In this document: piece after piece, positions 1 to 64,000 of the stretch | How positions within the stretch are numbered: position 1 is the stretch's first letter | Layout: every line of letters begins with the position of its first letter | Source of the DNA: Escherichia phage AV125 | DNA length: 64,000 nucleotides | Sequence record: OR352955.1 | Direction: 5' to 3' (one strand) | Made by a program: the position numbers and the translations under genes | The notes under the pieces: generated by a model | What the model was told of the DNA's origin: nothing | Database searches by the model: none | The model's input: only the letters and a program-made list of their open reading frames with translations

Positions 1-772
1 CTTGTTGCTTAAGGTCATAGTTAGGATCACTAGGTTTCATGTTAACACCTTCTTGTAAAAAGAAAATAACTTTAGGGAATACAGGTGTTACATGATCTTT
101 GCCTAGACCGTTACTATGCACTTTAAGATAGTTAGCTGTGATCATTCTGCCAAAAACAGAGGTATCCAGACCCATACTGATTGTAATAAAAGGAGATTGT
201 CCATTTACACTCATTAAAGTATTAACCTGATACAAGAGAGTTTGCATCGCATCATATACATCTTGTTCGGTCATTTCCAGGGCTTCTTTCCTTGCATAAC
301 AGCCGTAGCGACGTTTGGTTATCTCCATGTTTTTAAGGAAACTAGCTTCAACATAAGGACTAAGACCTTTATCAATGTGCGCACACGTTTGACCTCCATA
401 CTGACTGGAGGCAACAGCTTGAATGATTTGAGTTAGCACTGTAGTAGCTACCCCAATAGATTTTGGTTTTTCTATCTGTGCGGCTCCGATCTTAAAACCA
501 TTCTCTAACATATCTTGATAATTAACAAGACAACAGTTTGTAAGAGGAGAGAGTAGATAATCCAAGTCGTGAATATGTCCAAAACCTTCTGTATGCCATT
601 CTGACAAGTTTTTTGGCAGTATCTGTGTCATTGCCATATGTTTGCTTAAAATCCCCGCCAAGAGATCCCTGTGCGTGTTAACGAGGTGGGAAGGTTTGTT
701 TGCATTCTCTCTAGTGTATGTTTCTGAAGTGCGATCTAAAAAAGAAAAAACATCTTGGTACAAATCTTTCAT
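1..772 (-). CDS. nrdD: anaerobic ribonucleoside-triphosphate reductase (class III RNR) NrdD, N-terminal part; gene continues beyond window start
   Basis: Own translation from ATG 772..770: MKDLYQDVFSFLDRTSETYTRENANKPSHLVNTHRDLLAGILSKH...TNCCLVNYQDMLENGFKIGAAQIEKPKSIGVATT...SQYGGQTCAHIDKGLSPYV; closely resembles NrdD N-terminus as remembered from T4; frame open to position 1. Confidence 0.75.
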   Translation of the reverse strand, partial: MKDLYQDVFSFLDRTSETYTRENANKPSHLVNTHRDLLAGILSKHMAMTQILPKNLSEWHTEGFGHIHDLDYLLSPLTNCCLVNYQDMLENGFKIGAAQIEKPKSIGVATTVLTQIIQAVASSQYGGQTCAHIDKGLSPYVEASFLKNMEITKRRYGCYARKEALEMTEQDVYDAMQTLLYQVNTLMSVNGQSPFITISMGLDTSVFGRMITANYLKVHSNGLGKDHVTPVFPKVIFFLQEGVNMKPSDPNYDLKQQ

Positions 773-843
773 TATTAATCCTTATTTTGTGAGTAGAACT
801 ATTATTCTACCTCTTCCAACCGAAAAAAGCTTTGAGGAAAATC

Positions 844-864
844 AAAAAAGGCGCAAAGTGCGCC
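844..864 (-). terminator. intrinsic terminator (hairpin GGCGCA-aag-TGCGCC plus T-run on minus strand)
   Basis: Perfect 6-bp stem at 850-855/859-864, flanked by A6 on plus strand (T6 on minus); lies between 449-aa gene and nrdD. Confidence 0.6.
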
Positions 865-872
865 TTTAAGTT

Positions 873-2222
873 TTATTGTTTGGAGAGGAATTGTCTTCCC
901 ATGATCTTACCGTTCTTTACAGCGGTCCCATCATGTCCATTATAATCCCAAGTTCCATCGATATTACGCAAGAAGCTATCACGAACAGTGTAGGCTTTAC
1001 CGTTCTCTACTTTACTTTCTTCCACAATGATCGCCATAACAAGCTTATTTTCAATTTCGGTAGTAACCGATTCTTTGATACCCTCTGTAACTTCACGATC
1101 ATATTGGATATAAACTCGCTCCTCAGTCACTTGCACGTCTACCACATTTTTAAATGTGTAGGTCTGTTGTGTAGTGTAGAGGACACGAACGACACTCTTC
1201 TTACCTACTGGCGGCTTCTGACGACGTTTGCGGTAACGTGGAGACGGGTTAAGTTTAATATAGCCTACAATATCTGATCCATCTCCAGAGTGGCTCCAAT
1301 AAAGTGTCTCTGCCAACAAACCTTTTCCTTGGTCCCCATTTCGAAAAAGAACATCAACAGGACCATCACAAGGGCGTTTACCTCCAATGTGGGCTTGGTA
1401 TTTTGCTGTTCTTGGGAGAACAAAATATTCTTCAATCTGCCATTCACTATCGTATTTCTCCCATTCAAAGTGGTTGGCTTTGCATACTTCTAAAACACCA
1501 TTTTTGTAACGGACTTGAACAAAGTCCTCACAAGGTTGAATACCTGTATTAGGAATATAGGTAGGCTCTGTGTCTTCTGGTTCAAAAGTCTCTTTTTGTT
1601 GTTCCACATCTTCCACTTTTCTTACATGTTTAGTATAAAACATATCTTTAAACTCCTGGGCTTCAACCTCAACTGCAAATTCATGTTCTCTGACAGCCGG
1701 AGGCACAAGGCTTCCACACTCAAGATGTAGAGCATCCAGACCTGCCATTTTATCGTAAAAGATAACTTTTCGATACTTCTTACCGTCTTCTGGAATAGCA
1801 GGGTCTACTCGTTTAAGACGGGAAGCATCGCTTTTAGTCCAAAAACTCTTCCCTGTTGTATTATTGAAAGTAGTAATCATTTCTCCAATTTCTTCTTCAG
1901 AAAGGTTACTAGTGTCTGTGTAAACATCTTCAATTTTTAGCATTTTAGTTTTCTTAAAAATTAAATCTAGCATTGCATCTCCTGTAAAACGTAGTTCATT
2001 ATCTCCTACTGTCGGCTCTCCAGTAAATTCATCGGTCCCGACTGTGTGACAGATGTATGGAAAATTTGTGCAACCGTGTAAAAGAGCATATTGTCCTGTA
2101 AGTTTAGGATCTGTCTCTTTAGTCCAACCATATGCAATCTCAATAGCTTTGCAAAGCCTATCGAACAAGCCCCGATTGTTTGCCGCTGTTACCAAATCTT
2201 GCTTATGTGCATATACATTCAT
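873..2222 (-). CDS. hypothetical protein (449 aa)
   Basis: Long ORF, start overlaps upstream stop (ATGA); no motif recognised. Confidence 0.7.
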   Translation of the reverse strand: MNVYAHKQDLVTAANNRGLFDRLCKAIEIAYGWTKETDPKLTGQYALLHGCTNFPYICHTVGTDEFTGEPTVGDNELRFTGDAMLDLIFKKTKMLKIEDVYTDTSNLSEEEIGEMITTFNNTTGKSFWTKSDASRLKRVDPAIPEDGKKYRKVIFYDKMAGLDALHLECGSLVPPAVREHEFAVEVEAQEFKDMFYTKHVRKVEDVEQQKETFEPEDTEPTYIPNTGIQPCEDFVQVRYKNGVLEVCKANHFEWEKYDSEWQIEEYFVLPRTAKYQAHIGGKRPCDGPVDVLFRNGDQGKGLLAETLYWSHSGDGSDIVGYIKLNPSPRYRKRRQKPPVGKKSVVRVLYTTQQTYTFKNVVDVQVTEERVYIQYDREVTEGIKESVTTEIENKLVMAIIVEESKVENGKAYTVRDSFLRNIDGTWDYNGHDGTAVKNGKIMGRQFLSKQ

Positions 2223-2773
2223 AATAACCCTCCTCGTTTTATTGCAATAGATGCCCTAGGCTCTGCGATACCAGTGGCGTATAAATATGGATGACCTTGT
2301 GGAGAAGTTCTCATCCCAAACGAACCTAATTCTAACCCATACATATCTTCCACGTCAAGACCAATATCTGTCTCTATGATTTGAGTTTGAACTTTGTAAT
2401 ACGTCCAAAAGAAATAGCGCATAGTTTCGGCATATTCTTTGACGGACGCTCCTGGATAAAACTCAATAATTTCCAACTTTAAGAAAATGTTAAAATGAGC
2501 ATCATCCAACTCTTCTTCTGTTCGGTAGCAAGGTGTTAGAGCCATATAAGGATGATCTGTTGAAAATTCGAACCCATCTTTCTCCATCTGGAGGAAAGAC
2601 TGCTCTGCACTGGCTACGTAGAACTTACCATTAGGATGCCCCAAGGGGCGATCCTCTTTACCTTCTGGTAATGTATATGCAAGGATATCCGCATCTACAA
2701 GATAAGGGACTTCCAACATCTCCGCAAATCGCCCGTAGTAATCAATAGCTTGAGCAATAACAGCTACGTTCAT
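2219..2773 (-). CDS. hypothetical protein (184 aa)
   Basis: ORF with ATGA overlap to neighbours; function not recognised. Confidence 0.6.
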   Translation of the reverse strand: MNVAVIAQAIDYYGRFAEMLEVPYLVDADILAYTLPEGKEDRPLGHPNGKFYVASAEQSFLQMEKDGFEFSTDHPYMALTPCYRTEEELDDAHFNIFLKLEIIEFYPGASVKEYAETMRYFFWTYYKVQTQIIETDIGLDVEDMYGLELGSFGMRTSPQGHPYLYATGIAEPRASIAIKRGGLL

Positions 2774-3021
2774 GATCTTCCTCCTGTGCGGAAAGCGCGT
2801 TTAGTAATGTTGGACATAATGATTAAATCTTGTAAAGTCATATCTGGGAACTGTTGTTCTAAAACTCCCTCAACAGCCCCTATAATATCTGATAATTCCA
2901 CAAGTTGCATTATTTTGCAATCCTGTTCAACAGCATCAAAAAGTTCTTCTACTTCCTCTTTAATCTTTTCTATGCTGCCATAAGGTTGTTTCTTAATGTC
3001 TGTTATGTGATACCCCGCCAT
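2770..3021 (-). CDS. MazG-like nucleoside triphosphate pyrophosphohydrolase (small)
   Basis: 83 aa; acidic EExxE-type helix IEKIKEEVEELFDAVEQD typical of MazG/dimeric dUTPase-like house-cleaning enzymes. Confidence 0.55.
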   Translation of the reverse strand: MAGYHITDIKKQPYGSIEKIKEEVEELFDAVEQDCKIMQLVELSDIIGAVEGVLEQQFPDMTLQDLIIMSNITKRAFRTGGRS

Positions 3022-4614
3022 TTAACGATCCTCTCTGATTTGATTAATCTTACGAGCAAGGGCAGCTATAAGCTTATCTTCTTCAGATACAGGAGCCGTG
3101 CTCTTACCTAAACGATGCATGTCTAAAATCTCTTGAACAGTCCGGTTCCATTGCAGACATTTAATACAACGTGTATGTGCAACATACAGAAGATTTCGTT
3201 CTGATTCTTCAAGACCTACCCACTCACCCTTCTTATCATAATTAGAAGGGAAGTCATTTGCAACAATAACCTGATCCCATTCCAAACCTTTTGATTTGTG
3301 GGCTGTAGTTAAAGTAACTTTAGCCGTTGGAGAGTTACGGTGCATACGTAAAGTGTATGCAATATTATTAGCTTTACCAGAAACAACAATGTTTAAAAGT
3401 CGTTTTGCATCAGGATCTGATTCTGCACACTCTACAAATTCTTCCCAAGAAGTGTAAGGTAGAACTGTCTCATGCTTAACTTTGTCCAAATCACCTCTAC
3501 GTAAAGCATTAACACTATCAACCATAGAAATGAAATCTTTGGTATCTACGTTAATAATAATCTCTTCTCCGTTAGCGATTCGATCCATAGCTTCGAGCAA
3601 CAGGGTCAAATTCTTACGGAAAATAATGGTGTAAGGTTTACTATAATCTACCACATCAGAATGAAAACTTCCAGTGACAGTATCATAACCTTTGCCTACC
3701 AGCGGATGCTTCAGAGGTGAGCGATCAGAAAGGATCGCATTAGCAATGTCCGCAACTTTAGGACCAAAGCGAAAACAAGCTGTCAGAGGCAACTCAACTC
3801 CATATGTAGCCGTTTGCTTCATCATGTTCTGGCTTCCACGGAACTGATAAATACTCTGAAATTCATCACCCACAACAACAATACGTTTAGCCGATTTAGC
3901 ATTGCGAAGGATAGACAGGAATGCAGGGTTAACATCCTGGAATTCATCTCCAAAAATAATATCGTATCCTAAATCTTCTTTACTCAATTCGAAGAGTTTC
4001 ACATAGGTGTCATGAGTCATAATGGTTTCTGATTTAGGATCAATACGCTCACGCCAAAGTTGCTTCGCATATTTAACAACTTCGTTAATAAGTTTTTGTT
4101 CGTTGATGTTCTTACGTTTAAGATCTGACATATGCACTTTAGGAAAATGTTTATGTCCAATATGTTCATCGTCAGAAAACTCATATTTAGCTAAAGTTTG
4201 TTTTACCATTAACCCGATCATTGCACGAGTCAGTAGCACTTTACCATTCTTATCAATCAAGTTCTGAATCTTGAATTTTTTGGCAATCTCACTACCAGTT
4301 CCAGCTACGTTAACATATTGACCTTCTGGACGAGACAATTTGTGTCGAAGGTTTTGTGGAAGACGCTGGTAACAGATTGAATGTAGCGTTCGGCACATAA
4401 CATTAGGCGGCATTTTACGTCGAGCTTCCTCTGCCATACTTTTGTTAAACGCCAAGTATAGAATACTATCATTTGTGCCATTAGCCAACATATACAGTGT
4501 TGACGTTTTACCTGATCCAGATTTAGCTTGAATTGTAACGAAACGATTTTCTTGATACCCACTTTCAATAGCGTATTGTTCGTCGGTAGGTGTAAAACTC
4601 AATTGTGTAGACAC
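3022..4614 (-). CDS. UvrD-like superfamily 1 DNA helicase
   Basis: 530 aa; Walker A AKSGSGKTS near N-terminus after TDEQ; Walker B DEFQD; C-terminal TAHKSKGLEWDQV motif. Confidence 0.75.
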   Translation of the reverse strand: MSTQLSFTPTDEQYAIESGYQENRFVTIQAKSGSGKTSTLYMLANGTNDSILYLAFNKSMAEEARRKMPPNVMCRTLHSICYQRLPQNLRHKLSRPEGQYVNVAGTGSEIAKKFKIQNLIDKNGKVLLTRAMIGLMVKQTLAKYEFSDDEHIGHKHFPKVHMSDLKRKNINEQKLINEVVKYAKQLWRERIDPKSETIMTHDTYVKLFELSKEDLGYDIIFGDEFQDVNPAFLSILRNAKSAKRIVVVGDEFQSIYQFRGSQNMMKQTATYGVELPLTACFRFGPKVADIANAILSDRSPLKHPLVGKGYDTVTGSFHSDVVDYSKPYTIIFRKNLTLLLEAMDRIANGEEIIINVDTKDFISMVDSVNALRRGDLDKVKHETVLPYTSWEEFVECAESDPDAKRLLNIVVSGKANNIAYTLRMHRNSPTAKVTLTTAHKSKGLEWDQVIVANDFPSNYDKKGEWVGLEESERNLLYVAHTRCIKCLQWNRTVQEILDMHRLGKSTAPVSEEDKLIAALARKINQIREDR

Positions 4615-4628
4615 GTATTTCTCCTCTC

Positions 4629-5144
4629 TTAATAAAAACTCTTGACAATCCTCATCATTTCCTTAGCTCTGCTGGCGTAAGGTTCTTTTAGATTAGGTGG
4701 CAAATGTGCATTAATGTATCCCATTTGTTTTTCCCATGTCCACTTATCTTTAAATCTTGGCATGGTGTCTCCTGCTAAACTGTTTTCTTTTCGTGTTTGA
4801 ATAATCCAATTACATGGAAAATGCACACCACCTTTACGGAAGGGAATATAATGTCCCAATGTGAATGCCTTATTGTTCTTTAAACGTCCAGCTAAATTAA
4901 GATTAACAATAAGACTACGAAACACGTAGTATTGATAAAGATTGTCAACAGTATATACAGAGTAGTATGCTCTAAGTGCATTATCTCGACTAAGATTACC
5001 AACATCCAAACTGCACCAGTTTAAATTACTTGGATCGTAGTTGTGATTATCAATCCATTCTTCTCTTTCCTCAAATTCTGCATTAACAGCAGACTGCCCT
5101 GCTGTAGATACAAAAAGAGAATTTGCATCAAAGAACATACTCAC
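4629..5144 (-). CDS. hypothetical protein (171 aa)
   Basis: ORF track; compact spacing to neighbours. Confidence 0.55.
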   Translation of the reverse strand: MSMFFDANSLFVSTAGQSAVNAEFEEREEWIDNHNYDPSNLNWCSLDVGNLSRDNALRAYYSVYTVDNLYQYYVFRSLIVNLNLAGRLKNNKAFTLGHYIPFRKGGVHFPCNWIIQTRKENSLAGDTMPRFKDKWTWEKQMGYINAHLPPNLKEPYASRAKEMMRIVKSFY

Positions 5145-5151
5145 TCCCCCT

Positions 5152-5505
5152 TTAGTTTACATCGTTTAGAGCATTACCAATCTTTAAGATAATAACGTCG
5201 TTAAGAGCTTCTTCTCCATTAAGGCCAGAGAAAGCAGGAGTAACGAAAGTTACCATATAATAATGGTCTTCTTGTAGGATTGCGATAACGCCGTCTAGTT
5301 TAACATCTCCTGTGAAACGAAAAACTTTCAACTTTTGTTCTAAAGGAAGATCTCCTTCGACATTTAAAACCATATCTCCGACACCAAACTTTTCTGCCCC
5401 GATGTAGATGTAAGTTTGGTCCTCTTTTTTATGGTAATACAATGTTGCTTGTTTGTCTTGTAGTGTTGTGATACCAAACACATCTACATCAATAATATTT
5501 TTCAA
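5152..5505 (-). CDS. hypothetical protein (117 aa, TTG start)
   Basis: Track ORF 5152..5562 shortened to TTG at 5505 preceded by GGAGGAG; start overlaps upstream TGA stop. Confidence 0.45.
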   Translation of the reverse strand: MKNIIDVDVFGITTLQDKQATLYYHKKEDQTYIYIGAEKFGVGDMVLNVEGDLPLEQKLKVFRFTGDVKLDGVIAILQEDHYYMVTFVTPAFSGLNGEEALNDVIILKIGNALNDVN

Positions 5506-5870
5506 AAATTCTCCTCCCAAATCCAATAATTGTCTACATAAGTAGGATGCCTTTTGTCCCACTCTTTTCTAGCCCAGACCACGGCTGCTACCAATACATC
5601 TCCATGACAAGGTTGAGGGGAGCAGAAGCAAACTAAGTCTTTCCCTTCTAACTCTAATAAATCTTCAAGAGTGATCTTACCACAACGAATTTGCTCCCAC
5701 AACCACTCTTTATACCTTTGTATAGTTGATCCTCGTGGTTCATCATCTTTTAACTTAAAAGGGTTTGCAAACTTAGAGGCTTTTAATCCCATGTGTGGCA
5801 TTGCTCTACCAATATAAACAGCACCTTCTGGGATTGTTTTGCCTAAATGGTAAAAGTTTAATACCTTCAT
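5502..5870 (-). CDS. DUF4326-family protein
   Basis: 122 aa; N-terminal PEGAVYIGRA...NPF pattern as remembered for DUF4326. Confidence 0.5.
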   Translation of the reverse strand: MKVLNFYHLGKTIPEGAVYIGRAMPHMGLKASKFANPFKLKDDEPRGSTIQRYKEWLWEQIRCGKITLEDLLELEGKDLVCFCSPQPCHGDVLVAAVVWARKEWDKRHPTYVDNYWIWEENF

Positions 5871-5871
5871 A

Positions 5872-6231
5872 TTAACCTAAACACATACGTGCGATCAGAC
5901 CCTGGATGAGTTTATCTGCTTCTTCCCGATCATAGTCGGTATCTTCTATACCACCATCTTCGTCACGATAAACTTTACCTTCCAGGTACCCAGCATCGAT
6001 CAAACCAATAATCAAATCGAACTGCCAGCAAGAGTTACCGAAAGGGCGTTTTCCACTGAAACTATCTTCTTCCCAAAGTGTAGAGAGCAGTCGTCTGAAA
6101 TATTCACGCACAGTAACAGTGCCAAGATCATCGTCTTCAAAAACAACATCTAAAGCATCTGGTTCAGCTTTCTCTACAACAGGCACATAACGTTGACCAT
6201 TAATAACAACATCTACGATTGTTTCTCTCAT
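5872..6231 (-). CDS. hypothetical protein (119 aa)
   Basis: ORF track. Confidence 0.55.
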   Translation of the reverse strand: MRETIVDVVINGQRYVPVVEKAEPDALDVVFEDDDLGTVTVREYFRRLLSTLWEEDSFSGKRPFGNSCWQFDLIIGLIDAGYLEGKVYRDEDGGIEDTDYDREEADKLIQGLIARMCLG

Positions 6232-6590
6232 TTTTCCTCCTTTTTGTATTCAATGAACATATCTGCATAGTAAGCTTTACGTTCTTCAAATTTAGCAGGG
6301 TTTACCACAATGAACAACACCTTTCTATTGTCTTGTGGTTCTTTGACTGTAATATATAAATCTTTTGTGCAATAGAAACCTGTGGCTTTGTAAGCGTCAC
6401 CCCAATTATCCACTCCACGATCTATACGATCAAACTTGCAGTTATACTTTTTATCATCCACCTGGTAGACAGCTTCACCACCATACCAAGTGAAGAATTG
6501 GCTACCTTCCACCCCAATCTTGAAACCATCACGGGCGGCTGTAGCATTGGTGGCAATCATCAACATCAGGACACAAAGTAGCCTTTTCAT
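6228..6590 (-). CDS. predicted secreted/periplasmic protein (signal peptide)
   Basis: N-terminus MKRLLCVLMLMIATNATAA is signal-peptide-like; ATGA overlap with downstream gene. Confidence 0.55.
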   Translation of the reverse strand: MKRLLCVLMLMIATNATAARDGFKIGVEGSQFFTWYGGEAVYQVDDKKYNCKFDRIDRGVDNWGDAYKATGFYCTKDLYITVKEPQDNRKVLFIVVNPAKFEERKAYYADMFIEYKKEEK

Positions 6591-6896
6591 TTAGAATTCC
6601 TCTTCAGTCTTCTGTCGGTTTTTGAAGAATACTACGTCATATACCTCTCCGTAACCATCATTTACACAGAACATAATAAAACGATCATCTTCTGCTGTTG
6701 GTGCGCGATGTTCAAGTTCAAAACTTTCAATAAAACCTCGTGAATTTACGTAGTAGATTTCATCCTCACCAGAGAACATCCAATCCCTGTCTATCAGATA
6801 GAAAGCTAAACTCACAGGCAACAACTCATCCTTCACAGAATCATTGTACAGCATGTGGGCTGCAACTGCCAAGCTTAAAGTCGGATTATACAACAT
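6591..6896 (-). CDS. hypothetical protein, paralog of 6896..7123
   Basis: 101 aa; shares FIMxFVNxGxGExxxVVFxK motif with adjacent ORF. Confidence 0.5.
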   Translation of the reverse strand: MLYNPTLSLAVAAHMLYNDSVKDELLPVSLAFYLIDRDWMFSGEDEIYYVNSRGFIESFELEHRAPTAEDDRFIMFCVNDGYGEVYDVVFFKNRQKTEEEF

Positions 6897-7123
6897 TACA
6901 CCTCCTCGTCAGACTCATCTGCTTTAGAGAATACAACATTAAACGTTTCACCGCAACCATTATTTACGAAATACATGATAAAGTTTTCATCTTCGTCTAC
7001 AGGGTCACGGTATTCCAGTTCGTAGCTATACAGAGAACTATCGCTTGTGGCTCCCTGCGGATACCAGAAATAGATCTCATCGAAAGATTTAACCCACTTC
7101 AAACCTGTACGATCCTCAAACAC
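6896..7123 (-). CDS. hypothetical protein, paralog of 6591..6896 (GTG start)
   Basis: 75 aa; FIMYFVNNGCGETFNVVFSK motif. Confidence 0.4.
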   Translation of the reverse strand: MFEDRTGLKWVKSFDEIYFWYPQGATSDSSLYSYELEYRDPVDEDENFIMYFVNNGCGETFNVVFSKADESDEEV

Positions 7124-7204
7124 TAATGAGGAAGGATTGTCAGCATCTTTGACAGCTTCTTCATAATCCTAGTGGAACTTGACTGCTGTTGATAATGTGC
7201 TCAT

Positions 7205-7378
7205 TATGCCTCCTCGTAATGTTTGCAAACAACGTGTCTCCACGTCTTCTTATAATGTTCTCGCTTCGTCATAGCTTCTTGATAAGAGGGAATACGCTGT
7301 AACAGAAGTCTCCATTCACAGTCTACGCCCATACGTCCGTACAAAGCATAACGAACATTGTTTTTCTTGTCTTGCATA
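7205..7378 (-). CDS. small hypothetical protein (57 aa)
   Basis: Own translation MQDKKNNVRYALYGRMGVDCEWRLLLQRIPSYQEAMTKREHYKKTWRHVVCKHYEEA; GGAGGGAG precedes ATG. Confidence 0.35.
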
Positions 7379-7396
7379 CTCCCTCCGATCAGTTAA

Positions 7397-7594
7397 TTAA
7401 ACTTTTTCCCAAGTACCAAAAGCACAGGAAGGGTAGATTCCAACTTGAGGGTTTCCGTTATCATCTTTGAAAGTAAAACTGTTGTTGTCTTTATCAAGAA
7501 CTGTAGAATAAATCTTACCAACAGTAACGCAGTTGGAAGCTTGACCCAGTTCAGTGAGAGTAAGACATTTCATTTTCTGTTTCTTTGTAGCCAT
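7397..7594 (-). CDS. hypothetical protein (65 aa)
   Basis: ORF track; preceded by promoter-like element. Confidence 0.45.
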   Translation of the reverse strand: MATKKQKMKCLTLTELGQASNCVTVGKIYSTVLDKDNNSFTFKDDNGNPQVGIYPSCAFGTWEKV

Positions 7595-7624
7595 TTATAA
7601 AATCTCCTTAGTAAGTGAATCTTT

Positions 7625-7654
7625 ATTCTACACAAAGAGCTTTGCACATGTCAA
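7625..7654 (-). promoter_or_regulatory. sigma70-type promoter (minus strand)
   Basis: rc reads TTGACA (7654-7649) - 18 nt - TAGAAT (7630-7625) upstream of 7594 start. Confidence 0.4.
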
Positions 7655-7676
7655 GTAACTCTTTGTCAGATTAGTC

Positions 7677-7946
7677 TTAATGATTGGTGATGTTGATGAC
7701 AATCTTAGTTTCAACCTTAGCCCAACAGGAGTCTGCTTCATTAAAACGACTATTCACAATGTATTCTCCTGCACGAGAACCTGTTAAGCACACTGCACCT
7801 GTATCTGTAGCCAAATAGTATTCCCGTTCTTGTTCATCTACTTCTGCAATGTAATAGTAGAAAACAGACATAGGTTCAATTTCAGATAAACGGTATAACT
7901 TTGGAACAGGGGATTTCTCGATAAACTCAACAGAAGTTTTACTCAT
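7677..7946 (-). CDS. hypothetical protein (89 aa)
   Basis: ORF track. Confidence 0.5.
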   Translation of the reverse strand: MSKTSVEFIEKSPVPKLYRLSEIEPMSVFYYYIAEVDEQEREYYLATDTGAVCLTGSRAGEYIVNSRFNEADSCWAKVETKIVINITNH

Positions 7947-8179
7947 TTGTTTTCTCCTAGATCTAAACTAATTAAGAAGTCACGAAGGATGATCATTTGT
8001 TCTGTAGACAATGATAATACACCTTCTCCATAAATATCACCAGACCATTCAGCAGTTAGATCTAGTGTACCAGTACCAGGAAACCAATCAACAGTGATCT
8101 GATTACCATTAGAGTCAGGTAGTATTTCACTGACTAACATAACACACTCTCCTATTATTGTTCTTGATCTTACGATCAT
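7943..8179 (-). CDS. hypothetical protein (78 aa)
   Basis: ORF track; ATGA overlap. Confidence 0.5.
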   Translation of the reverse strand: MIVRSRTIIGECVMLVSEILPDSNGNQITVDWFPGTGTLDLTAEWSGDIYGEGVLSLSTEQMIILRDFLISLDLGENK

Positions 8180-8255
8180 CTACCGATAAGAACAAGTACT
8201 TAAATCTCTGTTCTTCGAACATCTAACGATAGAGATTAATCTATTACATAATCTA

Positions 8256-8313
8256 TACTCGCTATCGCTCGACCCTTCGGGGTTAGGGTAGCATATTTTT
8301 TGAAAAAAGTCAA
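8256..8313. repeat. copy 1 of ~60-bp repeated intergenic element
   Basis: TACTCGCTATCGCTCG ... TTAGGGTAGCATATTTTTTGAAAAAAGTCAA; second copy at 42547-42607. Confidence 0.7.
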
Positions 8314-8316
8314 CAC

Positions 8317-8634
8317 TTATTTTTTGGTAAGTAGATAAATCAATTGTTCACCTGCTTCTGGTGCATATAGTGCTTTAGTATCGAAGTCAAAGAAGTGAGT
8401 GACTCCTGTTACTTTGGATGCATGAATAGATAATCGTGCAAGCTTAAGCAGATTATCCATTTCCGCAATCTTTGCACGAAATACTGCACGTGTAGCGTCA
8501 AAAGCTGCATGTGGCATGTATTTACGATTTAGACTACTACGTTTAAATTTACGATAATCTGCAATGATCCTGTTACGTTCTTTGTTCAAGTGCTTTACCA
8601 GTGCAGTATATACATGTGGTTCTTTGTTAGCCAT
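8317..8634 (-). CDS. hypothetical protein (105 aa)
   Basis: Track ORF 8317..8667 shortened to ATG 8634 preceded by AGAGGAGA. Confidence 0.5.
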   Translation of the reverse strand: MANKEPHVYTALVKHLNKERNRIIADYRKFKRSSLNRKYMPHAAFDATRAVFRAKIAEMDNLLKLARLSIHASKVTGVTHFFDFDTKALYAPEAGEQLIYLLTKK

Positions 8635-8839
8635 TGTTAATCTCCTCTTCATATGTTGGTAGTGCATGGTATGCGATCACAGGTGCCAAGTCAAAATAAA
8701 AATGACCATTGATAACAGCTATCGTGCCATTGCGTGTTTTGTTAACTTCACAGAATCCCTTCTTGCCGTTTGCCATGATTACAAGCCACTCTCCGATAGG
8801 AACATCCTCGGTACCAGATACTTTAATCCATCCACTCAC
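8627..8839 (-). CDS. hypothetical protein (70 aa)
   Basis: ORF track; ATGA overlap with upstream gene. Confidence 0.45.
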   Translation of the reverse strand: MSGWIKVSGTEDVPIGEWLVIMANGKKGFCEVNKTRNGTIAVINGHFYFDLAPVIAYHALPTYEEEINNG

Positions 8840-9096
8840 TTTACTTCCCCTTTGTAATCGGACACTATACCAGGTCTTACTTTTGCCTTAAGATGTTTCA
8901 ACTCTGCCATAGGAGTTGCCGCTTGTATAAGGTTAATAATTTCAACCTCGTAGATAGTATACTCATAACCCGCATACTTCCCGATGGAATGCAGGTATTT
9001 GATAGCATGTTCAGGTGAATCTGCTTCAACATACCCCAAATCTTTTGTAGTGCGGCCTTCACAGTCGCCTTCTGTAGTTACGTGATAAAGTGTCAT
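8836..9096 (-). CDS. hypothetical protein (86 aa)
   Basis: ORF track. Confidence 0.5.
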   Translation of the reverse strand: MTLYHVTTEGDCEGRTTKDLGYVEADSPEHAIKYLHSIGKYAGYEYTIYEVEIINLIQAATPMAELKHLKAKVRPGIVSDYKGEVK

Positions 9097-9242
9097 AAAA
9101 CCTCCTCATAGTAAGGTAAAGCCTTGATCAGTTGTTCTGAAGTGCCATTTTGCACCCACGTAACACCCTTGTCAAGAGAAACATACCTTTTCTTATTGAT
9201 AAATTTACGGAGACAACCAGTGAACTTGTTTTTGTAGATCAT
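9093..9242 (-). CDS. small hypothetical protein (49 aa)
   Basis: Own translation MIYKNKFTGCLRKFINKKRYVSLDKGVTWVQNGTSEQLIKALPYYEEVL; start and stop both overlap neighbours. Confidence 0.35.
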   Translation of the reverse strand: MIYKNKFTGCLRKFINKKRYVSLDKGVTWVQNGTSEQLIKALPYYEEVL

Positions 9243-9682
9243 TTCTTCTTTCCTTTCTTTAATTTGTTGTGACCTTTACCCTTATAAAGCTTGTGATTAC
9301 GAGCAGACGGGTTATTTTGGTTCTCCAGTCGGCTAACAGGTGTATTCCAAAGGTTTCCTGCTACAAAAGATGCTGCCACAAGTTCTTCCAGGTATACAAA
9401 ATCCAAAACAGGTATCTTTGTTTCCCTCATCTCGCGTTCTACATTAGACAACACGCCTTCTTCCTTACTGTCTTCTTTTTCAATTACAGACCAACCCTCT
9501 TCCTGCCAAGCTTCCCCTCTGAACCAAGTTTCCATGTTATAACCTTGTTCGTCGAGAATAACACCATCTCGCATCTCAAACCATTCGCCACCACAAAAAT
9601 GGCGGTGCTCAACACGTCTACCTTCCTTCATTGCTTCTTTAGCTTCGGGCCAAGTCAGTTTGATGTTTTGGATGTTTTGCAT
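9239..9682 (-). CDS. hypothetical protein (147 aa, lysine-rich C-terminus)
   Basis: ORF track; first gene of minus-strand block. Confidence 0.55.
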   Translation of the reverse strand: MQNIQNIKLTWPEAKEAMKEGRRVEHRHFCGGEWFEMRDGVILDEQGYNMETWFRGEAWQEEGWSVIEKEDSKEEGVLSNVEREMRETKIPVLDFVYLEELVAASFVAGNLWNTPVSRLENQNNPSARNHKLYKGKGHNKLKKGKKK

Positions 9683-9796
9683 TTGTTTTCTCCTTTTGTT
9701 TGGTAGGAGTTGATCTTAACAAGATTAAAAAGTATGTCAATACTTGATCTGAAATTATTTTCAGGTATCATGTATGAACATTAACAAGAGAGGTAG

Positions 9797-10090
9797 ATGA
9801 TGAACATTACTTTAGCAACTAAGAATATTTCTGAAACAATTAACGGTTTTGGTGTGATTGTAGCCTTGCACGGTAACAATGAGAAATGGTTGGCTTCTTT
9901 TGAAGAGGATCGTCAACACAACATTATTTTAGATGCCCCTATAAAAGTTATGCATATCGTTGGTGAAAGCAAAGTGCTCACTTCCTCCCGTTCAAAAGAA
10001 CAAATTACAAATGAATTAGTAAAACTGCTTGACAATGTTCTTAACATGTTTGATAATGCACCCATCGATACAAAACGTGTCTTAATGTGA
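9797..10090 (+). CDS. hypothetical protein (97 aa)
   Basis: GAGGTAGA before ATG; first gene of plus-strand block. Confidence 0.55.
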   Translation: MMNITLATKNISETINGFGVIVALHGNNEKWLASFEEDRQHNIILDAPIKVMHIVGESKVLTSSRSKEQITNELVKLLDNVLNMFDNAPIDTKRVLM

Positions 10091-10102
10091 GAGGAGAACA
10101 AA

Positions 10103-10390
10103 ATGTACTATTCACAAGACGAAGTAGCAAACATTAAACTGGCAGTGGGAGATCTTATTGTGTCACCTAACTACTATTGGGATAACACAGATTTGGTTGA
10201 AGTAGTAACCCATGTTGGAGTTGAAGGTATTGTGCTCTACACACTAGGTGGAGGTGTTGTTGGGGAAATGGAACGTTATACGACAACGAAGAAACTGGTA
10301 AGCTCTTATCACATGTTTTTACACCAAGGTTCGGAAGAGTATACAGCTTTCTTGTTGAAATTAGATGCAGATCGGGAGAAGGCACGATGA
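10103..10390 (+). CDS. hypothetical protein (95 aa)
   Basis: GGAGAACAAA-ATG. Confidence 0.55.
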   Translation: MYYSQDEVANIKLAVGDLIVSPNYYWDNTDLVEVVTHVGVEGIVLYTLGGGVVGEMERYTTTKKLVSSYHMFLHQGSEEYTAFLLKLDADREKAR

Positions 10391-10743
10391 AAATTGTACA
10401 CGATGAAATTCAAATAGAAGAAAGTGACCTGATGGATTTGGATGCAGCTTTGGGGAAGGTAATCTATGCAGGAATTAAAGCCTTCCGTGAGAAGGCAAAC
10501 AATAGCACGTTTGTCATGATCCCCACTAAACTGATGCGTGTTTTGTATCCAAATAGAAGTGCGCCGTATACAGATGAAGAAGAGGAGACAGGTAGAAGAG
10601 AGTGGTTAAATATTTTAGAAAAGATGGAGAATGCTTTTATTGATAGTGGTAATCCAGAAATCGTGTATGCTGAAGATCAAAGGAAGGCACGGTTAGAGGG
10701 CCGTCTTTTATTCGCTAGTTATTTTGATAATCTTTGGAGCTAA
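10387..10743 (+). CDS. hypothetical protein (118 aa)
   Basis: ATGA overlap with upstream gene. Confidence 0.55.
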   Translation: MKIVHDEIQIEESDLMDLDAALGKVIYAGIKAFREKANNSTFVMIPTKLMRVLYPNRSAPYTDEEEETGRREWLNILEKMENAFIDSGNPEIVYAEDQRKARLEGRLLFASYFDNLWS

Positions 10744-10745
10744 AT

Positions 10746-10922
10746 ATGTCTGAATTCTTCACAATGGCTTTCTTAGGGATCTATCTGATTATTAGTGCTG
10801 TTGGCTTAATCATGTCTCTAATAGAGGAAATGGGAATTAAGTGGAATTGTGCATTCGGTATAGCTCTTATGCTCACTCCAGTTTGGATCTACATTTGCAA
10901 ATCGGTTGAACTAATTGGTTAA
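10746..10922 (+). CDS. small membrane protein (58 aa)
   Basis: Hydrophobic segments; start moved to ATG 10746 just after upstream stop. Confidence 0.4.
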   Translation: MSEFFTMAFLGIYLIISAVGLIMSLIEEMGIKWNCAFGIALMLTPVWIYICKSVELIG

Positions 10923-10932
10923 TGGAGGTAAT

Positions 10933-11271
10933 ATGTTTAGTAAAGAAATGAGAGAGGTGATCGCTACTCTGGTAGTTGATCATGGTGTTGAAGTTGAGCG
11001 TCACGTTTGGAAAGACGAGCCTCCTTTCTTTGATTTGGCATCACGGGCTAAAAGTCACATGTATCTCCTTGAAGATGATAAGGATTTTATTCTGCGTATG
11101 CGTTATGATCGAGAGTTTAGAATTCCTCTTGACACAGATCCTGATGATGTAGTATTGTGGTTGGCAGAGCATTTCGCATTTAACGCTCTACATGGAAGAA
11201 GTTTTGGTAATGAACGTTGGGATACCATTTGTCGTAAACATAATATTGAACCAGAATACGGGAGTATGTAA
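10933..11271 (+). CDS. hypothetical protein (112 aa)
   Basis: Track ORF 10915 (TTG) shortened to ATG 10933 after GGAGGT. Confidence 0.5.
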   Translation: MFSKEMREVIATLVVDHGVEVERHVWKDEPPFFDLASRAKSHMYLLEDDKDFILRMRYDREFRIPLDTDPDDVVLWLAEHFAFNALHGRSFGNERWDTICRKHNIEPEYGSM

Positions 11272-11522
11272 TGTTAAGTATCAAACCTAAAATGATTACT
11301 GAAGATCAAAAAGATTACATTTATAAATGTGGTCGGGTGTGGAAAGAATACACTAAAGGTAATGAAGTTATTGTAGTTACGGAACATGCTATTTCTTTAT
11401 CAGATCTTTTTGGTGATTATTTGCAAGTCATTAAAATTGGTATTGACAGAGGTTTGGTGCAGGTGTTAACATTATCCCAAGTTGAAGCAGAACACTTAGA
11501 CAAAATCATTGTCGAGTTCTAA
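11271..11522 (+). CDS. hypothetical protein (83 aa)
   Basis: TAATG overlap with upstream gene. Confidence 0.5.
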   Translation: MLSIKPKMITEDQKDYIYKCGRVWKEYTKGNEVIVVTEHAISLSDLFGDYLQVIKIGIDRGLVQVLTLSQVEAEHLDKIIVEF

Positions 11523-11710
11523 GAGGAGAAAGAATATGATCTCTTTAGAATCAATAGCTTTTAAGAAGGGGGTATACCGCAGGGTTCAAGTTTGGTATGT
11601 TTAATAAAGTAAATCCATATTGTCCAATGACACACAAAAAGGAATTCGAAGAATGGGAAGATGGATTTTCTAAAGGCTATCAGGCAAAAGGTTGGTTGTA
11701 AGGAGAGAAT

Positions 11711-11875
11711 ATGATTTTAAACTTCATCATCAACTTGTGTTTGACATTGGGGTTACTCTGTGCAATAGTATCCCCTTTGGTTGGTGAATATTGTTCTGAA
11801 CTGGCGATGTTTATAGTTCTTGGTGCGGCTATTGCTAATATGTTTGTCGCTGCGATTTGTATGTTGTGGGAATAG
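11711..11875 (+). CDS. small hydrophobic membrane peptide (54 aa)
   Basis: Own translation MILNFIINLCLTLGLLCAIVSPLVGEYCSELAMFIVLGAAIANMFVAAICMLWE after AGGAGAGA. Confidence 0.35.
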   Translation: MILNFIINLCLTLGLLCAIVSPLVGEYCSELAMFIVLGAAIANMFVAAICMLWE

Positions 11876-11886
11876 GAGGGAAGTTT

Positions 11887-12243
11887 ATGAAAAAACTAAT
11901 CTTAGCCACATTGCTGGCTACCGTAAGCTTCACCACTTACGCTCAAAAATTTGTAGCAGTTAAAACAGATATTGGTAAAGATGTTGTGATCACAGGCAAC
12001 AAGTTTTACTATACACCTGGGAATGGTGTTCTAGAAGAGTGTAAAGATGTTGAGGCATATACGGGAAAAGAAGATAACACGGAACGTCCTTTTTATTCGA
12101 TTATAGCTACTTGCAAAAATGAAATAGTAGCTATTAAACAATACAAAGATGCCCCTGGAGGAGAATACTTATTAGTCAAGAATATTAAGAGTGAAAAAAC
12201 TGCAAAGTTTACAGTAATTATTTTAAAAGGAGAAACGTTCTGA
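11887..12243 (+). CDS. predicted secreted protein (118 aa)
   Basis: Start ATG 11887 gives signal-peptide-like MKKLILATLLATVSFTTYAQ. Confidence 0.5.
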   Translation: MKKLILATLLATVSFTTYAQKFVAVKTDIGKDVVITGNKFYYTPGNGVLEECKDVEAYTGKEDNTERPFYSIIATCKNEIVAIKQYKDAPGGEYLLVKNIKSEKTAKFTVIILKGETF

Positions 12244-13382
12244 TGAAATACACTATTTTTGGAGATGTAGCTGTTGTAAATAAGGAATATGGCGTTGAAG
12301 CTAATAAACTTCCTGCTGGAGTTTGGGTTGTCAACTGCGATCCGCACGGTAACTACTCTTTAGTGCGTGGTGAAAGTTTCTCTCTTCCGAACACTCTTTA
12401 TGGGGAAACTAAAGATCGCGCCGCACATGTTATTAAAACATTTGCTCGTCGTAGTAAAGAAGGTAAAAATACTGGGGTGTTACTGACAGGGACAAAAGGC
12501 AGTGGTAAGACGATGTTAGCTAAACTAATTAGCATGTCTCTAATGTCCACAGAAGGTTTAGGTATTCCAACCATTTTGGTTACACAGCCTTACACAGATG
12601 CTGGCTTCTTAGAATTTATGAGTAAAATTACAGATCGTGCTGTTGTTTTATTTGACGAATTTGATAAAGTGTACGCTAAGAAAGAAGATCAGGAAGCACT
12701 GTTGACCTTGTTGGATGGAACAGGAAGTGGGAATAAACTTTACATCCTCACTAAAAATAGTGGTTATATCTCGGAATATTTTGTAAACCGTCCTAGTCGT
12801 ATCTACTACAGTTTCAATTACGATAAACTGTCTAGTGAAACTATGTTAGATTACTTGGATAAGAACTTGGTAAATAAAAAGCACGTAGATAACTTCCAAC
12901 GTTTATGGGATGTTAGCACAGAGTTGTCTTTCGATGTTATTCAAGGCATTGTAGAAGAATTGAATTTCTATCCAAAAATGACTTTTAAAGAATGTCTTGA
13001 AATGATGGGTATTTCTTTAGGGAACGATGCTAAATGGAATGTGGCTTCTATCGTAGCTAATGGCAAAACCTTGAAGGTGAATTGGATCAATAACTGGCAC
13101 GACTTCACCCCTACTAAGTTTTTGTCGGGTGCTTGTTCCCTGAACATCTATCTACAAAGTTTGAAAGATGATGAAGTGGAAGCAATGGAAACCAACAGTT
13201 ATGTTATCCTGGATGAAGATGGTGATCCACATATTGATCTATGTGCAACGGCTGATGGTCTAACTTGTGATCTGATTGAAGGTGGTAAGATTCTGGTTAT
13301 GAGCACTACACCAGGAAACACTTTGCGAGTGGTGCTGGAGCCTGTAACACAACGTTCCACTACACTTGGTAGCGTGTTCTAA
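12243..13382 (+). CDS. AAA-family ATPase
   Basis: 379 aa; Walker A GTKGSGKT, Walker B VVLFDEFD. Confidence 0.7.
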   Translation: MKYTIFGDVAVVNKEYGVEANKLPAGVWVVNCDPHGNYSLVRGESFSLPNTLYGETKDRAAHVIKTFARRSKEGKNTGVLLTGTKGSGKTMLAKLISMSLMSTEGLGIPTILVTQPYTDAGFLEFMSKITDRAVVLFDEFDKVYAKKEDQEALLTLLDGTGSGNKLYILTKNSGYISEYFVNRPSRIYYSFNYDKLSSETMLDYLDKNLVNKKHVDNFQRLWDVSTELSFDVIQGIVEELNFYPKMTFKECLEMMGISLGNDAKWNVASIVANGKTLKVNWINNWHDFTPTKFLSGACSLNIYLQSLKDDEVEAMETNSYVILDEDGDPHIDLCATADGLTCDLIEGGKILVMSTTPGNTLRVVLEPVTQRSTTLGSVF

Positions 13383-13387
13383 TAAAG

Positions 13388-13412
13388 ATGCCCCGCAAGG
13401 GGCATTTGTTAT
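13388..13412 (+). terminator. intrinsic terminator
   Basis: ATGCCCC-gcaa-GGGGCAT hairpin then TTGTT. Confidence 0.55.
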
Positions 13413-13470
13413 GGAGGGATTTTAGTTATTCTTTTGTTGTAGGCTCGCACTAATAGCTAAAGGGGGAGGT

Positions 13471-14931
13471 GTGCCAAAAATAGTCACTTGGGAACAATAT
13501 AAAACAGATATAAAACAAGCTTATCAAGGTAAGTCTTGGACTGTTGTAGATTATATTGAGCCGTGGAACGGCAATAAAACTAAACTTAGATGCATCTGTG
13601 CTCTGCATGGAGAATGGAAAACAACAAGCATAAATACCGCTAAACTAGGGAGGGGTTGTCCAGAATGCGGTAGGGAGATTATAAGTAAAGCAGTATCTAT
13701 AAACAAATCAAAAACCTGGGAGCAATATAAAGAAGAAGTGCAAACCACTTACAATCAGGCAGGTAAGTTTTGGACTGTTACAGGATGGCACGGAGAATGG
13801 AAAGGATGGAATACTAAACTGGTTTGTTGTTGTGCTTTACATGGGGAGTGGAGGTCTACTTCTATATCTTCTGCGAAAAACGGGAGTGGATGCAGGAAGT
13901 GTATGGGAGAAGCAAACAGAGAAAGAACATCGATTGCATGGGAGAAACATAAAGAAGAAGTAGAAGAAGCTTATAAAGAAAAACCCTGGATTGTTAGAGG
14001 CTATGTGGAACCGTGGAACGGTTCCCGCACTAAGTTGATTTGTGAGTGTAAGGTTCATGGTCAATGGTGCACTACCACTGTAAACAGTGCTAAACAAGGG
14101 ACTGGATGCTACAGTTGTCAAAGAGAAATGACGAAACAAAGGAATACAATGGAGGATAAACAACATGTTGAAGATTTTATAAAAGCTTGTCCTGATAATG
14201 TAGAGCGTAAATATTATCGTAGCGATAGAGTAGATAGATTAGGTCGTCAGGTTTACTGGATTGTAGAATGTCCTATATGTGCAGAGGATGATTATTGTAA
14301 AGAAGGCTTATGCGATAATAAATTTGAGATGAAGATGAGTCATTTGAAAAGGGGTGGCCTTCCTTGCCGTTGTTCTAAATATTATCATTACACTCCTGAA
14401 CAATGGGCCTACCGTATGACCAAAGCTTGCCAGGAACGAGGGGATCAATTTATAGGATTCATTGATAAGGTAAGCAATAACAGCAAGTTTAAATATCTAT
14501 GTAGGGAGCATGGAGAGCAAACGATCACACCTACCGATTATCTCAATGGGAAAGGTTGTCCAGGCTGTAAGAACAGAAATATGCAAGAATTTTACATCAA
14601 TATTATTCTTGATGAGTACGGAGAAGACACGGGAGCTTACAAGTTGGGGATTGCAAAGGACAGTGATATCAGGATCAAAGGGCAGAATGCAAACAACAAT
14701 TACTCTATGCGCCGTATAGCATTGTTCGATCTGCCGTCCTACCAAGCTTGCAGGGCGTTAGAGAGTAAGCTAAAGTCTAAGACTGATCAGATTCTACCGT
14801 CTATTGGCTGTGTAGAACGCTTGCACATGAAAGATGGTCATAGTGAAACCTTCCTGCGCGAGGATTTGGCTATCGTCTTAAGTGCTATCAACCAAGCAGG
14901 TGGAATAATGAGAGAGGAGGAAACATGTTAG
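13471..14931 (+). CDS. zinc-ribbon tandem-repeat protein
   Basis: 486 aa; four N-terminal repeats of ~75 aa each with EPWNG..TKL..C.LHGEW..TS....AK.G.GC..C; cysteine-rich C-terminal half. Confidence 0.6.
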   Translation: MPKIVTWEQYKTDIKQAYQGKSWTVVDYIEPWNGNKTKLRCICALHGEWKTTSINTAKLGRGCPECGREIISKAVSINKSKTWEQYKEEVQTTYNQAGKFWTVTGWHGEWKGWNTKLVCCCALHGEWRSTSISSAKNGSGCRKCMGEANRERTSIAWEKHKEEVEEAYKEKPWIVRGYVEPWNGSRTKLICECKVHGQWCTTTVNSAKQGTGCYSCQREMTKQRNTMEDKQHVEDFIKACPDNVERKYYRSDRVDRLGRQVYWIVECPICAEDDYCKEGLCDNKFEMKMSHLKRGGLPCRCSKYYHYTPEQWAYRMTKACQERGDQFIGFIDKVSNNSKFKYLCREHGEQTITPTDYLNGKGCPGCKNRNMQEFYINIILDEYGEDTGAYKLGIAKDSDIRIKGQNANNNYSMRRIALFDLPSYQACRALESKLKSKTDQILPSIGCVERLHMKDGHSETFLREDLAIVLSAINQAGGIMREEETC

Positions 14932-15290
14932 TTGACGTTCAAATTATGCGCAACGAAAGAATGGACTTCTTTGAAGCAGTAGAGAAACATCTGATCAGAT
15001 GGGACTATGAATTTGTTCCTGCTGGATGTGGACCAGTAGAGCATTTAGCGGAAGACGACGATGTATACATGATCATTCGTCAAGTGTACCAGACAGACCA
15101 GTGTGAAGAAACTCCCGAACTGATTTTGTTTGAGTGTAAAGATCTTGCAAAATATTTTGACTATGGCGGAAAAGAGGGTCATAATCTCTCCAGATACAAT
15201 AAACGTCTACTTATCTTAGACTACATGCGGAACAACAAACACAAACTCATCGACGCAGACGCAGTTTATGGCTACTGGTGGATGGACTAA
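14925..15290 (+). CDS. hypothetical protein (121 aa)
   Basis: GGAGGAAAC-ATG; overlaps upstream stop. Confidence 0.55.
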   Translation: MLVDVQIMRNERMDFFEAVEKHLIRWDYEFVPAGCGPVEHLAEDDDVYMIIRQVYQTDQCEETPELILFECKDLAKYFDYGGKEGHNLSRYNKRLLILDYMRNNKHKLIDADAVYGYWWMD

Positions 15291-15303
15291 CAAAGGAGAA
15301 ACT

Positions 15304-15483
15304 ATGGCACGTTTAGCAGATCATGAAATCTTTAAACCTATTCTGAACCACTATGATGAACTTAAAGCAGTGTTGGATTGTTATAGAGAGGATGAAGAAC
15401 GTTTGGAAGTCAATCTTAAGATAGTTCTGATGAAAGCTTTTCAAGACGGGCAAGCTAAAGTTTTAGAAGGCATGAAAAAATGA
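15304..15483 (+). CDS. hypothetical protein (59 aa)
   Basis: Track ORF 15268 shortened to ATG 15304 after AAGGAG. Confidence 0.4.
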   Translation: MARLADHEIFKPILNHYDELKAVLDCYREDEERLEVNLKIVLMKAFQDGQAKVLEGMKK

Positions 15484-16022
15484 GAATAACTGATGAATAT
15501 GTATTCTTCTTTTCACATAAAGATGTGTTTAGTAATTGGTATATTGCACCCTTTACAGAAACTGAACCAGGTTACAATGAGACTTTCTGTTGTGTTGAGC
15601 AATATATGATGTGGCGTAAGGCTTTGCTGTTCAAGGATCATGCGATTGCAGCAGCTATCCTTGATCACTCAACTATACGTGACAACGAGAGGAAACAAGC
15701 ATACTACAAACGTATGGGTCGAGCGGTATCTGGTTTTAATAATGATATGTGGGAAGAGAACCGTGAGCGTATTGTTATGCGAGGCTTATGCTTGAAATAT
15801 GTACAGAATCCAGATTTGTATGCAGACTTACACCTTTACCAATACAAAACGTTTGTTGAAGCAAGTCCTTACGATAAGGTTTACGGTATTGGAATGGGAA
15901 TGTATGAACCAGGGGTGCTAAACCCTGCTACCTGGAAAGGGCAGAATCTTTTAGGCAAATATCATAATAAACTGATCGAAATACTTTTCCCAGACAAAAT
16001 ACCGCAAAGACGATATTTGTGA
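15480..16022 (+). CDS. NADAR-family (YbiA-like) protein, putative ADP-ribose/N-glycoside hydrolase
   Basis: 180 aa; FFFS..SNW...PF...EQYMMWRKALLF.D....VMRGLCLKYVQNP.L...L..T....LVEASPYDKVYGIG pattern matches NADAR/YbiA fold as remembered. Confidence 0.6.
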   Translation: MRITDEYVFFFSHKDVFSNWYIAPFTETEPGYNETFCCVEQYMMWRKALLFKDHAIAAAILDHSTIRDNERKQAYYKRMGRAVSGFNNDMWEENRERIVMRGLCLKYVQNPDLYADLHLYQYKTFVEASPYDKVYGIGMGMYEPGVLNPATWKGQNLLGKYHNKLIEILFPDKIPQRRYL

Positions 16023-16265
16023 TATTTTAACTTTTTTCATTTTTAGAACAAAGGTGTCACTTTGTAGCACAGAAATAAGGCTCCTACAGCACCGTAGAGA
16101 GCCTGTTATTTTGTCCTATACAAACCCTTGTCTTTTTCAGTTTGCATCACTAAGATTCGATCTGAGTGGGTTCCTGAAGGTTTACCAATAAGATTAAAGG
16201 TTATATCAAATTCCCACTATCTTTTATCTCAAAAATCCCTCAAATTATTTAAACTTTTTAAGAAT

Positions 16266-16450
16266 TTACAAAAGTGAAAGTTGAAAACCAAAATTTAAAG
16301 TTTAGGAAAATTATCTTAAAATGTCAGATACAAAACAAAACTCAAAAGTCAAGGAAAATTTTAAAAATTTTGCGCGCCCACAGTATTTAAAGTTTTTTTG
16401 CTTTTACAAAAATGAAAGTACAAAAGCAAAATTTAAAGTTTACAAAAATT
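16266..16450. repeat. AT-rich direct repeats (iteron-like), 2 full copies of ~48 bp plus partial copy
   Basis: TTTACAAAAgTGAAAGT...CAAAATTTAAAGTTTAggAAAATT at 16266-16313 and 16403-16450; partial AAAGTCAAGGAAAATTTT at 16346-16364. Confidence 0.6.
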
Positions 16451-16465
16451 TTTATGCAGGTGAAA

Positions 16466-16580
16466 ATGAGAAGAGTTCTCATATGGAAATGCAAATGATA
16501 ATGATTCGCATTTAAGTTTATAAATGAGATTGATTCTTATTTAATAAGGTAAATGACAATCATTCTCATTTAGAGAATGA
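16466..16580. promoter_or_regulatory. cluster of operator-like inverted repeats built on half-site ATGAGAA/TTCTCAT
   Basis: ATGAGAA-gag-TTCTCAT (16466-16482); 27-bp near-palindrome AAATGCAAATGATAATGATTCGCATTT (16487-16513); CATTCTC-attta-GAGAATG (16561-16579). Confidence 0.5.
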
Positions 16581-16799
16581 CGCGCAGGGGCGGTGTTTGT
16601 CTCGCGCTCCCGTGTCCCCTCGCCATGTAATAAGAATAACAGATCCAGCCAGGAAAGCAAGCGATTATTTTATCTTTACATTTCTTTACAAATATATAGC
16701 ACCCAGCCTACCGGCGATCAACCTTCCAACCAGTGCCCCCTGGTATGTTAGCCCCGCCTTTACGCCGTGGGGTGGCGCTTCCTCTTCTGTATGTAAAAC

Positions 16800-16828
16800 A
16801 GTATAAGCCCGATCCCTGGGCTTGTCAA
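16800..16828 (-). promoter_or_regulatory. sigma70-type promoter on minus strand, no obvious downstream ORF
   Basis: rc reads TTGACA (16828-16823) - 17 nt - TATACT (16805-16800); reads leftward into GC-rich segment. Confidence 0.45.
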
Positions 16829-16830
16829 GA

Positions 16831-17097
16831 TTATTTTTTGTTTTCTTGCCAGGATAGGACACCTAACCAAAAATACATATCGCCCCGCGCCCCTGGTGGT
16901 ATCTTGCTTTCCCCGCCGCCACTGCAAGCCCATAGATAACCATTTGCGAACGTATCAAAATGATCTATCTCTTCCACCTTATGATCGCCCAGGTTGAGAA
17001 CGGTTTCAACCTTTAAGCCCGTTGCGCTTGCTACCTGGTGCACCGTGCCGCCTTGCCAGCCCAATGAGTGCATAAGGTGTAATGTAGTATTTGTCAT
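16831..17097 (-). CDS. small hypothetical protein (88 aa) inside a GC-rich insert, antisense to flanking genes
   Basis: ORF track; GC-rich codons (GGC, GCG, CAG) unlike surrounding AT-rich genes. Confidence 0.4.
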   Translation of the reverse strand: MTNTTLHLMHSLGWQGGTVHQVASATGLKVETVLNLGDHKVEEIDHFDTFANGYLWACSGGGESKIPPGARGDMYFWLGVLSWQENKK

Positions 17098-17205
17098 GAT
17101 ATCGCCCTTTCTTTGTTGTGCGCCCTGGTTGGCGCGGTAGAAAGATAATAGCCCTTTTCTTTATATATAGCAAGCAAAAAGAAAATAAAAAAGATTGAAA
17201 AATGG

Positions 17206-17263
17206 TTGACGTTAACCAGGCGGCGGCGTAGTATTCATCTTGTAGGGCGGCAATGGTGCCGCT
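17206..17263 (+). promoter_or_regulatory. early promoter + leader stem-loop cassette 1
   Basis: TTGACG 17206; -10 TAGTAT 17229; hairpin GCGGCA-atgg-TGCCGC 17246-17263. Confidence 0.55.
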
Positions 17264-17283
17264 CACTATTTGGAGTTAAGATC

Positions 17284-17481
17284 ATGGCAACATTGCACAT
17301 TGTGGCGAAAGCTGGACAAATCAACGTAGTGGTAAACGGTTTTACTGAGTTCAGTCACCCCCAGGATGATCATGAAACGGTTTTATCTTTCATTGATTCC
17401 CTGTTAGAAATGGGAGTCATTACAGAAGACCAGCACGCTACAAAATGCAAGCGCGTTAATCAAATTGCAGGAATAGAATAA
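17284..17481 (+). CDS. small early protein (65 aa)
   Basis: Start moved to ATG 17284 after GGAG; track start 17206 is TTG of -35 box. Confidence 0.5.
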   Translation: MATLHIVAKAGQINVVVNGFTEFSHPQDDHETVLSFIDSLLEMGVITEDQHATKCKRVNQIAGIE

Positions 17482-17487
17482 AAAGTA

Positions 17488-17547
17488 TTGACAACAAACA
17501 ACAACCTGATAAGATGTATCACATAGGGCGGCGGAATGGTCCACCGC
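17488..17547 (+). promoter_or_regulatory. early promoter + leader stem-loop cassette 2
   Basis: TTGACA 17488; TAAGAT 17510; hairpin GGCGGCGGA-atgg-TCCACCGC. Confidence 0.55.
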
Positions 17548-17572
17548 TCACAACAGAAGAGAGATTATCATC

Positions 17573-17845
17573 ATGGCATCATATAGCGCAACAATGATCG
17601 TAGCTGGCACCACTGGTAAACCTATGCGCGGTGGCGGATCTTTCGCTAATATCAATATTGACGGGCGTTTATCCCTGGACGCAGCGATCACCGTGGCGCG
17701 GGAAACATTTAAGAAAGAATGTAAATTCAATAAACAAGATTATCTCGGTTTTGCTATTGAAAAAACCGCGCGCTTTGTTGATTATAAAAGCCCGAAAATG
17801 GTTGACACTACATTAAAAGCGCAAGATGTAGCGTTTTTGTTTTAA
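17573..17845 (+). CDS. small early protein (90 aa)
   Basis: ORF track; AGAGAGA upstream. Confidence 0.5.
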   Translation: MASYSATMIVAGTTGKPMRGGGSFANINIDGRLSLDAAITVARETFKKECKFNKQDYLGFAIEKTARFVDYKSPKMVDTTLKAQDVAFLF

Positions 17846-17848
17846 GGC

Positions 17849-17904
17849 TTGACATTAACGAATAATTTGTTAATATGTTACATAAAGCGGGAATAGTTCC
17901 CGCT
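17849..17904 (+). promoter_or_regulatory. early promoter + leader stem-loop cassette 3
   Basis: TTGACA 17849; TAATAT 17871; hairpin GCGGGAA-tag-TTCCCGC. Confidence 0.55.
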
Positions 17905-17921
17905 ATTTGTAAGGTGGTAGA

Positions 17922-18179
17922 ATGTTTTACATCAAATTAAAAGGTCACGTGATCGCGTTCAAAGATAACGCTTTTTACAGATTAGCAAAATATGCGTTAA
18001 TACATCCCCACTATGTTTATATAAGGGGGCGTGATGAAATAAATATCTTTGATCAAACAACATGCGAGAACATCGAGATCCGCAAGGTTGGCGTACGTGA
18101 TTATCGTACATCTTTCTACCCTTGCAAGGATTCAGCAAGTCTTTTTAAAGTATGCCAATTGTTGAAAAAAGGTGGTTAA
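17922..18179 (+). CDS. small early protein (85 aa)
   Basis: ORF track. Confidence 0.5.
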   Translation: MFYIKLKGHVIAFKDNAFYRLAKYALIHPHYVYIRGRDEINIFDQTTCENIEIRKVGVRDYRTSFYPCKDSASLFKVCQLLKKGG

Positions 18180-18180
18180 T

Positions 18181-18738
18181 ATGGGCCGCGAATATGTGAT
18201 CCAGTCTTGGGTAAAACATGAAGCAGATGATCCGCGCATCATTCCCGATCATCTTATCGATGAATCCACGGGATATAGTGGTGAGCAAATAGGTAACAGA
18301 TTAGCACGTAGTAACGGCAACGTAAAAGCGCGTTATGTGCGCCCTGGCTGGCTGGCAAATGGTAACGCTGATTTATCCAGTGCGGAAGATGCGAGCGACG
18401 GCGCGAAAGATAATCCTTTGTACAAAGTTGATCCAGCTTTTCGTGTCCTGGATGAATACCCCAGCAAGATAGCGGCGCTCGATCAGGCCCTGGAAAGTAA
18501 GCGCATCACCTGGACCGCTTACAACATGGCAAAAAACGTACTTGATAGTAAATTGATTCAAGCTGAAAGAAAATTAGCCAAAATTGCAGCCATAGCCCAG
18601 GAGGAAGACGAGGAGACAACGGAAGAGGAAGAGTACGAAGAGATCCCGCCGTTGTTGTGTGTTGATGCTTTTCCTGATTATCAGCCGACAGAGGAAGAAA
18701 AAAGGATCGCACTAGAAAACTTTGAAAATAGTCTTTGA
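18181..18738 (+). CDS. hypothetical protein (185 aa), acidic C-terminal tail
   Basis: Track ORF 18172 (GTG) shortened to ATG 18181 after AAGGTGG. Confidence 0.5.
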   Translation: MGREYVIQSWVKHEADDPRIIPDHLIDESTGYSGEQIGNRLARSNGNVKARYVRPGWLANGNADLSSAEDASDGAKDNPLYKVDPAFRVLDEYPSKIAALDQALESKRITWTAYNMAKNVLDSKLIQAERKLAKIAAIAQEEDEETTEEEEYEEIPPLLCVDAFPDYQPTEEEKRIALENFENSL

Positions 18739-18791
18739 CATATCGCCGCCACTGGCATAATATTTACCACGTAGGGCGGCAATGGTGCCGC
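18735..18791 (+). promoter_or_regulatory. early promoter + leader stem-loop cassette 4
   Basis: TTGACA 18735; TAATAT 18758; hairpin GGGCGGCAATGGTGCCGC. Confidence 0.55.
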
Positions 18792-18820
18792 TCATAGTGA
18801 AATTATGCAAGAGGCTTACA

Positions 18821-18916
18821 ATGATTAATAAAGAAAATAGCTTGACGGTTGGAACGATTAACGCTATCATTCTAGCCGTTCCATTTTGGGTTGTAGTAGC
18901 GGCTATTATTTTCTAA
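18821..18916 (+). CDS. tiny hydrophobic peptide (31 aa)
   Basis: Own translation MINKENSLTVGTINAIILAVPFWVVVAAIIF after cassette 4. Confidence 0.3.
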   Translation: MINKENSLTVGTINAIILAVPFWVVVAAIIF

Positions 18917-18924
18917 AAATATTC

Positions 18925-18985
18925 TTGACAACGTTTTTTAATCTGATAAGATGTATCACATAGGGCGGCGGAATACTTCCCCGCC
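18925..18985 (+). promoter_or_regulatory. early promoter + leader stem-loop cassette 5
   Basis: TTGACA 18925; TAAGAT 18947; hairpin GGCGGCGGAATACTTCCCCGCC. Confidence 0.55.
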
Positions 18986-19006
18986 AAAACAAAAAAGGGT
19001 AACACA

Positions 19007-19369
19007 ATGAGCAAGCAAATCAATACTATCATGTTTAATCTGGTATCTTTCCGCGATGATATGAAAAATTTACCACGTGAAACGGTTGATATTCATGTTT
19101 CAGCTTATCGCGCCCTTATTGACATGTTACCGCTAAAACGTGATCAACATGCCGCTAATATGATGCTTAATGCTATGCTTAAAAAGATGATTCAAACGGA
19201 TCTTACTCTGGCGTATGAGTATCAAGGGCGCTTATATGCGACTTACAACAAAGCGGTACCTGGTCTGGGAAGTACCGAAGAGTTGCACGGCTTAAACCTG
19301 GATCAAAACACTTGGGATAGTATGCGCCGCGTTATGGTATGGGCCGAAAGCGGTAAAATTTACGAATAA
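19007..19369 (+). CDS. small early protein (120 aa)
   Basis: ORF track. Confidence 0.55.
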   Translation: MSKQINTIMFNLVSFRDDMKNLPRETVDIHVSAYRALIDMLPLKRDQHAANMMLNAMLKKMIQTDLTLAYEYQGRLYATYNKAVPGLGSTEELHGLNLDQNTWDSMRRVMVWAESGKIYE

Positions 19370-19375
19370 AAACGG

Positions 19376-19435
19376 TTGACACTGTTTAAAATGCTGGTAT
19401 AGTTTATCACATAGGGCGGGAAGTGGTTTCCCGCC
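19376..19435 (+). promoter_or_regulatory. early promoter + leader stem-loop cassette 6
   Basis: TTGACA 19376; TATAGT 19398; hairpin GGCGGGAA-gtggt-TTCCCGCC. Confidence 0.55.
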
Positions 19436-19457
19436 AACAATGAAAAAGGTTATCATC

Positions 19458-19823
19458 ATGGCTATTAATATTAATGTTTCCGCTTATGCTACCCTGGCTA
19501 ACACGGCTAAAATTGAATTATCCAGCATTGAGGCGGTGCATATTAGCGCCCGTCGCTGGTTTCAACAGTCCTACGGTAACACGTATTTTTCTTTAATGGT
19601 TGACGTTGAGATCGGCGGTAAACTGATCGAGGTGGTTAACGTTCCGTTTCAATATGGCTATGGTGATCATTTTGATACCGTCGCCCTGGAAGAATTTAGC
19701 AAGGTTATCAACCTTGAGGGCAAGGAATTTTCACGCGGCGCGTATCTTTCCCGTTTTTGCCGTGACAATGGGATCACTGTATACAGTCATGCAAGCGATG
19801 TTAAACGTAAAAAAGATCTATAA
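19458..19823 (+). CDS. small early protein (121 aa)
   Basis: Start moved to ATG 19458, the conserved atcatcATGgc context shared with other cassettes. Confidence 0.5.
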   Translation: MAININVSAYATLANTAKIELSSIEAVHISARRWFQQSYGNTYFSLMVDVEIGGKLIEVVNVPFQYGYGDHFDTVALEEFSKVINLEGKEFSRGAYLSRFCRDNGITVYSHASDVKRKKDL

Positions 19824-19829
19824 AAAGCA

Positions 19830-19888
19830 TTGACAGCACGAATAAAAAGAGTAAACTGTATTACATAGAGAGCGGGAACACTTCCCGC
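19830..19888 (+). promoter_or_regulatory. early promoter + leader stem-loop cassette 7
   Basis: TTGACA 19830; TAAACT 19852; hairpin GCGGGAA-cac-TTCCCGC. Confidence 0.55.
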
Positions 19889-19912
19889 CTCACTGAAAAA
19901 GAGAGAAAAATC

Positions 19913-20152
19913 ATGGCTAAATCTAAAATGTACAACGGTCACAAAAACAAAACTCATTGGAATGTAAGCCTGTGGATTAATAACGATGAGGGATTGTATC
20001 GGTTTGCATTGGGATTGATCAATGAGTGCGGTAATAAAGATCAGGCGGCTGATTTAATGTGCTACCGTTTGAAACAGGATGGAATCACTACAACGCCAGA
20101 CGGCTTTAAGTATAGTAAAACTGCAATCCGCGCCGCTATGGTTGGAATGTAA
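19913..20152 (+). CDS. small early protein (79 aa)
   Basis: ORF track. Confidence 0.5.
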   Translation: MAKSKMYNGHKNKTHWNVSLWINNDEGLYRFALGLINECGNKDQAADLMCYRLKQDGITTTPDGFKYSKTAIRAAMVGM

Positions 20153-20161
20153 TAAAAACAG

Positions 20162-20221
20162 TTGACAACGTTTAAAATTAGTGTAAGATGTATCACATAG
20201 GGCGGGAAGTGGTTTCCCGCC
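20162..20221 (+). promoter_or_regulatory. early promoter + leader stem-loop cassette 8
   Basis: TTGACA 20162; TAAGAT 20184; hairpin GGCGGGAAGTGGTTTCCCGCC. Confidence 0.55.
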
Positions 20222-20243
20222 AACAACAGAGAGATTAAAGATT

Positions 20244-20471
20244 ATGGCTATCAATATTGTTCGTGTATCCGGCACCGTTGGCAGTTCCCAGGTTGTAGCA
20301 GTTGTAACAAACAAAAAGATTAATGATGTATGTGAGATCTTGAATAAGTGGGCTATTGCTAATTTTGGGGAATATGCAAGCGTTGAGTACATCGAATCCT
20401 GCCAGGTGCCGACCATCAGCCTAACCGATCTCAACGTTGATCGCCTGTTATGCCTGGATGAATTAATCTGA
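20244..20471 (+). CDS. small early protein (75 aa)
   Basis: ORF track. Confidence 0.5.
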   Translation: MAINIVRVSGTVGSSQVVAVVTNKKINDVCEILNKWAIANFGEYASVEYIESCQVPTISLTDLNVDRLLCLDELI

Positions 20472-20480
20472 AAAAGATTG

Positions 20481-20536
20481 TTGACACGGGAAAGAAAAAG
20501 AGTAAACTGTATTACGTAGGGCGGCAATAGTGCCGC
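20481..20536 (+). promoter_or_regulatory. early promoter + leader stem-loop cassette 9
   Basis: TTGACA 20481; TAAACT 20503; hairpin GGCGGCA-atag-TGCCGC. Confidence 0.55.
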
Positions 20537-20561
20537 TCACAACAGAAGAGAGATTATCACG

Positions 20562-20777
20562 ATGGCTAATATCCGTACACTGTTAAAAAATGCAAGTCAA
20601 GTTTTATTTTCAGATGACGAGTATTTCAACAAAGACATTACAGGCGTGAAAAATTTAAAAGACGTGAAGGATGTTATCGGTATCCGTGGATCTTTACGTA
20701 AAGGTGATATATACGGTAACAAGGTGCAATATAAACTGTCAAAAGATTATGATTTTACTTTGACAATTATTTCATAA
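20562..20777 (+). CDS. small early protein (71 aa)
   Basis: ORF track. Confidence 0.5.
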   Translation: MANIRTLLKNASQVLFSDDEYFNKDITGVKNLKDVKDVIGIRGSLRKGDIYGNKVQYKLSKDYDFTLTIIS

Positions 20778-20783
20778 AACCGC

Positions 20784-20845
20784 TTGCAATCTTAATAAAA
20801 TAAAGTAAACTGTATTACATCAAGGCGGCGGAATGGTCCACCGCC
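20784..20845 (+). promoter_or_regulatory. early promoter + leader stem-loop cassette 10
   Basis: TTGCAA 20784; TAAACT 20806; hairpin GGCGGCGGAATGGTCCACCGCC. Confidence 0.5.
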
Positions 20846-20869
20846 TAACAAAGAGAAGAGGAAAATATT

Positions 20870-21037
20870 ATGATCACTTTCGCTACCCGTGAAGCCGCTC
20901 GCAACGTTGCCCGTAAAGTTAACGCCGCCAACCTGGGCGCTACACTTAAAGCCCCGGTAAAAGATGCATCAGGCGCGTGGATCTTCCCTGGTCTGCGTCA
21001 CGCTGATAAGCTAGGCACTTTAAGCCTTAAAAAATAA
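20870..21037 (+). CDS. small early protein (55 aa)
   Basis: Own translation MITFATREAARNVARKVNAANLGATLKAPVKDASGAWIFPGLRHADKLGTLSLKK; not in ORF track (below 60 aa). Confidence 0.4.
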   Translation: MITFATREAARNVARKVNAANLGATLKAPVKDASGAWIFPGLRHADKLGTLSLKK

Positions 21038-21040
21038 TCG

Positions 21041-21078
21041 TTGACTTTTCGTTATAGCGCCTTATAATGGGCGCTATA
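21041..21078 (+). promoter_or_regulatory. early promoter cassette 11, variant in which the stem-loop encloses the -10 box
   Basis: TTGACT 21041; TATAAT 21063 lies in loop of TAGCGCC...GGCGCTA hairpin. Confidence 0.45.
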
Positions 21079-21111
21079 GAGAAGAGAAACCACTACTAAC
21101 AAGGAAACATC

Positions 21112-21333
21112 ATGATCACTTTCGCTATTGTCGCCGTTGTCGCTGGTCAGGTTTACGTAAACGAGACATTTACTACAGAAGACAAGGCCGCAGGAGATAT
21201 AACCGCCGTTTACAACGAGTGCAAGGCAGTAGAAAGGATGTTAGCGCCTTGTATGCTAATGAGTGAACGCCAGGACGGGATAACAGTATTTACTAACATT
21301 GAAACAGGGTACCAAATGGTAGTAACAAAATAA
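21112..21333 (+). CDS. small early protein (73 aa)
   Basis: ORF track; N-terminus MITFA shared with 20870 ORF. Confidence 0.5.
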   Translation: MITFAIVAVVAGQVYVNETFTTEDKAAGDITAVYNECKAVERMLAPCMLMSERQDGITVFTNIETGYQMVVTK

Positions 21334-21336
21334 AGC

Positions 21337-21393
21337 TTGACACGGATTTAATTTTCAGTAAACTGTTACACGTAGGGCGGGAATAGTTCCCGC
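21337..21393 (+). promoter_or_regulatory. early promoter + leader stem-loop cassette 12
   Basis: TTGACA 21337; TAAACT 21359; hairpin GCGGGAATAGTTCCCGC. Confidence 0.55.
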
Positions 21394-21412
21394 TCAAAAA
21401 GAGAGAAAGACC

Positions 21413-21766
21413 ATGAAAGCACAAAATGCAATTAAAGAGTACATCCTTGCCGCTATCGATTTTAATGATTACGGTATTACAACCGAAAAAGAGAAGATCG
21501 CGGAATTGATGCGCCGTTTTAATTCCGAGTACTGGTACCCTGATAACCAATCACGTTTTAATTATAGTATTGTTAAAGCACTTGCATCATGGTTACAAGG
21601 TTTGCCATCAGATATCAATATCGCTTTCGAATATTGGGAAATTGATCGCCTGTTAACATCCTGGGGATACATTAAAGAGAATAGCCGCGATGATAAAATC
21701 CAACGAGAAAGGGAAAATTATTGGCTTTATATTGCAGGCGTGATCCTTGCTTGCTCTTATGAATGA
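21413..21766 (+). CDS. small early protein (117 aa)
   Basis: ORF track. Confidence 0.55.
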   Translation: MKAQNAIKEYILAAIDFNDYGITTEKEKIAELMRRFNSEYWYPDNQSRFNYSIVKALASWLQGLPSDINIAFEYWEIDRLLTSWGYIKENSRDDKIQRERENYWLYIAGVILACSYE

Positions 21767-21772
21767 TAAACC

Positions 21773-21826
21773 TTGACAATTTTACAAAACAGTTTAAATT
21801 AACAATATAGCGGCAATGGTGCCGCT
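21773..21826 (+). promoter_or_regulatory. early promoter + leader stem-loop cassette 13
   Basis: TTGACA 21773; TAAATT near 21795; hairpin GCGGCAATGGTGCCGC. Confidence 0.5.
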
Positions 21827-21845
21827 CATATGAAGAGGAAACAAA

Positions 21846-21992
21846 ATGAATACATCTAATCGCGCAGAAAAAATTCAATCTTCCAAGATCCGCAAGGCCT
21901 GGAACGAGGAAGTGATCCGCAAAGGCGACAAGCGTAATAAAACAAAGCGCGGGAAGAGTGACAAATATAATTGGATGGATTTAGAGGATTAA
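21846..21992 (+). CDS. small basic protein (48 aa)
   Basis: Own translation MNTSNRAEKIQSSKIRKAWNEEVIRKGDKRNKTKRGKSDKYNWMDLED. Confidence 0.35.
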   Translation: MNTSNRAEKIQSSKIRKAWNEEVIRKGDKRNKTKRGKSDKYNWMDLED

Positions 21993-22000
21993 CATAACAA

Positions 22001-22026
22001 GGGCGCATCAAGCGCCCTTTCTTTTT
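22001..22026 (+). terminator. intrinsic terminator (copy 1 of a repeated terminator)
   Basis: GGGCGC-atcaa-GCGCCC then TTTCTTTTT; identical hairpin at 26912. Confidence 0.65.
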
Positions 22027-22047
22027 ACATGTAGAGGATAAACAAAA

Positions 22048-22233
22048 ATGACTTTAAACGAGCTTAAAACAGCCTACAACGCAACATTAAAAATAGCTGT
22101 GCGTTACCGTGATGCGTACGGTTTTATCGCGCAGGGCGTGATCCTGGGCTTTTCTGACGATGGTTTGATCTATGTTGATGCACATCACAACAAGGTTAAA
22201 CCGGAAAACGTTATCAATATAAAATATCTTTAA
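22048..22233 (+). CDS. small early protein (61 aa)
   Basis: ORF track. Confidence 0.45.
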   Translation: MTLNELKTAYNATLKIAVRYRDAYGFIAQGVILGFSDDGLIYVDAHHNKVKPENVINIKYL

Positions 22234-22239
22234 AAGTGG

Positions 22240-22298
22240 TTGACACCATAACCGGACCTGTTAAACTGTATTACATCAGGCGGGGAATAGTTCCCCAC
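22240..22298 (+). promoter_or_regulatory. early promoter + leader stem-loop cassette 14
   Basis: TTGACA 22240; TAAACT 22262; hairpin GGGGAA-tag-TTCCCC. Confidence 0.55.
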
Positions 22299-22318
22299 CA
22301 TACAAAAAGGTAAATATT

Positions 22319-22525
22319 ATGATCACCGCAAAACAAGAAAAAATCATTATCGACGTTGCAGCCGTTGCCGCTATTGCTATTATTGGATCTTATTATGATA
22401 CCCGTTTCCCGTCGGCTATGCATGAGATCGCCGCCGTTGCATCAGTTGGCGTGCTGTTTTACGTTGGTAAACGCTATTTATCACCAATGATTAACAAGCT
22501 GACACCGTGGAAAAATAAAGGTTGA
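22319..22525 (+). CDS. small membrane protein (68 aa)
   Basis: ORF track; hydrophobic IIIDVAAVAAIAIIGSYY. Confidence 0.5.
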   Translation: MITAKQEKIIIDVAAVAAIAIIGSYYDTRFPSAMHEIAAVASVGVLFYVGKRYLSPMINKLTPWKNKG

Positions 22526-22576
22526 TCCTGTTTTACATTGTGTTATAGTTATCGTGTAGGGCGGCAATGGTGCCGC
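22522..22576 (+). promoter_or_regulatory. early promoter + leader stem-loop cassette 15
   Basis: TTGATC 22522; TATAGT 22544; hairpin GGCGGCAATGGTGCCGC. Confidence 0.5.
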
Positions 22577-22596
22577 GCCCCTTTGAGGATGCAATC

Positions 22597-22881
22597 ATGA
22601 GTAAAGCTAACACCGTGCTAATGTTTTCCCTGATTAATGATCTCGCTTACTTGTCCAACATGACGCAGGAGGGTAACACATTAACGGCAACATTCACCAA
22701 TAAGCTTGACCGAGTGATCATCATCTCACTGAAAACAGTTAGTAAAGGCTTTTACTCGTTAGCTTATCATTGGATCACCGATACCGATGAGACAAGCCAG
22801 GACTATAGCGCCCCTTTTCCTGAATCAATGGCACGGGAGATCATCGCCGCCGTTGTAAATGATGGTTTGTTTACTGCATAA
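22597..22881 (+). CDS. small early protein (94 aa)
   Basis: Start moved to ATG 22597 after GAGGATG; track start 22567 lies in the hairpin loop. Confidence 0.5.
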   Translation: MSKANTVLMFSLINDLAYLSNMTQEGNTLTATFTNKLDRVIIISLKTVSKGFYSLAYHWITDTDETSQDYSAPFPESMAREIIAAVVNDGLFTA

Positions 22882-22898
22882 ATAATTTAGAAAAAGGC

Positions 22899-22955
22899 TT
22901 GCAATCATTTTGAGATAGTGTATATTTAATTCATAGGGCGGCGGGAATAGTTCCC
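22899..22955 (+). promoter_or_regulatory. early promoter + leader stem-loop cassette 16
   Basis: TTGCAA 22899; TATATT 22921; hairpin GGGAA-tag-TTCCC. Confidence 0.5.
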
Positions 22956-22978
22956 AAAGCAAATGAGAGGATTACACG

Positions 22979-23098
22979 ATGAGCAAGTACACAGTAGAAT
23001 ACACGGTAGAAAATCCGGCAGTATCCGAAGGTAAAAAGATGACATTTGCCATCAGTATAATCGCTTTCGTTGTCACTATCTTATCAATCATCTTATAA
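22979..23098 (+). CDS. tiny membrane peptide (39 aa)
   Basis: Own translation MSKYTVEYTVENPAVSEGKKMTFAISIIAFVVTILSIIL after GAGAGGA. Confidence 0.35.
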   Translation: MSKYTVEYTVENPAVSEGKKMTFAISIIAFVVTILSIIL

Positions 23099-23108
23099 GG
23101 TGCACACC

Positions 23109-23270
23109 ATGAAAATAGCAGACATTATCAAAGAGATCGCCCTTGCCGCTGGCGTTGAGGTCGAGGAAGTGATCGCGCTCAATCTTACAGAAAACGATCT
23201 GCGCAACTATGAAGCGGAAAGCGTGAAAGCAAGCGGCGCGGTCCTGGTATATGATCCGGCTAACAAGTAA
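23109..23270 (+). CDS. small early protein (53 aa)
   Basis: Start at ATG 23109; track start 23070 would lie inside the preceding peptide gene. Confidence 0.4.
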   Translation: MKIADIIKEIALAAGVEVEEVIALNLTENDLRNYEAESVKASGAVLVYDPANK

Positions 23271-23390
23271 GGGGATAACATGAATCCGAAAGATATGCAA
23301 GCATGGAAAGGGTACGACGATCTAAGCGCCTTGCGCAATAAGTCAAGCCGTAACCTTAGACGGTTGGAAGCAAAGAAAAAGAAAAAATAG

Positions 23391-23446
23391 TTTGACAAGT
23401 CCGCGTAGTCTGGTAATATGTATCTTGTAGGGCGGCAATGGTGCCG
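23391..23446 (+). promoter_or_regulatory. early promoter + leader stem-loop cassette 17
   Basis: TTGACA 23391; TAATAT 23413; hairpin GGGCGGCAATGGTGCCGC. Confidence 0.55.
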
Positions 23447-23468
23447 CTCACAAGAAGAGAGAAAAATC

Positions 23469-23753
23469 ATGAAAATCACAAAAAGCCTGACTAATTATGC
23501 AGCACGTCGCGGATTATGTTTAACTGTTGAAAACTTAGGGAAAGAAGACTTTTTGTGTTTTTGGGAGCTTGAAAATGATTGCGAGTGGATGTTTTCTTAT
23601 TCTATCTGCGAAGATCAAAACGGTTGTTTGTTAACTTGGCGCGGTAATATCTATTTACCGGAAGAAATTAAAGAAGAGTTACCAGGTACGATCATGACAG
23701 AGAGACAGCTTAAGGAAGTGATCAATTTTGTAGGGCAAAACATTAAAAAATAA
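23469..23753 (+). CDS. small early protein (94 aa), cysteine/tryptophan-rich
   Basis: Start moved to ATG 23469; track start 23418 lies in the hairpin loop. Confidence 0.5.
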   Translation: MKITKSLTNYAARRGLCLTVENLGKEDFLCFWELENDCEWMFSYSICEDQNGCLLTWRGNIYLPEEIKEELPGTIMTERQLKEVINFVGQNIKK

Positions 23754-23754
23754 T

Positions 23755-23816
23755 TTGACAACAGGCAAACAACGTAGTAAAGTTTATTACATAGAGCGGC
23801 GGAATGGTCCACCGCT
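23755..23816 (+). promoter_or_regulatory. early promoter + leader stem-loop cassette 18
   Basis: TTGACA 23755; TAAAGT 23778; hairpin GCGGCGGAATGGTCCACCGC. Confidence 0.55.
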
Positions 23817-23838
23817 CACAACAGAAGAGAAACAAATC

Positions 23839-24009
23839 ATGATCCCGACTATGTTTTATGTATCGCGCAAAGGTCACAATATTTTTTGGTCTGAAGATTT
23901 AAATGAAGCTATGACGTTTGCCCGTGATCGTGTTGCTATCGGTGGCGTTAACATCACCGTAACCGATGAAAATGGCATTGAATACTATAACGGCAACGAT
24001 GAAGAATAA
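23839..24009 (+). CDS. small early protein (56 aa)
   Basis: Start ATG 23839 (MIPTMFYVSRKGHNIFW...); track start 23755 lies in promoter. Confidence 0.45.
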   Translation: MIPTMFYVSRKGHNIFWSEDLNEAMTFARDRVAIGGVNITVTDENGIEYYNGNDEE

Positions 24010-24015
24010 TTAATG

Positions 24016-24038
24016 AGGCGGGGGAGTATTCCCCGCCG
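24016..24038 (+). promoter_or_regulatory. intercistronic leader stem-loop with no promoter upstream
   Basis: GGCGGGGGA-gtat-TCCCCGCC immediately before RBS of 24057 gene. Confidence 0.5.
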
Positions 24039-24056
24039 TCAATAAAGAGGTAAATC

Positions 24057-24326
24057 ATGAAAATATCATTGGACGTTGCAATCAAGGCCATCGAATCCGG
24101 TTACATCCTGGTAAAAGATGATAAGGCTAAAACCGTGCACCACGTTAACAAAGAAACAGGCGAAAGCATGATCACATATAAAGCCGCCTACTTTCTCCAA
24201 TCAGTAGCAGATCCGCGCGTACAACGCCAGGTTACAGCGGCTATTGCTAAAAAATTATGTGCTTTACAGGGTATAAGTTTTAACGAGATCGCCCCGTGTT
24301 TTGACTGGTCGAGCTTGAAAAAATAG
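24057..24326 (+). CDS. small early protein (89 aa)
   Basis: ORF track. Confidence 0.5.
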   Translation: MKISLDVAIKAIESGYILVKDDKAKTVHHVNKETGESMITYKAAYFLQSVADPRVQRQVTAAIAKKLCALQGISFNEIAPCFDWSSLKK

Positions 24327-24327
24327 T

Positions 24328-24389
24328 TTGACAACAATTATAAATCGGGTAGAATGTATTTCGTAGGGCGGGGCAATAAGGCAACGCCC
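24328..24389 (+). promoter_or_regulatory. early promoter + variant leader stem-loop cassette 19
   Basis: TTGACA 24328; TAGAAT 24350; hairpin GGGCG...CGCCC. Confidence 0.5.
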
Positions 24390-24407
24390 ATTAATGAGGG
24401 TAGAATC

Positions 24408-24512
24408 ATGTTAGAGAAAATTTTCACGGTTGTAATAGTGGGCCTGGCGTTATCGGTTGGAGGGGTTGCAACTATGGCTAACATGATCCTATCTTCCCAC
24501 GGTATCGGCTAA
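24408..24512 (+). CDS. tiny membrane peptide (34 aa)
   Basis: Own translation MLEKIFTVVIVGLALSVGGVATMANMILSSHGIG. Confidence 0.3.
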   Translation: MLEKIFTVVIVGLALSVGGVATMANMILSSHGIG

Positions 24513-24522
24513 GGTGAAACAA

Positions 24523-24738
24523 ATGATCACGAATAAGACAGGTAAAACGGAATTTTTACGCGGCTTGCAAGTTGGTAAACCTGAGATCTGGCATTGTACT
24601 AAATCCGCGCATAATGAAATGAAAGATTTTACCGCTACTTTACAACGTGTTAAAATATCTATCACACAGAAAAAAGCCTTGTTAGTAGTAGAAAACGAGA
24701 TCCCGCAAACTATTATTATTGTCGAGCGTACAGCATGA
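24523..24738 (+). CDS. small early protein (71 aa)
   Basis: Track ORF 24514 (GTG) shortened to ATG 24523 after AAGGTG. Confidence 0.45.
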   Translation: MITNKTGKTEFLRGLQVGKPEIWHCTKSAHNEMKDFTATLQRVKISITQKKALLVVENEIPQTIIIVERTA

Positions 24739-25121
24739 AAACAGAAATCATTATTGAAATCATCAACGGTTATAAAGAAGCCTTTATTTTTGCTGAATCA
24801 GCAAGGGATCATGAAGGTAATTTTATTGAAAACTTAGACGATTATGATTTTTCTCCTAGCGCGGACGAACGGATCGCCCAGGATGTAACAGCCTTTATTA
24901 ATGCTAATCTTGCCGCTATCTCTGAGGCAATGAGCGACGGCGCAACAGCCAACCAGATCGGGAATGATTTACATTTTACCCGTAACGGTCACGGCGTAGG
25001 CTTTTGGGATCGCCCTGAAATATACACCACTAACACGGCGAACCGCCTAACCAATGCAGCTAAGTTTATGCCGAACGTGTCGGCTTACATTGGTGAAGAT
25101 AATTTGATTTATATTGAATAA
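24735..25121 (+). CDS. small early protein (128 aa)
   Basis: ATGA overlap with upstream gene. Confidence 0.55.
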   Translation: MKTEIIIEIINGYKEAFIFAESARDHEGNFIENLDDYDFSPSADERIAQDVTAFINANLAAISEAMSDGATANQIGNDLHFTRNGHGVGFWDRPEIYTTNTANRLTNAAKFMPNVSAYIGEDNLIYIE

Positions 25122-25127
25122 AAAGTA

Positions 25128-25183
25128 TTGACACAGATCGCCAGTGTGCTAATATTTACCACGTAGGGCGGCAATGGTGCCGC
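25128..25183 (+). promoter_or_regulatory. early promoter + leader stem-loop cassette 20
   Basis: TTGACA 25128; TAATAT 25150; hairpin GGGCGGCAATGGTGCCGCC. Confidence 0.55.
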
Positions 25184-25202
25184 CGATAATGAGGAAAGTA
25201 AA

Positions 25203-25502
25203 ATGGAAACTATCGCTATTGTTACCGTAGAAAAACTGGTTGTTGGTGATGTATTCGCGTTAATGGTGCCTAACAGCAGCAAGCTGGGCGCTTATGAAGT
25301 AATGGATCATAAAAATGAATCATTTGGCGACGGTTGCACAATGGCGGTAAAATCTTTAAAGGATGGAATCATCCGCCAGGCTAACTGGCACAAAGGGAAT
25401 CAAGTCGGTTTAATATCAGCTAATTTCTTGCCAGAAGAGCAAACGTTAGACCAACTATCAGGCGGTAAGACGTTAGCCGAACTACTGGAAACAGCGATCT
25501 AA
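25203..25502 (+). CDS. small early protein (99 aa)
   Basis: ORF track. Confidence 0.55.
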   Translation: METIAIVTVEKLVVGDVFALMVPNSSKLGAYEVMDHKNESFGDGCTMAVKSLKDGIIRQANWHKGNQVGLISANFLPEEQTLDQLSGGKTLAELLETAI

Positions 25503-25510
25503 TCAACAAA

Positions 25511-25526
25511 GGGGCGGCAACGCCCC
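25511..25526 (+). promoter_or_regulatory. intercistronic GNRA-type stem-loop
   Basis: GGGGCG-gcaa-CGCCCC, no T-run; precedes RBS of 25547 gene. Confidence 0.45.
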
Positions 25527-25546
25527 ACATCAGAAAGGAAAAGATT

Positions 25547-25783
25547 ATGAGTATTGCAACAGTATTAAACGCCGTTAAAACCGCTGAATCATCCGGCTTG
25601 CATGTTGAGCTTATAGATCAACCAGGTGGCGATCTCCTTGTCCAGGTTTACCCGCCGAAAGTAGGGGATGATTATTATTGGGCTTATTCTGATACGTTCG
25701 AACAAGTAGACACGAAAGCGATCACGGCTTTTATTTTAAAAGCTATTGAAGAAAATAACTTTCATCATAACATCAATCAATAA
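25547..25783 (+). CDS. small early protein (78 aa)
   Basis: ORF track. Confidence 0.5.
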   Translation: MSIATVLNAVKTAESSGLHVELIDQPGGDLLVQVYPPKVGDDYYWAYSDTFEQVDTKAITAFILKAIEENNFHHNINQ

Positions 25784-25792
25784 ACCATAAGC

Positions 25793-25808
25793 GGGGCGGT
25801 AACGCCCC
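25793..25808 (+). promoter_or_regulatory. intercistronic GNRA-type stem-loop
   Basis: GGGGCG-gtaa-CGCCCC, no T-run; precedes 25838 gene. Confidence 0.45.
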
Positions 25809-25837
25809 ATTAAACGCAATAGGAAGAGGATAGACGC

Positions 25838-26128
25838 ATGAAAAAGATGATCGCAGTAGTTGCCCTGGTTGTTGGTATTAACGCGCCTGTACTGGCTAAT
25901 GAGTTGCCAGAATCCATCACGCTAACCGATATCAACGCAATAAACCGGATCGGCGTTAATTATCGCCTATGCCTTGCCGCTAAAACTTTCCAGGACGGCA
26001 CGACAGAATACCACGGATTCGAGGGTATCCGCTGCGGTGAGCTTGCACGCGACCTTAAGGAAGATCCAGACCTTGAGGCCATACCGATGACCGTAAACGG
26101 TAAAGCTTACGTAAACCGCCAACAATGA
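25838..26128 (+). CDS. predicted secreted protein (96 aa)
   Basis: Signal-peptide-like MKKMIAVVALVVGINAPVLA. Confidence 0.55.
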   Translation: MKKMIAVVALVVGINAPVLANELPESITLTDINAINRIGVNYRLCLAAKTFQDGTTEYHGFEGIRCGELARDLKEDPDLEAIPMTVNGKAYVNRQQ

Positions 26129-26259
26129 GAAAGGTAATCATCACAATGGGGATCATAGTAGCGACACTGGCGCTTATCCCCTTCATGGTTGAATATGTGC
26201 TGATCAGTGTTGTCCTGGTAGTCAGTGACCTATTGGAAACGGTTGGCAACTGGTTTTAA
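26125..26259 (+). CDS. tiny membrane peptide (44 aa)
   Basis: Own translation MRKVIITMGIIVATLALIPFMVEYVLISVVLVVSDLLETVGNWF; ATGA overlap. Confidence 0.35.
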   Translation: MRKVIITMGIIVATLALIPFMVEYVLISVVLVVSDLLETVGNWF

Positions 26260-26436
26260 AAATAAGAAAAACAGGACTTGTTTTTGTTCTGTTTTTTGTT
26301 ATACTTATTGAACGGGCGGCACCTGGAAGCAGGGGAAGATAATCACCGGAAGACCCCGCTATATATTGATAACTAACGCCTATCAAACAACAAAACATCA
26401 AAGGAATAAACTATCAAATCTTTACAATTCTACCTA

Positions 26437-26480
26437 TTGACACCGGATCACGCTTACACTATTATTTATCACGTAGGGCA
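26437..26480 (+). promoter_or_regulatory. early promoter with conserved leader start but no stem-loop (cassette 21)
   Basis: TTGACA 26437; TATTAT 26460; TATCACGTAGGGC leader. Confidence 0.5.
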
Positions 26481-26511
26481 AACAATTTTAAACGGTAAAC
26501 GAGGAATCACC

Positions 26512-26895
26512 ATGAGCAATATCATCAACCTGGCAGCGACTGTAAACGGTAAAGACTTTAACGGCGCTGTAGACCGTGATCCTATGTGGTGCTTGTCAGT
26601 GTTTAAAGGCGATCTGGTTGAAGTTAGAACAACCGAAGGTTATAGCGATGATTATAAATGCGAGATTCATTTACATAATTGGTACACGGGTAAAACTTAT
26701 GCGCTGAATCACGCGTTTATCGGGAAAATTGAATATCGCGAGATGATCGACGATGAAACGGGGCAAGATTTTAGCGAAAACGTTTATATTCGTTCCGAGA
26801 CATTAGCCGAACGTTTGATCGAGAAAATGAAAGCAAAAAATAAAATTAATTTATCTCATTGGATTGATATAACAAATGATCCGGCTTATCAGTAA
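26512..26895 (+). CDS. hypothetical protein (127 aa)
   Basis: Start moved to ATG 26512 after GAGGAA; track start 26437 is the TTG of the -35 box. Confidence 0.55.
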   Translation: MSNIINLAATVNGKDFNGAVDRDPMWCLSVFKGDLVEVRTTEGYSDDYKCEIHLHNWYTGKTYALNHAFIGKIEYREMIDDETGQDFSENVYIRSETLAERLIEKMKAKNKINLSHWIDITNDPAYQ

Positions 26896-26911
26896 ATAAC
26901 ATTTCATACCA

Positions 26912-26937
26912 GGGCGCATCAAGCGCCCTTTCTTTTT
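26912..26937 (+). terminator. intrinsic terminator (copy 2 of repeated terminator)
   Basis: GGGCGC-atcaa-GCGCCC then TTTCTTTTT, identical to 22001-22026. Confidence 0.65.
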
Positions 26938-26999
26938 GCCCGAATAATGTTGATAGCTTTCGCCTATGAAAAACCGACACAGAACAAAACTGAATAAAT

Positions 27000-27420
27000 C
27001 ACGGTATCGAGCTAATCGACCATTAAACGAATAACCATACATCCCAGGGCAACAGGCTGTTAGAGAGCTATTTAGAGCGGTTAAAATCGATCAACAACCA
27101 ACAACAAACCATCAAAAACACCCTTTTACCTCTTTTCTAGTGCAATGATAACCATTATCATCTATCATTGATTATCTATTCAATATAAGTGCATAACTAT
27201 AATGTTGATAATAGTTCGCAACAACTAACCAACAAACAACATAAAACAATAAGCAAACTAATCATAATCAAAGGAATAATAGCAAGATGACTGATAACGA
27301 CAAACAATCAAACCATGATGAATATTAAACAAGATAACGATAACACGACAAAACAACCAACTAACGAACAATAACAAACGAAACCATTAAAAGATCAACT
27401 ATTAGCAAAATAGTGTATAT
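27000..27420. other. noncoding A/C-rich tract, strongly G- and T-depleted on plus strand
   Basis: Long runs such as aaccaacaaacaacataaaacaataagcaaactaatcataatc; no ORF on either strand. Confidence 0.6.
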
Positions 27421-27505
27421 TGCCATAATAGTGACTGAATGAAATCATTACAAAACGAATCATTCCAAGGATCATCATTAGCACGCTACGCCGGACACGT
27501 AGCGA

Positions 27506-27633
27506 GCTAATAATAAGCCAACTACACCCCAACAATCATAACCATCGGTGATGGTTATTTCTTGTTACTGCGTAGCTTGCAATAATTGCAAGCGTAATGA
27601 CGCTTACACTTATTGCGCTGGCTTATTATTAGC
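27506..27633. repeat. 128-bp element bounded by perfect 15-bp inverted repeats, with nested palindromes
   Basis: GCTAATAATAAGCCA (27506-27520) vs TGGCTTATTATTAGC (27619-27633); inside: ATAACCATC-ggt-GATGGTTAT (27538-27558), TTGCAAT-a-ATTGCAA (27577-27591), AAGCGT-aatg-ACGCTT. Confidence 0.6.
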
Positions 27634-28091
27634 ATTATATGTAATTACTAAGATCATAACATTAGCGCAATAACAATAATCATTGTAATAGTTACAAGAT
27701 GAGATCATTAGCAAGATGAATAATTGCACGTAGCAACATGAGCGAATAGCGACAGGTTGCATAGTGTGCACATAGTGTATAAACATACAAGAAAATAAAG
27801 GCTAATCTTTTGGGGGCGAATACTATCGCTACGCGATATGTTGAGCACCTTCTCTTAAACGTAAATAAAATCAGAATAATCTTGATTTATTTTAGTTTTT
27901 ATGTTAATAAACGTTTAAATAATAATCATTCTCATATAAATAATAGTCTGCTTGTCATGAGCGGGATCAGTTGACAATGTTCCGTCATATGATGAAGTTG
28001 CCAAACCATTGATAAATAAGTGTTTGTGTGATTTATAATCAAGTGGCCCACCTTGTCGCTACGTTGGTATGAGCCTTGCATAAGTCATTGA

Positions 28092-28120
28092 ATACGAATG
28101 ATAATTATTCTCATTCGTAT
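28092..28120. promoter_or_regulatory. operator-like inverted repeat sharing the ATGAGAA/TTCTCAT half-site
   Basis: ATACGAATGA-taattattc-TCATTCGTAT; related AATCATTCTCAT at 27924-27935. Confidence 0.45.
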
Positions 28121-28456
28121 GATATTTGGGAATTGTCGCTGCGTGGACCTGACGGCCCGAAAATTCGCGTTAAGCACTTCTTACGTATGCGCCATGATTT
28201 TTGCCATATGATATTGATTCTATTAGATATTCTTGCCATGATTGCCATGAAACAGGGTGTCCCGAAATAATCTCTCCCCGTAGATATTTTGGGTTACTTT
28301 TTATACAAGAGTGGGGTGTCAAAAATAATCGGTATATATAGGATAATTGATAGGAATCCCCTATGATAATTCGATTGTAATTCCCTAAGATTGATCGTAT
28401 GATGTTGGTGATTGATGATTGCCATGAAAGATGGCTAACGATGAGAGGAGATTGTC

Positions 28457-28801
28457 ATGCAAGAGAGTAAAAATGTTCCGTTGAGTAGTTTACGTCTAAT
28501 GAAGTTTTACAAAGCTTGGCTTGCTGGTGAGGTAGAAGGTCACACAACGAGTGGTTTGTGCATATGTTTGATTAAGTATGTAGAGGGAACATACCCTGAT
28601 GAACTGTTACCTCGTCTACAACAAGAGATGAAATCACAGTTTATTGGTGCAGGATTGGATTACAATTTCCCGTTTAATGAAGGTGGTTATGAGGAATACA
28701 CCTTTGAACATAAAAAACATATTTGCCATAAAAACAAACATCGTATACAATGGGTGCTAGATAGAATTCAAGATTATGAAGGAGAGAAAGATGACAAATA
28801 G
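28457..28801 (+). CDS. paralog family A member 1 (114 aa)
   Basis: FYKAWL..GLC..L....EM..QF..AGLDYNFPFN...RIQWV.DRI family signature. Confidence 0.6.
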   Translation: MQESKNVPLSSLRLMKFYKAWLAGEVEGHTTSGLCICLIKYVEGTYPDELLPRLQQEMKSQFIGAGLDYNFPFNEGGYEEYTFEHKKHICHKNKHRIQWVLDRIQDYEGEKDDK

Positions 28802-29159
28802 TATTCCGTTGAGCAGTGCAACATTGCTTCGCTTCTATAAAGCATGGATTGCCAACTATCCTGCAATGAATCGCACAACGAGTGGCTTATGTGGTTGTCT
28901 GGTAGACTATGTAGATGATTTTGTTGGTGATACACCTAGAGAAGAAGATAGAAAATGGCGTGATCATTTGTTGGACCGTTTGAAATATGAAATGAGGAAA
29001 CAATTTACATGTGCAGGACTGGACTACAATCTTCCGTTCAATGCAGATTGCATGGATTACCTTTCAGAGTGTATAAACTTGGCGTGTCATACCAACACGT
29101 TACGTCTTCAGTGGGTGAAAGATCGGATTGAAGATGCAAATAATGCTTGCATTGAATAA
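28791..29159 (+). CDS. paralog family A member 2 (122 aa)
   Basis: Start ATG 28791 after AAGGAGAG; FYKAWI..GLCGCL..EMRKQF..AGLDYNLPFN..RLQWVKDRI. Confidence 0.6.
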   Translation: MTNSIPLSSATLLRFYKAWIANYPAMNRTTSGLCGCLVDYVDDFVGDTPREEDRKWRDHLLDRLKYEMRKQFTCAGLDYNLPFNADCMDYLSECINLACHTNTLRLQWVKDRIEDANNACIE

Positions 29160-29208
29160 AGATGTTTGTATAATGGATGACATAACAGATAGCCAATGAG
29201 GAGATGAA

Positions 29209-29418
29209 ATGAAGAATTTGAAAACTGTCACAATGTTCTTGACTGATCCTACACGTGTGCAAGCACTGGCTAAAGCCAGCCGTGTAGCTGTAGAATTCCA
29301 AAACTTTAAGCCGTCCGTTGTGACAGGCAGTGAAACGTGTGTTATCGATTTCATTAACGAATACTTCCGAGGGAATCCGGTTGGTCGTTACTTTATTAAG
29401 GGTCTGAAGGATGCATAA
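29209..29418 (+). CDS. hypothetical protein (69 aa)
   Basis: ORF track; GAGGAG upstream. Confidence 0.5.
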   Translation: MKNLKTVTMFLTDPTRVQALAKASRVAVEFQNFKPSVVTGSETCVIDFINEYFRGNPVGRYFIKGLKDA

Positions 29419-29641
29419 CATGAAACGCATGAAAATTCGTATTGAGAATGATGGTGGTTATAAAGGATTGGCACATGCAAAATTTCCACTTGTGTTGGAA
29501 GCTACTGTGGAATACAGTGGGCTTGCTCATGTGCGATTCTCGAAGATGATGGAAGTGCAGGAATGGTTTTGGGACGAGATAGATGCACGAGAAGGGGAAG
29601 ATTATGTTTTCTTTCCTCACGAATATGAAATTGTCTATTAA
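29411..29641 (+). CDS. hypothetical protein (76 aa)
   Basis: ORF track. Confidence 0.5.
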   Translation: MHNMKRMKIRIENDGGYKGLAHAKFPLVLEATVEYSGLAHVRFSKMMEVQEWFWDEIDAREGEDYVFFPHEYEIVY

Positions 29642-29653
29642 GGGTTGTGTGCA

Positions 29654-29893
29654 ATGATCACACCACAACAGAATGAAGCAGCAATGGATCTTCTCGATAG
29701 TTTGTATTTCGATAACTGGTACTCTGAATGTGAATGGATGAATATGCAAACTCTGAAAGAGAAGACAGAAGCGTTGATTACAGTAGATCAATTTCTTGCA
29801 GAGACGGAAAGAATGAATTATGATATGGCATCTCGCGCACGACGCGTTTCCATTTTCAATAAAATGTTAGCATTATGGGGAGGTAGAAAATGA
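29654..29893 (+). CDS. hypothetical protein (79 aa)
   Basis: Track ORF 29645 (TTG) shortened to ATG 29654. Confidence 0.45.
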   Translation: MITPQQNEAAMDLLDSLYFDNWYSECEWMNMQTLKEKTEALITVDQFLAETERMNYDMASRARRVSIFNKMLALWGGRK

Positions 29894-30351
29894 GACAACC
29901 ATCTATACTGGAAGCGCATGTGCAATGTGTTGTAGATTATGTCAAAGAACACTCAAGTTTATTAAATGTAACCTGTGCAGTGCAAAATGATGTAGGCATT
30001 GTCTGTGTGCAACATATCTTATCTGAAACTCGTTATGAAGTATTTCGTGCCACGTTGTTTGGATGTGATCGAGTGCATGTAAACTTCCTGGACTCCAATT
30101 ATCGTTATGCTTTAGAAAATATTGATGATTATCTTCCTTGCTCTCCGACAGGATATGTAATGGTAACAGCAAACGAAGTAACACCAAGCAACAGTGAACG
30201 GGAAGCTTTGTTACGGAAGAAAATACGCCAACTGAAAATGCTGATGGAAATGCAAGAAGAGATTGAAAAAGAACTGAAAGAAGATTTTGGTATGCTTCCA
30301 AAAGACGCTTTGAAATGGTATGATGAACTAGGAGGAGAGAGCAATGTTTAA
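29890..30351 (+). CDS. hypothetical protein (153 aa)
   Basis: ATGA overlap; GGAGGTAG upstream. Confidence 0.55.
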   Translation: MRQPSILEAHVQCVVDYVKEHSSLLNVTCAVQNDVGIVCVQHILSETRYEVFRATLFGCDRVHVNFLDSNYRYALENIDDYLPCSPTGYVMVTANEVTPSNSEREALLRKKIRQLKMLMEMQEEIEKELKEDFGMLPKDALKWYDELGGESNV

Positions 30352-30802
30352 AGAAGGTCATGTCTACCGTTTCCAGGATGAGGATTATATGCGACTATAT
30401 TCTACCTTTGATAACAGTATTGCGGCTATCATTGGAGAGAATTTTTTCGAGGTGTTGAGCACTGATGCAAATGGTAATATCTTGTCAATGGTTGTAATAG
30501 GTATGAGAGATGGTATTATCACTGCTGGTGATGGGGATCGTTACATAATCAATTCTGCTCATATAGATTATTTTGTTGACGGTGGTGTTCGTGGTGGTCG
30601 TGGAAAACCCCAAGAAGAACCTGTTGATACAACAAAAGAAGAGTGGTATGTTGTAATGACTGATGACACCTGTATTTCTGGATTTGAAAGTTATGAAGAA
30701 GCTTTGAAAGAAGCAGCAGAGCATAAAATGGCTAATCCTACAGAAGAGGTTGAAGTTTATAAACGTATGGTTGTTGCTACCATCGGTGTATCTTTTGTTT
30801 AA
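30344..30802 (+). CDS. paralog family B member 1 (152 aa)
   Basis: N-terminus MFKEGHVYRF; family MFK.G.VY.F...E...F; C-terminal EVYKRMVVATIGVSF. Confidence 0.55.
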   Translation: MFKEGHVYRFQDEDYMRLYSTFDNSIAAIIGENFFEVLSTDANGNILSMVVIGMRDGIITAGDGDRYIINSAHIDYFVDGGVRGGRGKPQEEPVDTTKEEWYVVMTDDTCISGFESYEEALKEAAEHKMANPTEEVEVYKRMVVATIGVSFV

Positions 30803-30814
30803 AAGGGGAATGTT

Positions 30815-31600
30815 ATGTTTAAAGTAGGTTTTGTTTATAATTTCAAATCGGAAGATACCAAAAAGAATTTTGGTAAAGCTAGTATTGGTAACGCTTTCTT
30901 TGTAGGTTGCATTCAAGATAGCAAGTTTAAAGTTTTGGATGTTGATTTTCTTGGTTCTGTATCTAAGGTGAAGGTATTAGACACAAATAAAATCATCGAA
31001 GCTGGTTCTGGGCTTTTCCCTGAAGGTTATAAGCTTGTAAGTTGTATGGATTATACTCGTTTTGAAGAACATACTCCTGAAGATTATGAAGATTCTCCTA
31101 CAGGAGGCTGTGTCTTTGTAGAAGGTGGTGTCTATAAGTTTGCAAGTGAACAAGATCGTAAGCTTTTCGCCAATTATATTGACGGCGGACAAACGACAAA
31201 CAATGTAAACCGAAAAATTTCCGATCTTATTGGCGATGATCCTTTCGTGATCACAAAGATGGTTGGACAAGATGTAACAGCAATCCGTAGGCTTGTATGT
31301 AATACAAATCATGTAGCAGGTGAAGGCTGGTTCAAGGAAGCTTGTGCGCTGCTAATCAAAAGCGATAACCCTTATTTTAAAAATATTAAAGATGTTGTTG
31401 AGCCTAAACAAGAGGAATCCGCAGCGAATTTTAAACACTATGCTATTGTTAAAGGTATGAATGTCCAACTGGTGTCACATTCTTACGAAGAGATCGCCAC
31501 AGAAGCAAAAAAGATGAAAGAAGAATACCCAATTTCTACTGTTGAGATCTATGAGCGTATTGGTGTTGTTAGTATTGAGCCTACTGCGGTAATAAAATAA
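30815..31600 (+). CDS. paralog family B member 2 (261 aa)
   Basis: MFKVGFVYNFKSED; C-terminal EIYERIGVVSIEPT resembles member 1. Confidence 0.6.
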   Translation: MFKVGFVYNFKSEDTKKNFGKASIGNAFFVGCIQDSKFKVLDVDFLGSVSKVKVLDTNKIIEAGSGLFPEGYKLVSCMDYTRFEEHTPEDYEDSPTGGCVFVEGGVYKFASEQDRKLFANYIDGGQTTNNVNRKISDLIGDDPFVITKMVGQDVTAIRRLVCNTNHVAGEGWFKEACALLIKSDNPYFKNIKDVVEPKQEESAANFKHYAIVKGMNVQLVSHSYEEIATEAKKMKEEYPISTVEIYERIGVVSIEPTAVIK

Positions 31601-31609
31601 GGAGCTATT

Positions 31610-32047
31610 ATGTTCAAAGCTAATGCTGTTTACTGTTTCAAAAGCAAAGCTGCATGTGAAGCTTTCTCTACAATCTCTGATGAAAATTTCAAAATGGCAG
31701 CTTTGATTGAAGGGTCTTGTTTCCGCGTCGAAGATGTTAGTGAATCAGGATCTGTTTGCTCGTTGACTTTATTGGACAGCGGAGATATTATTGAAGCTGG
31801 ACAGTATCCGTTCAGAAGTTGGGAGATATTGTTAGCTCGTGGAGAGCGTAACTTTTTTATGTGCGTGTCTGCGGGGGAAGTTGTGAAAGAAACTAAGGAT
31901 GTTTCTGTTTACAATTCTGAATTTATAAGTTATAGTGAGTATCAACATCTGGAAGGCATTGTTGGTCACTTGTTATCTCTGATTGACATTGAATGTGACT
32001 TGCCTGAATCATTGAAAGAAGAGTTGAAAGCATTAGATCTGCTGTAA
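31610..32047 (+). CDS. paralog family B member 3 (145 aa)
   Basis: MFKANAVYCFKSKA. Confidence 0.55.
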   Translation: MFKANAVYCFKSKAACEAFSTISDENFKMAALIEGSCFRVEDVSESGSVCSLTLLDSGDIIEAGQYPFRSWEILLARGERNFFMCVSAGEVVKETKDVSVYNSEFISYSEYQHLEGIVGHLLSLIDIECDLPESLKEELKALDLL

Positions 32048-32074
32048 TGTTCCGCACAACGAAAGGAGAATAAA

Positions 32075-32374
32075 ATGAATCTGACCGAACAGTTACGCCG
32101 TATTGCAAAAGAAGCTTCCTTCAACTTCCCTGTTGAAGAAGTGATCGAGACATGTTTTGCTGAAGCACGAGCGGGAAACTCTTCAAGAAATTTCACGCCA
32201 TCTGATTTTGGTCTGGATAATTCCCCTACCCACCCAGGGGAGATCTACAATCAGGTGAAGTGGATGGATGAAGCAGTAGCAATTCTTCGTGAGCGTGGGC
32301 TTATTGTTTATAAAGAAATGGATCTGAACGGGGCATACGAGTGGATCACTATTGATTGGTCGGAGGTGAAATAA
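32075..32374 (+). CDS. hypothetical protein (99 aa)
   Basis: AAAGGAGAA upstream. Confidence 0.55.
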   Translation: MNLTEQLRRIAKEASFNFPVEEVIETCFAEARAGNSSRNFTPSDFGLDNSPTHPGEIYNQVKWMDEAVAILRERGLIVYKEMDLNGAYEWITIDWSEVK

Positions 32375-32583
32375 TGGTTACTATCACATTGACAGTTACA
32401 CAAGAGCAAGCAGAAGAATTACGTGATGCAGTGGCATACATGGGACGCTCTTATTATATGCCTTATAAATCACAAGATGTTTTTGCTACAGCCATTGAGA
32501 AAGCTTTAAACAAATATCGAGAAACTCATGCCGTTCCTAAAGTATCGGCGGAAGAGTTTGGCACTTGGCACGAAGTTCACTGA
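32374..32583 (+). CDS. hypothetical protein (69 aa)
   Basis: Start ATG 32374 after GGAGGTG; TAATG overlap. Confidence 0.45.
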   Translation: MVTITLTVTQEQAEELRDAVAYMGRSYYMPYKSQDVFATAIEKALNKYRETHAVPKVSAEEFGTWHEVH

Positions 32584-32593
32584 GGAGGTTTCG

Positions 32594-32827
32594 ATGAAAG
32601 GTAACAAGATGAAAGTTAATCAAGTGCCGAGCGCATACACTTTGTGGCTTGCGCGAGCGTTACACCAGACGATCAAAAACCCTAAGAAGCCAATGAAGAG
32701 CGGGAAGAAGTTTATGTCTAAGGGCAAAACAACCTTTGGCTTCACTCGTATGTCTGTTAAGATGAAAAGACTGGGGTACAAGCCAAACTACGCTCGTTAC
32801 CCTTCTGAATACAACTGGTTTGACTAA
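32594..32827 (+). CDS. small basic protein (77 aa)
   Basis: Start ATG 32594 after GAGGAGG; lysine/arginine-rich. Confidence 0.45.
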   Translation: MKGNKMKVNQVPSAYTLWLARALHQTIKNPKKPMKSGKKFMSKGKTTFGFTRMSVKMKRLGYKPNYARYPSEYNWFD

Positions 32828-32840
32828 AAGGAGGAAGATT

Positions 32841-33017
32841 ATGGCTACTTTTCAACAATTGAAAGATGTTTCACGTTTAGTAAGAAAAATCCGAGAAGCA
32901 GACGCTGCTGTGCGGAATGCATTAACGCCAGCAGAGCGTGAAGATCTTGAAGAGGAGGTTAAAACAGCCGAGAATGCTTTTGCTGTGTATCTTTCAACAC
33001 TGTACACAGGGGGTTAA
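32841..33017 (+). CDS. hypothetical protein (58 aa)
   Basis: Start ATG 32841 after AAAGGAGGAAG. Confidence 0.4.
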   Translation: MATFQQLKDVSRLVRKIREADAAVRNALTPAEREDLEEEVKTAENAFAVYLSTLYTGG

Positions 33018-33332
33018 ATGTCAGAAGAACTTAAAGAATTTTATCAAGCCTATCATAATTGGCTGTTAGCTGGTGCTCCAGATAATAATCCTTTCTGGCA
33101 CGATAAAGGTTTGTGCAGTTGCCTCTATCTTTGGTCTGGTGGTTATGATGACCTAAATTATGAAATGCAAATGCAATTTCGAGAAGCAGGATTGTCTGAA
33201 GAATACCCGTTTGATGACGGAGACTGGTTTAAATATGATTTTGCACAAAGAAACGGGCTATTGCATTTGAATGCTGCCCGTATAAGATGGGTAAAAGATC
33301 ATGCTACACAGGAGGATGTGCAATGCCAATAG
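33018..33332 (+). CDS. paralog family A member 3 (104 aa)
   Basis: FYQAYHNWLLAGAPDNNPF..GLCSCL..EMQMQF..AGL..PF....RIRWVKDH. Confidence 0.6.
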   Translation: MSEELKEFYQAYHNWLLAGAPDNNPFWHDKGLCSCLYLWSGGYDDLNYEMQMQFREAGLSEEYPFDDGDWFKYDFAQRNGLLHLNAARIRWVKDHATQEDVQCQ

Positions 33333-33523
33333 TGTTTAGTTTCTTGGTAATTGTTATGGTTGTTCTTTTCGCGGCATGGCTTTGGGATTTTGACCCAGGA
33401 GCAGCGCAGCAAAGAGCTACAGACTGGAAAGAACAATGTATTGTGCTCAAACATGAACGAAATGCAGAGAAATTTCTTGACCTGGAGTGTGATCGCCTTG
33501 TAAGATACAAGCAAGACAAATAA
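33323..33523 (+). CDS. small membrane-anchored protein (66 aa)
   Basis: Start ATG 33323; MPIVFSFLVIVMVVLFAAWLW transmembrane helix. Confidence 0.45.
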   Translation: MPIVFSFLVIVMVVLFAAWLWDFDPGAAQQRATDWKEQCIVLKHERNAEKFLDLECDRLVRYKQDK

Positions 33524-33537
33524 CCTTGAGGTGCAAA

Positions 33538-33726
33538 ATGGTAATTGAGATTAAACTTGAGTATGCTGGCGCTGTTGCTCTGATCGCACAAATGCTTGGA
33601 GCAAAGATTGAAGAAGTGTATATCAACGCTTGGAGCGTAGAGATTGATGTTCCTATGGACAACATTGCTAATCGCTTGCTGGTGGCAGAGTGTGAACGCA
33701 CCAACATAATCTACAAAGGAGCATAA
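33538..33726 (+). CDS. hypothetical protein (62 aa)
   Basis: Start ATG 33538 after GAGGTG. Confidence 0.4.
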   Translation: MVIEIKLEYAGAVALIAQMLGAKIEEVYINAWSVEIDVPMDNIANRLLVAECERTNIIYKGA

Positions 33727-33727
33727 T

Positions 33728-33949
33728 ATGAAAATTAGAGTTTGTGATGTATTGGGTTATGTTGGTTTTGAGAATGTTCAGATTCCTTTTGTTGTTGAAG
33801 CACATCTTGTTAGTGAGGATATGACAACATTCTTTGTTACGATAGAAGAAATGTCCAAAGTTGAGGGATGGGAGTGGTTTGAAGAAGATGTTTGGGAAGG
33901 TTGTGATTACGTATTCTTCTCTGATGAAGTGAATGTTCTTTCGGAGTAG
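33728..33949 (+). CDS. hypothetical protein (73 aa)
   Basis: ORF track; AAGGAG upstream. Confidence 0.5.
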   Translation: MKIRVCDVLGYVGFENVQIPFVVEAHLVSEDMTTFFVTIEEMSKVEGWEWFEEDVWEGCDYVFFSDEVNVLSE

Positions 33950-33951
33950 GT

Positions 33952-34158
33952 ATGTCTTGTTTTACAAAAGCAGTATCCATATGTAAGAAACAGTATGAAA
34001 GTGATTACGGAATATTTAATATTCCAGCGGATCATACAGAGTATTGTTCATGTGGTGGCAGAATGAAGAAAACAGTGATTTATGCGGATAATGGAGATGA
34101 ACTTGTTCCGGTTATTGTTTGCAAAGCTTGTCATTCTGTTAAAACATTAAAAGCGTAA
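33952..34158 (+). CDS. zinc-ribbon protein (68 aa)
   Basis: CSCGG...CKAC cysteine pairs. Confidence 0.45.
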   Translation: MSCFTKAVSICKKQYESDYGIFNIPADHTEYCSCGGRMKKTVIYADNGDELVPVIVCKACHSVKTLKA

Positions 34159-34253
34159 GGAGTCGGGACACCCGACGATTGGAGCTAAAAATTTTGCGTA
34201 CAACCCTTTTCGCCCAACAGGGGCGCGTCGGGTAAATAAAGAGGAGAGTTTAT

Positions 34254-34652
34254 ATGAAAAAGATCATCGTAGGTTTCTTGTTACTCATTGCATCACTTGG
34301 AACAGCAAATGCGTCTCAAGTTTATGAGTGTGTGTCAGATGTGGTTGTTAAAAATCTGAAAGGTGAAGTGATTTCTGGTCCTAAGAAAATGGCTTCTGTT
34401 GTCATTAATAAAGATAACTCCTTTATCCTTAAAAATTCAGGCGGTGCTTTGATGAGTGGCATTCTGCAATACACAGGAGAAAAAAGTAAAGATGGTAGTG
34501 CTATGTACGGTTCACAACAATTTATTGGCACTACTGAAGTTGTGATGATGCGCACAGAGTATCGAGACACTTTGGCTTGGTTTGCATTTCTAAAAAATGA
34601 TAAAACAATAACGAATGTTCTTACTCTAGAAGCTGATTGTACGCAACGATAA
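34254..34652 (+). CDS. predicted secreted protein (132 aa)
   Basis: Signal-peptide-like MKKIIVGFLLLIASLGTANA. Confidence 0.55.
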   Translation: MKKIIVGFLLLIASLGTANASQVYECVSDVVVKNLKGEVISGPKKMASVVINKDNSFILKNSGGALMSGILQYTGEKSKDGSAMYGSQQFIGTTEVVMMRTEYRDTLAWFAFLKNDKTITNVLTLEADCTQR

Positions 34653-34662
34653 GGGAGTATTT

Positions 34663-35109
34663 ATGACTAAAGTGCGACATTATGCTGTAAACTGCAATGA
34701 TGTTTGGCGTTTGTGTCCTGATGATCCGACAGAAGGCACATTTGTAAGATATGAGGATTATAAAGAGTTATCGGATGCTGTGATCGCATTGTTAACTGAT
34801 ATCCGTTCACGTTATCCAGGACAAGATTTCACTTGCCCTCACATCAAACTTCTTGCTTGTCTGGTAGAAGGTGAGAAAGAAGTGGAAGATGGCTTCAAGC
34901 GTGTAGAGTATCAAGGTGAAACTTTAGAGGTTCCTGAATTTGTTAATTATATTGCAACAGATTCGAGTGGCGAGCGTTATGGCTACAGCCATAAGCCAGA
35001 GATTCCTGATTGGATTCCCGCTTGGAGATATTCCGTTAGTACCGGAGACTATATCTTCCTTGGTGTAGGTAGTAGTAAGGATTGGCGTTTCTCTTTGACA
35101 GAGGTTTAA
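34663..35109 (+). CDS. hypothetical protein (148 aa)
   Basis: ORF track; AAGGGAG upstream. Confidence 0.55.
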   Translation: MTKVRHYAVNCNDVWRLCPDDPTEGTFVRYEDYKELSDAVIALLTDIRSRYPGQDFTCPHIKLLACLVEGEKEVEDGFKRVEYQGETLEVPEFVNYIATDSSGERYGYSHKPEIPDWIPAWRYSVSTGDYIFLGVGSSKDWRFSLTEV

Positions 35110-35113
35110 TAAT

Positions 35114-35377
35114 ATGGAAGAAACATTGCCAGCAGCATATCGTTTGAATGATGAGCGTATTTGGGAGTGGACCGACGTTTCTTGTTTTTACCCTGAAATA
35201 GTTCAATATTGGCGAGCGAAAGGGTGTGTTGTAGTTATCAACCCTTGTGGACCAGTAGATGAAGATTGCTTGTATCTCGATGGGAAGTGGCACAGTTATT
35301 GTCGCTGGGCTTTTGAGTGGATGTGTAAAGAAGATCTCCCAGAGGGTTGGGAGTATCCAAAAGCAAATAGGAGATAA
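35114..35377 (+). CDS. hypothetical protein (87 aa)
   Basis: ORF track. Confidence 0.5.
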   Translation: MEETLPAAYRLNDERIWEWTDVSCFYPEIVQYWRAKGCVVVINPCGPVDEDCLYLDGKWHSYCRWAFEWMCKEDLPEGWEYPKANRR

Positions 35378-35378
35378 T

Positions 35379-35741
35379 ATGTCTAAAGATTTTGTTGAAG
35401 TATTTGTCAAAGATGAAGAAACTGGTTTAGGCACGGGTTTCATTTGTGAAGAAACTTTTAAGCGTGAACAAGAAAAAGCTATTCTTATGCACCGCTATGA
35501 TCATGCATTAGAACAATGGAAAAATGCAGAACAAAAATGCAAAAACCTTTATGCAGAAAATAGAAAACTACAAGATCAAATGGAGTTGTTAGCTATCAGT
35601 TTACGATCTCTCATTTTGGCTGTAGAAGACGGTTTTAAAAATCCAGATGGTTTTCCTGTGAGCGATATTGAACATGATTTGTATCTTGCTCGTGGTGCTT
35701 ACTTTTATGTTAAACAGAAGTCTGTAGAAGGAGAGAAGTGA
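35379..35741 (+). CDS. hypothetical protein (120 aa), predicted coiled coil
   Basis: Track ORF 35259 shortened to ATG 35379 after TAGGAGA, removing overlap with 35114 gene. Confidence 0.5.
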   Translation: MSKDFVEVFVKDEETGLGTGFICEETFKREQEKAILMHRYDHALEQWKNAEQKCKNLYAENRKLQDQMELLAISLRSLILAVEDGFKNPDGFPVSDIEHDLYLARGAYFYVKQKSVEGEK

Positions 35742-35938
35742 TGGAAGAAAAACTGGAACGTATTATCGAGTTAGCCATGTCTATTGGCTACGACGATTGT
35801 TTTCTCCAAACTATTGGAGAAACACAGAACGATTACGACTCTTGGGTGAAAGAGTTGGAAGAACTCAAAACTTCCTTGATTGCTGACTTTGCTGAAGCAG
35901 AGGATAAAGCGGATCGTTACAACTATCTGTGTCGATAA
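35738..35938 (+). CDS. hypothetical protein (66 aa)
   Basis: ATGA overlap. Confidence 0.45.
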   Translation: MMEEKLERIIELAMSIGYDDCFLQTIGETQNDYDSWVKELEELKTSLIADFAEAEDKADRYNYLCR

Positions 35939-35941
35939 ACC

Positions 35942-35969
35942 TTGACATTTCTTTTATGTATGGTATACA
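35942..35969 (+). promoter_or_regulatory. sigma70-type promoter
   Basis: TTGACA 35942 - 16 nt - TATACA 35964. Confidence 0.4.
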
Positions 35970-36000
35970 TACATTATCAACGTGAGCAAGGTGGTGTAAT

Positions 36001-36273
36001 ATGAATAAAGATCGGTTTCTTTCTTTAGTCGCGGAAGCGCCTTTTGATGTTCTTGGGGTGAGATTATGGAAAGACAGAAACTATGGGTTAGATGTTCAAA
36101 CATATTCTCTTTGGTTGGTTGGGGAGCACAGCTTAGATGAAAGCTTGTGCATGGGTAGGGATTCTCGTTCCCTTTGTTTAAAGTTTAGAAGCTTAGAACG
36201 CGCAAACAAAGAGCAAGAAAAACTAACGAGGTGGCTAAATGAAAACAAGCGCAGGGTTGATGGAGTTTTATAA
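36001..36273 (+). CDS. hypothetical protein (90 aa)
   Basis: ORF track; AAGGTGG upstream. Confidence 0.5.
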   Translation: MNKDRFLSLVAEAPFDVLGVRLWKDRNYGLDVQTYSLWLVGEHSLDESLCMGRDSRSLCLKFRSLERANKEQEKLTRWLNENKRRVDGVL

Positions 36274-36565
36274 AATTTATCTAGCATGGATTGATGTTGG
36301 TGCTCCTGATGGTAAACCTTTTCGGCGGGATTGTGGTTTGTGTGCCAACTTGTTCGATTATGTGCACAGAGGTAATTACAATCCCCTTATAACAACCTTG
36401 TCAGATGAAATGCACGCACAGTTTTACCACAAAGGGTTGAGTCAAGAATTACCCTTCAATGAGAACTACGATGCATATGTCTTAGAATCAGATGCAGGGG
36501 TATGTCACCTGAACGTGGACAGGATTAATTGGGTAAGAGATCGTATTGCAGAGGAGGATGAATAA
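36239..36565 (+). CDS. paralog family A member 4 (108 aa)
   Basis: FYKIYLAWIDVGAPDGKPF..GLCANL..EMHAQF..GL..PFN...CHLNVDRINWVRDRI. Confidence 0.55.
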   Translation: MKTSAGLMEFYKIYLAWIDVGAPDGKPFRRDCGLCANLFDYVHRGNYNPLITTLSDEMHAQFYHKGLSQELPFNENYDAYVLESDAGVCHLNVDRINWVRDRIAEEDE

Positions 36566-36792
36566 TGTCGGATTATAACTGGTATGAACTTGAAGCTGTT
36601 TGTCAGTTTTATGATTCAATAGTTCTGCGTGATCCAATCTGTCAAGAATTAAGTCGCCGTGCAAGTGCATTGGCAATCCGTGTTAAAATAAACGGTTGGA
36701 ACGCAGATTTGGAAAAAGAGTTGGCATTTCTCTTAGAAAACACGCGGGTCTTCCGCAAAGTGTTCCCTGAATGGTTTGAGATGGAGGAATAA
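36565..36792 (+). CDS. hypothetical protein (75 aa)
   Basis: ORF track. Confidence 0.5.
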   Translation: MSDYNWYELEAVCQFYDSIVLRDPICQELSRRASALAIRVKINGWNADLEKELAFLLENTRVFRKVFPEWFEMEE

Positions 36793-36794
36793 CC

Positions 36795-37010
36795 ATGTGG
36801 ATTGTCCGTCTTAAATATGATGGTCCAGGTTCTTGGGTGCATAATGTTTGTGGTTGCGATTCCGAAGAAGCAGCACACAAAGCAGGAAGAGCAGTAAGTG
36901 CCTTCTATAATGACAAACCTCTTTGTTTAGAGATGGCAGGTGTGGTGAGCATGAGTATGTTTGAATACTACTCCTATGATATTAAAAAACATGAAGGAGA
37001 GTGGAAATGA
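36795..37010 (+). CDS. hypothetical protein (71 aa)
   Basis: ORF track; GGAGGAATAACC upstream. Confidence 0.5.
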   Translation: MWIVRLKYDGPGSWVHNVCGCDSEEAAHKAGRAVSAFYNDKPLCLEMAGVVSMSMFEYYSYDIKKHEGEWK

Positions 37011-37327
37011 GCGAAGAACTATTAACATTTTACCGCACGTATTTGGCATGGTTGGAAGCTGGTGCTCCTGAAGGTGAACCGTTCACCCGTTGCACAGGTT
37101 TGTGCTCTAACCTCTATGATTTTTACGATATGGGGGAAAGCGAACGATACGAACCTGTACTGGATGAAATGCATGAGCAGTTCTACCGCAAAGATTTGGT
37201 TATGGTATTGCCTTTCAACAGTAATTTTGGAAAGTACACCTTAGAAGCGGAAAAAAGCCGCTGTCATTTGAATGTGGATCGTGTGAACTGGGTAAAAGAA
37301 CGTGTAGCAGAAGAAATAATTGGTTGA
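37007..37327 (+). CDS. paralog family A member 5 (106 aa)
   Basis: Start ATG 37007 (ATGA overlap); FYRTYLAWLEAGAPEGEPF..GLCSNL..EMHEQF..PFN..CHLNVDRVNWVKERV. Confidence 0.6.
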   Translation: MSEELLTFYRTYLAWLEAGAPEGEPFTRCTGLCSNLYDFYDMGESERYEPVLDEMHEQFYRKDLVMVLPFNSNFGKYTLEAEKSRCHLNVDRVNWVKERVAEEIIG

Positions 37328-37381
37328 CAGAAGGATCTGTCTTTGTCATAATCATCTCATCGAAACAGAGAGGAGAAAATC

Positions 37382-37795
37382 ATGAAAAAATTTATTTGCA
37401 CCCGTTCCACTAACAGTGATATCCTTGTAGGTAAGGTTATCAAAGGAGAACTCTTCCATGCAAATGGTAAGAAATATATCCTGCTGAAAGATTCTTTCAA
37501 CGGGGAATATCCGCGCTGCACTTTCTTTAATTACAACACTCCATTTGCTTTAGAAGGAGATGCTTGGGAATGGGCTGAACTCAATCCTTGTTGTGAAGAA
37601 GAAGAATCTATGTTCTTAGGTTTAAACGTTTACCGTGTAGATTACACCATGTGCGGAGCGGAACATTCTGTTCGCGTAGAAGCCGAATCCAAACTACAAG
37701 CACCTTTCAAGGCAGGATTGACTTTGGGTCATTGTTTGGCAAACATTGAAGATGTTGTGATCCAAAGAGTTGTTTTAGAGAAAGAGGCTATTTGA
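37382..37795 (+). CDS. hypothetical protein (137 aa)
   Basis: ORF track; GAGAGGAG upstream. Confidence 0.55.
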   Translation: MKKFICTRSTNSDILVGKVIKGELFHANGKKYILLKDSFNGEYPRCTFFNYNTPFALEGDAWEWAELNPCCEEEESMFLGLNVYRVDYTMCGAEHSVRVEAESKLQAPFKAGLTLGHCLANIEDVVIQRVVLEKEAI

Positions 37796-37849
37796 CAGAA
37801 GACGGTACAATATTTAAAATATAAAGATTAACCACAAAAGGAGAGAAAC

Positions 37850-38149
37850 ATGCAAGTTGAAGACCTGATCAAGATTCTGAATAAAGCCAAAGAGAAGGGT
37901 GCTATCAAAGACTGGAAACGTGAAACAAGTGAAGACCTATCTCACTGTTGCCGAGAATTTTACATCGAAGGTATTGCTGACGATCATTATATTATCGAAT
38001 GGTATATCAACTTAATGACTCTTAAGCACGGTTCGTTTGAGGTTTGGTTTGATGATATTGATGTAAATGGTTTTCATCCTGGCTATAAAATCGCTATGCA
38101 GTTATCTTATCGTAGAGAAGTTGTAGCACATTTGGGTTTACATAACTAA
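37850..38149 (+). CDS. hypothetical protein (99 aa)
   Basis: ORF track. Confidence 0.55.
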   Translation: MQVEDLIKILNKAKEKGAIKDWKRETSEDLSHCCREFYIEGIADDHYIIEWYINLMTLKHGSFEVWFDDIDVNGFHPGYKIAMQLSYRREVVAHLGLHN

Positions 38150-38159
38150 GGAGAAAAGA

Positions 38160-38483
38160 ATGCAAGCAGTTGTTAACGAAGCTATTATGAACTTATCCTT
38201 TTTGTTAGCTGGTTTAGGAGGTGTTCTCATAGGTTTGGCTCTTATCTGGTGTATTCGTCGATTAATCGGGTACCGACAAAAAGGTGTTTCATGTTTTGTA
38301 TCTTACAATTTTACAACTGCTTACAGCAATGAGGTTGGATCTGGCAATGCTCAAGCATTTTTACCAACATATCCTCCTACGGTGGAAGATATTCGAAACT
38401 TGGAAGTAGAACTTATGGGACTAAGTGATAACTATACATCTCTAGTTATTCAAAATATTTTTCGACTAAAACAGGAGGCGTGA
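38160..38483 (+). CDS. membrane protein (107 aa)
   Basis: Hydrophobic LSFLLAGLGGVLIGLALIWCI. Confidence 0.5.
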   Translation: MQAVVNEAIMNLSFLLAGLGGVLIGLALIWCIRRLIGYRQKGVSCFVSYNFTTAYSNEVGSGNAQAFLPTYPPTVEDIRNLEVELMGLSDNYTSLVIQNIFRLKQEA

Positions 38484-38696
38484 ATGAAGGTACATTACCC
38501 TCATCCCTTTGATCCTAAAAACAAAGCCGTAATTCTTCGTCAGTGGCAACGGGTTTGTCGTACTAAATGTCCAATCAATAGCCCACACAATGTAGACAAG
38601 GACTATCTTGGGACATTTGTTGAATACACTTACATAGACAAAAACAAGCGTAAACAACATGTCGAGGAATACTGCTTAAGAGTAGAATGGCTGTAA
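38484..38696 (+). CDS. hypothetical protein (70 aa)
   Basis: ORF track. Confidence 0.5.
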   Translation: MKVHYPHPFDPKNKAVILRQWQRVCRTKCPINSPHNVDKDYLGTFVEYTYIDKNKRKQHVEEYCLRVEWL

Positions 38697-38708
38697 ATAA
38701 TAAATACC

Positions 38709-38737
38709 TTGACAAGTGTTTATTCGTTTTGTAAAGT
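38709..38737 (+). promoter_or_regulatory. sigma70-type promoter
   Basis: TTGACA 38709 - 17 nt - TAAAGT 38732. Confidence 0.4.
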
Positions 38738-38766
38738 GAGGATACAGCAATGGTTTAGGAGTGGTT

Positions 38767-39438
38767 ATGAAAAAGTTTGTTGTTTACAGTCGTCTTTCTA
38801 AACAGAAAAAAGGTGAGGCACAATATGGTATGGAGAGCCAAGAGAACGATATCCGTTACTTCTTAGACTCTGTGCCTGATGCGGAAGTTATTGGTCAATT
38901 TTCTGAATACTATTCGGGTAAGGGCGATTGGAAGCAACGTAAGGAACTGGTTAAAGCGGTTGAAATGTGTAAAGCTACCGGAGCAACTTTATTGGTAGCT
39001 AAAGTTGACCGCTTGGGTCGTAACAACGCCTCCGTAGCAACTCTTCTAGAAATGATCGATGTTAAGATAGCCATCATGCCAGACGCAGATAAAATGGTTA
39101 TACAGCTTCTGTCTGTTCTGGCTGAACAAGAAGTTAGAGGTATTGCTGATCGTATTAAAAAGGGTCTTGCTGTAGCAAAAAGCAAAGGTGTTTTATTAGG
39201 CAGTGCTAATCCTAAAACTGCCGCTGCACGTAGAAAAGGAAAAATGGAATACAACTCTGTTAAAGCAGACGCTTTTGCAGAGACATTCCGTGAACGTTTG
39301 GAGATCCTTAGAGATTTAAATACACCTTACAAAACTATTGCTGAAAAATTCAATAGTAAGAAAATAGCAACAGCACGTGGTGGTAAATGGGATGCTAAAA
39401 CTGTTTCTCGTTTGTGTGCCAGACTGAACATTAAATAG
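38767..39438 (+). CDS. serine recombinase (resolvase/invertase family)
   Basis: 223 aa; N-terminal VVYSRLSKQKK (catalytic Ser context), LLVAKVDRLGRN and QLLSVLAEQEVRGIADRIKKGLAVAKSKGVLLG match resolvase catalytic-domain motifs as remembered. Confidence 0.7.
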   Translation: MKKFVVYSRLSKQKKGEAQYGMESQENDIRYFLDSVPDAEVIGQFSEYYSGKGDWKQRKELVKAVEMCKATGATLLVAKVDRLGRNNASVATLLEMIDVKIAIMPDADKMVIQLLSVLAEQEVRGIADRIKKGLAVAKSKGVLLGSANPKTAAARRKGKMEYNSVKADAFAETFRERLEILRDLNTPYKTIAEKFNSKKIATARGGKWDAKTVSRLCARLNIK

Positions 39439-39446
39439 GAGAGGAT

Positions 39447-39869
39447 ATGAAACAAGAAAATGAATCTGTAGATCACTTAATCATGCTGTCAGCCCTTTTT
39501 GCCGGATGGGACGTATTTTTTGAAAATTTGTTCAATTCTGCTACAGATGGTTCCGATTTTATGCGCCAGTTTAAACGACGAACTGTTGAGGACTATGCTT
39601 TCTATTCAGGTCGGATTGAAAAAGGTTACGAAGATACAAATACAACACTCACCATTAAAGTTTTAGATGTGATGTTTAGTGTTATAGATGCTATCGACGA
39701 AAGTCTTCCGATCCTAGACAATTGTAATACGAAAGCCTATGTTTACAAAATAGCTCGTGCTTATGTGTCTGCAAACAGTTGTCTTCTTTCCACCCAGATT
39801 GCCGTGAACAATCTTGCCAACTTGTTTGACGAAGGAGAAACTTTTTATGACAATCGATTTGAAGTGTAA
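39447..39869 (+). CDS. hypothetical protein (140 aa)
   Basis: ORF track. Confidence 0.5.
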   Translation: MKQENESVDHLIMLSALFAGWDVFFENLFNSATDGSDFMRQFKRRTVEDYAFYSGRIEKGYEDTNTTLTIKVLDVMFSVIDAIDESLPILDNCNTKAYVYKIARAYVSANSCLLSTQIAVNNLANLFDEGETFYDNRFEV

Positions 39870-40212
39870 GAGGATTCTTTTAGATTTCTATAATAATTGG
39901 TTAGAACACCTCCGTCTCTTTCCAAGAGAAAGTGGTTACGCTGATGTTGGCTTATGCCGAGGTCTGCGTATGTATATAAGTGATGAATTTCGGTCCGAGC
40001 ATTCTTTAGCATATTCTGTTTATGGTATGCAATTAGCCAGTTTTGAAAACGCTGGCTTAGATACAACTTTCCCATTTAACACAGCAAAATCTTTTGAGCA
40101 AGAGTGTAAGGAAAAACGTTGCATGTTTAATGAAAAACGTGTACAGTGGGTTAAGGATCGAGTTAAACAATTGGAACAAGAGTTGGATTTCTTTTATGAC
40201 GAGGCAGAATAA
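39847..40212 (+). CDS. paralog family A member 6 (121 aa)
   Basis: Start ATG 39847; FYNNWLEH..GLCRGL....AGLDTTFPFN..RVQWVKDRV. Confidence 0.55.
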   Translation: MTIDLKCKRILLDFYNNWLEHLRLFPRESGYADVGLCRGLRMYISDEFRSEHSLAYSVYGMQLASFENAGLDTTFPFNTAKSFEQECKEKRCMFNEKRVQWVKDRVKQLEQELDFFYDEAE

Positions 40213-40484
40213 TGGATAGACAAACCTTAAAAACAATGGCAGATGCTACTAATTCCCCGTACTTTGAAAAAGTAAGTAAATTGGTAGTTCAAGCCGCAGA
40301 GGAAGGATATTATAACATAAACATCCACAACCCAAATCTTATACTAGAAATGCCAAGCGATAAGAAGATACAAGAGAGTATCTGTGAAGGTATTGTTAGT
40401 TACTGGCGCGAGCGTGGGTGTGGTGCAAACATGGCTTTAGACAGTGCAAACATTGTAAGATATATAAATATTTCTTGGGGGTGA
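40212..40484 (+). CDS. hypothetical protein (90 aa)
   Basis: Overlapping start with upstream stop. Confidence 0.5.
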   Translation: MDRQTLKTMADATNSPYFEKVSKLVVQAAEEGYYNINIHNPNLILEMPSDKKIQESICEGIVSYWRERGCGANMALDSANIVRYINISWG

Positions 40485-40488
40485 TTTT

Positions 40489-41100
40489 ATGATTCAATGC
40501 ACTCATATCCAAATTACTTGGAGAGATGAACTTTACCATTTGGGACAATTTACTGTAGGGGAAACATACCCTGTCATTAAACATAATCCTAACATCGCAA
40601 ACTTTGACAGGATGGTTCTTGTTGAGGACGATCTAGGTCAAACTTATTCTTTAGATCTAAAATATCCGTTTTCTTACGGCTACGATTGGATCGTTACTTT
40701 TGAAGACGTGGAGGAAAATAAAGCAATGAACGAAAAAAATTCTTGGTATTATCGTTGTGAACTGCCGCCAGTAGGTGAAAAGGTTATCTTTGTTCCTGAT
40801 TTGGAAAGATATTCTTGGGACAGTTCTTATTCTGTTCCTAAAGAAGGCACCGAAGTTGAAGTTATTGCACATCGCACAACTTCACATGGTAACGATGTAG
40901 CAGTTGTTTTCTGGGATGATGAAGGCGCTGCTTGTGCAGGTGGCTTTGTTGCAGGTAATTTTGAACCCCTGCCAGATCCTTTGAAGGAGGCAATTTTAGG
41001 CGTAGCTTCTTTTGGACTCTCTTACACATCTGCACAAGAGATCGTAGAAGGTATTTTAAACGGTACCGTTCCAAACGAAATTTTTAAACAGATTAAATAG
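40489..41100 (+). CDS. hypothetical protein (203 aa)
   Basis: ORF track. Confidence 0.6.
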   Translation: MIQCTHIQITWRDELYHLGQFTVGETYPVIKHNPNIANFDRMVLVEDDLGQTYSLDLKYPFSYGYDWIVTFEDVEENKAMNEKNSWYYRCELPPVGEKVIFVPDLERYSWDSSYSVPKEGTEVEVIAHRTTSHGNDVAVVFWDDEGAACAGGFVAGNFEPLPDPLKEAILGVASFGLSYTSAQEIVEGILNGTVPNEIFKQIK

Positions 41101-41106
41101 TAGTTG

Positions 41107-41130
41107 CACCCCGTTCTGCGGGGTGTTATT
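41107..41130 (+). terminator. intrinsic terminator or attenuator
   Basis: CACCCCG-ttctg-CGGGGTG then TTATTGTAT. Confidence 0.45.
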
Positions 41131-41151
41131 GTATACGTAAAGGAGGCGCTA

Positions 41152-41511
41152 ATGTATTACACTGAAGACTACATATTGTATAACTTTTTTAAAGGCTGGT
41201 TGGAATGGGCGGAAAAAGCTCCTGTTGGAGATTGTGTTTTTCCTTGGGACTCTCGTCAAGGTTTGTGTCGTTGTTTGGAAGACTGGCTTATAACCACAAG
41301 CTACAATTCAGAGACTAAGAAATCTACATCAAAGAGACTAAAAATGTTATTTGAAGAAGATGGTTTAGATCCGATTTATCCTTTCGGTGCTGAAAGCTTC
41401 CACAATGGTCTTTTTCTTGGCACTCAACATTATGACAAAGATCGCGTAGATTGGGTAAAAGAAAAGGTAGCACAGTATGAATGGGGGCTAAGACTTATCA
41501 TCGTTGGTTAG
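41152..41511 (+). CDS. paralog family A member 7 (119 aa)
   Basis: Start ATG 41152 after AAGGAGG; FFKGWLEWAEKAPVGD..GLCRCL...DGLDPIYPFG..RVDWVKEKV. Confidence 0.55.
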   Translation: MYYTEDYILYNFFKGWLEWAEKAPVGDCVFPWDSRQGLCRCLEDWLITTSYNSETKKSTSKRLKMLFEEDGLDPIYPFGAESFHNGLFLGTQHYDKDRVDWVKEKVAQYEWGLRLIIVG

Positions 41512-41681
41512 AAAGTTATATTAAGAAATGTGAACTTGGTGTTCCAGGCTATACTTACGACACGGACGAGATCCTTGATGAAATGGAAGTTTGGTTTAAA
41601 GATCCTCGTGAACTATTGGAAAACATTCTAATGGCTTGGGATGGTACGGCACAAAGCATTGAAGGAGGTAGAAATGAGTAA
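41481..41681 (+). CDS. hypothetical protein (66 aa)
   Basis: ORF track; overlaps end of upstream gene in another frame. Confidence 0.4.
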   Translation: MGAKTYHRWLESYIKKCELGVPGYTYDTDEILDEMEVWFKDPRELLENILMAWDGTAQSIEGGRNE

Positions 41682-41808
41682 GAAATTGTTTAATATTCGT
41701 GAGAACCGTGATGGATCGTTCTCTGTAGTCAATGAGTTTAACGTTTCGGTTGGGACTTTTATTACTAAACGTCAAGCAGAACAAGTAAGAGATACTTTAA
41801 ACAAGTAA
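41674..41808 (+). CDS. small hypothetical protein (44 aa)
   Basis: Own translation MSKKLFNIRENRDGSFSVVNEFNVSVGTFITKRQAEQVRDTLNK after GGAGGTAG. Confidence 0.35.
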   Translation: MSKKLFNIRENRDGSFSVVNEFNVSVGTFITKRQAEQVRDTLNK

Positions 41809-41825
41809 ATTTTTAAGGGGGACTT

Positions 41826-42245
41826 ATGTTAGGTAAGATCAAAGCCTTTTTCAAACGTATTATCGAAGGAAGTCCAACAGAAGGTGCATTAGGAAGATCT
41901 CTAACAGGAGAACCGCTTGCCATAATTTCTATCAGTCGGTATGGTGGATATTCAATTAAACAAACACCTTTAGGTATAGAAGGTAGTATGCTTTCTTGGA
42001 CAATATCTCAAGTTGGTGATAATAGGCTTGCAGCTATAGCATTGCTTCGTGGGGAGTATGACTATTGTTTATCAGCACCTTGTAAAAAGCACCTCATAGA
42101 GCACATTAGAGACAGAGTAGAAAGAGAAGGCGGATACTTCTTCGAAACTAAGAGAAACAAACAAGGAACTCTTGACTTCACTAAGGTTTACTGGGACAAT
42201 CATACTCGTCAAACTGTTGAACAACTTCTGGAGGAAAGATGTTAA
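41826..42245 (+). CDS. hypothetical protein (139 aa)
   Basis: ORF track. Confidence 0.55.
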   Translation: MLGKIKAFFKRIIEGSPTEGALGRSLTGEPLAIISISRYGGYSIKQTPLGIEGSMLSWTISQVGDNRLAAIALLRGEYDYCLSAPCKKHLIEHIRDRVEREGGYFFETKRNKQGTLDFTKVYWDNHTRQTVEQLLEERC

Positions 42246-42448
42246 AAGCTTTTGCTATATACTCTACTGTAGGATTCTTTTATTGGATTATAGTTATTGT
42301 TGGATGTTGGTTAGGTTCTTGTGTTGTGATGGGAGAATGGTTAACATACAATGTATTTGAATGGGATGTAGTTTGTAGATCATTACTTGTTATATGGACT
42401 GTTATTGTTTGTTGGATAACTGTTAGTCTAACATTGGATCTATACTGA
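42239..42448 (+). CDS. membrane protein (69 aa)
   Basis: Two hydrophobic segments. Confidence 0.5.
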   Translation: MLKAFAIYSTVGFFYWIIVIVGCWLGSCVVMGEWLTYNVFEWDVVCRSLLVIWTVIVCWITVSLTLDLY

Positions 42449-42546
42449 TTAATAGATGGTAGATAGATGATCATAGTTTATCTACCTTCACTTACGTTTC
42501 ATACCTCACTATCGTGAGTAACATGAAACATTATTATATAGAAATC

Positions 42547-42607
42547 TACTACTCGCTATCGCTCGTAAACATATGTTTAGGGTACCATATTTTTTTGAAA
42601 AAGTCAA
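42547..42607. repeat. copy 2 of ~60-bp repeated intergenic element
   Basis: TACTCGCTATCGCTCG...TTAGGGTACCATATTTTTTTGAAAAAGTCAA; copy 1 at 8256-8313. Confidence 0.7.
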
Positions 42608-42741
42608 TGCTGATTCACCTATCAATTATCTGTTTAAGATAAGTCTTACCTATCAATCTAACTCTTAACTAGTATTGCACCTATAGTAAGACTATTCCTA
42701 TAGTTATTAACCCTCTTCTTCTGTAGAATGTAATTAGATCC

Positions 42742-42770
42742 TTGACAAACTCACAAAGCTTATGTTACAT
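42742..42770 (+). promoter_or_regulatory. sigma70-type promoter
   Basis: TTGACA 42742 - 17 nt - TTACAT 42765. Confidence 0.4.
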
Positions 42771-42808
42771 TGTGTCTCACAAGTGAATAATACCAAACAG
42801 GAGGAAGA

Positions 42809-43024
42809 ATGAGTTCCAATTTTCTATACAAAGCAAAAGATTCACGAGATGGAGAGAACCATTGGTGGTTGATCACAGCAGATGGTGTTATCATCCTACC
42901 GTGGGACGGAGAGACGAAAGTTCAAATACTAGAGAAAGTAAAAGGTGTTAGTTTTAATGTTAGTCATGATATAACAACTTTCAAAGCTTTTGCTATGAAT
43001 CCTAGTCTTGTTGCTGAATGGTAA
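42809..43024 (+). CDS. hypothetical protein (71 aa)
   Basis: ORF track; AGGAGGAAG upstream. Confidence 0.5.
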   Translation: MSSNFLYKAKDSRDGENHWWLITADGVIILPWDGETKVQILEKVKGVSFNVSHDITTFKAFAMNPSLVAEW

Positions 43025-43037
43025 TCCAGGAGAAGAT

Positions 43038-43256
43038 ATGACTAAAATGTATGCAGCCGTTGATAAGCTGGATGGGTCTGATTCTGTTTTTATTTTGAAT
43101 AAAATGGGTGTCTTAGTTTATGCCCGAACTTCTCAAAACATAGAGCACCAAGTGGAAGCAGCACAAATTTTAGAGCAAATAACCCCTCCATACCTATACT
43201 CAAATGTTGAGCGTTTTAACGATGCACTTGGTTTGACGTTAATAGCGGAATGGTAA
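43038..43256 (+). CDS. hypothetical protein (72 aa)
   Basis: Start ATG 43038 after CAGGAGAAG. Confidence 0.45.
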   Translation: MTKMYAAVDKLDGSDSVFILNKMGVLVYARTSQNIEHQVEAAQILEQITPPYLYSNVERFNDALGLTLIAEW

Positions 43257-43456
43257 TAATGGCGAAAATGTTGAAAATTGATAATGTCGTAACAATCACT
43301 ACGTCCATACCTTGTCCTCCTATGCCTTGCCCCTATTGTGGTGGTGCAGGATATGTTATGGCGGATGTAGGTCAAATTTACGAGTGTAACCCGTGCAAAA
43401 CCACAGGTTATATCCAAATAGAATCAGAGGAGAAACACTATGAGCCAAAACGCTAA
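43250..43456 (+). CDS. zinc-ribbon protein (68 aa)
   Basis: CPPMPCPYCGG....CNPCKTTG cysteine pairs; start uncertain. Confidence 0.4.
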   Translation: MVIMAKMLKIDNVVTITTSIPCPPMPCPYCGGAGYVMADVGQIYECNPCKTTGYIQIESEEKHYEPKR

Positions 43457-43889
43457 AGAAAAAGAAGTAATCACAGTAATCCGTCAGATGGAAGGTGCCG
43501 AAAACAATGCTTTTGTTACTAAGATTCTTCTTAATATCTTTGAAGATGTTATTTTAAACAATCCTGGTCATAAAGATTATCAGTATGATGTTATGATGGG
43601 TGCTTTGCTTGAGATTAACAAAAACACTTTTGCTGAATATGAGCAACACATGCTTTTACCAGAGGAAGATCAGGATTATTTGTTATCTGGTGCTTTAAGT
43701 GCACAAGAAAATTTCTACCACGTTCTTAATATGGCTTATGCAGATGAACTTGCTGTTTCCCTTGAAGAGCGTATTCAAATGGTTCGTGATGTGATGAATG
43801 AACAAATCCAAGAAGTTGAAGACTTGGTAGCAGAACCTTTAGCAGAAATTCGTGCAGCTATTGAAAAACAAAAAGGAACTCAATCATGA
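43440..43889 (+). CDS. hypothetical protein (149 aa)
   Basis: ORF track; GAGGAGAAAC upstream. Confidence 0.55.
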   Translation: MSQNAKEKEVITVIRQMEGAENNAFVTKILLNIFEDVILNNPGHKDYQYDVMMGALLEINKNTFAEYEQHMLLPEEDQDYLLSGALSAQENFYHVLNMAYADELAVSLEERIQMVRDVMNEQIQEVEDLVAEPLAEIRAAIEKQKGTQS

Positions 43890-44053
43890 TGCAAGTAGGT
43901 GATGTGGTTTGCCTTAAAGGTGCAAACAAACAAATGACAGTAATAGAAAGTTATGGTGAATCTTGTAAAGTAACTTGGTTCGATGAAAACGGGGAATTGC
44001 AACACGCCATATTCGATCAAAAAGCTTTGAGGAAGGTTGAAGAAAAAGAATGA
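43886..44053 (+). CDS. small hypothetical protein (55 aa)
   Basis: Own translation MMQVGDVVCLKGANKQMTVIESYGESCKVTWFDENGELQHAIFDQKALRKVEEKE; ATGA overlaps at both ends. Confidence 0.35.
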   Translation: MMQVGDVVCLKGANKQMTVIESYGESCKVTWFDENGELQHAIFDQKALRKVEEKE

Positions 44054-44313
44054 GCCATCCGTCAATATTTTTCTGTTTTGTAGATCTTGAAAACGAGTCT
44101 TTAATCGTTGATAGTGAGGGTTACTTCACTTATTGGGAATCCGAGCACGAAACTATAAGTGTAGTGAAAGAAATTATGCAAACCAATCCAAGCCTACCAG
44201 CGCATAAGTACGGTATTGCAAAAGTGTTTGTTACTAAAACAGAGTACACAAAAGAGCGAAGCACTTTGTACCATAATATTGAAGTGATTCACTATTTCAA
44301 AGATGTTATTTAG
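44050..44313 (+). CDS. hypothetical protein (87 aa)
   Basis: ORF track. Confidence 0.5.
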   Translation: MSHPSIFFCFVDLENESLIVDSEGYFTYWESEHETISVVKEIMQTNPSLPAHKYGIAKVFVTKTEYTKERSTLYHNIEVIHYFKDVI

Positions 44314-44321
44314 GAGGTTAT

Positions 44322-44930
44322 ATGGAAGAGAAGATTTGGGATGGTAAAGATCCTTTAGAAGTTGGACACGTAGCGCGTGTCAAAAAATCTACTACAGGTC
44401 CTGGTTTTTCTGGTTTGTATCATATACCAGAAGAAGGTCAGCACGTTACAATTTTGGCTCGTGACAAACAAAACGGAGCAACGCCTGTGTGGATTGTTCG
44501 TTGGTATGACAAAGATCTTAACATTTGCTTGTCACCTATTATGGCTCATTTGCTGGAAGCCCCTTGCTCTGAAGAAGCTCTAATTTTTGTTTCGGCTTTT
44601 CAGAAAGCCACAGGTTTAACATTAGATGCAAAAGATGTGCAAAAAGCATTTGACATTATTCAGGAAGACAACGATACTACATCTAACGACGAACTGGTTG
44701 AAGTTACAATCTTATCTTCAGCAGATATCCGAGAGATTGATAATTGTGATTTTCCAATCACATTTAAAATGTCGCAGAAAGACATGCAGTCATCTGGAAG
44801 TTGTTTTGGTATACCTCGTTGGTTTTTTGATTCTATCAAAAATTCTACTACAGAGGGATCAGACTATGATCAAGATGACGTGCTTTGGTTCTTAAAAAAC
44901 CGAGAGATTGTTCTCTCACCACTTAAATAA
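44322..44930 (+). CDS. hypothetical protein (202 aa)
   Basis: ORF track; TAGGAGG upstream. Confidence 0.6.
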   Translation: MEEKIWDGKDPLEVGHVARVKKSTTGPGFSGLYHIPEEGQHVTILARDKQNGATPVWIVRWYDKDLNICLSPIMAHLLEAPCSEEALIFVSAFQKATGLTLDAKDVQKAFDIIQEDNDTTSNDELVEVTILSSADIREIDNCDFPITFKMSQKDMQSSGSCFGIPRWFFDSIKNSTTEGSDYDQDDVLWFLKNREIVLSPLK

Positions 44931-44939
44931 GGAGAAATA

Positions 44940-45041
44940 ATGGTTTCATTTATCGTAGGTGTAGTTGTAGGCTATCTTATTAACAAATATCAAGACGTTA
45001 TCACGGCAAAAGTAAAAGACATTTTAGACTCATCTAAATAA
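44940..45041 (+). CDS. tiny membrane peptide (33 aa)
   Basis: Own translation MVSFIVGVVVGYLINKYQDVITAKVKDILDSSK after AAGGAGAAATA. Confidence 0.3.
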   Translation: MVSFIVGVVVGYLINKYQDVITAKVKDILDSSK

Positions 45042-45093
45042 TCTATCAAAGCTGCATCTTCAATAGGTGCAGCCTTTTAAAAGGAGATATGGC

Positions 45094-45267
45094 ATGACTA
45101 AACGCACTGATTTTAAATGTATGCATTGTGGGAAATCTTTTGGGGATCATCAAGCTCGCACATTCAACTGTCCACGTAAAGGTCGCGGAAATTTTAAAGG
45201 TTTTAATCCCGCACATGTTTATTCTCCAGATTACGATAAGCCAGAAGAAGAAAAATTTGTTATTTAA
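45094..45267 (+). CDS. small zinc-ribbon protein (57 aa)
   Basis: Start ATG 45094 after AAAGGAGAT; CMHCG...CPRKG. Confidence 0.4.
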   Translation: MTKRTDFKCMHCGKSFGDHQARTFNCPRKGRGNFKGFNPAHVYSPDYDKPEEEKFVI

Positions 45268-45279
45268 TAAGGAGGTCAT

Positions 45280-45561
45280 ATGGAACTCGTTCAAGAATTG
45301 TATAATGCTTTAGGAGCAAAAGGAAAAGATTGGCCCGAACATGCGCTTATTGCTATAAGAGACTCCGATGGTGAGATTAAGTTTTCAAGCGTAAGTAAAG
45401 AGCACATCGTAGAAACAAAACTGGGTATTTACATGCGTGGAACTTATTGCTTATTCAACACCAGAATGGTAGAAGCCCCTGTTATCGAGGATGGAACAAA
45501 AGATTGCCCCACAATCGTAACAAAATCTGAATATGAGAAGTTTTTCTACGCTAAGGCTTGA
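45280..45561 (+). CDS. hypothetical protein (93 aa)
   Basis: ORF track; TAAGGAGGT upstream. Confidence 0.55.
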   Translation: MELVQELYNALGAKGKDWPEHALIAIRDSDGEIKFSSVSKEHIVETKLGIYMRGTYCLFNTRMVEAPVIEDGTKDCPTIVTKSEYEKFFYAKA

Positions 45562-45605
45562 CACAGAAACAATACTATAGGATAGTGATCCTATCGTAGC
45601 AATAG

Positions 45606-45627
45606 AACCCGCTTCGGCGGGTTTTTT
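45606..45627 (+). terminator. intrinsic terminator
   Basis: AACCCGC-ttcg-GCGGGTT then TTTTTT. Confidence 0.7.
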
Positions 45628-45652
45628 CATATCTGTAGCAATAGGAGGTCGT

Positions 45653-45883
45653 GTGTTAAATAAAATCGAAGAAGGTTGTATGGCATTTTTGGTAGATAAC
45701 CCGTTTCCCTTTATGGTTAAGGTCCATGTAGGAGAGTATTTAGGTTATGACGAATGGGATTGTAGTATCAATAGTGAAATGCACCACTACCAACCAACAA
45801 TACTTAAGACGGATCAAATGGCGCGTATTACAGTAGAGGATGAATTGATCATTGAGTTATACGAGAGAGCACTACCCAAGTAA
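45653..45883 (+). CDS. hypothetical protein (76 aa, GTG start)
   Basis: ORF track; TAGGAGGT upstream; last plus-strand gene. Confidence 0.45.
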   Translation: MLNKIEEGCMAFLVDNPFPFMVKVHVGEYLGYDEWDCSINSEMHHYQPTILKTDQMARITVEDELIIELYERALPK

Positions 45884-45924
45884 GCTAGAACCCACCTAAA
45901 TCGAACAGAGACGCTCTAAAATAG

Positions 45925-45957
45925 AAAAGGCACCCACTTGGGTGCCTTTGTTTTATT
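45925..45957. terminator. bidirectional intrinsic terminator at convergence of plus and minus blocks
   Basis: GGCACCC-actt-GGGTGCC flanked by AAAA upstream and TTTGTTTTATT downstream. Confidence 0.65.
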
Positions 45958-46225
45958 CTTCGTTAGATTGCGTCTCAGACGCGTTAAATTCGGTTTCAGT
46001 ACAACTTGCTAGGTAACTTATATTTTGCATCACTACAACTACAGGTGTTTGAAGTTTATCTTCTAGCCCCGCAGCCACTTGAGCCAAGGCATTATCAATA
46101 TTTGATTTCCTAACGCCTGTTCCATGTCCTGTTGCCAAGTAAAGATTACCTTCCCCTTTTTGTGTAGCATTGGCAAAGTAGTAAACGTAATGTGCAAGGT
46201 AGTAATCACGGATTTCTTCAGTCAT
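45953..46225 (-). CDS. hypothetical protein (90 aa)
   Basis: ORF track; AGGAGA upstream on minus strand. Confidence 0.5.
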   Translation of the reverse strand: MTEEIRDYYLAHYVYYFANATQKGEGNLYLATGHGTGVRKSNIDNALAQVAAGLEDKLQTPVVVVMQNISYLASCTETEFNASETQSNEE

Positions 46226-46243
46226 TTTATTCTCCTAATAAGA

Positions 46244-46261
46244 AAGGGGCCGAAGCCCCTT
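46244..46261 (-). terminator. stem-loop (terminator/attenuator), copy 1 of repeated hairpin
   Basis: AAGGGGC-cgaa-GCCCCTT; identical at 58337-58354. Confidence 0.45.
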
Positions 46262-46268
46262 GAGTGGT

Positions 46269-47084
46269 TTATTTGTTTAAGTGGTCTTCGACCATTTTAA
46301 TGAAACCTTCATTGCTGAAGGCTGTTGCAGCTTTTTCTCGGTAAACAAAAACTCCACGATCTTCATAGAGAAGTGTTTCTTCGTAATTAACTCCAGGGTT
46401 AACTACAACCATTTTTGTACCCATACTAAGTGCAGGAAATAATTCCCAATTAAAATTGATAACTTGGTTTGAACATCCTACTACTACAACCAAATCTTGC
46501 ATGGTCAAAGTATCGAACAAGTGAGCCATATCTGCATACAAAGGTGCAGCCTCACCAAAAAATACAACATTAGGCTTCACCCAGTTATAATCATCTATGT
46601 TTATACTATTGTAACCAATATCTACCAGTGTTTTGTAATCTCCAGGATGCATACGGTAAACTACTTCAGGAAGATATCCGTGTACGTGAATAACAGAATC
46701 TCTGTCTACACCTGCTCGCTCTAGCAGATCATCAACGTTTGTTGTCAAGTTTACTATTTGGTTAGGATATTCCTTAAACCACTTTGCTATTTGAATATGT
46801 GCAGCATTAGGTTGTACATCTTTAAGCTCAACACGTCTTTTGTTATAAAATTCGTGTGTTTTGGCATACAAATCCATACCGTTCTCGTCTACACCACCGA
46901 CCACTGGAAGATCTGGAGATGTTCTAACACGATAACCTGCTTGGAAAGCTCCAATATCGCAGACCTCTTCTAAATCATATTCTTCCCATAAAGCACGACC
47001 ACTATCTGTGTCTGTTCTAAATGTTCGAATCCCACTGTCTGCACTTAAACCTGCACCGCTTACAAAAATCACTCGTCTTGGCAT
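46269..47084 (-). CDS. Sir2-like (sirtuin family) NAD-dependent protein
   Basis: 271 aa; N-terminal FVSGAGLSADSGIRTFR, central HG, FFGE match the sirtuin NAD-binding signature as remembered. Confidence 0.7.
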   Translation of the reverse strand: MPRRVIFVSGAGLSADSGIRTFRTDTDSGRALWEEYDLEEVCDIGAFQAGYRVRTSPDLPVVGGVDENGMDLYAKTHEFYNKRRVELKDVQPNAAHIQIAKWFKEYPNQIVNLTTNVDDLLERAGVDRDSVIHVHGYLPEVVYRMHPGDYKTLVDIGYNSINIDDYNWVKPNVVFFGEAAPLYADMAHLFDTLTMQDLVVVVGCSNQVINFNWELFPALSMGTKMVVVNPGVNYEETLLYEDRGVFVYREKAATAFSNEGFIKMVEDHLNK

Positions 47085-47554
47085 TCTTCCTCCTCAAATG
47101 GATCATAAGAATTGTACTCGTAAGTATCATCTTCTGAAAATTCTACTTCGAAATAAATATCAAACTCTGCAAACAGACGTAGGATGTTAGACATGCTGTA
47201 ATAATTATCGTAGGCAGATTCAGCTTCATAGTAAACATAAAGCCAATGGTTAGCCTTATCATCTTCCAAATATTTCCCGTCTGCATACGCATAGTCTGCA
47301 TATGCTTTACCTGCATCTTCCACAAGAGAACGATCAAGCAGAGTAGGAAATGGTTTCTCTTTTTCTTTTAGTTTGCTCACTAACCAATGTGCAATATCAT
47401 TCCATTCTGCATCCATACCACTAAAGCAACTTGCTTCTTCTCCAAAAGAAGCTTCTCCTAAATCGCCACTAATACGAATAACATTAGATGAATTATAGCC
47501 ACACGTTTCACAATCAGAGTAACTATTATGCACATTGACATTTACTTGAAACAT
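47069..47554 (-). CDS. highly acidic, aromatic-rich protein (161 aa)
   Basis: ORF track; C-terminus rich in D/E/Y/F. Confidence 0.5.
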   Translation of the reverse strand: MFQVNVNVHNSYSDCETCGYNSSNVIRISGDLGEASFGEEASCFSGMDAEWNDIAHWLVSKLKEKEKPFPTLLDRSLVEDAGKAYADYAYADGKYLEDDKANHWLYVYYEAESAYDNYYSMSNILRLFAEFDIYFEVEFSEDDTYEYNSYDPFEEEECQDE

Positions 47555-47574
47555 ATTCCCTCCTATAAAAGAAA

Positions 47575-47595
47575 AGCCCCCTGAAACAGGAGGCT
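47575..47595 (-). terminator. intrinsic terminator
   Basis: rc: AGCCTCCTG-ttt-CAGGGGGCT then TTTCTTTT. Confidence 0.5.
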
Positions 47596-47612
47596 TTGTT
47601 CAGATGTTGGCA

Positions 47613-48266
47613 CTATACCAGACTTTGTAGGTATTTGTCAAGGGCTTCTTGATCGCCTTGACAAACATAGCAACGGAAGTCTTGAGCCGAAGGTTGTTTA
47701 TTTTCATCCCAGTCCCAATAAACATTACCCTTATAACGTGAACCAGGAAACTCAAAAGAGGCTGTATGTGTAATGTATCCTGGGCCACCAGTGAAATCAC
47801 AGAATGAGAATTGGGGGTATGCCGCCTTTACTGCCTCAATAAACCAAGCTTTACGATCTAAAGCTTCATTGATGCTATACGCATGTCTCTCCATTTCTTC
47901 CCACGTTTTCCAGACACTTCTCTCATCAGGAGAAAAGACAAGCCATTCTGGAAGGTATAGAGTGTCATAGTAATCATCATATTCGATCTCGGAGGCGCAC
48001 GAAGCTGACTCCTCCAGTTTTGAGTAATCAAAAGCAGAATATACCCACCAACCATCTTCCAGTAACGCTTTGATAGGGACGAAGCCTTTATCAGCATATT
48101 GATCGAATTGTTTGACACGGTGGCTTGTGCAGTCTTCAAACTCACATTCTAAACGATATGCACCTTTTCGACGAGCCTCAAGACCGTGTGTACTGAAAAT
48201 AACAACACTTCCTTCACCATCATTACGATCTACTTGATAAGCAACCACTGGTTTTGAATTTGACAT
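47613..48266 (-). CDS. hypothetical protein (217 aa)
   Basis: ORF track; no motif recognised. Confidence 0.6.
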   Translation of the reverse strand: MSNSKPVVAYQVDRNDGEGSVVIFSTHGLEARRKGAYRLECEFEDCTSHRVKQFDQYADKGFVPIKALLEDGWWVYSAFDYSKLEESASCASEIEYDDYYDTLYLPEWLVFSPDERSVWKTWEEMERHAYSINEALDRKAWFIEAVKAAYPQFSFCDFTGGPGYITHTASFEFPGSRYKGNVYWDWDENKQPSAQDFRCYVCQGDQEALDKYLQSLV

Positions 48267-48949
48267 TATTTCTCCTTATCTAGAAGATTGTTAGACAAAA
48301 ACACTGCACGAGCAAAACCACGTGCGGTTAGTGATCTAAGTTGTTTTGTTTTTGCACTAGCTCCACCTAAGCTTTTCCAACCCCAGAAGCAGCCTATATG
48401 ATCTACTGGTTTCTTCACTGGTTGAACAAAACCATTGCCGTGCCAAATACAAGTTTTCTTTGTATACCCATCACGGGTAGGCATTTTAGGATGAAAGCTT
48501 CCTTCCTCTTCAAACAAATACCCACCATACTCATAAGGATCAAAGTAAAAATCGGGTTTACGCCATAAGGTTGAAAGTTTACCTACTGGGTTCTCAATCA
48601 TCCAAGGAACATTATATTTGTTACCCAAAGCTTCCACTACACGAATATTAGCTAAAGCTTCATCCAATTCCTCTGTGCTGCGTTCGTGTTTGCTACCACT
48701 ACCTGCTAACATAGTGCAAGGTGGAAATCCAAAAATAATATCGGGTTTAGGTATCCCATGATCTTCAGGGTTGAATGTAGAATCTATCCAGGTATTCACA
48801 TAGGTTATGTTTGGGTGCTCCATCCTAACCTCGTATTTACCGTGATCCCCTTCATCAGCGTTTACACAAAAACACTTGTGACCTGCTTCGGCATAACGTA
48901 ACACCATGATCCCAGATCCGTCAAACATAGACAAAACTGTTTTACTCAT
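48266..48949 (-). CDS. small DNA (cytosine-5)-methyltransferase-like protein
   Basis: Start ATG 48949; motif I SMFDGSG, motif IV FGFPPC, motif VI MIENPVG; short (227 aa), target-recognition region not evident. Confidence 0.55.
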   Translation of the reverse strand: MSKTVLSMFDGSGIMVLRYAEAGHKCFCVNADEGDHGKYEVRMEHPNITYVNTWIDSTFNPEDHGIPKPDIIFGFPPCTMLAGSGSKHERSTEELDEALANIRVVEALGNKYNVPWMIENPVGKLSTLWRKPDFYFDPYEYGGYLFEEEGSFHPKMPTRDGYTKKTCIWHGNGFVQPVKKPVDHIGCFWGWKSLGGASAKTKQLRSLTARGFARAVFLSNNLLDKEK

Positions 48950-49337
48950 TACCCCTCCATTCAAGACAAGCCATAACTTTACGCCAATCACTTTCTGTAA
49001 GAAAAATCTCGTTTGCTTTCTTCCACAAATCTAAATCGTGAAGGGTTGGAATACGATATGTTAGTTCACAGAATCTATGCTCTTCTTCTGTAATATAACC
49101 AAAATGCAGAGCCACATCGTGAAACCAACACCAACCATGCATCTCTCGAACAACATGGTCATGCTGAGACATTGTTTTATGCCGTAAACCTAACCAACAA
49201 GGAACAGATATTTTAGTAGTCTTTAATCTGTGATCAACAGTATTAGAGTATTCAATAATAGCTGTCAGTTTCAATCGTGCTTTTTCTAAATCCTCATGGG
49301 TCACTTTGAAATAACTTTCTGAAAGATATCCACACAT
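48942..49337 (-). CDS. hypothetical protein (131 aa), Cys/His/Trp-rich
   Basis: Start ATG 49337 after AAGGAGG; track start 49355 would overlap upstream gene. Confidence 0.5.
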   Translation of the reverse strand: MCGYLSESYFKVTHEDLEKARLKLTAIIEYSNTVDHRLKTTKISVPCWLGLRHKTMSQHDHVVREMHGWCWFHDVALHFGYITEEEHRFCELTYRIPTLHDLDLWKKANEIFLTESDWRKVMACLEWRGNE

Positions 49338-49338
49338 A

Positions 49339-50280
49339 TTAATAACCTCCTTCAAAAGGCTTAACTACATGTTGATTAGCTTTAAAACGTTCAACATAGT
49401 CATTTTCGCCCATGTTTTCATATAGCTTAGTAACAACATAAAAGTTTTCCCAAGCATATTCCCTAAACCAACCACTAGTGATGGATGTGCAGACTTTAGA
49501 TAAAGCCATTATAAAACTTTGCTTAGGGGTTGGACCTCCAATCTCTTCACCGAAAGGAATTTGTGAACGTTCCAAAGCCAAAACACACGCTTCTTCATAA
49601 ACACCTAACAGGCGCACATGTTTTGGTTGAGCAAAAAACTTTTCTTTGCTGGTCATAACTTCACTTCCATCTTTCATATAAGATTTATATGCTGGAGCAT
49701 CCATTAACGCGATTGCTTCATGGATAGAATCATGATCATAAACATACGGAACCTCGTCACCTTTAAAGAAGTCTTTACTTTTTACGTTTAAGTTCGGATG
49801 AGAGTAAGTGTATGTTTCTTTCTCACGCAACTCATAAATACTCTTAAGATTTTCTGGGATCTTTGCGCCCAGTGACCGCATGAAATGAATATCTTTCATA
49901 GTTTTAAAGAAATGAGGACTATCCTTTTTAAAACGATGACTCATTTTAAGAAGGTAGAGCACATCTAAAGGAGCAACAACATGTCCAGCGTAAGTTCGAC
50001 GAACATCATCAGAATCTTCACAATAACTAATCAAAGCTTCTGTGCTATCTCCTTGAGAAGCAATATCGTATTCCAAATGTGCACCAGTTATCATTTTGAC
50101 ATGGCCTTTGTTTCCTTTACGTTCTACAAGTTCAACAAACTCCTCTTGAGAGAACATTTTTGATAATTCTTCCCACTCTTGTTCTGTACACAGGTAATCT
50201 AAATCTACACAAGGGCGATACAAGTCTTTTCCCATGTCCATAGCATGAATTTGCAATGCACGGCTACCAATTAACACCAT
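49339..50280 (-). CDS. Pol-beta-superfamily nucleotidyltransferase-like protein
   Basis: 313 aa; N-terminal IGSRALQIHAMDMGKDLYRPCVDLDY fits hG[GS]x9-13DhD with downstream HLEYD acidic residue. Confidence 0.5.
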   Translation of the reverse strand: MVLIGSRALQIHAMDMGKDLYRPCVDLDYLCTEQEWEELSKMFSQEEFVELVERKGNKGHVKMITGAHLEYDIASQGDSTEALISYCEDSDDVRRTYAGHVVAPLDVLYLLKMSHRFKKDSPHFFKTMKDIHFMRSLGAKIPENLKSIYELREKETYTYSHPNLNVKSKDFFKGDEVPYVYDHDSIHEAIALMDAPAYKSYMKDGSEVMTSKEKFFAQPKHVRLLGVYEEACVLALERSQIPFGEEIGGPTPKQSFIMALSKVCTSITSGWFREYAWENFYVVTKLYENMGENDYVERFKANQHVVKPFEGGY

Positions 50281-50310
50281 AATATTTCTCCTCTATTGGT
50301 TGATAGGTTA

Positions 50311-50339
50311 AGTTTATCAAGCTTCCAGATTCCTGTCAA
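50311..50339 (-). promoter_or_regulatory. sigma70-type promoter (minus strand)
   Basis: rc reads TTGACA (50339-50334) - 17 nt - TAAACT (50316-50311). Confidence 0.45.
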
Positions 50340-50340
50340 T

Positions 50341-50362
50341 AAAAAACCCGCCGAAGCGGGTT
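50341..50362 (-). terminator. intrinsic terminator
   Basis: AACCCGC-cgaa-GCGGGTT with T-run on minus strand. Confidence 0.6.
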
Positions 50363-50370
50363 ATTATTTA

Positions 50371-50643
50371 CTAACACATTGAGGAAGAAGAGATCCAAAC
50401 ACCTCTTGTGGTTAAACCATTTTCATCCAACTCTACACCATAATCTTCACAAATGAAATCAATATAGTGATCTGCGGCTGGCGTTCCTGTAGGGTAATAA
50501 GTTTCTCCGTTACCGTAGTCACCTATCCAAGCTTGTTCCTGAAACTGTTCACAAAGTTCTTCAATTTCCTTACGAAACTTTCTTTGTGCTTGTTCCATCT
50601 CTTTAACTTTCTTTTTTATCAGCAGTTCGCCTTCAGACTCCAC
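50371..50643 (-). CDS. paralog family C member 1 (90 aa)
   Basis: C-terminus GVWISSSSMC. Confidence 0.5.
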   Translation of the reverse strand: MESEGELLIKKKVKEMEQAQRKFRKEIEELCEQFQEQAWIGDYGNGETYYPTGTPAADHYIDFICEDYGVELDENGLTTRGVWISSSSMC

Positions 50644-50652
50644 AATCTCTCC

Positions 50653-50871
50653 TTAACAGCTACTACTGTGCCAAACGCCTTGAGAATTAACGACGAAACC
50701 ATCATCACCTTCACCATAACAAGAAGAGGATTGCCAATCTTCAAAACAGATTGCGTCATCTTCTAAACTAAGACCAAAACCAGCATCTTCAGCTTCTTTT
50801 GTAAGTTCGTCCACTAAAGCCATAATAGCTTGGGCTTTTTCAGTTAATTCTTCAACATTACGATAACTCAT
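50653..50871 (-). CDS. paralog family C member 2 (72 aa)
   Basis: Start ATG 50871 (TAATG overlap); C-terminus GVWHSSSC. Confidence 0.45.
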   Translation of the reverse strand: MSYRNVEELTEKAQAIMALVDELTKEAEDAGFGLSLEDDAICFEDWQSSSCYGEGDDGFVVNSQGVWHSSSC

Positions 50872-51179
50872 TAGTATTTCTCCTCTGGTTGGAAAACGGA
50901 ACGACAGGCCCACATAGAAGCTTCTTTCAACTTAGTCTTTGCTATTGAAATTTGGTCAAGGCGGGTGGATATATTGGTAGACTCTTCCAAATCTTCACAA
51001 TCGTCCAGTTCAGCCCACAATTCAGACATTAGAGCATCAAAGATTAATCCTAATCGAACTTCAGCATCTTTAATAGCATTCACTTTACCAATTTTGTCAT
51101 CGGTATGCGGTTTATAACCTTTGATATCTTCGATTCCCACTTTACCTCCTATTAACAACTTAAAGAAGATGGATGCCAA
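50871..51179 (-). CDS. hypothetical protein (102 aa)
   Basis: ORF track. Confidence 0.5.
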   Translation of the reverse strand: MASIFFKLLIGGKVGIEDIKGYKPHTDDKIGKVNAIKDAEVRLGLIFDALMSELWAELDDCEDLEESTNISTRLDQISIAKTKLKEASMWACRSVFQPEEKY

Positions 51180-51349
51180 TTTGTTCCAGTGTTCTCATTT
51201 TCGTCTTCTGGATCATAATAACCACCCATCCCATATTCAGGGGAGAAACGGAAACCTTTACCAGTCTCATCTGCTAACTGCTCTGCTTCCGCTAAAGCCT
51301 CATAAGCTGCTTTTACGGCTTCTTCTACTGTTTTAAACTTGGTCGTCAT
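51152..51349 (-). CDS. paralog family C member 3 (65 aa)
   Basis: C-terminus NWHPSSLSC. Confidence 0.45.
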   Translation of the reverse strand: MTTKFKTVEEAVKAAYEALAEAEQLADETGKGFRFSPEYGMGGYYDPEDENENTGTNWHPSSLSC

Positions 51350-51623
51350 AAAATTTCTCCTCTCCTAAAGACATGTTGACATGAAATGCGCGGTATGTAA
51401 ATTCGTTGTCCGTTGTGTTAGAATAAAACTCAAATTGAACAACACCGTCTTGAGAAGACAAATACATGCCAATTTGAACTGTTCCTTCTGGTACCAGGTA
51501 AGCATACTCTGGACGTAGTGTTACATTGTAAAAATAAAGTTCCCCAACACCCATTTCATCCCAAGCTTCCCAAGCGGTAACGAAGTTACTTTCAAAACTT
51601 GTTACTGATCCGAACTCTGCCAT
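51333..51623 (-). CDS. hypothetical protein (96 aa)
   Basis: ORF track. Confidence 0.45.
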   Translation of the reverse strand: MAEFGSVTSFESNFVTAWEAWDEMGVGELYFYNVTLRPEYAYLVPEGTVQIGMYLSSQDGVVQFEFYSNTTDNEFTYRAFHVNMSLGEEKFYDDQV

Positions 51624-52114
51624 AAAACCTCCTCAATCTTGTAGTTTGACTCCATCTCCAACACATTTCCACGAACGTCTCTCCGAAGAAAGGCATAAGC
51701 TTTATTAGGTATTGTAGACTCATATTTAACCATATCTGGCACAGCAAAAGATACTACTACTCCTGCTGGGCTTCTGTCAAGAGCCTTATTAATATTTCTA
51801 AGGATATCGTTAGCCAAGATTTCTGCCAATTCTCCAAGAACAGTTTCTGTTATATCTTTATATCCCATTAAGTATTTGTTGATATCTTTCATCTCCGTAT
51901 TGTTCAGAGTATAGTCCAAAGGATAGAAATTCAAAGCGGAGTCACTTTTATGTGTCCACATGAAATGCACCCGATCCGAGCAGAATCGTAACCCTCTTTG
52001 AAGAATATCTTCTACAACAGGCAGAATTTCTTTTGTCACATCATTAACCATGTTGTAATCTAAGATTTCTGCCAAGTTTGTTCTTTGTTCACCACGTTTA
52101 CGTTTAGGAATCAC
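51602..52114 (-). CDS. hypothetical protein (170 aa)
   Basis: ORF track. Confidence 0.55.
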   Translation of the reverse strand: MIPKRKRGEQRTNLAEILDYNMVNDVTKEILPVVEDILQRGLRFCSDRVHFMWTHKSDSALNFYPLDYTLNNTEMKDINKYLMGYKDITETVLGELAEILANDILRNINKALDRSPAGVVVSFAVPDMVKYESTIPNKAYAFLRRDVRGNVLEMESNYKIEEVLWQSSDQ

Positions 52115-52685
52115 TTGTTATTGCCCTCATTACCAAAGGTCGTAGAAAATCGTAAATCTCTTGTTTTGTTTTCCCACGAATGTTTAAACAAGGAACATTA
52201 TTGGCTTTAGCTATCTTCCAAGCCGTAGCTGTTCCACCTTTTGCATCTCCATGTTTATCAGTATTAGCACAAGCCAACAAGAAACATGATGGAGCAGGAT
52301 TCTCCAAATCTCTACCTAACACTTGATGCACATTACGTTGGTGCAATTTTCTAGCACCCTGCTTAAGCTTTTCATAGGCTGGGTGAACATCTTTGATCCA
52401 TTGCACAGAGATAGCATAGTTCATTGTATCTGGTTTTGCAAGAACAATAACATCCCCTGGAATCTGATTACCTTTGAAATTTTCCCAAGGAACATAAATC
52501 TCCTTGTTAGTAGGATTTTCAGACTCTTGGACACCTGTTTCAAAAGCAGAATCACTACCCTCTGCCTTCCCAGACCTTAATTTAAACCCAAGGTTTGAAA
52601 GCCATTTCCCTATGCCTACCATCAAAGCCCACTCTTCTTCGGATATGTCTCTACTTCCAACTCCCGTATAGAACAGTTCTGCCAT
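52104..52685 (-). CDS. DprA/Smf-like Rossmann-fold protein
   Basis: Start ATG 52685; GVGSRDIS...LSNLGFKLRSGKAEGSDSAFETG resembles DprA GSR...SG.A.GiD core as remembered. Confidence 0.45.
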   Translation of the reverse strand: MAELFYTGVGSRDISEEEWALMVGIGKWLSNLGFKLRSGKAEGSDSAFETGVQESENPTNKEIYVPWENFKGNQIPGDVIVLAKPDTMNYAISVQWIKDVHPAYEKLKQGARKLHQRNVHQVLGRDLENPAPSCFLLACANTDKHGDAKGGTATAWKIAKANNVPCLNIRGKTKQEIYDFLRPLVMRAITSDS

Positions 52686-52692
52686 AATCACC

Positions 52693-53001
52693 TCAACAAG
52701 TAATTTCAAAAGGTGTATAGGGTTCCGTATTTCTCATGATCCAAGGACTGCTAGGATTGCTCGGATCATAAGGGCCAAAAGGTTTTATGGTAGGTTGTGT
52801 TTCTTTCTTCTGAATCTCTTCAAAAATACGACGAAGTTCAGAATATTCTTGATCCACCATAAGATTCGGTGCATCTGATTCTACAGCTTGCAGGTTATCT
52901 TCCTTAAGAACAATCTCACGAACAAGATTAACATCTTCTGTTTCTAAGATAACTTCTTTACGGATATTACCTACACTTTGAATAATTGTAATCTTATACA
53001 T
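52693..53001 (-). CDS. hypothetical protein (102 aa)
   Basis: ORF track. Confidence 0.5.
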   Translation of the reverse strand: MYKITIIQSVGNIRKEVILETEDVNLVREIVLKEDNLQAVESDAPNLMVDQEYSELRRIFEEIQKKETQPTIKPFGPYDPSNPSSPWIMRNTEPYTPFEITC

Positions 53002-53744
53002 TAATCCTCCTCAAGAGTTGAATAAAATTGAAGACCACCGTCCATATCGAAATAAGCAAATGTTAAGTTATTATTGAACACAGATCCAGTATCCATATAA
53101 ACACGATTCGCATTGATAATAGGTGTTTTTACATAAGAGTGTCCATGAAACACATAATCCACACCCATCACAACAGGAAGTTTCATTCCCTCTTTAGCAC
53201 AGTCTACCATATCTCTGTCCCACATAAGTGCTTCAGCAAAACGGTTTTCCTGTGTTTTTGTCATCTTCGAAATGTATTCTGGAATATCTGTTACAGGGAG
53301 ATATTCCAAAGAAGATGGATACCCACCATGAATAAACGCAAGTTTCATGCCTCTGTAGTTAACAATGAGAACAACAGGTAAATCTTCTGTCATCATTGCT
53401 AAGGCTGTAGCTCCTTCTTCACCACATTCTTCAAAGACCGTATATCCTCCATTTTGATACCAACACTCATAGTAGCTACGATCTCCTTCCAGCATACCTT
53501 TAATCATCATGTCTTCATGATTGCCACGAATAGCGTAGCGATTGTGTTTACGAGTAAATTCTAAAACACAACGAAAGTTTTGCTTTCCACGGTCAGTAAG
53601 ATCTCCTAGAGATACAACCACATCTGTATCTCGGATACCTAACTTTGCCTTTCCTTTTTCATACAAATTATAACAACCGTGTAGATCTCCAATTATAAAA
53701 AGATCTTGATCGCTTTTAACAGTAATTTCTCTGTGTATGATCAC
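53001..53744 (-). CDS. Ser/Thr protein phosphatase (calcineurin-like metallophosphoesterase)
   Basis: 247 aa; GDLHG, GDLTDRG, GNHE metallophosphatase motifs. Confidence 0.8.
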   Translation of the reverse strand: MIIHREITVKSDQDLFIIGDLHGCYNLYEKGKAKLGIRDTDVVVSLGDLTDRGKQNFRCVLEFTRKHNRYAIRGNHEDMMIKGMLEGDRSYYECWYQNGGYTVFEECGEEGATALAMMTEDLPVVLIVNYRGMKLAFIHGGYPSSLEYLPVTDIPEYISKMTKTQENRFAEALMWDRDMVDCAKEGMKLPVVMGVDYVFHGHSYVKTPIINANRVYMDTGSVFNNNLTFAYFDMDGGLQFYSTLEED

Positions 53745-54070
53745 TTATCCTCCTCAAAATCTAAGAAAATAAAAATATTCACCTTTCCTTCAATCTCTTG
53801 TTCTAAAACAAGATCGGCAAATTCTGCATAAGCTTTCTCTTCAACTTTTTCAATATGTTCTGCGGCATCTTTAAAAGGCGTATCCCCATCCACCTTTACT
53901 AATAAGAAAAGAGATCGCATTTCGACGTTTTTACTGTTACGAGGAAGGAAATCTACAGCTTCAACAATTCTCCAACCCAAATAGCCAGGGGTTTTATGAA
54001 TCTCCCCTAAATACTTTTCTAAGATTTTACGACCCTCGTCGATAAGGGCTTGTTCTGTAGTAATTTCCAT
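53741..54070 (-). CDS. hypothetical protein (109 aa)
   Basis: ATGA overlap. Confidence 0.5.
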   Translation of the reverse strand: MEITTEQALIDEGRKILEKYLGEIHKTPGYLGWRIVEAVDFLPRNSKNVEMRSLFLLVKVDGDTPFKDAAEHIEKVEEKAYAEFADLVLEQEIEGKVNIFIFLDFEEDK

Positions 54071-54080
54071 TCCTTCCTCC

Positions 54081-54653
54081 TCAAATTATTAACGAAACCG
54101 CATGACTAAATCTTGGTTCAGATATAACCTCTGCTACAGTCACATATGTATCGTGCAGCCAAAAAGATTCTACTCTACAAACACAAATACCGTTGATAAT
54201 GAAATCTACACAGGCTTTATTATTTTCGCACACTTGTTGACTATAAACAACCCCTAAAGAGTCATAAAGTGATCTCACTGTTGCTACCATTTCATCTGTT
54301 TCGTCTTCCTGTGAAACAAAGAAAACGAATACAGACAAGTTATTAGCGAAAGTATTGCTATTCTCTACTTCAACCGACTTACAAGGTAAAAAGGAGTAAT
54401 ATTTACCGTTAGGTATCAATTTCGCCTCAACCTGGTTAAGTATGCTTTGAGATGGTTTTGTTACATAAAAAAGATTTTCTGTTGGGTTTTCAACATTACT
54501 CCTTACTATGCAACGAGTGGGGTTCGAAGGATCAAAAACATGATCGAAATCGACACACACAGGTAAGTTAACAACTTTAAACTTTTTGCTAAGAATGCTT
54601 ACTGCTGTAAAAATCAAACCAGCATTTATTTTGCCAGTGAAAGTTGAACGCAT
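54081..54653 (-). CDS. hypothetical protein (190 aa)
   Basis: Start ATG 54653 after GAGGAG. Confidence 0.5.
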   Translation of the reverse strand: MRSTFTGKINAGLIFTAVSILSKKFKVVNLPVCVDFDHVFDPSNPTRCIVRSNVENPTENLFYVTKPSQSILNQVEAKLIPNGKYYSFLPCKSVEVENSNTFANNLSVFVFFVSQEDETDEMVATVRSLYDSLGVVYSQQVCENNKACVDFIINGICVCRVESFWLHDTYVTVAEVISEPRFSHAVSLII

Positions 54654-54667
54654 AACTACTCCTCGGA

Positions 54668-54862
54668 TCATTCTACCAAAGAGAATTCCGCCTCTTCCAG
54701 GTAGATTACAGACCTTGTTGCATGATATTTAACGCTCCAGAAATTACCTTCGCGCCGTAAAAGTATCTCATTCACATCAAGATTGCTTAGAAAAACCATA
54801 TAACTTAAAGCTTGTTGACGCGTTGAGAATTGTTTCTCTAAAAGTTCTTCTCCGCTCTGCAT
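54668..54862 (-). CDS. hypothetical protein (64 aa)
   Basis: ORF track; AAGGAGGG upstream. Confidence 0.45.
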   Translation of the reverse strand: MQSGEELLEKQFSTRQQALSYMVFLSNLDVNEILLRREGNFWSVKYHATRSVIYLEEAEFSLVE

Positions 54863-54907
54863 AATCCCTCCTTAAAATACTCCCTCCGAAAAGGGAGTAT
54901 AAGTATA

Positions 54908-55111
54908 TCACGTAGTTGTTATGTTGTCTTCTTGGATACTAGAATCCACTTCTGCAAACATATCTTCTGCACTGTAATTATTTCCAGTCCAGCGTGATAA
55001 AAGGATAGCACCAATCTCTTTTGCATGAGATTCGGACTCCGCATAAACGTTAGTCCCAGTGTCACCTTTTTTCTTTTCATGTGCATAAATGCAGTAATAA
55101 TTGTAAGCCAT
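54908..55111 (-). CDS. hypothetical protein (67 aa)
   Basis: ORF track. Confidence 0.45.
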   Translation of the reverse strand: MAYNYYCIYAHEKKKGDTGTNVYAESESHAKEIGAILLSRWTGNNYSAEDMFAEVDSSIQEDNITTT

Positions 55112-55347
55112 TAATCTTCCCAGTCATTGCCCTCGGTAGAGTGAACTAAAGCTCGCACGATACCACCGTAATCTACTGCCTGATTTGCAGCATGTTCGGC
55201 ATAAACTTCAATGGCTTTTTTGAAGAAAAGAGCAGTAGCTGCTTCAATATTATCCATTTCGCCATCTACGTCAGTAGAAAGTGAAAGGTTGAGGCTTTCA
55301 TCTACTTCATCAAAATCAATAGCCACTGTCATAATTAGTTTACCCAT
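55111..55347 (-). CDS. hypothetical acidic protein (78 aa)
   Basis: ORF track. Confidence 0.5.
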   Translation of the reverse strand: MGKLIMTVAIDFDEVDESLNLSLSTDVDGEMDNIEAATALFFKKAIEVYAEHAANQAVDYGGIVRALVHSTEGNDWED

Positions 55348-55359
55348 AGTTCACACTCC

Positions 55360-55869
55360 TTAAACAAAATAAAATGGTTGAGAGAGGCCCAAACGATTCT
55401 TTGGGTCGTATACATACCAAGCGTATGCTGTCTTATCTGTTCCACCTGCAACAAACGAAGGCCGTTCTGAAAGGACTATAAGGTTTGTTGGTGGATTCTT
55501 TTGATGGAACTCTCGTCGTTTCTTTGACTCCAAGAAGCCCAACCGAAGAAGATAAATACAAACATCTGCCTCTTTTAAGCTCTTTTCCAAGAACTCCATT
55601 GCTAACTTAAATGGAGGATTTGTGATTATAATGTCGGGACGATTTTCCCATTCATGACTAAAATAATCTTTACCTTCTTCAAGTTCGCAATATTCTGAAC
55701 CTTCAGGAAAATGGCGATAAATCGCTTCAGCTTCACCTCTGCAAGGTTCTGCAAAAACCCAACCTTCTTCCTTTAGATTTTTGAAATCTATAACACTAAA
55801 CAAACTATTGATTGCTTTTTGCGGTGTCGGATAATAATCGCTCGTTGGGCGATCATAATCTAATGCCAT
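55360..55869 (-). CDS. small DNA N6-adenine methyltransferase-like protein
   Basis: 169 aa; NPPF catalytic motif (IIITNPPFKLA); size fits short phage Dam-type proteins. Confidence 0.5.
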   Translation of the reverse strand: MALDYDRPTSDYYPTPQKAINSLFSVIDFKNLKEEGWVFAEPCRGEAEAIYRHFPEGSEYCELEEGKDYFSHEWENRPDIIITNPPFKLAMEFLEKSLKEADVCIYLLRLGFLESKKRREFHQKNPPTNLIVLSERPSFVAGGTDKTAYAWYVYDPKNRLGLSQPFYFV

Positions 55870-56287
55870 CTAAAATCTCCTCTTTTGTAATATTATCCAA
55901 CTCTTTAAAGGATGAAATCTCGTTTAATAATCCTATTTGATCAGCTTCTAGCGGATAAGTGTTTTTATCTGTTTTTCTAGACAGAATATCTTCAACAAAC
56001 TTATCAATAGCCAAAGAAGAATCATAAAATTTTAAAAGTTGGTAATCCATAGGAGATATTTTGTCATCTCTTAGAAATATTTCTAACATGTTTTCAGGAG
56101 TATCGTGGTTTAGTTTATGTTCACCAAAAATATTAACTTCGTAAACATCTTTGCCAAACCAACGTTTCTTCTTTTCAACAGTATAGGTTTTTGCCACCAG
56201 ACCATCTAAACAGTTTCTTGCCCTCTTACATGTTTGACGGTAAGAGTGGATAGCGCCTTCAACAAACTTAGCAGGAACTTGTAACAT
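55853..56287 (-). CDS. hypothetical protein (144 aa)
   Basis: ORF track. Confidence 0.5.
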   Translation of the reverse strand: MLQVPAKFVEGAIHSYRQTCKRARNCLDGLVAKTYTVEKKKRWFGKDVYEVNIFGEHKLNHDTPENMLEIFLRDDKISPMDYQLLKFYDSSLAIDKFVEDILSRKTDKNTYPLEADQIGLLNEISSFKELDNITKEEILDGIRL

Positions 56288-56311
56288 TATTAATCTCCTA
56301 TGTTTAAGAAA

Positions 56312-56327
56312 TGCCCCCGAAGGGGCA
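56312..56327 (-). terminator. intrinsic terminator
   Basis: TGCCCC-cgaa-GGGGCA downstream of 56333 stop. Confidence 0.5.
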
Positions 56328-56332
56328 GTTTG

Positions 56333-57025
56333 TTAAATAGCGGTTCCTTCGAAATCCGCCACATTTACGAGATTAATATTTTCAGATTTAGAAGTCAAGT
56401 TGTTTTCTGCAACAGATTTTTCTTCAGTATCCGCCTCGTTACCTGCCACGTTACGAGGTTCTTCTTCACCGTAGGGATTACCGAATTTCAAAAGATTGAT
56501 CAATTCTTCTTTGGAGAAGTTTTCTAAATCATCGTCTGTTAATTCAATAATCTCGTCTTGTTCTTCAATAAATGTTTCACCACCAGAAAAAGCATCTCGC
56601 TTTTTAGCTACTTCCATAGCTTGTTCTGGTGTTGCCCCTGCGTCAAGAGCAGCTAAAGCAAAGTCTGACCCACTTCCTACTGCATAATATTCTTCATCAA
56701 TCGGATATGCACGTGTTGGGTTGTTACCTTCGTGCAAGAAAATACGTCCGTCTGGATGAACAACAAGTGCAATAAACTCTTCATCTTCTTTATCTGGATC
56801 AGAGTGAATCATCAAACCAGGGACAGCATCACGTGCTGCTTCGCACTGTAGATTTTGTTCAAACCATTGAAAGAAAGAAAGCACGGAGGTCAGACGACCA
56901 GCACCACCTACAAGGTAATCTCCAATTTTTCGGACCTTTTTGAAATTAATAGAATCTACACGTCCACCAAAAGTTACCTTACCATCACTCAAAATCTTAT
57001 TTTTGGTTGCAATAATTGTCGTCAC
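56333..57025 (-). CDS. HslV-like Ntn-hydrolase peptidase with acidic C-terminal extension
   Basis: 230 aa, GTG start; N-terminal TTIIATKNK...GRVDSINFKKVRKIG..GGAGR and AVGSGSDFALAA parallel HslV as remembered. Confidence 0.65.
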   Translation of the reverse strand: MTTIIATKNKILSDGKVTFGGRVDSINFKKVRKIGDYLVGGAGRLTSVLSFFQWFEQNLQCEAARDAVPGLMIHSDPDKEDEEFIALVVHPDGRIFLHEGNNPTRAYPIDEEYYAVGSGSDFALAALDAGATPEQAMEVAKKRDAFSGGETFIEEQDEIIELTDDDLENFSKEELINLLKFGNPYGEEEPRNVAGNEADTEEKSVAENNLTSKSENINLVNVADFEGTAI

Positions 57026-57528
57026 TATTCTTCCTCCTCTGTTAATGTTTTAAGAACCGCTTTCCCGCCATTCACATATTTGCAGATGTATTCTATCGCA
57101 CGTAGTGTCTCTTTGTCAACAAAAATTTGATCAGACGTTGCGAGCGGGTTATTAAGAAGATCACTACAATCACGAACAAGCAGTGCTTTCTTATTAAACA
57201 AATTACTTAAGAACAGTAACTTCGCCTCTTCTTCTGTTATGTGCAGAAGACTGGGATCGGAGCCAGCTATTCCTATTATACAATCAAACAAGCTTTCTTT
57301 ACTATCAGAAAGTTCTTGAAAATGGTTTAAAAGCCAATCTTCTCCTAGACACCAACATTTAAACATTTCCAGTTTATCTCGGAGGGTCATATTCTCTAAA
57401 GTAAGAGCAATCTCTTTTTCAATATGGTTTACACAAATTTGACGAAATTCGTTAGGTTTTACGAGTCCCGTTTGATAGCACTCATCTATACCGCTTCTTC
57501 CGATAGCTATTGTTGCTACACCCATCAA
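57025..57528 (-). CDS. hypothetical protein (167 aa)
   Basis: ORF track. Confidence 0.55.
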   Translation of the reverse strand: MMGVATIAIGRSGIDECYQTGLVKPNEFRQICVNHIEKEIALTLENMTLRDKLEMFKCWCLGEDWLLNHFQELSDSKESLFDCIIGIAGSDPSLLHITEEEAKLLFLSNLFNKKALLVRDCSDLLNNPLATSDQIFVDKETLRAIEYICKYVNGGKAVLKTLTEEEE

Positions 57529-57560
57529 TCCTCCTTATAAATGGCTTCCCTGCCACATTA

Positions 57561-58319
57561 TTAAATAAACACTTCAGTAATCAGTTTAGACAAACGTCCA
57601 CGTTTATTATCGTCCGTTGTCAGTTCAACGTATCCAATAAAATCTACAATTGGTTCACGAACACCTTCTTCATTTTCTGGATATAAAAGTTCCAAAATTT
57701 GATGCAGACCATTGCTACGTTTTTTAATTGCATATGTCTGGCGAACATCGCCTAATACAATAACATGCGTATTAATACCTGCACGTTCAATAAGAAGTTT
57801 AAGTGTTTCTGTTGACATAAGTTGTGCTTCGTCAATAATGACGATTGTATTATCCAGGGTAGCCCCCAACAAATAGTTAGGAATATTCAATTCGATCTTA
57901 CCTGATCCAATATCGTTTTCCAATTTGTTGGCTGTCATGAATTGCTGGAAAATACGTTTTGTAGATTCATAGTGTGCTGCTAGTTTATCTGTTTTATCCC
58001 CAGACAAGAAACCAATCTGGTCATCTCCGACTTCAGTAGGGTTCTTGATAAAAAGTAGTTTACGGAAGTCTCCTGAACGAAGCATCTGCAAAGCTTTCCA
58101 TAAAGCAACAGAGGTTTTACCAGTCCCTGCCGGAGCATTTACAACAGTCAGATCATTCCAGATCATGCTTTGAACAATCTTATTTTGGTCCCCTTCAGGC
58201 ATAAATTCATCTAAACGGTAATCGTCATTACCTACCGCTTTTGCTGCATAACGGCTTTCAATCTTTGCTGAATTAGCCAGTTTCTGCCGTTGTGTTTTAG
58301 CTGCGGTTTTATTTCCCAT
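57561..58319 (-). CDS. phoH: PhoH-like ATPase
   Basis: Start ATG 58319 after AAGGAG (track start 58370 overlaps lysozyme gene); Walker A NAPAGTGKTS, Walker B IIDEAQ. Confidence 0.8.
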   Translation of the reverse strand: MGNKTAAKTQRQKLANSAKIESRYAAKAVGNDDYRLDEFMPEGDQNKIVQSMIWNDLTVVNAPAGTGKTSVALWKALQMLRSGDFRKLLFIKNPTEVGDDQIGFLSGDKTDKLAAHYESTKRIFQQFMTANKLENDIGSGKIELNIPNYLLGATLDNTIVIIDEAQLMSTETLKLLIERAGINTHVIVLGDVRQTYAIKKRSNGLHQILELLYPENEEGVREPIVDFIGYVELTTDDNKRGRLSKLITEVFI

Positions 58320-58336
58320 AGTAGCACTCCTTTTAG

Positions 58337-58354
58337 AAGGGGCCGAAGCCCCTT
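58337..58354 (-). terminator. stem-loop between lysozyme and phoH (copy 2 of repeated hairpin)
   Basis: AAGGGGC-cgaa-GCCCCTT identical to 46244-46261. Confidence 0.45.
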
Positions 58355-58356
58355 TA

Positions 58357-58857
58357 TTAGTTGTAAGCATCTAAAGTTCCAGAAGTCAGAACTTTAATTA
58401 CTCGTTCAGCACGGTTTGGCGTCTGGCTATACCATCGGCTTTTACGCATGTTTTTACCTGCTTGAGTATAATATGCATTGCTGATTAAAGTCAAGCTATT
58501 TTGAAACCCTTCAGCACCTTTTAACCCCAACTGGAAAACCATGTTGATTATTCCCAATTTACGAGTATCACTCACCTTATCATAGATTGGTGATAAGATA
58601 GCACTGTTTTTTATGTCTCTCTTCACTTTTGCAACATCGTCAGCAAAGATTTGACGGGCTTCTTTTTCTGTGATAACTCCATTAGTCTTACGACCAAGAA
58701 GATTATCTAAGATTTGAATAGCCTTTGCTTTATCTTTTATTTTAGTCAGAAGGTGTCCTATGCCGACTGTCCAATAACCAAGATGGTCTTGATAAACAGT
58801 AAGCTTCAGTCCTTCATCGACTCGTAGCATATCAAACTCATCTACTACTTTAGCCAT
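58357..58857 (-). CDS. T4-type lysozyme (endolysin, glycoside hydrolase family 24)
   Basis: 166 aa; MLRVDEGLKLTVYQDHLGYWTVGIGHLL...NGVITEKEA...SRWYSQTPNRAERVIKVLTSGTLDAYN aligns along its length with T4 lysozyme as remembered. Confidence 0.9.
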   Translation of the reverse strand: MAKVVDEFDMLRVDEGLKLTVYQDHLGYWTVGIGHLLTKIKDKAKAIQILDNLLGRKTNGVITEKEARQIFADDVAKVKRDIKNSAILSPIYDKVSDTRKLGIINMVFQLGLKGAEGFQNSLTLISNAYYTQAGKNMRKSRWYSQTPNRAERVIKVLTSGTLDAYN

Positions 58858-58864
58858 TTACTTC

Positions 58865-59014
58865 CTATTCGTCGTCTCCTACTCCGTGATCCAACTCGTT
58901 AAACAACAGATGTTCTGGAGAAGTTTCACGTTTTGGTTTCGTTTTCTTTATGTTGGACTTCAGCTCATTTGCCAAAGCACGAGAAAAGATCTTACGTTTC
59001 TGTTTACTTTTCAT
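58865..59014 (-). CDS. small hypothetical protein (49 aa)
   Basis: Own translation MKSKQKRKIFSRALANELKSNIKKTKPKRETSPEHLLFNELDHGVGDDE. Confidence 0.3.
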   Translation of the reverse strand: MKSKQKRKIFSRALANELKSNIKKTKPKRETSPEHLLFNELDHGVGDDE

Positions 59015-59019
59015 AATTG

Positions 59020-59280
59020 TTACTCCGCAATTTGAGCCATGAGATCACGCAGTTCGGTAAAACCGCCTACGTATGTTACCTCCCCGTTCACTTCAGACAA
59101 AATTTGTGGAAATGTGCGTGGAGGAACTCCGGTAAGATCAACAACTGTTTTAGTCATTGATTCTAAATCGTAGTCTTGGTCAAGACTTAAATATTCAAAC
59201 TGTTTATTGCGCATGGTTAATAGTTGTTTTGACATTTCGCAAAATTGACAGTTAGGTTTACCAAAAATTACAAATTCCAT
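59020..59280 (-). CDS. glutaredoxin-like protein
   Basis: 86 aa; CQFC active site near N-terminus, PQI..G...GGF motif. Confidence 0.7.
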   Translation of the reverse strand: MEFVIFGKPNCQFCEMSKQLLTMRNKQFEYLSLDQDYDLESMTKTVVDLTGVPPRTFPQILSEVNGEVTYVGGFTELRDLMAQIAE

Positions 59281-60122
59281 TACCTCTCCTTATTAAGTAA
59301 TACTGCTAAAGACCGTTCAATACCTTTATTTAAATCTGATTTTGTAAGATAGTGACTGGTTACTAGTTGTGACTTCACCGGACGTGCTGCTGGAGCATTA
59401 TAGGTTGAAGCTGATACCGCCGATATCTTAACAGGTTCTGGCATCTGTGTCAAGATCTTTTCCGCAAACTCCGCCCAAGAAATAAGATGGCTTCCTGCAA
59501 AATGGTAAGTCTTTACAGATCTTGACCAACCTGTTTTTAATACTTCAAAAATAGCTTCTGCTAAATCTGGGGCATATGTTGGACAAGAGAACTGATCTGC
59601 AACGATAGTAAAATCACGTTGTCCATCATTATAGCGAGACAACATAGTTTTTAGAAAGTTATTTCCAAATTCACTATATACAGACGCTGTTCGAATAATA
59701 TATGCGTTCGGGTTAACTCCTCGCACCATTTTTTCACCGAGTTCTTTCGTATACCCATAATTGTTTATCGGGTTAGGTGTAGTATCTTCAAAAATAGGAT
59801 GAGAATAATTAAAAATATAGTCTGTAGAAATATGCACAAAATCAATTTTAAGTTTGCTGCACACTGCCGCAATATTTGCAGGGCCATAGGCATTAACAGC
59901 CAAAGCAGTAGCAAAATCATGTTCTGCTTTATCTACAGCCGTATAAGCAGCGCAATTAATAACACCATCTACATAATCTTCAATAATAGCGTTTCGCACA
60001 GCTTCAAAATTTGTAATATCTACACGTTCTTTAGGATAAATTAAAGACACATTTGAAGGAGCCACTTTACGTAAAGCTTGTCCCAGTTGTCCATTACCAC
60101 CCAATACCAGATATGTTAGCAT
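59280..60122 (-). CDS. rmlD: dTDP-4-dehydrorhamnose reductase
   Basis: 280 aa; N-terminal LVLGGNGQLGQAL, Rossmann GxxGxxG; fourth gene of rml cluster. Confidence 0.75.
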   Translation of the reverse strand: MLTYLVLGGNGQLGQALRKVAPSNVSLIYPKERVDITNFEAVRNAIIEDYVDGVINCAAYTAVDKAEHDFATALAVNAYGPANIAAVCSKLKIDFVHISTDYIFNYSHPIFEDTTPNPINNYGYTKELGEKMVRGVNPNAYIIRTASVYSEFGNNFLKTMLSRYNDGQRDFTIVADQFSCPTYAPDLAEAIFEVLKTGWSRSVKTYHFAGSHLISWAEFAEKILTQMPEPVKISAVSASTYNAPAARPVKSQLVTSHYLTKSDLNKGIERSLAVLLNKER

Positions 60123-60682
60123 ACACCCTCGCTACGTAACTGTTGAAAAGACTTAGCCATTGCATCTTTTGTTGATAAGATAGGTTTAAAATCTTCGTCA
60201 AAAATCATATCGAAGCCCCAATCAATCCCTATATCAGGATCATCCCAACGTAAACTTTGTTCGCTGGAAGGGTCGTATGGAGTTGTGCATTTGTATTCGA
60301 AGATAGCATCCATACTCAACACTATAAAACCATGTGCCAAACCAGGTGGAAGCCAGAACTGTGTATGGTGTCGTGCACGAAGAACAACACCGTCCCAAGC
60401 ACCGTAAGTAGGACTATCTTTACGTAGGTCTACAGCGAAATCCAATACTTCCCCACTTACACAACGAACAAGCTTACCTTGCGGATTATTTGTTTGAAAG
60501 TGCATTCCTCGCAAAACACCGAAGTTTGATTTAGACATGTTATCTTGAACGAAAGTTTGTCTACCAATGATATCTTCATATTTTTGTTCATTATATGTTT
60601 CTAAAAAGAAACCACGGTCATCTTTATAAACGTCTGGTTTGATAATTACCGCACCTTCAATTTTTGTTTTTTCTACTTTCAT
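60116..60682 (-). CDS. rmlC: dTDP-4-dehydrorhamnose 3,5-epimerase
   Basis: Start ATG 60682 after GGAGGGAAA (MKVEKTKIEGAVIIKPDVYKDDRGFFLETYN); FVQDNMSKSNFGVLRGMHFQ motif. Confidence 0.8.
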   Translation of the reverse strand: MKVEKTKIEGAVIIKPDVYKDDRGFFLETYNEQKYEDIIGRQTFVQDNMSKSNFGVLRGMHFQTNNPQGKLVRCVSGEVLDFAVDLRKDSPTYGAWDGVVLRARHHTQFWLPPGLAHGFIVLSMDAIFEYKCTTPYDPSSEQSLRWDDPDIGIDWGFDMIFDEDFKPILSTKDAMAKSFQQLRSEGVC

Positions 60683-60758
60683 TTTCCCTCCGCTAATTTG
60701 AGTAGGTATTGCCCGTACTCTGTTTTCTTCAGTGAGTTTCCATGGTAGACCAAAGTCT

Positions 60759-61556
60759 CTAAAGAAATCCACCCTTTTTGAAAGCAATTTCTTCCAGGCA
60801 CGCAATCTTCAATCCTTGACAGTTCTCAATAGTCTGCACGAATTGACCAGCTTCCATCAGACTGGCGTGTGTTCCTGTGTCAAGCCAAGTAAATCCTCGT
60901 CCGAGAACTTCTACTTGTAACTTCCTGTCTTCGAGGTAGCTGCGATTGATATCGGTGATCTCCAGTTCTCCACGCGCGGAAGGGGTTACTTCTAATGCAC
61001 GTTGAATAACAGAGTTATCATAGAAATATAAACCTGTGACAGCATAATCTGATTTAGGATTTTCAGGTTTCTCTTCAATAGAAATAACTTGACGATTACT
61101 CCCAAATTCAACCACACCGAATCGTTCAGGATCTTTCACCAAACACCCGAAGATACAAGCTCCGCCCCAAACATCTACCATCTCACTAGCGTTAATCAGT
61201 AGTTTACCAAAGCTTTGTCCGAAGAATAGGTTGTCACCTAAAATAAGAGCAACAGAGTCTTCTCCGATAAAATCTTTACCGATGATGAAAGCGTCCGCAA
61301 GACCTCGTGGCTCGGATTGGATTGCGTAAGTGAGTTTTATCCCAAACATAGACCCATCTCCAAGAAGATGCTCAAAGTCTTCCTGATCGCCTGGTGTGGT
61401 GATGATTAAGATATCCTTAATGTCAGCCAACATCAATACCGATAAGGGGTAGTAGATCATGGGTTTGTCATACACAGGGAGCAATTGCTTGCTCACACTG
61501 CGTGTTACCGGATGAAGGCGGGTTCCACTTCCTCCCGCCAAAATAATACCTTTCAT
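60759..61556 (-). CDS. rmlA: glucose-1-phosphate thymidylyltransferase
   Basis: 265 aa; [36 protein letters not shown]...GELEITD nearly collinear with E. coli RmlA as remembered. Confidence 0.9.
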
Positions 61557-61564
61557 AACCCTCC

Positions 61565-62557
61565 TTAAATCTTCTTACTCCACCATTGAGGGTTGTTTAA
61601 GTACCATTCAATCGTTGAGTAGAGATCTTGTTCAAATGTAGAGTTTGCACTCCAACCCAGTTCAGACTCTATTTTAGAAGGATTGATTTCATAACGCAAG
61701 TCATGTCCTTTACGATCTTCAACAAAAGTTATCAAGTTGGAAGAAGGGTAGGTTCCTGCTTCTGGATGTACAGCATCCATGTAGTCACAAACCATATAGA
61801 TGATCTCCATATTGGTTTTGGGATTACGTGTTCCAACATTATACGTTTGACCTGGTTCTCCACCTGTTGCCACTTGAAGAATAGCTCGCGCATGATCCTC
61901 AACAAAAAGCCAGTCTCGCACCTGATCGCCTTTACCATACACCGGAATCTCTTTATTCGTCAAGATACTTGTGATGATTTTTGGGATCAGCTTTTCTGGA
62001 TGTTGATAAGGTCCAAAGTTATTGGAGCAGTTGGTTATCACAACAGGTAAACCGTAGGTACGGTACCAAGCTTTCACAAGATGGTCAGATGCTGCCTTAG
62101 ACGCACTGTACGGGCTTGAAGGGGCATAAGCTGTCTCTTCGGTAAAGGGAACGCCAGAGTCTGCCATATCGCCGTACACTTCGTCTGTGGAGACATGTAC
62201 GAACATCTTAAGTTTATTTTTTGGGAGGAGCCTTGCAGCTTCCAATAAATTGTATGTACCAATAATATTGGAGTCGATGAAAACTCGTGGATTCTTGATA
62301 GAATTATCCACATGACTCTCTGCCGCTAAGTGAATGATGAAATCGGGATTGCACTCTACTACTAAACTTTTGACCTGGGTTTCGTTTGCCAAATCTGTTA
62401 TGCTTAGTTTAACGTGAGTGATATCGCCTACATTCTCAATATCTGCTGCATAGCCCATCTTATCAACGACAAAAACTTCGTTATTGGGATCTTGACAAAG
62501 AGAGCGCACCACGGCACTCCCAATAAAACCAAGACCACCTGTTACCAGATAGCGCAT
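61565..62557 (-). CDS. rmlB: dTDP-glucose 4,6-dehydratase
   Basis: 330 aa; [33 protein letters not shown] (YxxxK). Confidence 0.85.
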
Positions 62558-62566
62558 CAGTTCTCC

Positions 62567-62893
62567 TTACCAGACATGTTGAGAAATAATAGTTTCCGTT
62601 TTAATGTTATATTTTTCAAGTAGCTTTGCATAGGCTTCTTTTGCATTCTCATTCAATTGCTCAAGATCTACAGCTATGCTTCCTTCTCCGCCTTCTAAAT
62701 CAAGGCCATATATGCAATAAGACTCATCCGCATCGTAGAAAGGAGAGATGCGGCTTAAGTCAAGACCTTCTTGTAAGAACCAGTTAAAATCTCCGTCAAA
62801 TTCTTCTTCAATTCTAGGATCTTCTCCTACAGCCTCTTCCCACTTATTTAAAGGTGCACCCTGTAACATACGCCATTCGATATCAATACCCAT
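62567..62893 (-). CDS. hypothetical acidic protein (108 aa)
   Basis: ORF track. Confidence 0.5.
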   Translation of the reverse strand: MGIDIEWRMLQGAPLNKWEEAVGEDPRIEEEFDGDFNWFLQEGLDLSRISPFYDADESYCIYGLDLEGGEGSIAVDLEQLNENAKEAYAKLLEKYNIKTETIISQHVW

Positions 62894-63047
62894 TTTTCAT
62901 CTCCTCCTCTTCTTGAGCAGCTTTAATAATTGCTTCATAAATATCGTAAGCAATGCCTCCACAACATCTAGCTTCGAAAGCTATTGCTTCTGCAATGTGA
63001 TCTGTTAATTCTCGTGGAATGCGAACATACTCTTTTTCACTCTCCAT
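62883..63047 (-). CDS. small hypothetical protein (54 aa)
   Basis: Own translation MESEKEYVRIPRELTDHIAEAIAFEARCCGGIAYDIYEAIIKAAQEEEEMKNGY after GGAGG. Confidence 0.35.
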   Translation of the reverse strand: MESEKEYVRIPRELTDHIAEAIAFEARCCGGIAYDIYEAIIKAAQEEEEMKNGY

Positions 63048-63189
63048 CTTCTACCTCCAACCCTTCTTTTTCAAAGACTACTACTCGTCCCTCACCATGA
63101 CAATTCAGGCAAGGAAATGTTACCATAATTTCCACTTCCATCTGTCCCGTCCCACCGCACACAGGACAAAAAATAAGTTTTTCAGCCAC
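63037..63189 (-). CDS. small zinc-ribbon protein (50 aa, GTG start)
   Basis: Own translation (V)AEKLIFCPVCGGTGQMEVEIMVTFPCLNCHGEGRVVVFEKEGLEVEDGE after GGAGGAATA; CxxC...CxxC. Confidence 0.35.
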   Translation of the reverse strand: MAEKLIFCPVCGGTGQMEVEIMVTFPCLNCHGEGRVVVFEKEGLEVEDGE

Positions 63190-63398
63190 TATTCCTCCTT
63201 AATTATTTCAAATTTGGCAACACCATTTACAATAATATGACCACAAGACATAACTCCTAGCCAAGGATCGCCGTTTTTCTTCAGGCGTTTACCGAATACA
63301 TCACAAAAACCATTCTTCATTTCAGAGGCTTCATAAGAAACCCCTTTATCAAAAACGTCTTTGAATGTGTCGATTATACCAACACATTTCAAAATCAT
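63189..63398 (-). CDS. hypothetical protein (69 aa)
   Basis: ORF track; stop overlaps downstream start. Confidence 0.45.
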   Translation of the reverse strand: MILKCVGIIDTFKDVFDKGVSYEASEMKNGFCDVFGKRLKKNGDPWLGVMSCGHIIVNGVAKFEIIKEE

Positions 63399-64000
63399 TC
63401 GAAGTCAAGCTCCTCATCATCAGAGAGATCTTTGTTAGCTGAATTCAATTTGTAGTTAGTTAACTGAATCTCTTGGGCTGCTGACTGAATCAAATCAGGA
63501 TTCAACCATTTTTCCATCCAAGCTAAAGGGCTATGTTTAGGTGCTTTAAACTTGGCTTTCATTTTCAATCGACGATAAATAGGAGCAGCATTGAAATAAA
63601 CCCACTGTTTAGACAATTCGGCGTTAAGACCTACAATAAAACGACCTTCACTAAACAGGTAGTCACACCACTGTTCCTCTTGTTCAACAACAGTGTCAAG
63701 AATCAAAGTCAACTCTTCAATGTTGTCTTCGTAAATTTTACGCCAAATTGGGTCATGCATCAATGCATCAATTACAGCATAATCCATCTTAACATGCAAG
63801 ATTTCATCTAGCATAATTTTCTGGATCAGTTTACAAGCTCCAACAAACAGTTGTTGTTCTGCCATAGCAAAAGTAGCAGAGAAGGAGGATATAAACTGAA
63901 TACCTTCTAACCCAATCAGGGCTACCATCCCTTTAAGAATCAGCAGTCGAAGTTCATCGTTAGCTTCAATCAATCCTAGAGCATACTTATGACCAGCTTC
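63395..64000 (-). CDS. nrdB: ribonucleotide reductase small subunit (class I RNR beta), C-terminal part; gene continues beyond window end
   Basis: Frame open to 64000 (track start 63973 is an internal TTG); LEGIQFISSFSATFAMAE...DYLFSEGRFIVGLN...NYKLNS...DDEELDFE parallels NrdB C-terminal half as remembered. Confidence 0.75.
   Translation of the reverse strand, partial: EAGHKYALGLIEANDELRLLILKGMVALIGLEGIQFISSFSATFAMAEQQLFVGACKLIQKIMLDEILHVKMDYAVIDALMHDPIWRKIYEDNIEELTLILDTVVEQEEQWCDYLFSEGRFIVGLNAELSKQWVYFNAAPIYRRLKMKAKFKAPKHSPLAWMEKWLNPDLIQSAAQEIQLTNYKLNSANKDLSDDEELDFE

Follow-up and report, generated by a model that had tools for sequence, protein, structure and literature searches.

A direct terminal repeat, Fur-type boxes and a conserved folded element at the probable junction of the genome ends of Escherichia phage AV125

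The region 26938-28456 of Escherichia phage AV125 is almost certainly the junction of the two physical genome ends, as it would occur in a concatemer or in a collapsed assembly. The region lies in a 64,000-nucleotide stretch of sequence record OR352955.1 (hereafter the window), which is a phAPEC8-like Phapecoctavirus genome of the Stephanstirmvirinae. It comprises the non-coding unique arm of the right end (26931-27843), a direct terminal repeat of 329 bp (27844-28172), present as a single copy in this collapsed assembly, and the leader of the first early gene at the left end. The repeat is bounded by a shared cut motif, arm and repeat carry palindromes of the Fur-box type, and the arm holds a conserved element that is predicted to fold. 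For this reading as a whole, the proposed mechanism included, the probability is put at about 0.7. The recognition, cutting and duplication of short exact terminal repeats are poorly understood outside T7, and the region gives three testable handles, namely the shared cut motif, the strand-specific folded element and the Fur-type arrays. The phages of this group are widespread coliphages and candidates for therapy.

The genome ends are placed through the records of relatives. MK373788 has an identical 329 bp at both record ends, which maps to 27844-28172 at 96.4% identity, and MT496970, a linear record sequenced independently of it, has a 328 bp repeat at both record ends that maps to the same positions. 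The terminal repeat of OR067838 comprises 309 bp. Schickermooser and Mt1B1_P17 are represented by linear records with the repeat at both ends. Records of Schickermooser, Mt1B1_P17 and 3A1/118_SA_NWU start at 27844, and those of BI-EHEC, WPEC1/2, Schickermooser and Mt1B1_P17 end at 28171/2, these termini being taken from the relatives' records and transferred to AV125 by homology. Fixed boundaries that are reproduced across independent isolates, and the same sequence at both ends of the relatives' linear records, are the marks of a direct terminal repeat. A repeat of 328 bp is described by Korf et al. (PMC6563267), and the terminal repeat is also published in PMC12695924. An earlier note on this DNA, made from the letters alone, had pointed to palindromes at 27924 and 28092. 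Both lie inside the 329 bp repeat. The main identity of the region, that of genome ends, was overlooked. In practice, such genomes can be annotated and oriented from 27844.

As read from the record ends, a direct copy of GTTR^AGCAC stands at each boundary of the repeat, and both copies are cut at the identical position. The left cut site is GTTG^AGCAC (27840-27848, plus strand), with the left end of the virion beginning at 27844, and the right cut site is GTTA^AGCAC (28169-28177, plus strand), with the right end at 28172. The exact motif GTTRAGCAC occurs only twice in 64 kb, in these two copies 329 bp apart, and conservation of the motif extends across genera. The sequence TGTTGAGC at the left cut site is invariant in 10 genomes, and CGCGTTAAGCAC at the right cut site is kept across genera. 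In a record from another genus, that of Justusliebigvirus VEcB, the cut falls at the homologous TGTTG|AGCC. The terminase or an associated nuclease would recognise GTTR^AGCAC on both sides of the repeat, and duplication of the intervening 329 bp would leave a repeat of the T7 type at both ends of each virion.

The terminal repeat of T7 and T3 comprises 160-230 bp. Like these phages, the AV125 type has a short exact repeat at both virion ends (329 bp) that is cut at fixed sequences, small early genes just inside the left end, and, immediately ahead of the right-hand repeat, a non-coding arm that contains inverted repeats. In contrast, it is a 150 kb myovirus, and we know of no single-subunit RNA polymerase in a myovirus of this type. 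It also differs in that both boundaries have the same 9 bp motif with the same cut position, the arm holds a covarying and strand-specific 163 nt fold, and the repeat holds Fur-type boxes; to our knowledge, none of these features has been described for T7.

The region 26938-28456 is non-coding. The longest open reading frame is 64 aa long. The eight longest frames in the region have no match in PHROGs or Pfam, and each of them is broken by frameshifts or stops in two or more of five relatives. The annotations of phAPEC8, ESCO13 and Schickermooser have no feature in the homologous stretch. The region had been described as free of open reading frames, with translation in an overlooked frame as the point to check; profile searches and the disrupted frames of the relatives rule out such hidden coding. 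The right-end small-gene array is closed by an intrinsic terminator (26911-26929, plus strand), which consists of a 7-pair stem (6 G-C) followed by TTCTTTTT. It had been recognised in the earlier reading, and the annotations of phAPEC8 and Schickermooser also place a terminator at this site.

The right-end arm contains a conserved structured element of 163 nt (27474-27636, minus strand) that is previously undescribed. Its closing stem of 14-15 bp leads to a three-way junction that bears two arms, and a separate hairpin lies on the 3' side at 27484-27504. The closing stem is the 15 bp inverted repeat 27506-27520/27619-27633, which is 100% complementary and had correctly been called perfect; the nested palindromes reported between its arms are likewise present, as a hairpin at 27538-27558 and arms at 27579-27595 and 27600-27616. 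The "128 bp unit" delimited by these repeats is the core of the single-copy 163 nt element, which is conserved in every sampled lineage. In an alignment of 18 distinct sequences from at least six lineages, all 18 have the element at the syntenic site. It is the best conserved part of the right-end arm and lies about 210 bp from the left boundary of the repeat here, and 208-334 bp from it across genera. One of the terminal loops has insertions in the form of perfect, lineage-specific hairpins.

On the minus strand, 51 pairs have 99.9% of 912 cells paired, compared with 92.5% in shuffles (0/500), the structure being predicted on the same alignment from which the pairs are counted. Thirteen pairs have changed on both sides, with compensatory changes in the closing stem and in the hairpins, and two helices are Watson-Crick in 396 of 396 cells. 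The covariation is 0.232, against 0.099 in shuffles (0/500) and 0.019-0.047 in slid controls. RNAalifold also finds 51 pairs on this strand, three of them invariant G.U and seven with switches between Watson-Crick and G.U. The folding energy is -78.2 kcal/mol (z = -9.7) for the minus strand and -62.3 kcal/mol (z = -7.3) for the plus strand. Pairs are kept by compensatory or G.U-compatible changes beyond the controls, as is generally expected of a conserved RNA. By this pattern, base-pairing is kept by compensatory changes across the whole subfamily, is complete only on the minus strand and is very probably selected there. A scan of Rfam 15 (24000-31000, both strands, E up to 1) gives no match, pRNA included. 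Scans of IMG/VR with invariant signatures return only four Stephanstirmvirinae-like contigs and chance seeds, and a scan of bacterial genomes returns 14 matches, which is about the chance expectation and includes none that carries the element. KB57, a relative from the Vequintavirinae, has a weak 13-bit match with many broken pairs. By the scans of IMG/VR and bacterial genomes, the element is confined to the subfamily. It would merit an RNA-family entry once its expression is shown.

Several other readings of the element have been considered. The earlier note likened the 128 bp unit to a miniature inverted-repeat mobile element, and its perfect 15 bp terminal inverted repeats would fit; this reading has nonetheless next to no chance of being right. 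The covariance model of the element finds one copy in the 64 kb window (188 bits), the 15 bp repeat has no copies in the window beyond its two arms, and related genomes have one element place each, apart from duplicated record ends. The further copies of repeats or unit that were to be searched for are thus lacking in the window and in the relatives. The element has the same place in every lineage, without an empty site, its flanks GCGA and ATTA differ, which leaves no target-site duplication, and its arms co-vary and are therefore kept as a stem. A cruciform-forming origin, also proposed, is weakened by the strand asymmetry: the plus strand has 95.7% of its cells paired, against 99.9% on the minus strand, with 20 A.C cells against 1 G.T on the plus strand, although the strand call depends on about ten G.U-bearing pairs that are not phylogenetically independent. 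The asymmetry points to one folded single strand rather than to double-stranded DNA. A folded single strand of DNA, here the minus strand, is one such form. For a fork that moves leftward, it could serve on the lagging-strand template as a signal for priming or for primosome assembly, for example, and the region would then be an origin. Signals of the G4 and phiX types and origins of the ssoA type also fold strand-specifically into several hairpins, over about 100-200 nt, and function in one orientation only. The element resembles them in having a strand-specific multi-hairpin fold, a likeness of form with no known similarity of sequence. The minus strand also folds well with DNA parameters (-48.6 kcal/mol, z = -10.1), G.T pairs are tolerated in folded single-stranded DNA as well, neither a promoter nor a terminator for an RNA has been found, and the element stands in the largest non-coding region of the genome, adjoining a strongly skewed tract. 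In contrast, the phages and plasmids in which such signals work are single-stranded or rolling-circle replicons. G.T is destabilising in DNA, and three invariant G.U pairs with many switches between Watson-Crick and G.U are for this reason more typical of RNA. At the right end, resection or unfinished replication would leave the plus strand bare and not the minus strand. Among the features expected of an origin, the AT-rich skewed tract is present, but short repeats occur only at the chance level and no iteron array is detectable: ATCATTAGCA has 8 matches where 6.7 are expected, TTGCCATGAAA is also not enriched, and a tandem-repeat finder gives only trivial arrays. A single-stranded DNA signal is regarded as unlikely.

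A DNA-level site for packaging recognition, with a hairpin that would serve repeat duplication, is judged a little more unlikely still. In T7 and T3, a pac region and a hairpin intermediate have been proposed for concatemer processing, just left of the right-hand repeat. In every genus the element likewise occupies the right-end unique arm, ahead of the repeat's left boundary, and it is the arm's best conserved part; the way in which phages with direct terminal repeats make their ends is, according to PMC13595956, poorly understood. The spacing to the cut site, however, varies over 208-334 bp, and recognition of double-stranded DNA needs neither compensatory changes between arms about 100 nt apart nor a strand asymmetry. 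The likeliest reading of the element is a non-coding RNA of the minus strand, and the odds that it acts as RNA rather than as DNA are slightly better than even. It would act as a folded single strand, most probably as a non-coding RNA transcribed leftwards from the right-hand copy of the repeat. A search for minus-strand promoters in four genomes finds no conserved sigma-70 site to the right of the element, with counts at chance, and no terminator is found after the element on that strand. In the literature searched, no transcriptome of a Stephanstirmvirinae phage was found, and the two RNA-seq papers that name the subfamily sequenced no phage transcripts. An R-loop origin arising from leftward transcription looks unlikely, as the RNA would be U-rich (56% U, as derived from the base composition), and neither a hammerhead-like core nor mimicry of a CRISPR repeat is seen by eye.

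A function of the candidate RNA at the terminus is a tentative proposal. The constant position of the element next to the terminus would make a part in DNA transactions at the ends (the start of packaging, duplication of the repeat, or priming) likelier than regulation in trans. A more speculative form of the proposal, which is improbable as it stands, is a new RNA class of about 165 nt with a three-way junction beside the Stephanstirmvirinae terminus. This RNA would take part in end transactions, either in cis or together with terminase or replisome, at ends that are wired to host iron through Fur boxes in the repeat. If true, such a terminus RNA would be the functional counterpart of the phi29 pRNA in a phage that uses a terminase. 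Phage phi29 has protein-primed ends and no terminase cutting. Domain I of its pRNA comprises about 120 nt with paired 5' and 3' ends and a three-way junction, and is followed by a separate 3' hairpin domain (PMC6765105). The element similarly has a domain of 128 nt with a 14-15 bp closing stem and a three-way junction, then a 3' hairpin, and is encoded near the genome end. In contrast to pRNA, it has no match in Rfam and no complementary loop pair for ring formation is found in it; the likeness is one of shape only, for an element known from DNA sequence.

The arm and the repeat carry three palindromes that probably have the sequence specificity of the host regulator Fur, a reading held with good confidence from sequence comparisons. 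The 19 bp palindrome AATGAnAATnATTnTCATT has 11 strand-matches in the 64 kb window where 0.28 are expected, at six loci (27144, 27918, 28097 and a tandem trio at 16494/16523/16552). The half-site ATGAGAA/TTCTCAT that was first noted is at the chance level by itself, with 18 heptamers found in the window and 14.4 expected; it is the full 19 bp palindrome that is enriched, and the link to 16.5 kb drawn from the half-site is real. The same operator-like palindrome does flank the gene arrays on both sides, as had been claimed, and can now be identified as of the Fur-box type. The box at 27144-27162 (AATGATAACCATTATCATC) lies in the right-end arm and has 15/19 positions in common with the Fur consensus; it has homologues in all genera, which form pairs 58 bp apart in Justusliebigvirus and in Klebsiella phages. 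The other two are inside the terminal repeat. The box at 27918-27936 is AATAATAATCATTCTCATA, and its Justusliebigvirus homologue GCAAATGATAATCATTATC reaches 17/19 with the exact core TGATAATCATTATCA. The box at 28097-28115 is AATGATAATTATTCTCATT, which forms the centre of the palindrome 28092-28120 noted earlier. Outside the region, four boxes about 29-30 bp apart (16464-16570) stand at the head of the right-end small-gene array, in an ORF-poor stretch from 16022 to about 17200; those at 16491 and 16549 have 14-15/19 to the consensus.

A Fur box is taken here as a 19 bp palindrome that matches GATAATGATAATCATTATC or the 7-1-7 core TGATAATnATTATCA, and the palindromes are judged to be of this type. 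The Fur consensus is from PMC11353095. The boxes of the window have 14-15/19 against the 19-mer consensus GATAATGATAATCATTATC and depart from the relaxed core TGAnAATnATTnTCA at no more than one of its 12 specified positions. The classical 19-mer with up to 3 mismatches has no match in the window, where none reaches 16/19, and the link to Fur emerged only from the relatives and from a matrix test. Number and position of the boxes are kept in all genera, and the exact 7-1-7 core occurs in Justusliebigvirus. A matrix made from phage boxes only, with the consensus AATGATAATCATTATCATT, was run on 600000-645000 of E. coli K-12, and its four best matches are fepB/entC (two), fepA/fes and fepD/entS, promoters that make up about 1.6% of this 45 kb stretch. 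The phage boxes resemble these E. coli operators in having the 19 bp palindrome AATGATAATCATTATCATT on a 7-1-7 core, in the recognition of the chromosomal operators by the phage-derived matrix, and in the presence of multiple adjacent boxes, as at strongly Fur-controlled promoters. In contrast, their carrier is a virulent phage, which has them in its terminal repeat and its non-coding arms and not upstream of iron genes, and position 4 of the half-site is relaxed in the window (T, G or C). Temperate lambdoid coliphages have a Fur box upstream of the sitABCD cargo operon (PMC6969025), and these too carry a host Fur box in a phage genome. In those phages, one box governs a moron for an iron/manganese transporter of bacterial type, whereas the AV125 arrays are at the genome ends and at the head of small phage-gene arrays.

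The boxes could instead be operators of a phage-encoded dimeric repressor that times or shuts early transcription, with a convergent likeness to Fur. The half-site often has G or C in place of T at position 4 in the window (TGAGAAT, TGACAAT), boxes are present at the heads of both terminal small-gene arrays, and the regular four-box array with its spacing of 29-30 bp would suit a dedicated cooperative regulator. Fur itself, however, binds as extended arrays (PMC11353095), and the phage-only matrix ranks three classical Fur-controlled promoters as its four best matches in 45 kb of E. coli. The exact Fur core in Justusliebigvirus, and the occurrence of one and the same motif in Escherichia, Klebsiella and Citrobacter phages, whose hosts have the Fur specificity in common, also speak against a dedicated repressor, which is considered improbable. 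Under the Fur reading, Fe-Fur would bind both the boxes of this region and the array of four at 16.5 kb, and would couple transcription starting in the terminal regions to host iron status, or the boxes would titrate Fur. This suggests a virulent phage that senses host iron status or titrates the host's iron regulator and, if it holds, matters for phage therapy and for how such phages behave in the iron-limited gut. A clear overlap with a strong promoter is seen for none of the window's boxes. The -10 hexamer of a sigma-70-like site that reads leftward (28132 to 28104) falls within the box at 28097, and arall has leftward promoter-like sites with the -10 inside both repeat boxes; such sites have chance frequency overall and are absent in Wec179 and KP2025.

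The arm section 26931-27473 (plus strand) is poor in G and rich in A+C, with a core at 27219-27400. The A/C-skewed tract described earlier is real, and the 77% A+C at 27219-27400 is the window maximum (mean 0.50, sd 0.049, next highest 0.64). The description "almost free of G and T" is overstated, as 27000-27420 comprises A 45%, C 21%, G 12% and T 22% (G+T 34%). The GC skew of the tract falls to -0.38 and the AT skew rises to +0.53. Depletion of G on the plus strand (8-14% G, with C above G at 17-22%) is common to all genera, the A+C excess is strongest in Phapecoctavirus, and 26900-27261 is about 70% conserved in Justusliebigvirus. Such a G-poor tract with C above G would make rightward read-through RNA a good substrate for Rho. 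It is possible, though rather doubtful, that the tract is chiefly a Rho-utilisation site (some 80 nt or more of untranslated RNA that is rich in C and poor in G) that stops read-through past the 26911 terminator across the junction into the early region, which would be compatible with the end-junction reading. The tract is untranslated and directly follows an intrinsic terminator, and its plus-strand RNA would be G-poor (9-12% G) with C above G over several hundred nt in all genera. On the other side, the argument is drawn from composition alone, C is just 17-22% and A dominates, so that the RNA is A-rich and not C-rich, the strong A+C bias is specific to Phapecoctavirus, and the tract holds a conserved Fur-type box and a T-rich interruption (27120-27215).

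To the right of the repeat, the leader of the first early gene (28173-28456, plus strand) precedes the start of that gene at 28457. It contains two sigma-70-like sites, TTGCCA-18-AATAAT (28242-28271, 10/12) and TTGTAA-17-TATGAT (28375-28403). The second of these recurs at the homologous place in the Justusliebigvirus arall.

The ORF-free region at 26938-28456 of Escherichia phage AV125 (OR352955.1) reads, from comparison with other phage records, as the junction of the physical genome ends, and is rated as a genome terminus with a direct terminal repeat (DTR) and unusual, conserved cis elements. Phage Schickermooser has a 328 bp terminal repeat (Korf et al., PMC6563267), and its linear record has an identical 329 bp at both ends, corresponding to window 27844-28172 with 96.4% identity. 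Mt1B1_P17, from a different laboratory, has an identical 328 bp repeat at both record ends (window 27844-28171), and KKP 3954 has a 309 bp repeat (27855-28163). The records of 3A1 and 118 start at the homolog of 27844, while those of BI-EHEC and WPEC1/2 stop at 28171. Record ends and repeat mapping therefore show, in left-to-right order in the window, the unique arm of the right end (26931-27843), a single collapsed DTR copy (27844-28172), and the leader that precedes the first early gene (28173-28456). The palindromes that the earlier note placed at 27924 and 28092 both lie within the DTR. The terminal repeat is already known for the genus, and most records leave it unannotated.

In sequence searches, more than 60 records of phAPEC8-like coliphages (Phapecoctavirus, Stephanstirmvirinae) match the region with 90-97% identity, and the left part of the region is 99.6% identical to KKP 3954. 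The careful annotations of phAPEC8, ESCO13, and Schickermooser are blank from the terminator of the last small gene, present here at 26911-26929 as previously described, to the first gene opposite; one pipeline-annotated record places seven tiny reverse-strand ORFs in the gap. The description of the region as ORF-free holds, the longest ORF being 64 aa. The eight longest ORFs have no PHROG or Pfam matches, and translation in an overlooked frame finds no support, since in two or more of five relatives each is interrupted by frameshifts or stops. Hundreds of T4-like phages have homologs, at about 40-44% identity, of the last gene before the right genome end (26437-26895), and some of these records name it 30.8. 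Several phage records with 93-97% identity to the coliphages in this non-coding region carry the names Campylobacter phage B15/C3, Pseudomonas phage PsgM04F, Acinetobacter phage ABPW7, and 'Dompiswa phage'; their host labels are probably unreliable, or the sequences are contaminating coliphages.

The left DTR boundary is ATGTTG/AGCACCTTCT and the right is GCGTTA/AGCAC-TTCT, with the cut at the slash. GTTRAGCAC has exactly two copies in the 64 kb, which are the two DTR boundaries, 329 bp apart and with the same cut position. TGTTGAGC and CGCGTTAAGCAC show little or no variation among ten genomes from at least four lineages. The Justusliebigvirus VEcB record ends in ...TTTGTTG and starts with AGCC..., the homologous cut site, and from its right-hand motif its repeat would be about 343 bp long. 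One sequence-specific nuclease activity, presumably the terminase, would recognise both GTTRAGCAC sites, and the interval between them would be duplicated during processing, as in T7-type phages. The repeat-duplication step in such phages is poorly understood, according to a recent review (PMC13595956). The shared cut-site motif is new, as far as the searches reach.

Distant relatives keep few blocks of the 1.5 kb, the best being 27474-27633 (74-82% identity). This block belongs to a 163 nt structured element on the minus strand (27474-27636), which contains the 128 bp unit described earlier; the perfect 15 bp inverted repeats of that unit (27506-27520 and 27619-27633) and its nested palindromes are confirmed. 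The alignment comprises 18 distinct sequences from Phapecoctavirus, the Wec179/190 group, Justusliebigvirus, two Klebsiella phages, a Citrobacter phage, and four IMG/VR contigs. In the closing stem (15 bp), AAGCCA/TGGCTT changes to AACGCA/TGCGTT, ACCGCA/TGCGGT, or AACACA/TGTGTT, and an A-T to T-A swap also occurs. The first hairpin has compensatory changes of the same manner, and the two helices together are Watson-Crick in 396 of 396 cells. Read on the plus strand, the element is paired in 95.7% of cells, the exceptions being A·C (20 times) and G·T (once); a plus-strand A·C is a minus-strand G·U. RNAalifold on the minus strand gives 51 pairs, including three invariant G·U and seven that switch between Watson-Crick and G·U. 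On this strand, 99.9% of 912 cells are paired versus 92.5% in shuffles (0/500), 13 pairs have both partners changed, and covariation scores 0.232 versus 0.019-0.047 in slid controls. The folding energy is −78.2 kcal/mol (z = −9.7) for the minus strand and −62.3 (z = −7.3) for the plus strand. The predicted shape consists of the closing stem, a three-way junction with two arms, and a 3' hairpin.

Two lineages have extra perfect hairpins inserted in one terminal loop of the element, that of the long arm: CAATATAC-CATG-GTATATTG in Justusliebigvirus (loci L010, L011, L016-L018, L023) and TGATGTAT-GTG-ATACATCA in KP2025 (L013). Variable stem extensions of this kind are usual in structured RNAs. ATTAGC, GCTAAT, and ATTAGC are found at 27477-27482, 27506-27511, and 27628-27633; the 5' arm of the closing stem has a second potential partner in the segment 5' of the first hairpin, Watson-Crick in 107 of 108 cells. 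This alternative pairing excludes the closing stem, which makes a conformational switch possible; all positions are invariant, so covariation is uninformative here. The second hairpin with TTCTTGTT (27538-27567, plus strand) has a weak intrinsic-terminator score, likewise in the Justusliebigvirus phage arall and in Wec179. This terminator call is regarded as a by-product, because the same bases on the minus strand are part of a covarying arm.

The 128 bp unit had been likened to a miniature inverted-repeat element or a cruciform-forming origin. A covariance model of the element has a single match in the window (188 bits), and a mobile element (MITE) is ruled out by this single copy and by the conserved, strand-specific, covarying fold. 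A symmetric double-stranded cruciform fails to explain the strand asymmetry. The conserved G·U pairs point to RNA rather than DNA, with folded minus-strand DNA as a possible alternative; no conserved promoter or terminator for the element was found on the minus strand. The element is always in the right-end arm, 208-334 bp before the left repeat boundary, and this fixed position beside the repeat suggests a role tied to the terminus. It may act in packaging initiation, repeat duplication, or priming. The pRNA of phi29 combines a 3' hairpin domain with another of about 120 nt, whose ends pair and which includes a three-way junction (PMC6765105). The layout of the element recalls this domain plan, but the Rfam test places it outside the pRNA family, and no Rfam family matches it. 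The covariance model has no match in loci with a chance seed only. Klebsiella phage KB57 (Vequintavirinae, a related subfamily) has a non-coding gap of about 900 bp (L045 5956-6849), whose reverse strand gives a weak full-length match (13 bits) with many broken pairs and without the 3' hairpin; this could be noise or a highly diverged counterpart. As far as the searches reach, the covarying minus-strand element is new.

The reuse of the ATGAGAA half-site, claimed for both flanks of the early array, stands for the full 19 bp palindrome, which is enriched and also present at 16.5 kb, whereas the heptamer is at chance frequency. The palindrome AATGAnAATnATTnTCATT has 11 strand-matches in the window versus 0.28 expected, at six loci: 27144, 27918, 28097, and in tandem 16494, 16523, and 16552. 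A further box, with a spacer of 3 nt, is visible by eye at 16464, giving a four-box array with 29-30 bp spacing. Every genus has two boxes within the repeat and another one or two in the right-end arm. Justusliebigvirus has the exact core TGATAATCATTATCA, with a 17/19 match to the E. coli consensus for Fur, the host iron regulator (consensus and 7-1-7 core reading from PMC11353095). As an independent test, a symmetrised matrix derived solely from 15 distinct phage boxes, with the consensus AATGATAATCATTATCATT, was applied to E. coli K-12 600000-645000. Its four best matches are in the intergenic regions fepB/entC (ranks 1 and 4), fepA/fes, and fepD/entS, which represent about 1.6% of the stretch and are established as classical Fur-controlled divergent promoters. 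The phage boxes therefore have Fur specificity, the candidate binder being either a phage protein or Fur. In some boxes lies the −10 of a leftward promoter-like site; such sites are at chance frequency and show no conservation across the genomes compared. In temperate lambdoid phages, a Fur box is upstream of the sitABCD cargo operon (PMC6969025), and the literature search found no other report of phage Fur boxes. As far as the searches reach, it is also new that Fur-type boxes lie within the repeat and head the terminal gene arrays.

A second ORF-poor region (16022-17200, especially 16270-16600) heads the right-end small-gene array. Two direct repeats of about 37 nt, at ~16276-16312 and ~16414-16450 (GAAAGTnnAAAAnCAAAATTTAAAGTTTAnnAAAATT), precede a TTTACA-17-GAAAAT promoter-like site, which runs directly into the four Fur-type boxes and then a G+C-rich segment (16580-16625).

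The plus strand at 27000-27420 had been called almost free of G and T, which is overstated at 34% G+T; the skew itself is real at 27219-27400, where A+C is 77%, which exceeds the window mean by about 5.5 sd and is the highest value in the 64 kb. Plus-strand G-depletion (8-14% G), with C exceeding G, is common to all genera, and the strong A+C excess is a Phapecoctavirus feature. From its composition, a rightward read-through RNA is a plausible Rho substrate, as first proposed.

A 28 nt direct repeat, TTGATAGnnnnnCCCTATGAnAAnnCGA, is 75% identical between 26950-26977, just past the terminator, and 28347-28374, just ahead of the conserved early promoter; ATTGATAG at the second copy is invariant across genera. 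At 28233-28250 and 28415-28434, TTGCCATGA forms a perfect tandem pair, and ATGATTGCCATGAAA recurs 25 nt ahead of the first start codon. The TGTCATGAAA/TGCCATGAAA motif, with no window-wide enrichment, has the same place in other genera.

Follow-up and report, generated by a model that had tools for sequence, protein, structure and literature searches.

What are the seven related small genes spread over 13 kb of an Escherichia phage genome, and what might the phage gain from so many versions of one protein? We addressed this question in a 64,000-nucleotide stretch of phage AV125 (OR352955.1; the whole stretch is called the window below), a virulent Phapecoctavirus, i.e. a phAPEC8-like E. coli myovirus. 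An earlier note on this DNA had described seven diverged copies of one small domain and read them as a diversifying effector family. All seven open reading frames were present on the + strand with exactly the starts that had been given, and each ATG (28457, 28791, 33018, 36239, 37007, 39847 and 41152) carries a Shine-Dalgarno-like GGAG or GAGG 5–12 nt upstream. The copies are listed here with their E-values against the family HMM and the independently built PHROG 2510 profile, followed by the dN/dS of their orthologs.

28457..28801, + strand: copy 1, 114 aa, pI 5.9, Shine-Dalgarno sequence gagaggag 5' of the start; family HMM E 7e-41, PHROG 2510 E 6e-26, dN/dS 0.06
28791..29159, + strand: copy 2, 122 aa from the ATG at 28791, Shine-Dalgarno sequence gaaggagag; family HMM E 2e-39, PHROG 2510 E 3e-25, dN/dS 0.20
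33018..33332, + strand: copy 3, 104 aa, pI 4.5; family HMM E 2e-40, PHROG 2510 E 1e-28, dN/dS 0.02
36239..36565, + strand: copy 4, 108 aa, pI 4.8, the copy used for structure prediction; family HMM E 2e-46, PHROG 2510 E 4e-32, dN/dS 0.35
37007..37327, + strand: copy 5, 106 aa, pI 4.6; family HMM E 1e-41, PHROG 2510 E 2e-30, dN/dS 0.25
39847..40212, + strand: copy 6, 121 aa, a deep branch; family HMM E 1e-38, PHROG 2510 E 2e-26, dN/dS 0.06
41152..41511, + strand: copy 7, 119 aa, the most divergent copy; family HMM E 2e-38, PHROG 2510 E 1e-26, dN/dS 0.07

The AV125 record annotates all seven proteins as hypothetical. They had been called dispersed, which needs correcting in two places: copy 1 runs 11 nt into the beginning of copy 2, and just 440 nt separate copy 4 from copy 5. 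Copy 2 has an alternative longer reading from 28776; relatives are annotated with a gene of 369 nt. A terminator-like hairpin (41106-41126) is located immediately upstream of copy 7.

Full-length alignment confirmed that these are diverged copies of a single domain. Pairwise identity ranges from 22 to 50%, the latter between copies 4 and 5. Thirteen alignment positions show no variation (L, F, G-L-C, L, F, L, P-F, R, W-V), and the proteins have the conserved core of PHROG 2510 (F/Y-x6-W, G-L-C, P-F and N-x-x-R-x-x-W-V). The motif string proposed earlier agrees with this consensus, except that its GAPxGxPF element occurs only in copies 3–5 and partly in copy 7. Searched against all six-frame open reading frames of the window, a seven-protein profile retrieved those seven only (E 1e-38 to 1e-46), the next best frame scoring E 0.48, and PHROG 2510 matched all of them (about E 1e-25 to 1e-32). 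Since their own and an independent profile both gave strong E-values, the similarity reflects neither chance nor low complexity, and low-complexity bias is excluded as the cause of the shared residues. Overall, the analysis shows that the seven genes are functional paralogs encoding a phage-specific, stand-alone five-helix domain of ~100 aa.

The family is genuine, but it had been catalogued before as an uncharacterised one, PHROG 2510 (pVOG VOG7392). It includes gp3 of phage N4 (E 5e-21 against the family profile), and the depositors of phage ukendt assigned VOG7392 to five orthologous genes. The PHROG 2510 profile has 219 positions, about twice the length of these proteins, whose matches span positions of about 4–113; the double length fits the existence of two-domain members. 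We counted at least 2,086 clusters at 50% identity (E <= 1e-3), and a single query found 666 places in 259 GenBank phage records, the sole plasmid match being a phage-plasmid. Each of the seven proteins occurs on dozens to hundreds of contigs, and the hosting phages are N4-, T7-, T4-, rV5/phi92- and T1-like, with the genes in small-gene arrays. Several neighboring copies or fusions of two to three domains were often seen: 22 of 179 retrieved proteins contain two or three domains, and JC221 as well as metagenomic loci carry two to four adjacent copies. A scan for related loci with a single protein query returned one locus.

The earlier note had not recognised the domain, and wider searches gave the same answer. 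Neither the seven proteins nor ten longer family members scored above cut-off in Pfam, NCBIfam or PADLOC, where no housekeeping domain was matched; the best sub-threshold scores were for YaeQ (13.5 bits, cut-off 25) and DUF6149 (14.4 bits, cut-off 27). Two family profiles and one single sequence found nothing better than E 0.46 among PDB sequences. A word-indexed protein search with a 72-sequence alignment yielded 9 matches and no Pfam-annotated fusion partner, and fold matches in BFVD were to uncharacterised phage proteins only. Similarly, literature searches covering the phAPEC8 paralogs, Phapecoctavirus early genes, N4 gp3 and PHROG 2510 turned up no work about the family.

Structure prediction, which had been suggested for these proteins, gave a confident all-helical AF2 model of copy 4 (pLDDT 94.7, pTM 0.87) with predicted helices at residues 5-19, 34-43, 50-64, 77-85 and 93-107; Foldseek found no significant PDB match to it (best E 1.3). 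Among 204 family domains that are otherwise ~25% identical, Cys35, Pro72, Phe73 and Arg95 are conserved at ~1.00, Asn92 at 0.91 (Asp in a further 0.07), Glu57 and Gln61 at 0.80 each, and His90 at 0.75 (Tyr in 0.13; Tyr, Trp or Met replace it in ~25%). In the model, Cys35 sits at the N-terminus of helix 2 and Arg95 at the start of helix 5, and the variable parts are the helix 2-3 loop and the tails. For example, copy 2 has a 20-residue insertion in the helix 2-3 interval and its conserved cysteine in a C-x-C, copy 6 has Met for His90, and copy 7 has Asp for Asn92 and, compared with other phages, is 7 aa longer at the C-terminus (relatives are 112 aa). A tandem AF2 model of the two-domain member P0071 was not confident (pTM 0.58), its first domain having no alignment support. 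Some of the conserved polar residues may be structural rather than part of a functional site, since Asn92 occupies a helix N-cap-like position and a buried salt bridge might involve Arg95.

Several known classes were considered against this conservation pattern. HEPN RNases (Rx4-6H) are likewise all-helical and of ~100-130 aa, and in some members the last helix begins with a similar 'R95-x6-H102', but only 54% of the family and 1/7 copies here have His102, and no HEPN protein was among the listed fold matches. An Erv/ALR sulfhydryl oxidase or AhpD-like protein was rejected because the family conserves a single cysteine and no CxxC (Cys37 7%, Cys89 37%); the AhpD-like structure 2ijc was a Foldseek match only at E 1.8 and TM 0.21. 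A papain-like or Cys-His(-Asn) cysteine protease does not agree with an all-helical fold or with His90 at only 0.75 and Met in copy 6, and a His90 that is not invariant argues against a Cys-His catalytic dyad. In E2 ubiquitin-conjugating enzymes ('HPN ... G-x-I-C-L') the order of motifs is reversed and the fold is wrong, and a lipobox was dismissed because Leu precedes Cys and there is no signal peptide.

We then considered when these genes are likely to be used. N4 gp3 sits between the early genes gp1/gp2 and gp15/16 (PMC4496689), the T7-like phage RSB1 has its member gene directly upstream of a kinase-like early gene, and metagenomic members lie within runs of small ORFans that all point the same way. 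In a comparison of eight loci from different phage groups, no neighbor was conserved except for N4 core genes. A promoter scan was not enriched (66 found vs 56.5 +/- 6.9 in shuffles); early expression in this phage is inferred from the gene layout and from these other phages. No Rfam family was detected at E <= 0.1 between 25.5 and 42.5 kb, nor any tRNA gene within the window. The same + strand array contains a second multi-copy small-protein family, goF-like repeats at 30344-32047, unrelated in sequence and belonging to different PHROGs (3710, 622 and 22975); its presence shows that genes in this part of the genome tend to be duplicated locally. A mobile cassette or homing element was rejected, the copies having no flanking repeats and being only 22-50% identical; repeats in the region are residual coding homology within the genes only.

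The reading that we prefer, as a serious possibility that falls somewhat short of an even chance, is an early cytoplasmic host-interaction module that would act as an oligomer with a functional cysteine site. Seven proteins would be made early from an array of small + strand genes and would act in the host cytoplasm, in an accessory role such as host takeover or counter-defence rather than in core replication or the virion. With regard to location, three variants are N-terminally membrane-anchored, and the positive residues right after the anchor of P0108 suggest that its domain is cytoplasmic; P0156 suggests the same less clearly and P0060 is ambiguous. The working unit would probably be a homo- or hetero-oligomer of these domains, which is proposed from the gene-fusion argument only (two or three fused domains, adjacent paralogs). 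The conserved scaffold would carry a putative functional site needing the invariant Cys of helix 2 and Arg of helix 5, to which Asn92, His/Tyr90, Glu57 and Gln61 may also belong. A ligand or host factor that Proteobacteria have in common might be bound at this site or react with its thiol, and through the variable helix 2-3 loop, the surfaces and the C-terminal tails the paralogs could differ in partner or specificity. Phage sponges for nucleotide signals such as Acb2, Tad1 and Tad2 are small and oligomeric, occur across unrelated phage groups and have conserved ligand-contact residues; the family shares their size and spread and, by inference only, their oligomeric state.

Alternatively, the proteins could be small thiol-dependent enzymes of phage or host metabolism, for example with a nucleotide, cofactor or redox compound as substrate; the paralogs would then be isozymes and not binders or inhibitors. 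The invariant Cys and Arg and the near-invariant Asn, His/Tyr, Glu and Gln in such divergent domains are what an enzyme would lead one to expect, as is the placement of the cysteine, a helix N-terminus being a common position for reactive thiolates. However, a metabolic enzyme would not usually have seven to nine genes in one genome, vary in presence between close relatives or form tandem fusions, about a quarter of members have Tyr, Trp or Met at position 90, and no enzyme fold or family was matched. We consider this explanation unlikely, if by no means negligible.

That the proteins are effectors against a variable host target is plausible, and such a role would fit genes that lie in early regions, have no conserved partner gene and vary in copy number. 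The stronger proposal, an arms race with such a target in which positive selection drives diversification, appears decidedly unlikely to us. Many diverged copies, a variable helix 2-3 loop and tails, and copy numbers that differ among close relatives speak for it: in the syntenic region of nine Phapecoctavirus relatives we found 5, 6, 7 or 9 copies, with gain and loss between near-identical phages. Copy 1 is deleted in ukendt and vB_Ec-G1, where a single hybrid copy 1/2 gene is left, and copy 5 is missing from vB_Ec-G1, ukendt, phAPEC8_ev052 and Schickermooser, so that these two behave as dispensable accessory genes. Yet gene-wide dN/dS over nine related Phapecoctavirus loci was 0.02-0.35 for the seven copies, indistinguishable from the 0.00-0.37 of 30 neighboring genes used for comparison. 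Within the genus, copies 6 and 7 keep 95-100% identity (copy 6, 97-99%), while the nearest relatives of the paralogs outside it, those of copy 6 included, are only ~30% identical; judged from these sequences, the paralogs are old lineages and not recent radiations. With orthologs under purifying selection much like that on neighboring genes, the label 'diversifying' is unsupported.

It is quite improbable that the family consists of regulators that bind DNA or RNA to control phage gene expression, for example as small repressors or as transcription cofactors in the manner of N4 gp1/gp2. Its members do occur in early regions, adjoining known transcription cofactors in N4, and helix 5 has a conserved Arg and Lys/Arg. 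Against this, all seven proteins are acidic (pI 4.5-5.9, net charge -2 to -10), which by charge does not suggest a nucleic-acid binder, and an invariant cysteine and seven paralogs would be unexpected. Membership among HTH or winged-helix regulators was rejected, with no HTH profile match and no significant fold match.

The proteins could instead be DNA mimics that counter restriction; one record, CAM6581850.1, the hybrid copy 1/2 ortholog, is named 'Anti-restriction nuclease'. T4 Arn, Ocr and ArdA, all acidic DNA mimics, are like this family small, acidic and encoded among early genes. Nevertheless, an anti-restriction protein related to T4 Arn is very improbable, and homology to Arn is refuted: hhalign gave T4 Arn a probability of 0.2% against the family profile, BLASTP aligned nothing between T4 Arn and CAM6581850.1 at E <= 100, no Arn or other PDB entry matched by sequence or fold, and no Arn-annotated feature was among the tblastn matches listed at E <= 1. 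Finally, that the feature is unreal (chance similarity, low-complexity bias or decaying duplicated pseudogenes) has virtually no chance of being right, being contradicted by profile E-values of 1e-25 to 1e-46, varied residue types in conserved columns along the whole length, intact reading frames with Shine-Dalgarno sites, purifying selection on the copies and the confident AF2 model.

For the family as a whole, the strictly conserved Cys and Arg, the frequent adjacent paralogs and fusions, and the gain and loss of copies point to a specific, conserved biochemical activity and not to a generic ORFan. In a bolder form, to which we would attach a low probability, the proteins would have an undescribed fold with a reactive-cysteine site, and phages of Proteobacteria would use them early in infection, as hetero-oligomers of paralogs, to capture a conserved molecule of the host or alter it chemically. 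If so, the target could be, for instance, a signal in immunity or a protein with a defence or housekeeping role, the set of copies in a phage would be a combinatorial repertoire, and the family, several thousand members strong and lacking any characterised relative, would represent a class of counter-defence or takeover proteins new among phages. The family is absent from Pfam, has a confident model without a structural relative and counts gp3 of the model phage N4 among its members. If its activity were worked out, thousands of phage genes would gain an annotation together, and an unfamiliar mode of handling the host could come to light. Part of the large unknown early region would also be explained for phages of the phAPEC8 group that are candidates for therapy.

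The seven paralogs proposed in the earlier note were confirmed, far beyond chance, by recovery with their own profile and by matches to an independent one. The open reading frames begin at the ATGs it had given, span 13 kb and are distributed as follows:

28457-28801, plus strand, copy 1
28791-29159, plus strand, copy 2
33018-33332, plus strand, copy 3
36239-36565, plus strand, copy 4
37007-37327, plus strand, copy 5
39847-40212, plus strand, copy 6
41152-41511, plus strand, copy 7 (119 aa in AV125 versus 112 aa in other relatives)

The encoded proteins (104-122 aa), all seven identical to Escherichia phage AV125 proteins, can be aligned over their full length; 13 columns are invariant, and pairwise identity is 22-50%. 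A profile built from the seven copies and searched against all six-frame ORFs of the window recovered only these seven (E 1e-38 to 1e-46; next best, E 0.48), and the library profile PHROG 2510, annotated as "unknown function", matched each of them (E 6e-26 to 4e-32). All seven ATGs are preceded at 5-12 nt by a ribosome-binding site of the GGAG/GAGG type. The genes lie within a 36-kb block of small plus-strand genes, and the GC skew stays positive between about 10 and 46 kb of the window.

About 50 genomes of Phapecoctavirus (phAPEC8-like virulent E. coli myoviruses of about 150 kb, Stephanstirmvirinae) match the region at 96-98% identity. The orthologs are called "hypothetical protein" in all annotated relatives, and those of phage ukendt carry the tag pVOG VOG7392. 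The seven extra residues of copy 7 in AV125 (LRLIIVG) extend into the next gene (41481-41681); 5' of this copy lies a terminator-like hairpin (41106-41126), where the Schickermooser record also annotates a terminator. Copy number in the syntenic region varies, from 5 (vB_Ec-G1 and ukendt) through 6 (phAPEC8_ev052 and Schickermooser) and 7 (the window, phAPEC8, ECO340P1 and ETEC-TG) to 9 (phiWec181), and the family is thus accessory. Four relatives lack copy 5. Where the window has copies 1 and 2 (28457-29159), vB_Ec-G1 and ukendt carry a single 375-nt hybrid gene (locus L001, 946-1329; locus L011, 737-1120), in which roughly the first 11 codons of copy 1 lead into the body of copy 2. Copy 1 was thus deleted via copy 2, which identifies recombination between adjacent paralogs as the mechanism of copy loss. 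No flanking repeats suggestive of a mobile cassette were found around the copies.

Several other features were recorded in the window:

3022-4614, minus strand, UvrD-like helicase
12243-13382, plus strand, AAA-type ATPase with weak nSTAND-like Pfam matches (PHROG 2376)
13471-14931, plus strand, 486-aa protein with three CapR homology domains (PHROG 681 "endonuclease", weaker HNH)
about 26900-28456, upstream of copy 1, ORF-poor stretch of about 1.5 kb with GC down to 0.37
29411-29641 and 33728-33949, plus strand, third paralog pair of 76 and 73 aa (PHROG 15322 / pVOG 6032)
30344-30802, 30815-31600 and 31610-32047, plus strand, second multi-copy family of three adjacent genes, directly 3' of copies 1 and 2
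38767-39438, plus strand, serine recombinase (Pfam Resolvase, E 5e-18)
49339-50280, minus strand, DUF7277-DUF7275 protein
61565-62557, minus strand, NAD-dependent sugar 4,6-dehydratase/epimerase (Pfam E 1e-79)

An N-terminal "MFK-G-VY-F" module is common to the three adjacent genes and present twice in the 261-aa protein; the genes match PHROGs 3710, 622 and 22975 and, weakly, "goF mRNA metabolism modulator" PHROGs, and some GenBank relatives label them goF. The members of the third pair (37% identical, BLASTP E 3e-13) lie a few genes 3' of copy 2 and of copy 3, respectively, and a segmental duplication may have left them as a remnant; the genes that separate the family copies from the two pair members have no detectable relationship to each other. 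The serine recombinase sits within the early array of a virulent myovirus, with copy 6 about 400 nt downstream. Its dN/dS across relatives is about 0.00; the Schickermooser record annotates only a shorter ORF (387 nt), and some records wrongly label it "methionine ABC transporter ATP-binding protein". The ORF-poor stretch holds terminator-like hairpins at 26911 and 27538 and no Rfam family, a strong sigma-70-like promoter match lies at 26437-26465, and the records of several GenBank relatives start inside the stretch, at about window 27844. An AAA-type ATPase followed by a CapR protein (12243-14931) is an unusual pair for a phage.

Beyond the genus, tblastn with one copy found 666 places in 259 GenBank phage records, including phage N4 (gp3) and many N4-like phages, T7-like Ralstonia phage RSB1, T4-like Yersinia phage JC221 with four tandem copies, phi92-like (Justusliebigvirus) phages, and various coliphages and Salmonella phages of about 45-48 kb and about 137-143 kb. 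The only match in the plasmid collection was on a phage-plasmid. Searched exhaustively with HMMER, 1.84 billion representatives yielded 2,086 family clusters at E <= 1e-3, of which 1,252 reach E <= 1e-10. Of 179 members retrieved, most stand alone as proteins of 95-130 aa, 22 contain the domain two or three times in tandem, and a few are extended by an N-terminal membrane anchor or a zinc-ribbon-like segment. Among metagenomic members, P0156, P0060 and P0108 have an N-terminal transmembrane segment, a Cys-rich zinc-ribbon-like extension is found at the N-terminus of P0081 and at the C-terminus of P0166, and about 130 aa of unrelated linker separate two family domains in P0157 (376 aa); such proteins could guide studies of localisation or partners. 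Family genes lie within arrays of small co-directional genes, and adjacent paralogs are the rule. N4 gp3 is located between early genes gp1/gp2 and gp15/16 (PMC4496689), the RSB1 gene is immediately upstream of a kinase-like early gene, and metagenomic members are flanked by ORFans devoid of Pfam domains. N4 core genes apart, the eight loci compared shared no gene neighbours between different phage groups.

The domain, which the earlier note had not recognised, also went without a match in Pfam, NCBIfam and PADLOC, and the family sequence profiles had none in PDB. The AlphaFold2 model of copy 4, from a 31-sequence alignment, is confident and all helical (pLDDT 94.7, pTM 0.87; helices 5-19, 34-43, 50-64, 77-85 and 93-107); a tandem-domain member was modelled with a pTM of 0.58. 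Foldseek comparison of the copy 4 model with PDB gave a best E of 1.3 and the BFVD search returned uncharacterised phage proteins only. Since these searches and those with sequence profiles were all empty of known structures, the predicted fold has no recognisable solved relative. One product, CAM6581850.1 (an ortholog of the copy 1/2 hybrid), is named "Anti-restriction nuclease" in one E. coli assembly that evidently contains a 153.7-kb phage contig. T4 Arn reached an hhalign probability of 0.2% against the family profile and gave no BLASTP alignment with CAM6581850.1, and none of the tblastn matches listed at E <= 1 fell on a feature annotated as Arn. The label is therefore unfounded as homology, an annotation error that could spread.

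Conservation was computed over 204 family domains, otherwise about 25% identical. Cys35, Pro72, Phe73 and Arg95 are conserved in a fraction of about 1.00, followed by Trp17 (0.99), Gly33 and Phe10 (0.97), Trp98 (0.96), Asn92 (0.91, with Asp in a further 0.07), Glu57 and Gln61 (0.80) and His90 (0.75, with Tyr in 0.13 and Met in copy 6). The aromatic residues probably form the core, and Asn92 occupies an expected helix N-cap position. A small helical fold should not require both an invariant Cys at the helix 2 N-terminus and an invariant Arg, and these residues thus point to a putative functional site.

We tentatively favor a role in host interaction, either takeover or counter-defence, as the likeliest functional class. 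The proteins would be expressed early in infection and act in the cytoplasm, possibly as oligomers given that paralogs are often adjacent or fused; function would depend on the conserved cysteine/arginine site, and variable loops and tails may give each paralog its specificity. The main rival is a thiol-dependent enzyme. The variation of His90 speaks against a catalytic pair of Cys and His. The acidity of all seven copies (pI 4.5-5.9) speaks against nucleic-acid binding, and a regulator of that kind is less likely.

The "diversifying" part of the earlier proposal is not supported by the selection data. By the Nei-Gojobori method, pooled over pairs from nine related loci, dN/dS was 0.06, 0.20, 0.02, 0.35, 0.25, 0.06 and 0.07 for copies 1 to 7, within the range of 30 neighboring genes at the same loci (0.00 to 0.37). 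Purifying selection therefore maintains every one of the seven, with no copy standing out as diversifying. A neighbor-joining tree of low resolution placed two local duplications (copies 1 and 2, copies 4 and 5) beside three deep branches (copies 3, 6 and 7), with the four JC221 copies as a separate, independent expansion. Within the genus, copies 6 and 7 are 97-99% and 94-100% identical, respectively, and their nearest relatives outside it are about 30% identical.

Overall, the seven genes constitute a real, selected, phage-specific multi-copy domain family, with a handful of invariant polar residues and no known structural relatives. While the genes and the family are already present in public databases (PHROG 2510, pVOG 7392, N4 gp3), the domain is truly uncharacterised. 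They belong with the small accessory proteins that occur in multiple copies in phage early regions, and the size and distinctiveness of the family make it a good target for experiments.

Follow-up and report, generated by a model that had tools for sequence, protein, structure and literature searches.

Tandem genes very probably of the GoF family in the leftmost gene block of Escherichia phage AV125

Geneticists have puzzled over GoF of bacteriophage T4 since the 1970s; mutations in goF enable the phage to grow on particular rho mutants of its host. Kim et al. 2025 (PMC12152347) grouped GoF with Frd.2 and MotB.1 into an 'LSm-like fold' family of Tevenvirinae, in which an N-terminal five-stranded barrel, termed LSm-like in GoF and having FeoA, SloR, and IdeR as its closest solved folds, is joined via a flexible linker to structurally varied C-terminal domains. 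GoF is an early T4 protein, made in ~20,000 copies per cell and dispensable in the laboratory; its mutants D25Y and G84R permit T4 growth on restrictive rho alleles, and D25Y prolongs the half-life of an mRNA with the gene 41 leader, an assay in which wild type GoF and MotB.1 had slight effects only (PMC12152347). Pull-downs performed by the same authors recovered mainly GoF itself and gave no functional insight (PMC12152347). Here we describe three adjacent genes, A, B, and C, in a stretch of 64,000 nucleotides of Escherichia phage AV125 (OR352955.1; hereafter the window), which very likely constitute an array of the GoF family (T4 goF/frd.2/motB.1) evolving by recombination. The family was described only in 2025 and for T4-like phages only, and literature searches yielded a single paper on it and none on these genes in Stephanstirmvirinae; the locus extends it to a second large-coliphage subfamily and adds tandem organisation outside Tevenvirinae, barrel doubling on at least two occasions, module exchange, and mapped recombination joints.

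Domain layout and genomic setting of genes A, B, and C

The first-pass annotation of the window had read A, B, and C as three tandem paralogs of 152, 261, and 145 aa, and this reading was borne out on the + strand by pairwise BLASTP, which gave 33% identity for A and B (E 2e-5), 42% for B and C (E 2e-10), and 31% for A and C (E 1e-5), in each case over the first 64-67 residues and thus far beyond the first ten. The opening MFK motif on which that annotation relied is indeed common to all three, but it understates the extent of the similarity, as it begins an N-terminal domain (N-domain) of ~86 residues which, in the wider family profile, closes in a conserved Y/F-F-x-E-V. The whole of A also aligns to residues 100-254 of B, which shows that B holds a second N-domain followed by a C-terminal domain (C-domain) common to A; what had been taken for an insertion of ~110 aa in B is in fact this second N-domain, 28% identical to the first. 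A profile search with the N-domain HMM in all six frames of the window detected exactly four copies, one each in A and C and two in B, and no other ORF of the window scored better than E 0.4.

Gene A (ORF list; 152 aa, 30344-30802) is preceded by an AGGAGG ribosome-binding site at 30330-30335 and comprises an N-domain (aa 1-80, 30344-30583; HMM and AF2), a Gly/Arg/acidic linker predicted to be disordered from AF2 pLDDT (aa 81-99), and a C-domain with a predicted strand-strand-helix-strand order (aa 100-152, 30641-30799; C-domain HMM and AF2). Gene B (ORF list; 261 aa, 30815-31600), with the ribosome-binding site AGGGGA at 30804-30809, is laid out as N-domain, linker, N-domain, linker, and C-domain; the two GoF-like N-domains, N1 (aa 1-86, 30815-31072) and N2 (aa 100-191, 31112-31387), were delimited with the family profile (i-E 1.6e-30 and 1.1e-26, respectively) and the C-domain common to A (aa 207-261, 31433-31597) with the C-domain HMM and BLASTP. 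Gene C (ORF list; 145 aa, 31610-32047), whose ribosome-binding site AAGGAG at 31599-31604 overlaps the stop codon of B, carries a GoF-like N-domain (aa 1-86, 31610-31867; family profile and AF2) followed by a different, probably helical, C-terminal module (aa 87-145, 31868-32044), identified by homology to a 70-aa protein of phage PsgM04F. The array lies between a 153-aa gene upstream (29890-30351, +), the ortholog of phi92 gp001, and a 99-aa gene downstream (32075-32374, +), which are the conserved left and right boundaries of a variable array. Packing is tight, with an 8-nt overlap between the start of A and the end of the 153-aa gene and with 12 and 9 nt separating A from B and B from C, respectively, and each of the three genes has its own ribosome-binding site. 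A promoter and terminator scan gave no excess over shuffled sequence.

Between orthologs the pN/pS was 0.07-0.18 for B, 0-0.26 for C, and mostly <0.5 for A, a value derived from a small number of differences; these low values point to purifying selection on all three genes. The net charge is -15 for A and -13 for C, with barrel pI of 4.3 and 4.6, respectively, while B is near neutral (N1 pI 7.7); the family members examined are otherwise acidic.

The C-domains of A and B (~55 aa, strand-strand-helix-strand) are homologous, and the EVY(K/E)R motif noticed at the ends of A and B in the first-pass annotation, which holds, is part of this domain. That annotation missed both the different C-terminal module of C and the membership in the GoF family. 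Three candidate copies of the A/B C-domain, namely the 64-aa ORF of relatives, the GoF C-terminal domain, and the C-terminal part of C, were rejected, as the C-domain HMM matched none of them at the sequence level. The module of C, for which the AF2 model gives low-confidence helices, is matched at E 2e-10 by Psg_142 of PsgM04F, a stand-alone protein of 70 aa, and this homology indicates that the barrel has been combined with different partner modules. The gene of this protein lies two genes downstream of the PsgM04F array (L011 4909-5121). We noticed that the N-terminal third of the 70-aa protein weakly resembles the last barrel strands, and by sequence its gene may be a truncated C-type gene.

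Local tandem duplication and divergence, as proposed earlier for these genes, is thus correct in kind but understated in age. The four N-domains are mutually only 22-35% identical, about the distance that separates each of them from T4 GoF, and the copies contain no common DNA repeat longer than 41 nt, so that the duplications must be old and a recent duplication is ruled out. Moreover, A-like and B-like copies are already adjacent in the divergent phiWec186/PsgM04F lineage, which likewise argues that the copies are ancient.

Escherichia phage vB_EcoM_Schickermooser matches the region at 98% identity, and ~80 other records resemble it; those fetched and examined belong to Phapecoctavirus (Stephanstirmvirinae, phAPEC8-like myoviruses of ~150 kb). 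A, B, and C belong to the leftmost block of small genes on one strand, in which in Schickermooser they are the seventh to ninth genes from the left end (2.5-4.2 kb), and the single phi92 homolog, gp003 (1341-1793), lies ~1 kb past the 343-bp left terminal repeat. As judged from position only, that is, leftmost among small and tightly packed genes, this block would be an early region. The region is largely made of dispersed small-gene families. A second family of small paralogs, of 114, 127, and 104 aa (28457-28801, 28776-29159, and 33018-33332; BLASTP identities 47%, 36%, and 30%, E 3e-32 to 8e-10), is split by ~4 kb and flanks the GoF-like array on both sides, and a third family is represented by the pair 29411-29641 (76 aa) and 33728-33949 (73 aa), with 37% identity and E 3e-12. 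Coding density is low at ~26000-28400, the left physical genome end of Schickermooser maps to ~27840, and the window therefore seems to span the end of the genome or its terminal-repeat region. No tRNA genes were found anywhere in the window.

Family membership and predicted fold

In BLASTP against T4 GoF, whose sequence was taken from NC_000866, B gave E 9e-8 with 33% identity over 51 residues, starting from residue 2, and C gave E 5e-4. In hhalign, an N-domain profile made from Stephanstirmvirinae only was aligned with the T4-like GoF profile over all 85 columns with a probability of 97.4% and E 1.3e-11. The proteins thus carry an N-terminal domain of ~85-90 aa homologous in sequence to that of GoF. 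T4 MotB.1, left out of the family profile, was recovered by it at E 6.8e-5, and T4 Frd.2, which was in the profile, was matched as well. In PHROGs the best families were those with function not assigned, and B gave weaker matches (E 1.3e-6 and 4.1e-6) annotated as 'goF mRNA metabolism modulator'; two GenBank records already give these genes that name. Searches of Pfam, NCBIfam, and PDB sequences returned no usable match, the FeoA profile (Pfam PF04023) gave no sequence match, and a PDB flagellin match was discarded, as no stretch of it passed the threshold. The absence of the domain from Pfam and NCBIfam explains why most members are labelled 'hypothetical'.

A word-indexed protein search with B alone as query returned two proteins only, while an exhaustive HMMER search of 1.84 billion representative proteins yielded 104 clusters at E<=1e-3, with lengths of 37-354 aa, ~19 of which have two or three domain stretches; the ten clusters looked up were phage-sized contigs or named T4-like phages. 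Two of the matches, P0150 and P0170 (354 aa each), are GoF-like proteins with three barrels, so that barrel stacking exceeds two; the longest contig is 71,282 nt in both, probably the same Logan contig.

AF2 models cover A and C. The model of A has a mean pLDDT of 77.6 (>90 for residues 1-50, <50 for 85-96, and 66-85 for the C-domain) and that of C a mean of 75.0 (>90 for residues 1-60, 82-91 for 61-90, and <50 for 93-129). In both models, strand 1 of a small barrel is followed by two short helices, and the barrel as a whole by a disordered linker. The N-domain is, as modelled, an SH3-like small beta-barrel with FeoA and IdeR as the nearest solved folds, as published for GoF; it thus shows the bent antiparallel beta-sheet barrel of the GoF family, with SH3-like domains of FeoA/IdeR type nearest, and the family layout is likewise seen in the linkers, whose pLDDT is <50 (residues 85-96 of A and 93-124 of C), and the two unrelated C-terminal modules found within A, B, and C. 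Foldseek against predicted viral structures returned 54 matches at E<=1e-3; the named matches outside Phapecoctavirus consist almost entirely of uncharacterised proteins from T4-like phages with enterobacterial and Aeromonas hosts, and these phages often have two such proteins each.

Variation of the array and origin of gene B

We surveyed the interval between the 153-aa and 99-aa flanking genes in 15 Phapecoctavirus genomes, including the window, to compare copy number in related phages as the first-pass annotation had suggested, and found nine arrangements, with C present in 15/15 and the flanking genes fixed. The order [A][B][C] is common to the window, Schickermooser, ev052, and ECML-183-2, whereas ESCO37 and ECO340P1 have [64][D][A][B][C], tuntematon [64][D][A][C], WPEC4 [D][A][C], ukendt [64][B][C], and Ro121c4YLVW [A][C]. 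In phAPEC8 an A-B chimera precedes C, in nepoznato a remnant made of the last 28 codons of A does so (L017 2501-2584), and in PNJ1809-36 an inversion disrupts the 64-aa ORF in its 3' part and A in its 5' part (L018 1846-2485). In tblastn against the whole phage collection, A was found at >90% identity in 57 records and C with at least 80% coverage in 61, and B was found at an identity of at least 80% in 16 records only.

Crossovers map to ribosome-binding-site/ATGTTTAAAG gene starts and to linkers, so that the shared MFK start is also a DNA microhomology at which copies are lost or joined. The crossover of ukendt falls within ATGTTTAAAGTAGG, common to the starts of D and B; the window is devoid of [64][D], with the crossover in the ribosome-binding-site/ATG region; and in the phAPEC8 chimera the A barrel is joined to the B C-domain within CAAGAAGAACC in the linkers. 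Recombination at short stretches of conserved sequence thus adds, removes, and fuses copies in related phages, the joints being linkers of the PQEEP type and gene starts made up of a ribosome-binding site and ATGTTYAAAG. Relatives have lost A, B, and D in nature, which shows that those copies are dispensable. The reshuffling, seen between near-identical phages, provides natural near-isogenic variants with one to four genes, fusions included, which could be compared for function. As a separate observation, the metagenomic protein P0136 (141 aa; ENA contig of 1301 nt) joins an upstream ORF of the 76-aa type to the C-terminal half of B at an EGWF/QEWF microhomology (compare 29411-29641 and 31330-31597 of the window), and may be a genuine deletion variant or else have arisen in assembly.

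The two barrels of B are only 28% identical to each other, N1 being nearest to C, and N2 to PsgM04F gp140 (32%) and phi92 gp003 (31%). Alignment with the paralogs further revealed a relic gene start within B (AGGAGG-CTGT-GTC, 31102-31114, +), in which AGGAGG stands 4 nt ahead of GTC (Val100), the codon aligned with the ATG of the paralogs. Across the 36 kb of same-strand genes, AGGAGG occurs 20 times on the + strand, 14 times ahead of a gene start, and we estimated the chance of finding one at exactly the homologous start of N2 as roughly 0.003. This relic, together with the low identity of N1 and N2, suggests that B most likely arose when two adjacent paralogs that had diverged beforehand became fused in frame. 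The neighbor-joining (NJ) tree of N-domains was too poorly resolved to order the duplications, and nearest-neighbour relations alone were used; A pairs with Psg_139, N2 of B with Psg_140, and the two barrels of ORF049 of phage Phi1 with each other. MAFFT split single-barrel homologs across N1 and N2 of B, even with anchor rows.

A similar organisation is present in the Krischvirus (RB49-like) phage Phi1, which has four tandem GoF-like genes, ORF048-ORF051 (L008 2983-5294), and in which ORF049 (274 aa) likewise contains two N-domains. In contrast to the 28% seen in B, however, the ORF049 barrels are 46% identical and mutual closest relatives, which argues for a separate doubling within Krischvirus. 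The Phi1 array also occupies a different site, between nrdG and nrdH, and the C-terminal parts of its GoF-like proteins gave no match to the A/B C-domain HMM.

Possible function and comparison with known systems

The best explanation overall, which we hold with moderate confidence, combines the GoF-family array, very likely in itself, with a functional part to which we give less than even odds, namely that the array encodes early modulators of mRNA fate. By analogy with T4 GoF genetics, A-C would be early proteins, made in abundance yet not essential, that alter what becomes of mRNA from phage or host, each consisting of an SH3-like barrel of ~86 aa, a short disordered and mostly acidic linker, and a variable C-terminal module. 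We propose, tentatively, that they may modulate mRNA post-transcriptionally by binding a host RNA-handling protein; the barrel would more likely contact Rho, the RNase E degradosome, or RNA polymerase than RNA itself. Binding to a host protein is favoured over binding to RNA because A and C are strongly acidic, but this argument does not cover all copies, B being nearly neutral, and the functional analogy is limited by the fact that the RNA effect of GoF comes from a gain-of-function mutant only.

A different role, to which we assign a low probability, is that the array supplies interchangeable cassettes for counter-defence or host range, with each paralog directed against a different strain-specific host factor; its copy-number variation would then, though we doubt it, mirror an arms race and not general mRNA control. 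Nine architectures in 15 closely related genomes with fixed flanking genes, the frequent chimeras and fusions, the independent tandem expansion and domain doubling in Krischvirus Phi1, and the location of acidic early-type proteins in the leftmost, presumably first-entering, region are all in line with it, and such cassette-like plasticity keeps a counter-defence or host-range role in play. On the other hand, selection on the orthologs is purifying and not diversifying, C is retained in all 15 genomes examined, and no similarity to any known anti-defence protein was found. The broadest form of this idea, which we likewise rate as rather improbable, is a recombination-driven cassette system in which gene starts and linkers serve as joints for swapping and dropping SH3-like 'adaptor' barrels and their C-terminal modules, or for stacking them into proteins with two or three barrels, each barrel being tuned to a different host target in RNA metabolism or defence. 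If true, large virulent myoviruses would have in the GoF family a general, modular toolkit for host takeover instead of one 'mRNA modulator'.

A third reading, in which A-C are direct RNA chaperones or RNA-binding proteins, Hfq/LSm-like, whose barrel would protect or remodel transcripts of phage or host, is unlikely. Hfq/Sm (LSm) proteins are likewise small five-stranded antiparallel barrels, and the comparison has been proposed for GoF in the literature; A-C nevertheless did not match the Hfq/Sm pattern of an Sm fold with an N-terminal helix, Sm1/Sm2 motifs, and ring oligomers. Hfq-like RNA binding is thus, at a small probability, a weaker rival to the modulator that would bind a host protein. 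Lastly, that the similarity is due to chance or composition, or that the ORFs are non-coding or decaying remnants, might be thought from the annotation as 'hypothetical protein', the lack of matches in Pfam and NCBIfam, and the truncated or inverted copies in some relatives (for example, nepoznato and PNJ1809-36), but this is extremely improbable and already refuted by the pairwise E values of 1e-5 to 2e-10, HMM scores far above the six-frame background of the window, pN/pS well below 1, a confidently modelled N-domain (AF2), and the 104 related clusters among 1.84 billion representative proteins.

The closest described system is the GoF family. With T4 GoF (ComC-alpha), Frd.2, and MotB.1 the genes A, B, and C have in common a homologous barrel of ~86 aa, running from F/W-x-V-G-x-x-Y-x-F-K to Y/F-F-x-E-V, and the order of barrel, acidic flexible linker, and variable C-terminal module (PMC12152347). 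In both cases these are small acidic proteins encoded among small early-type genes, with several paralogs per genome, and their nearest solved folds are the SH3-like domains of FeoA and IdeR; the SH3-like domains of MntR and SloR and, more broadly, the small barrels of Tudor, KOW, and EF-P domain I are also among the closest known systems. The two systems differ in that the T4 proteins belong to Tevenvirinae and those described here to Stephanstirmvirinae, and in that the copies are directly adjacent here, while in T4 cef and motB stand between goF and motB.1, with frd.2 ~140 kb away. [quoted passage not shown]
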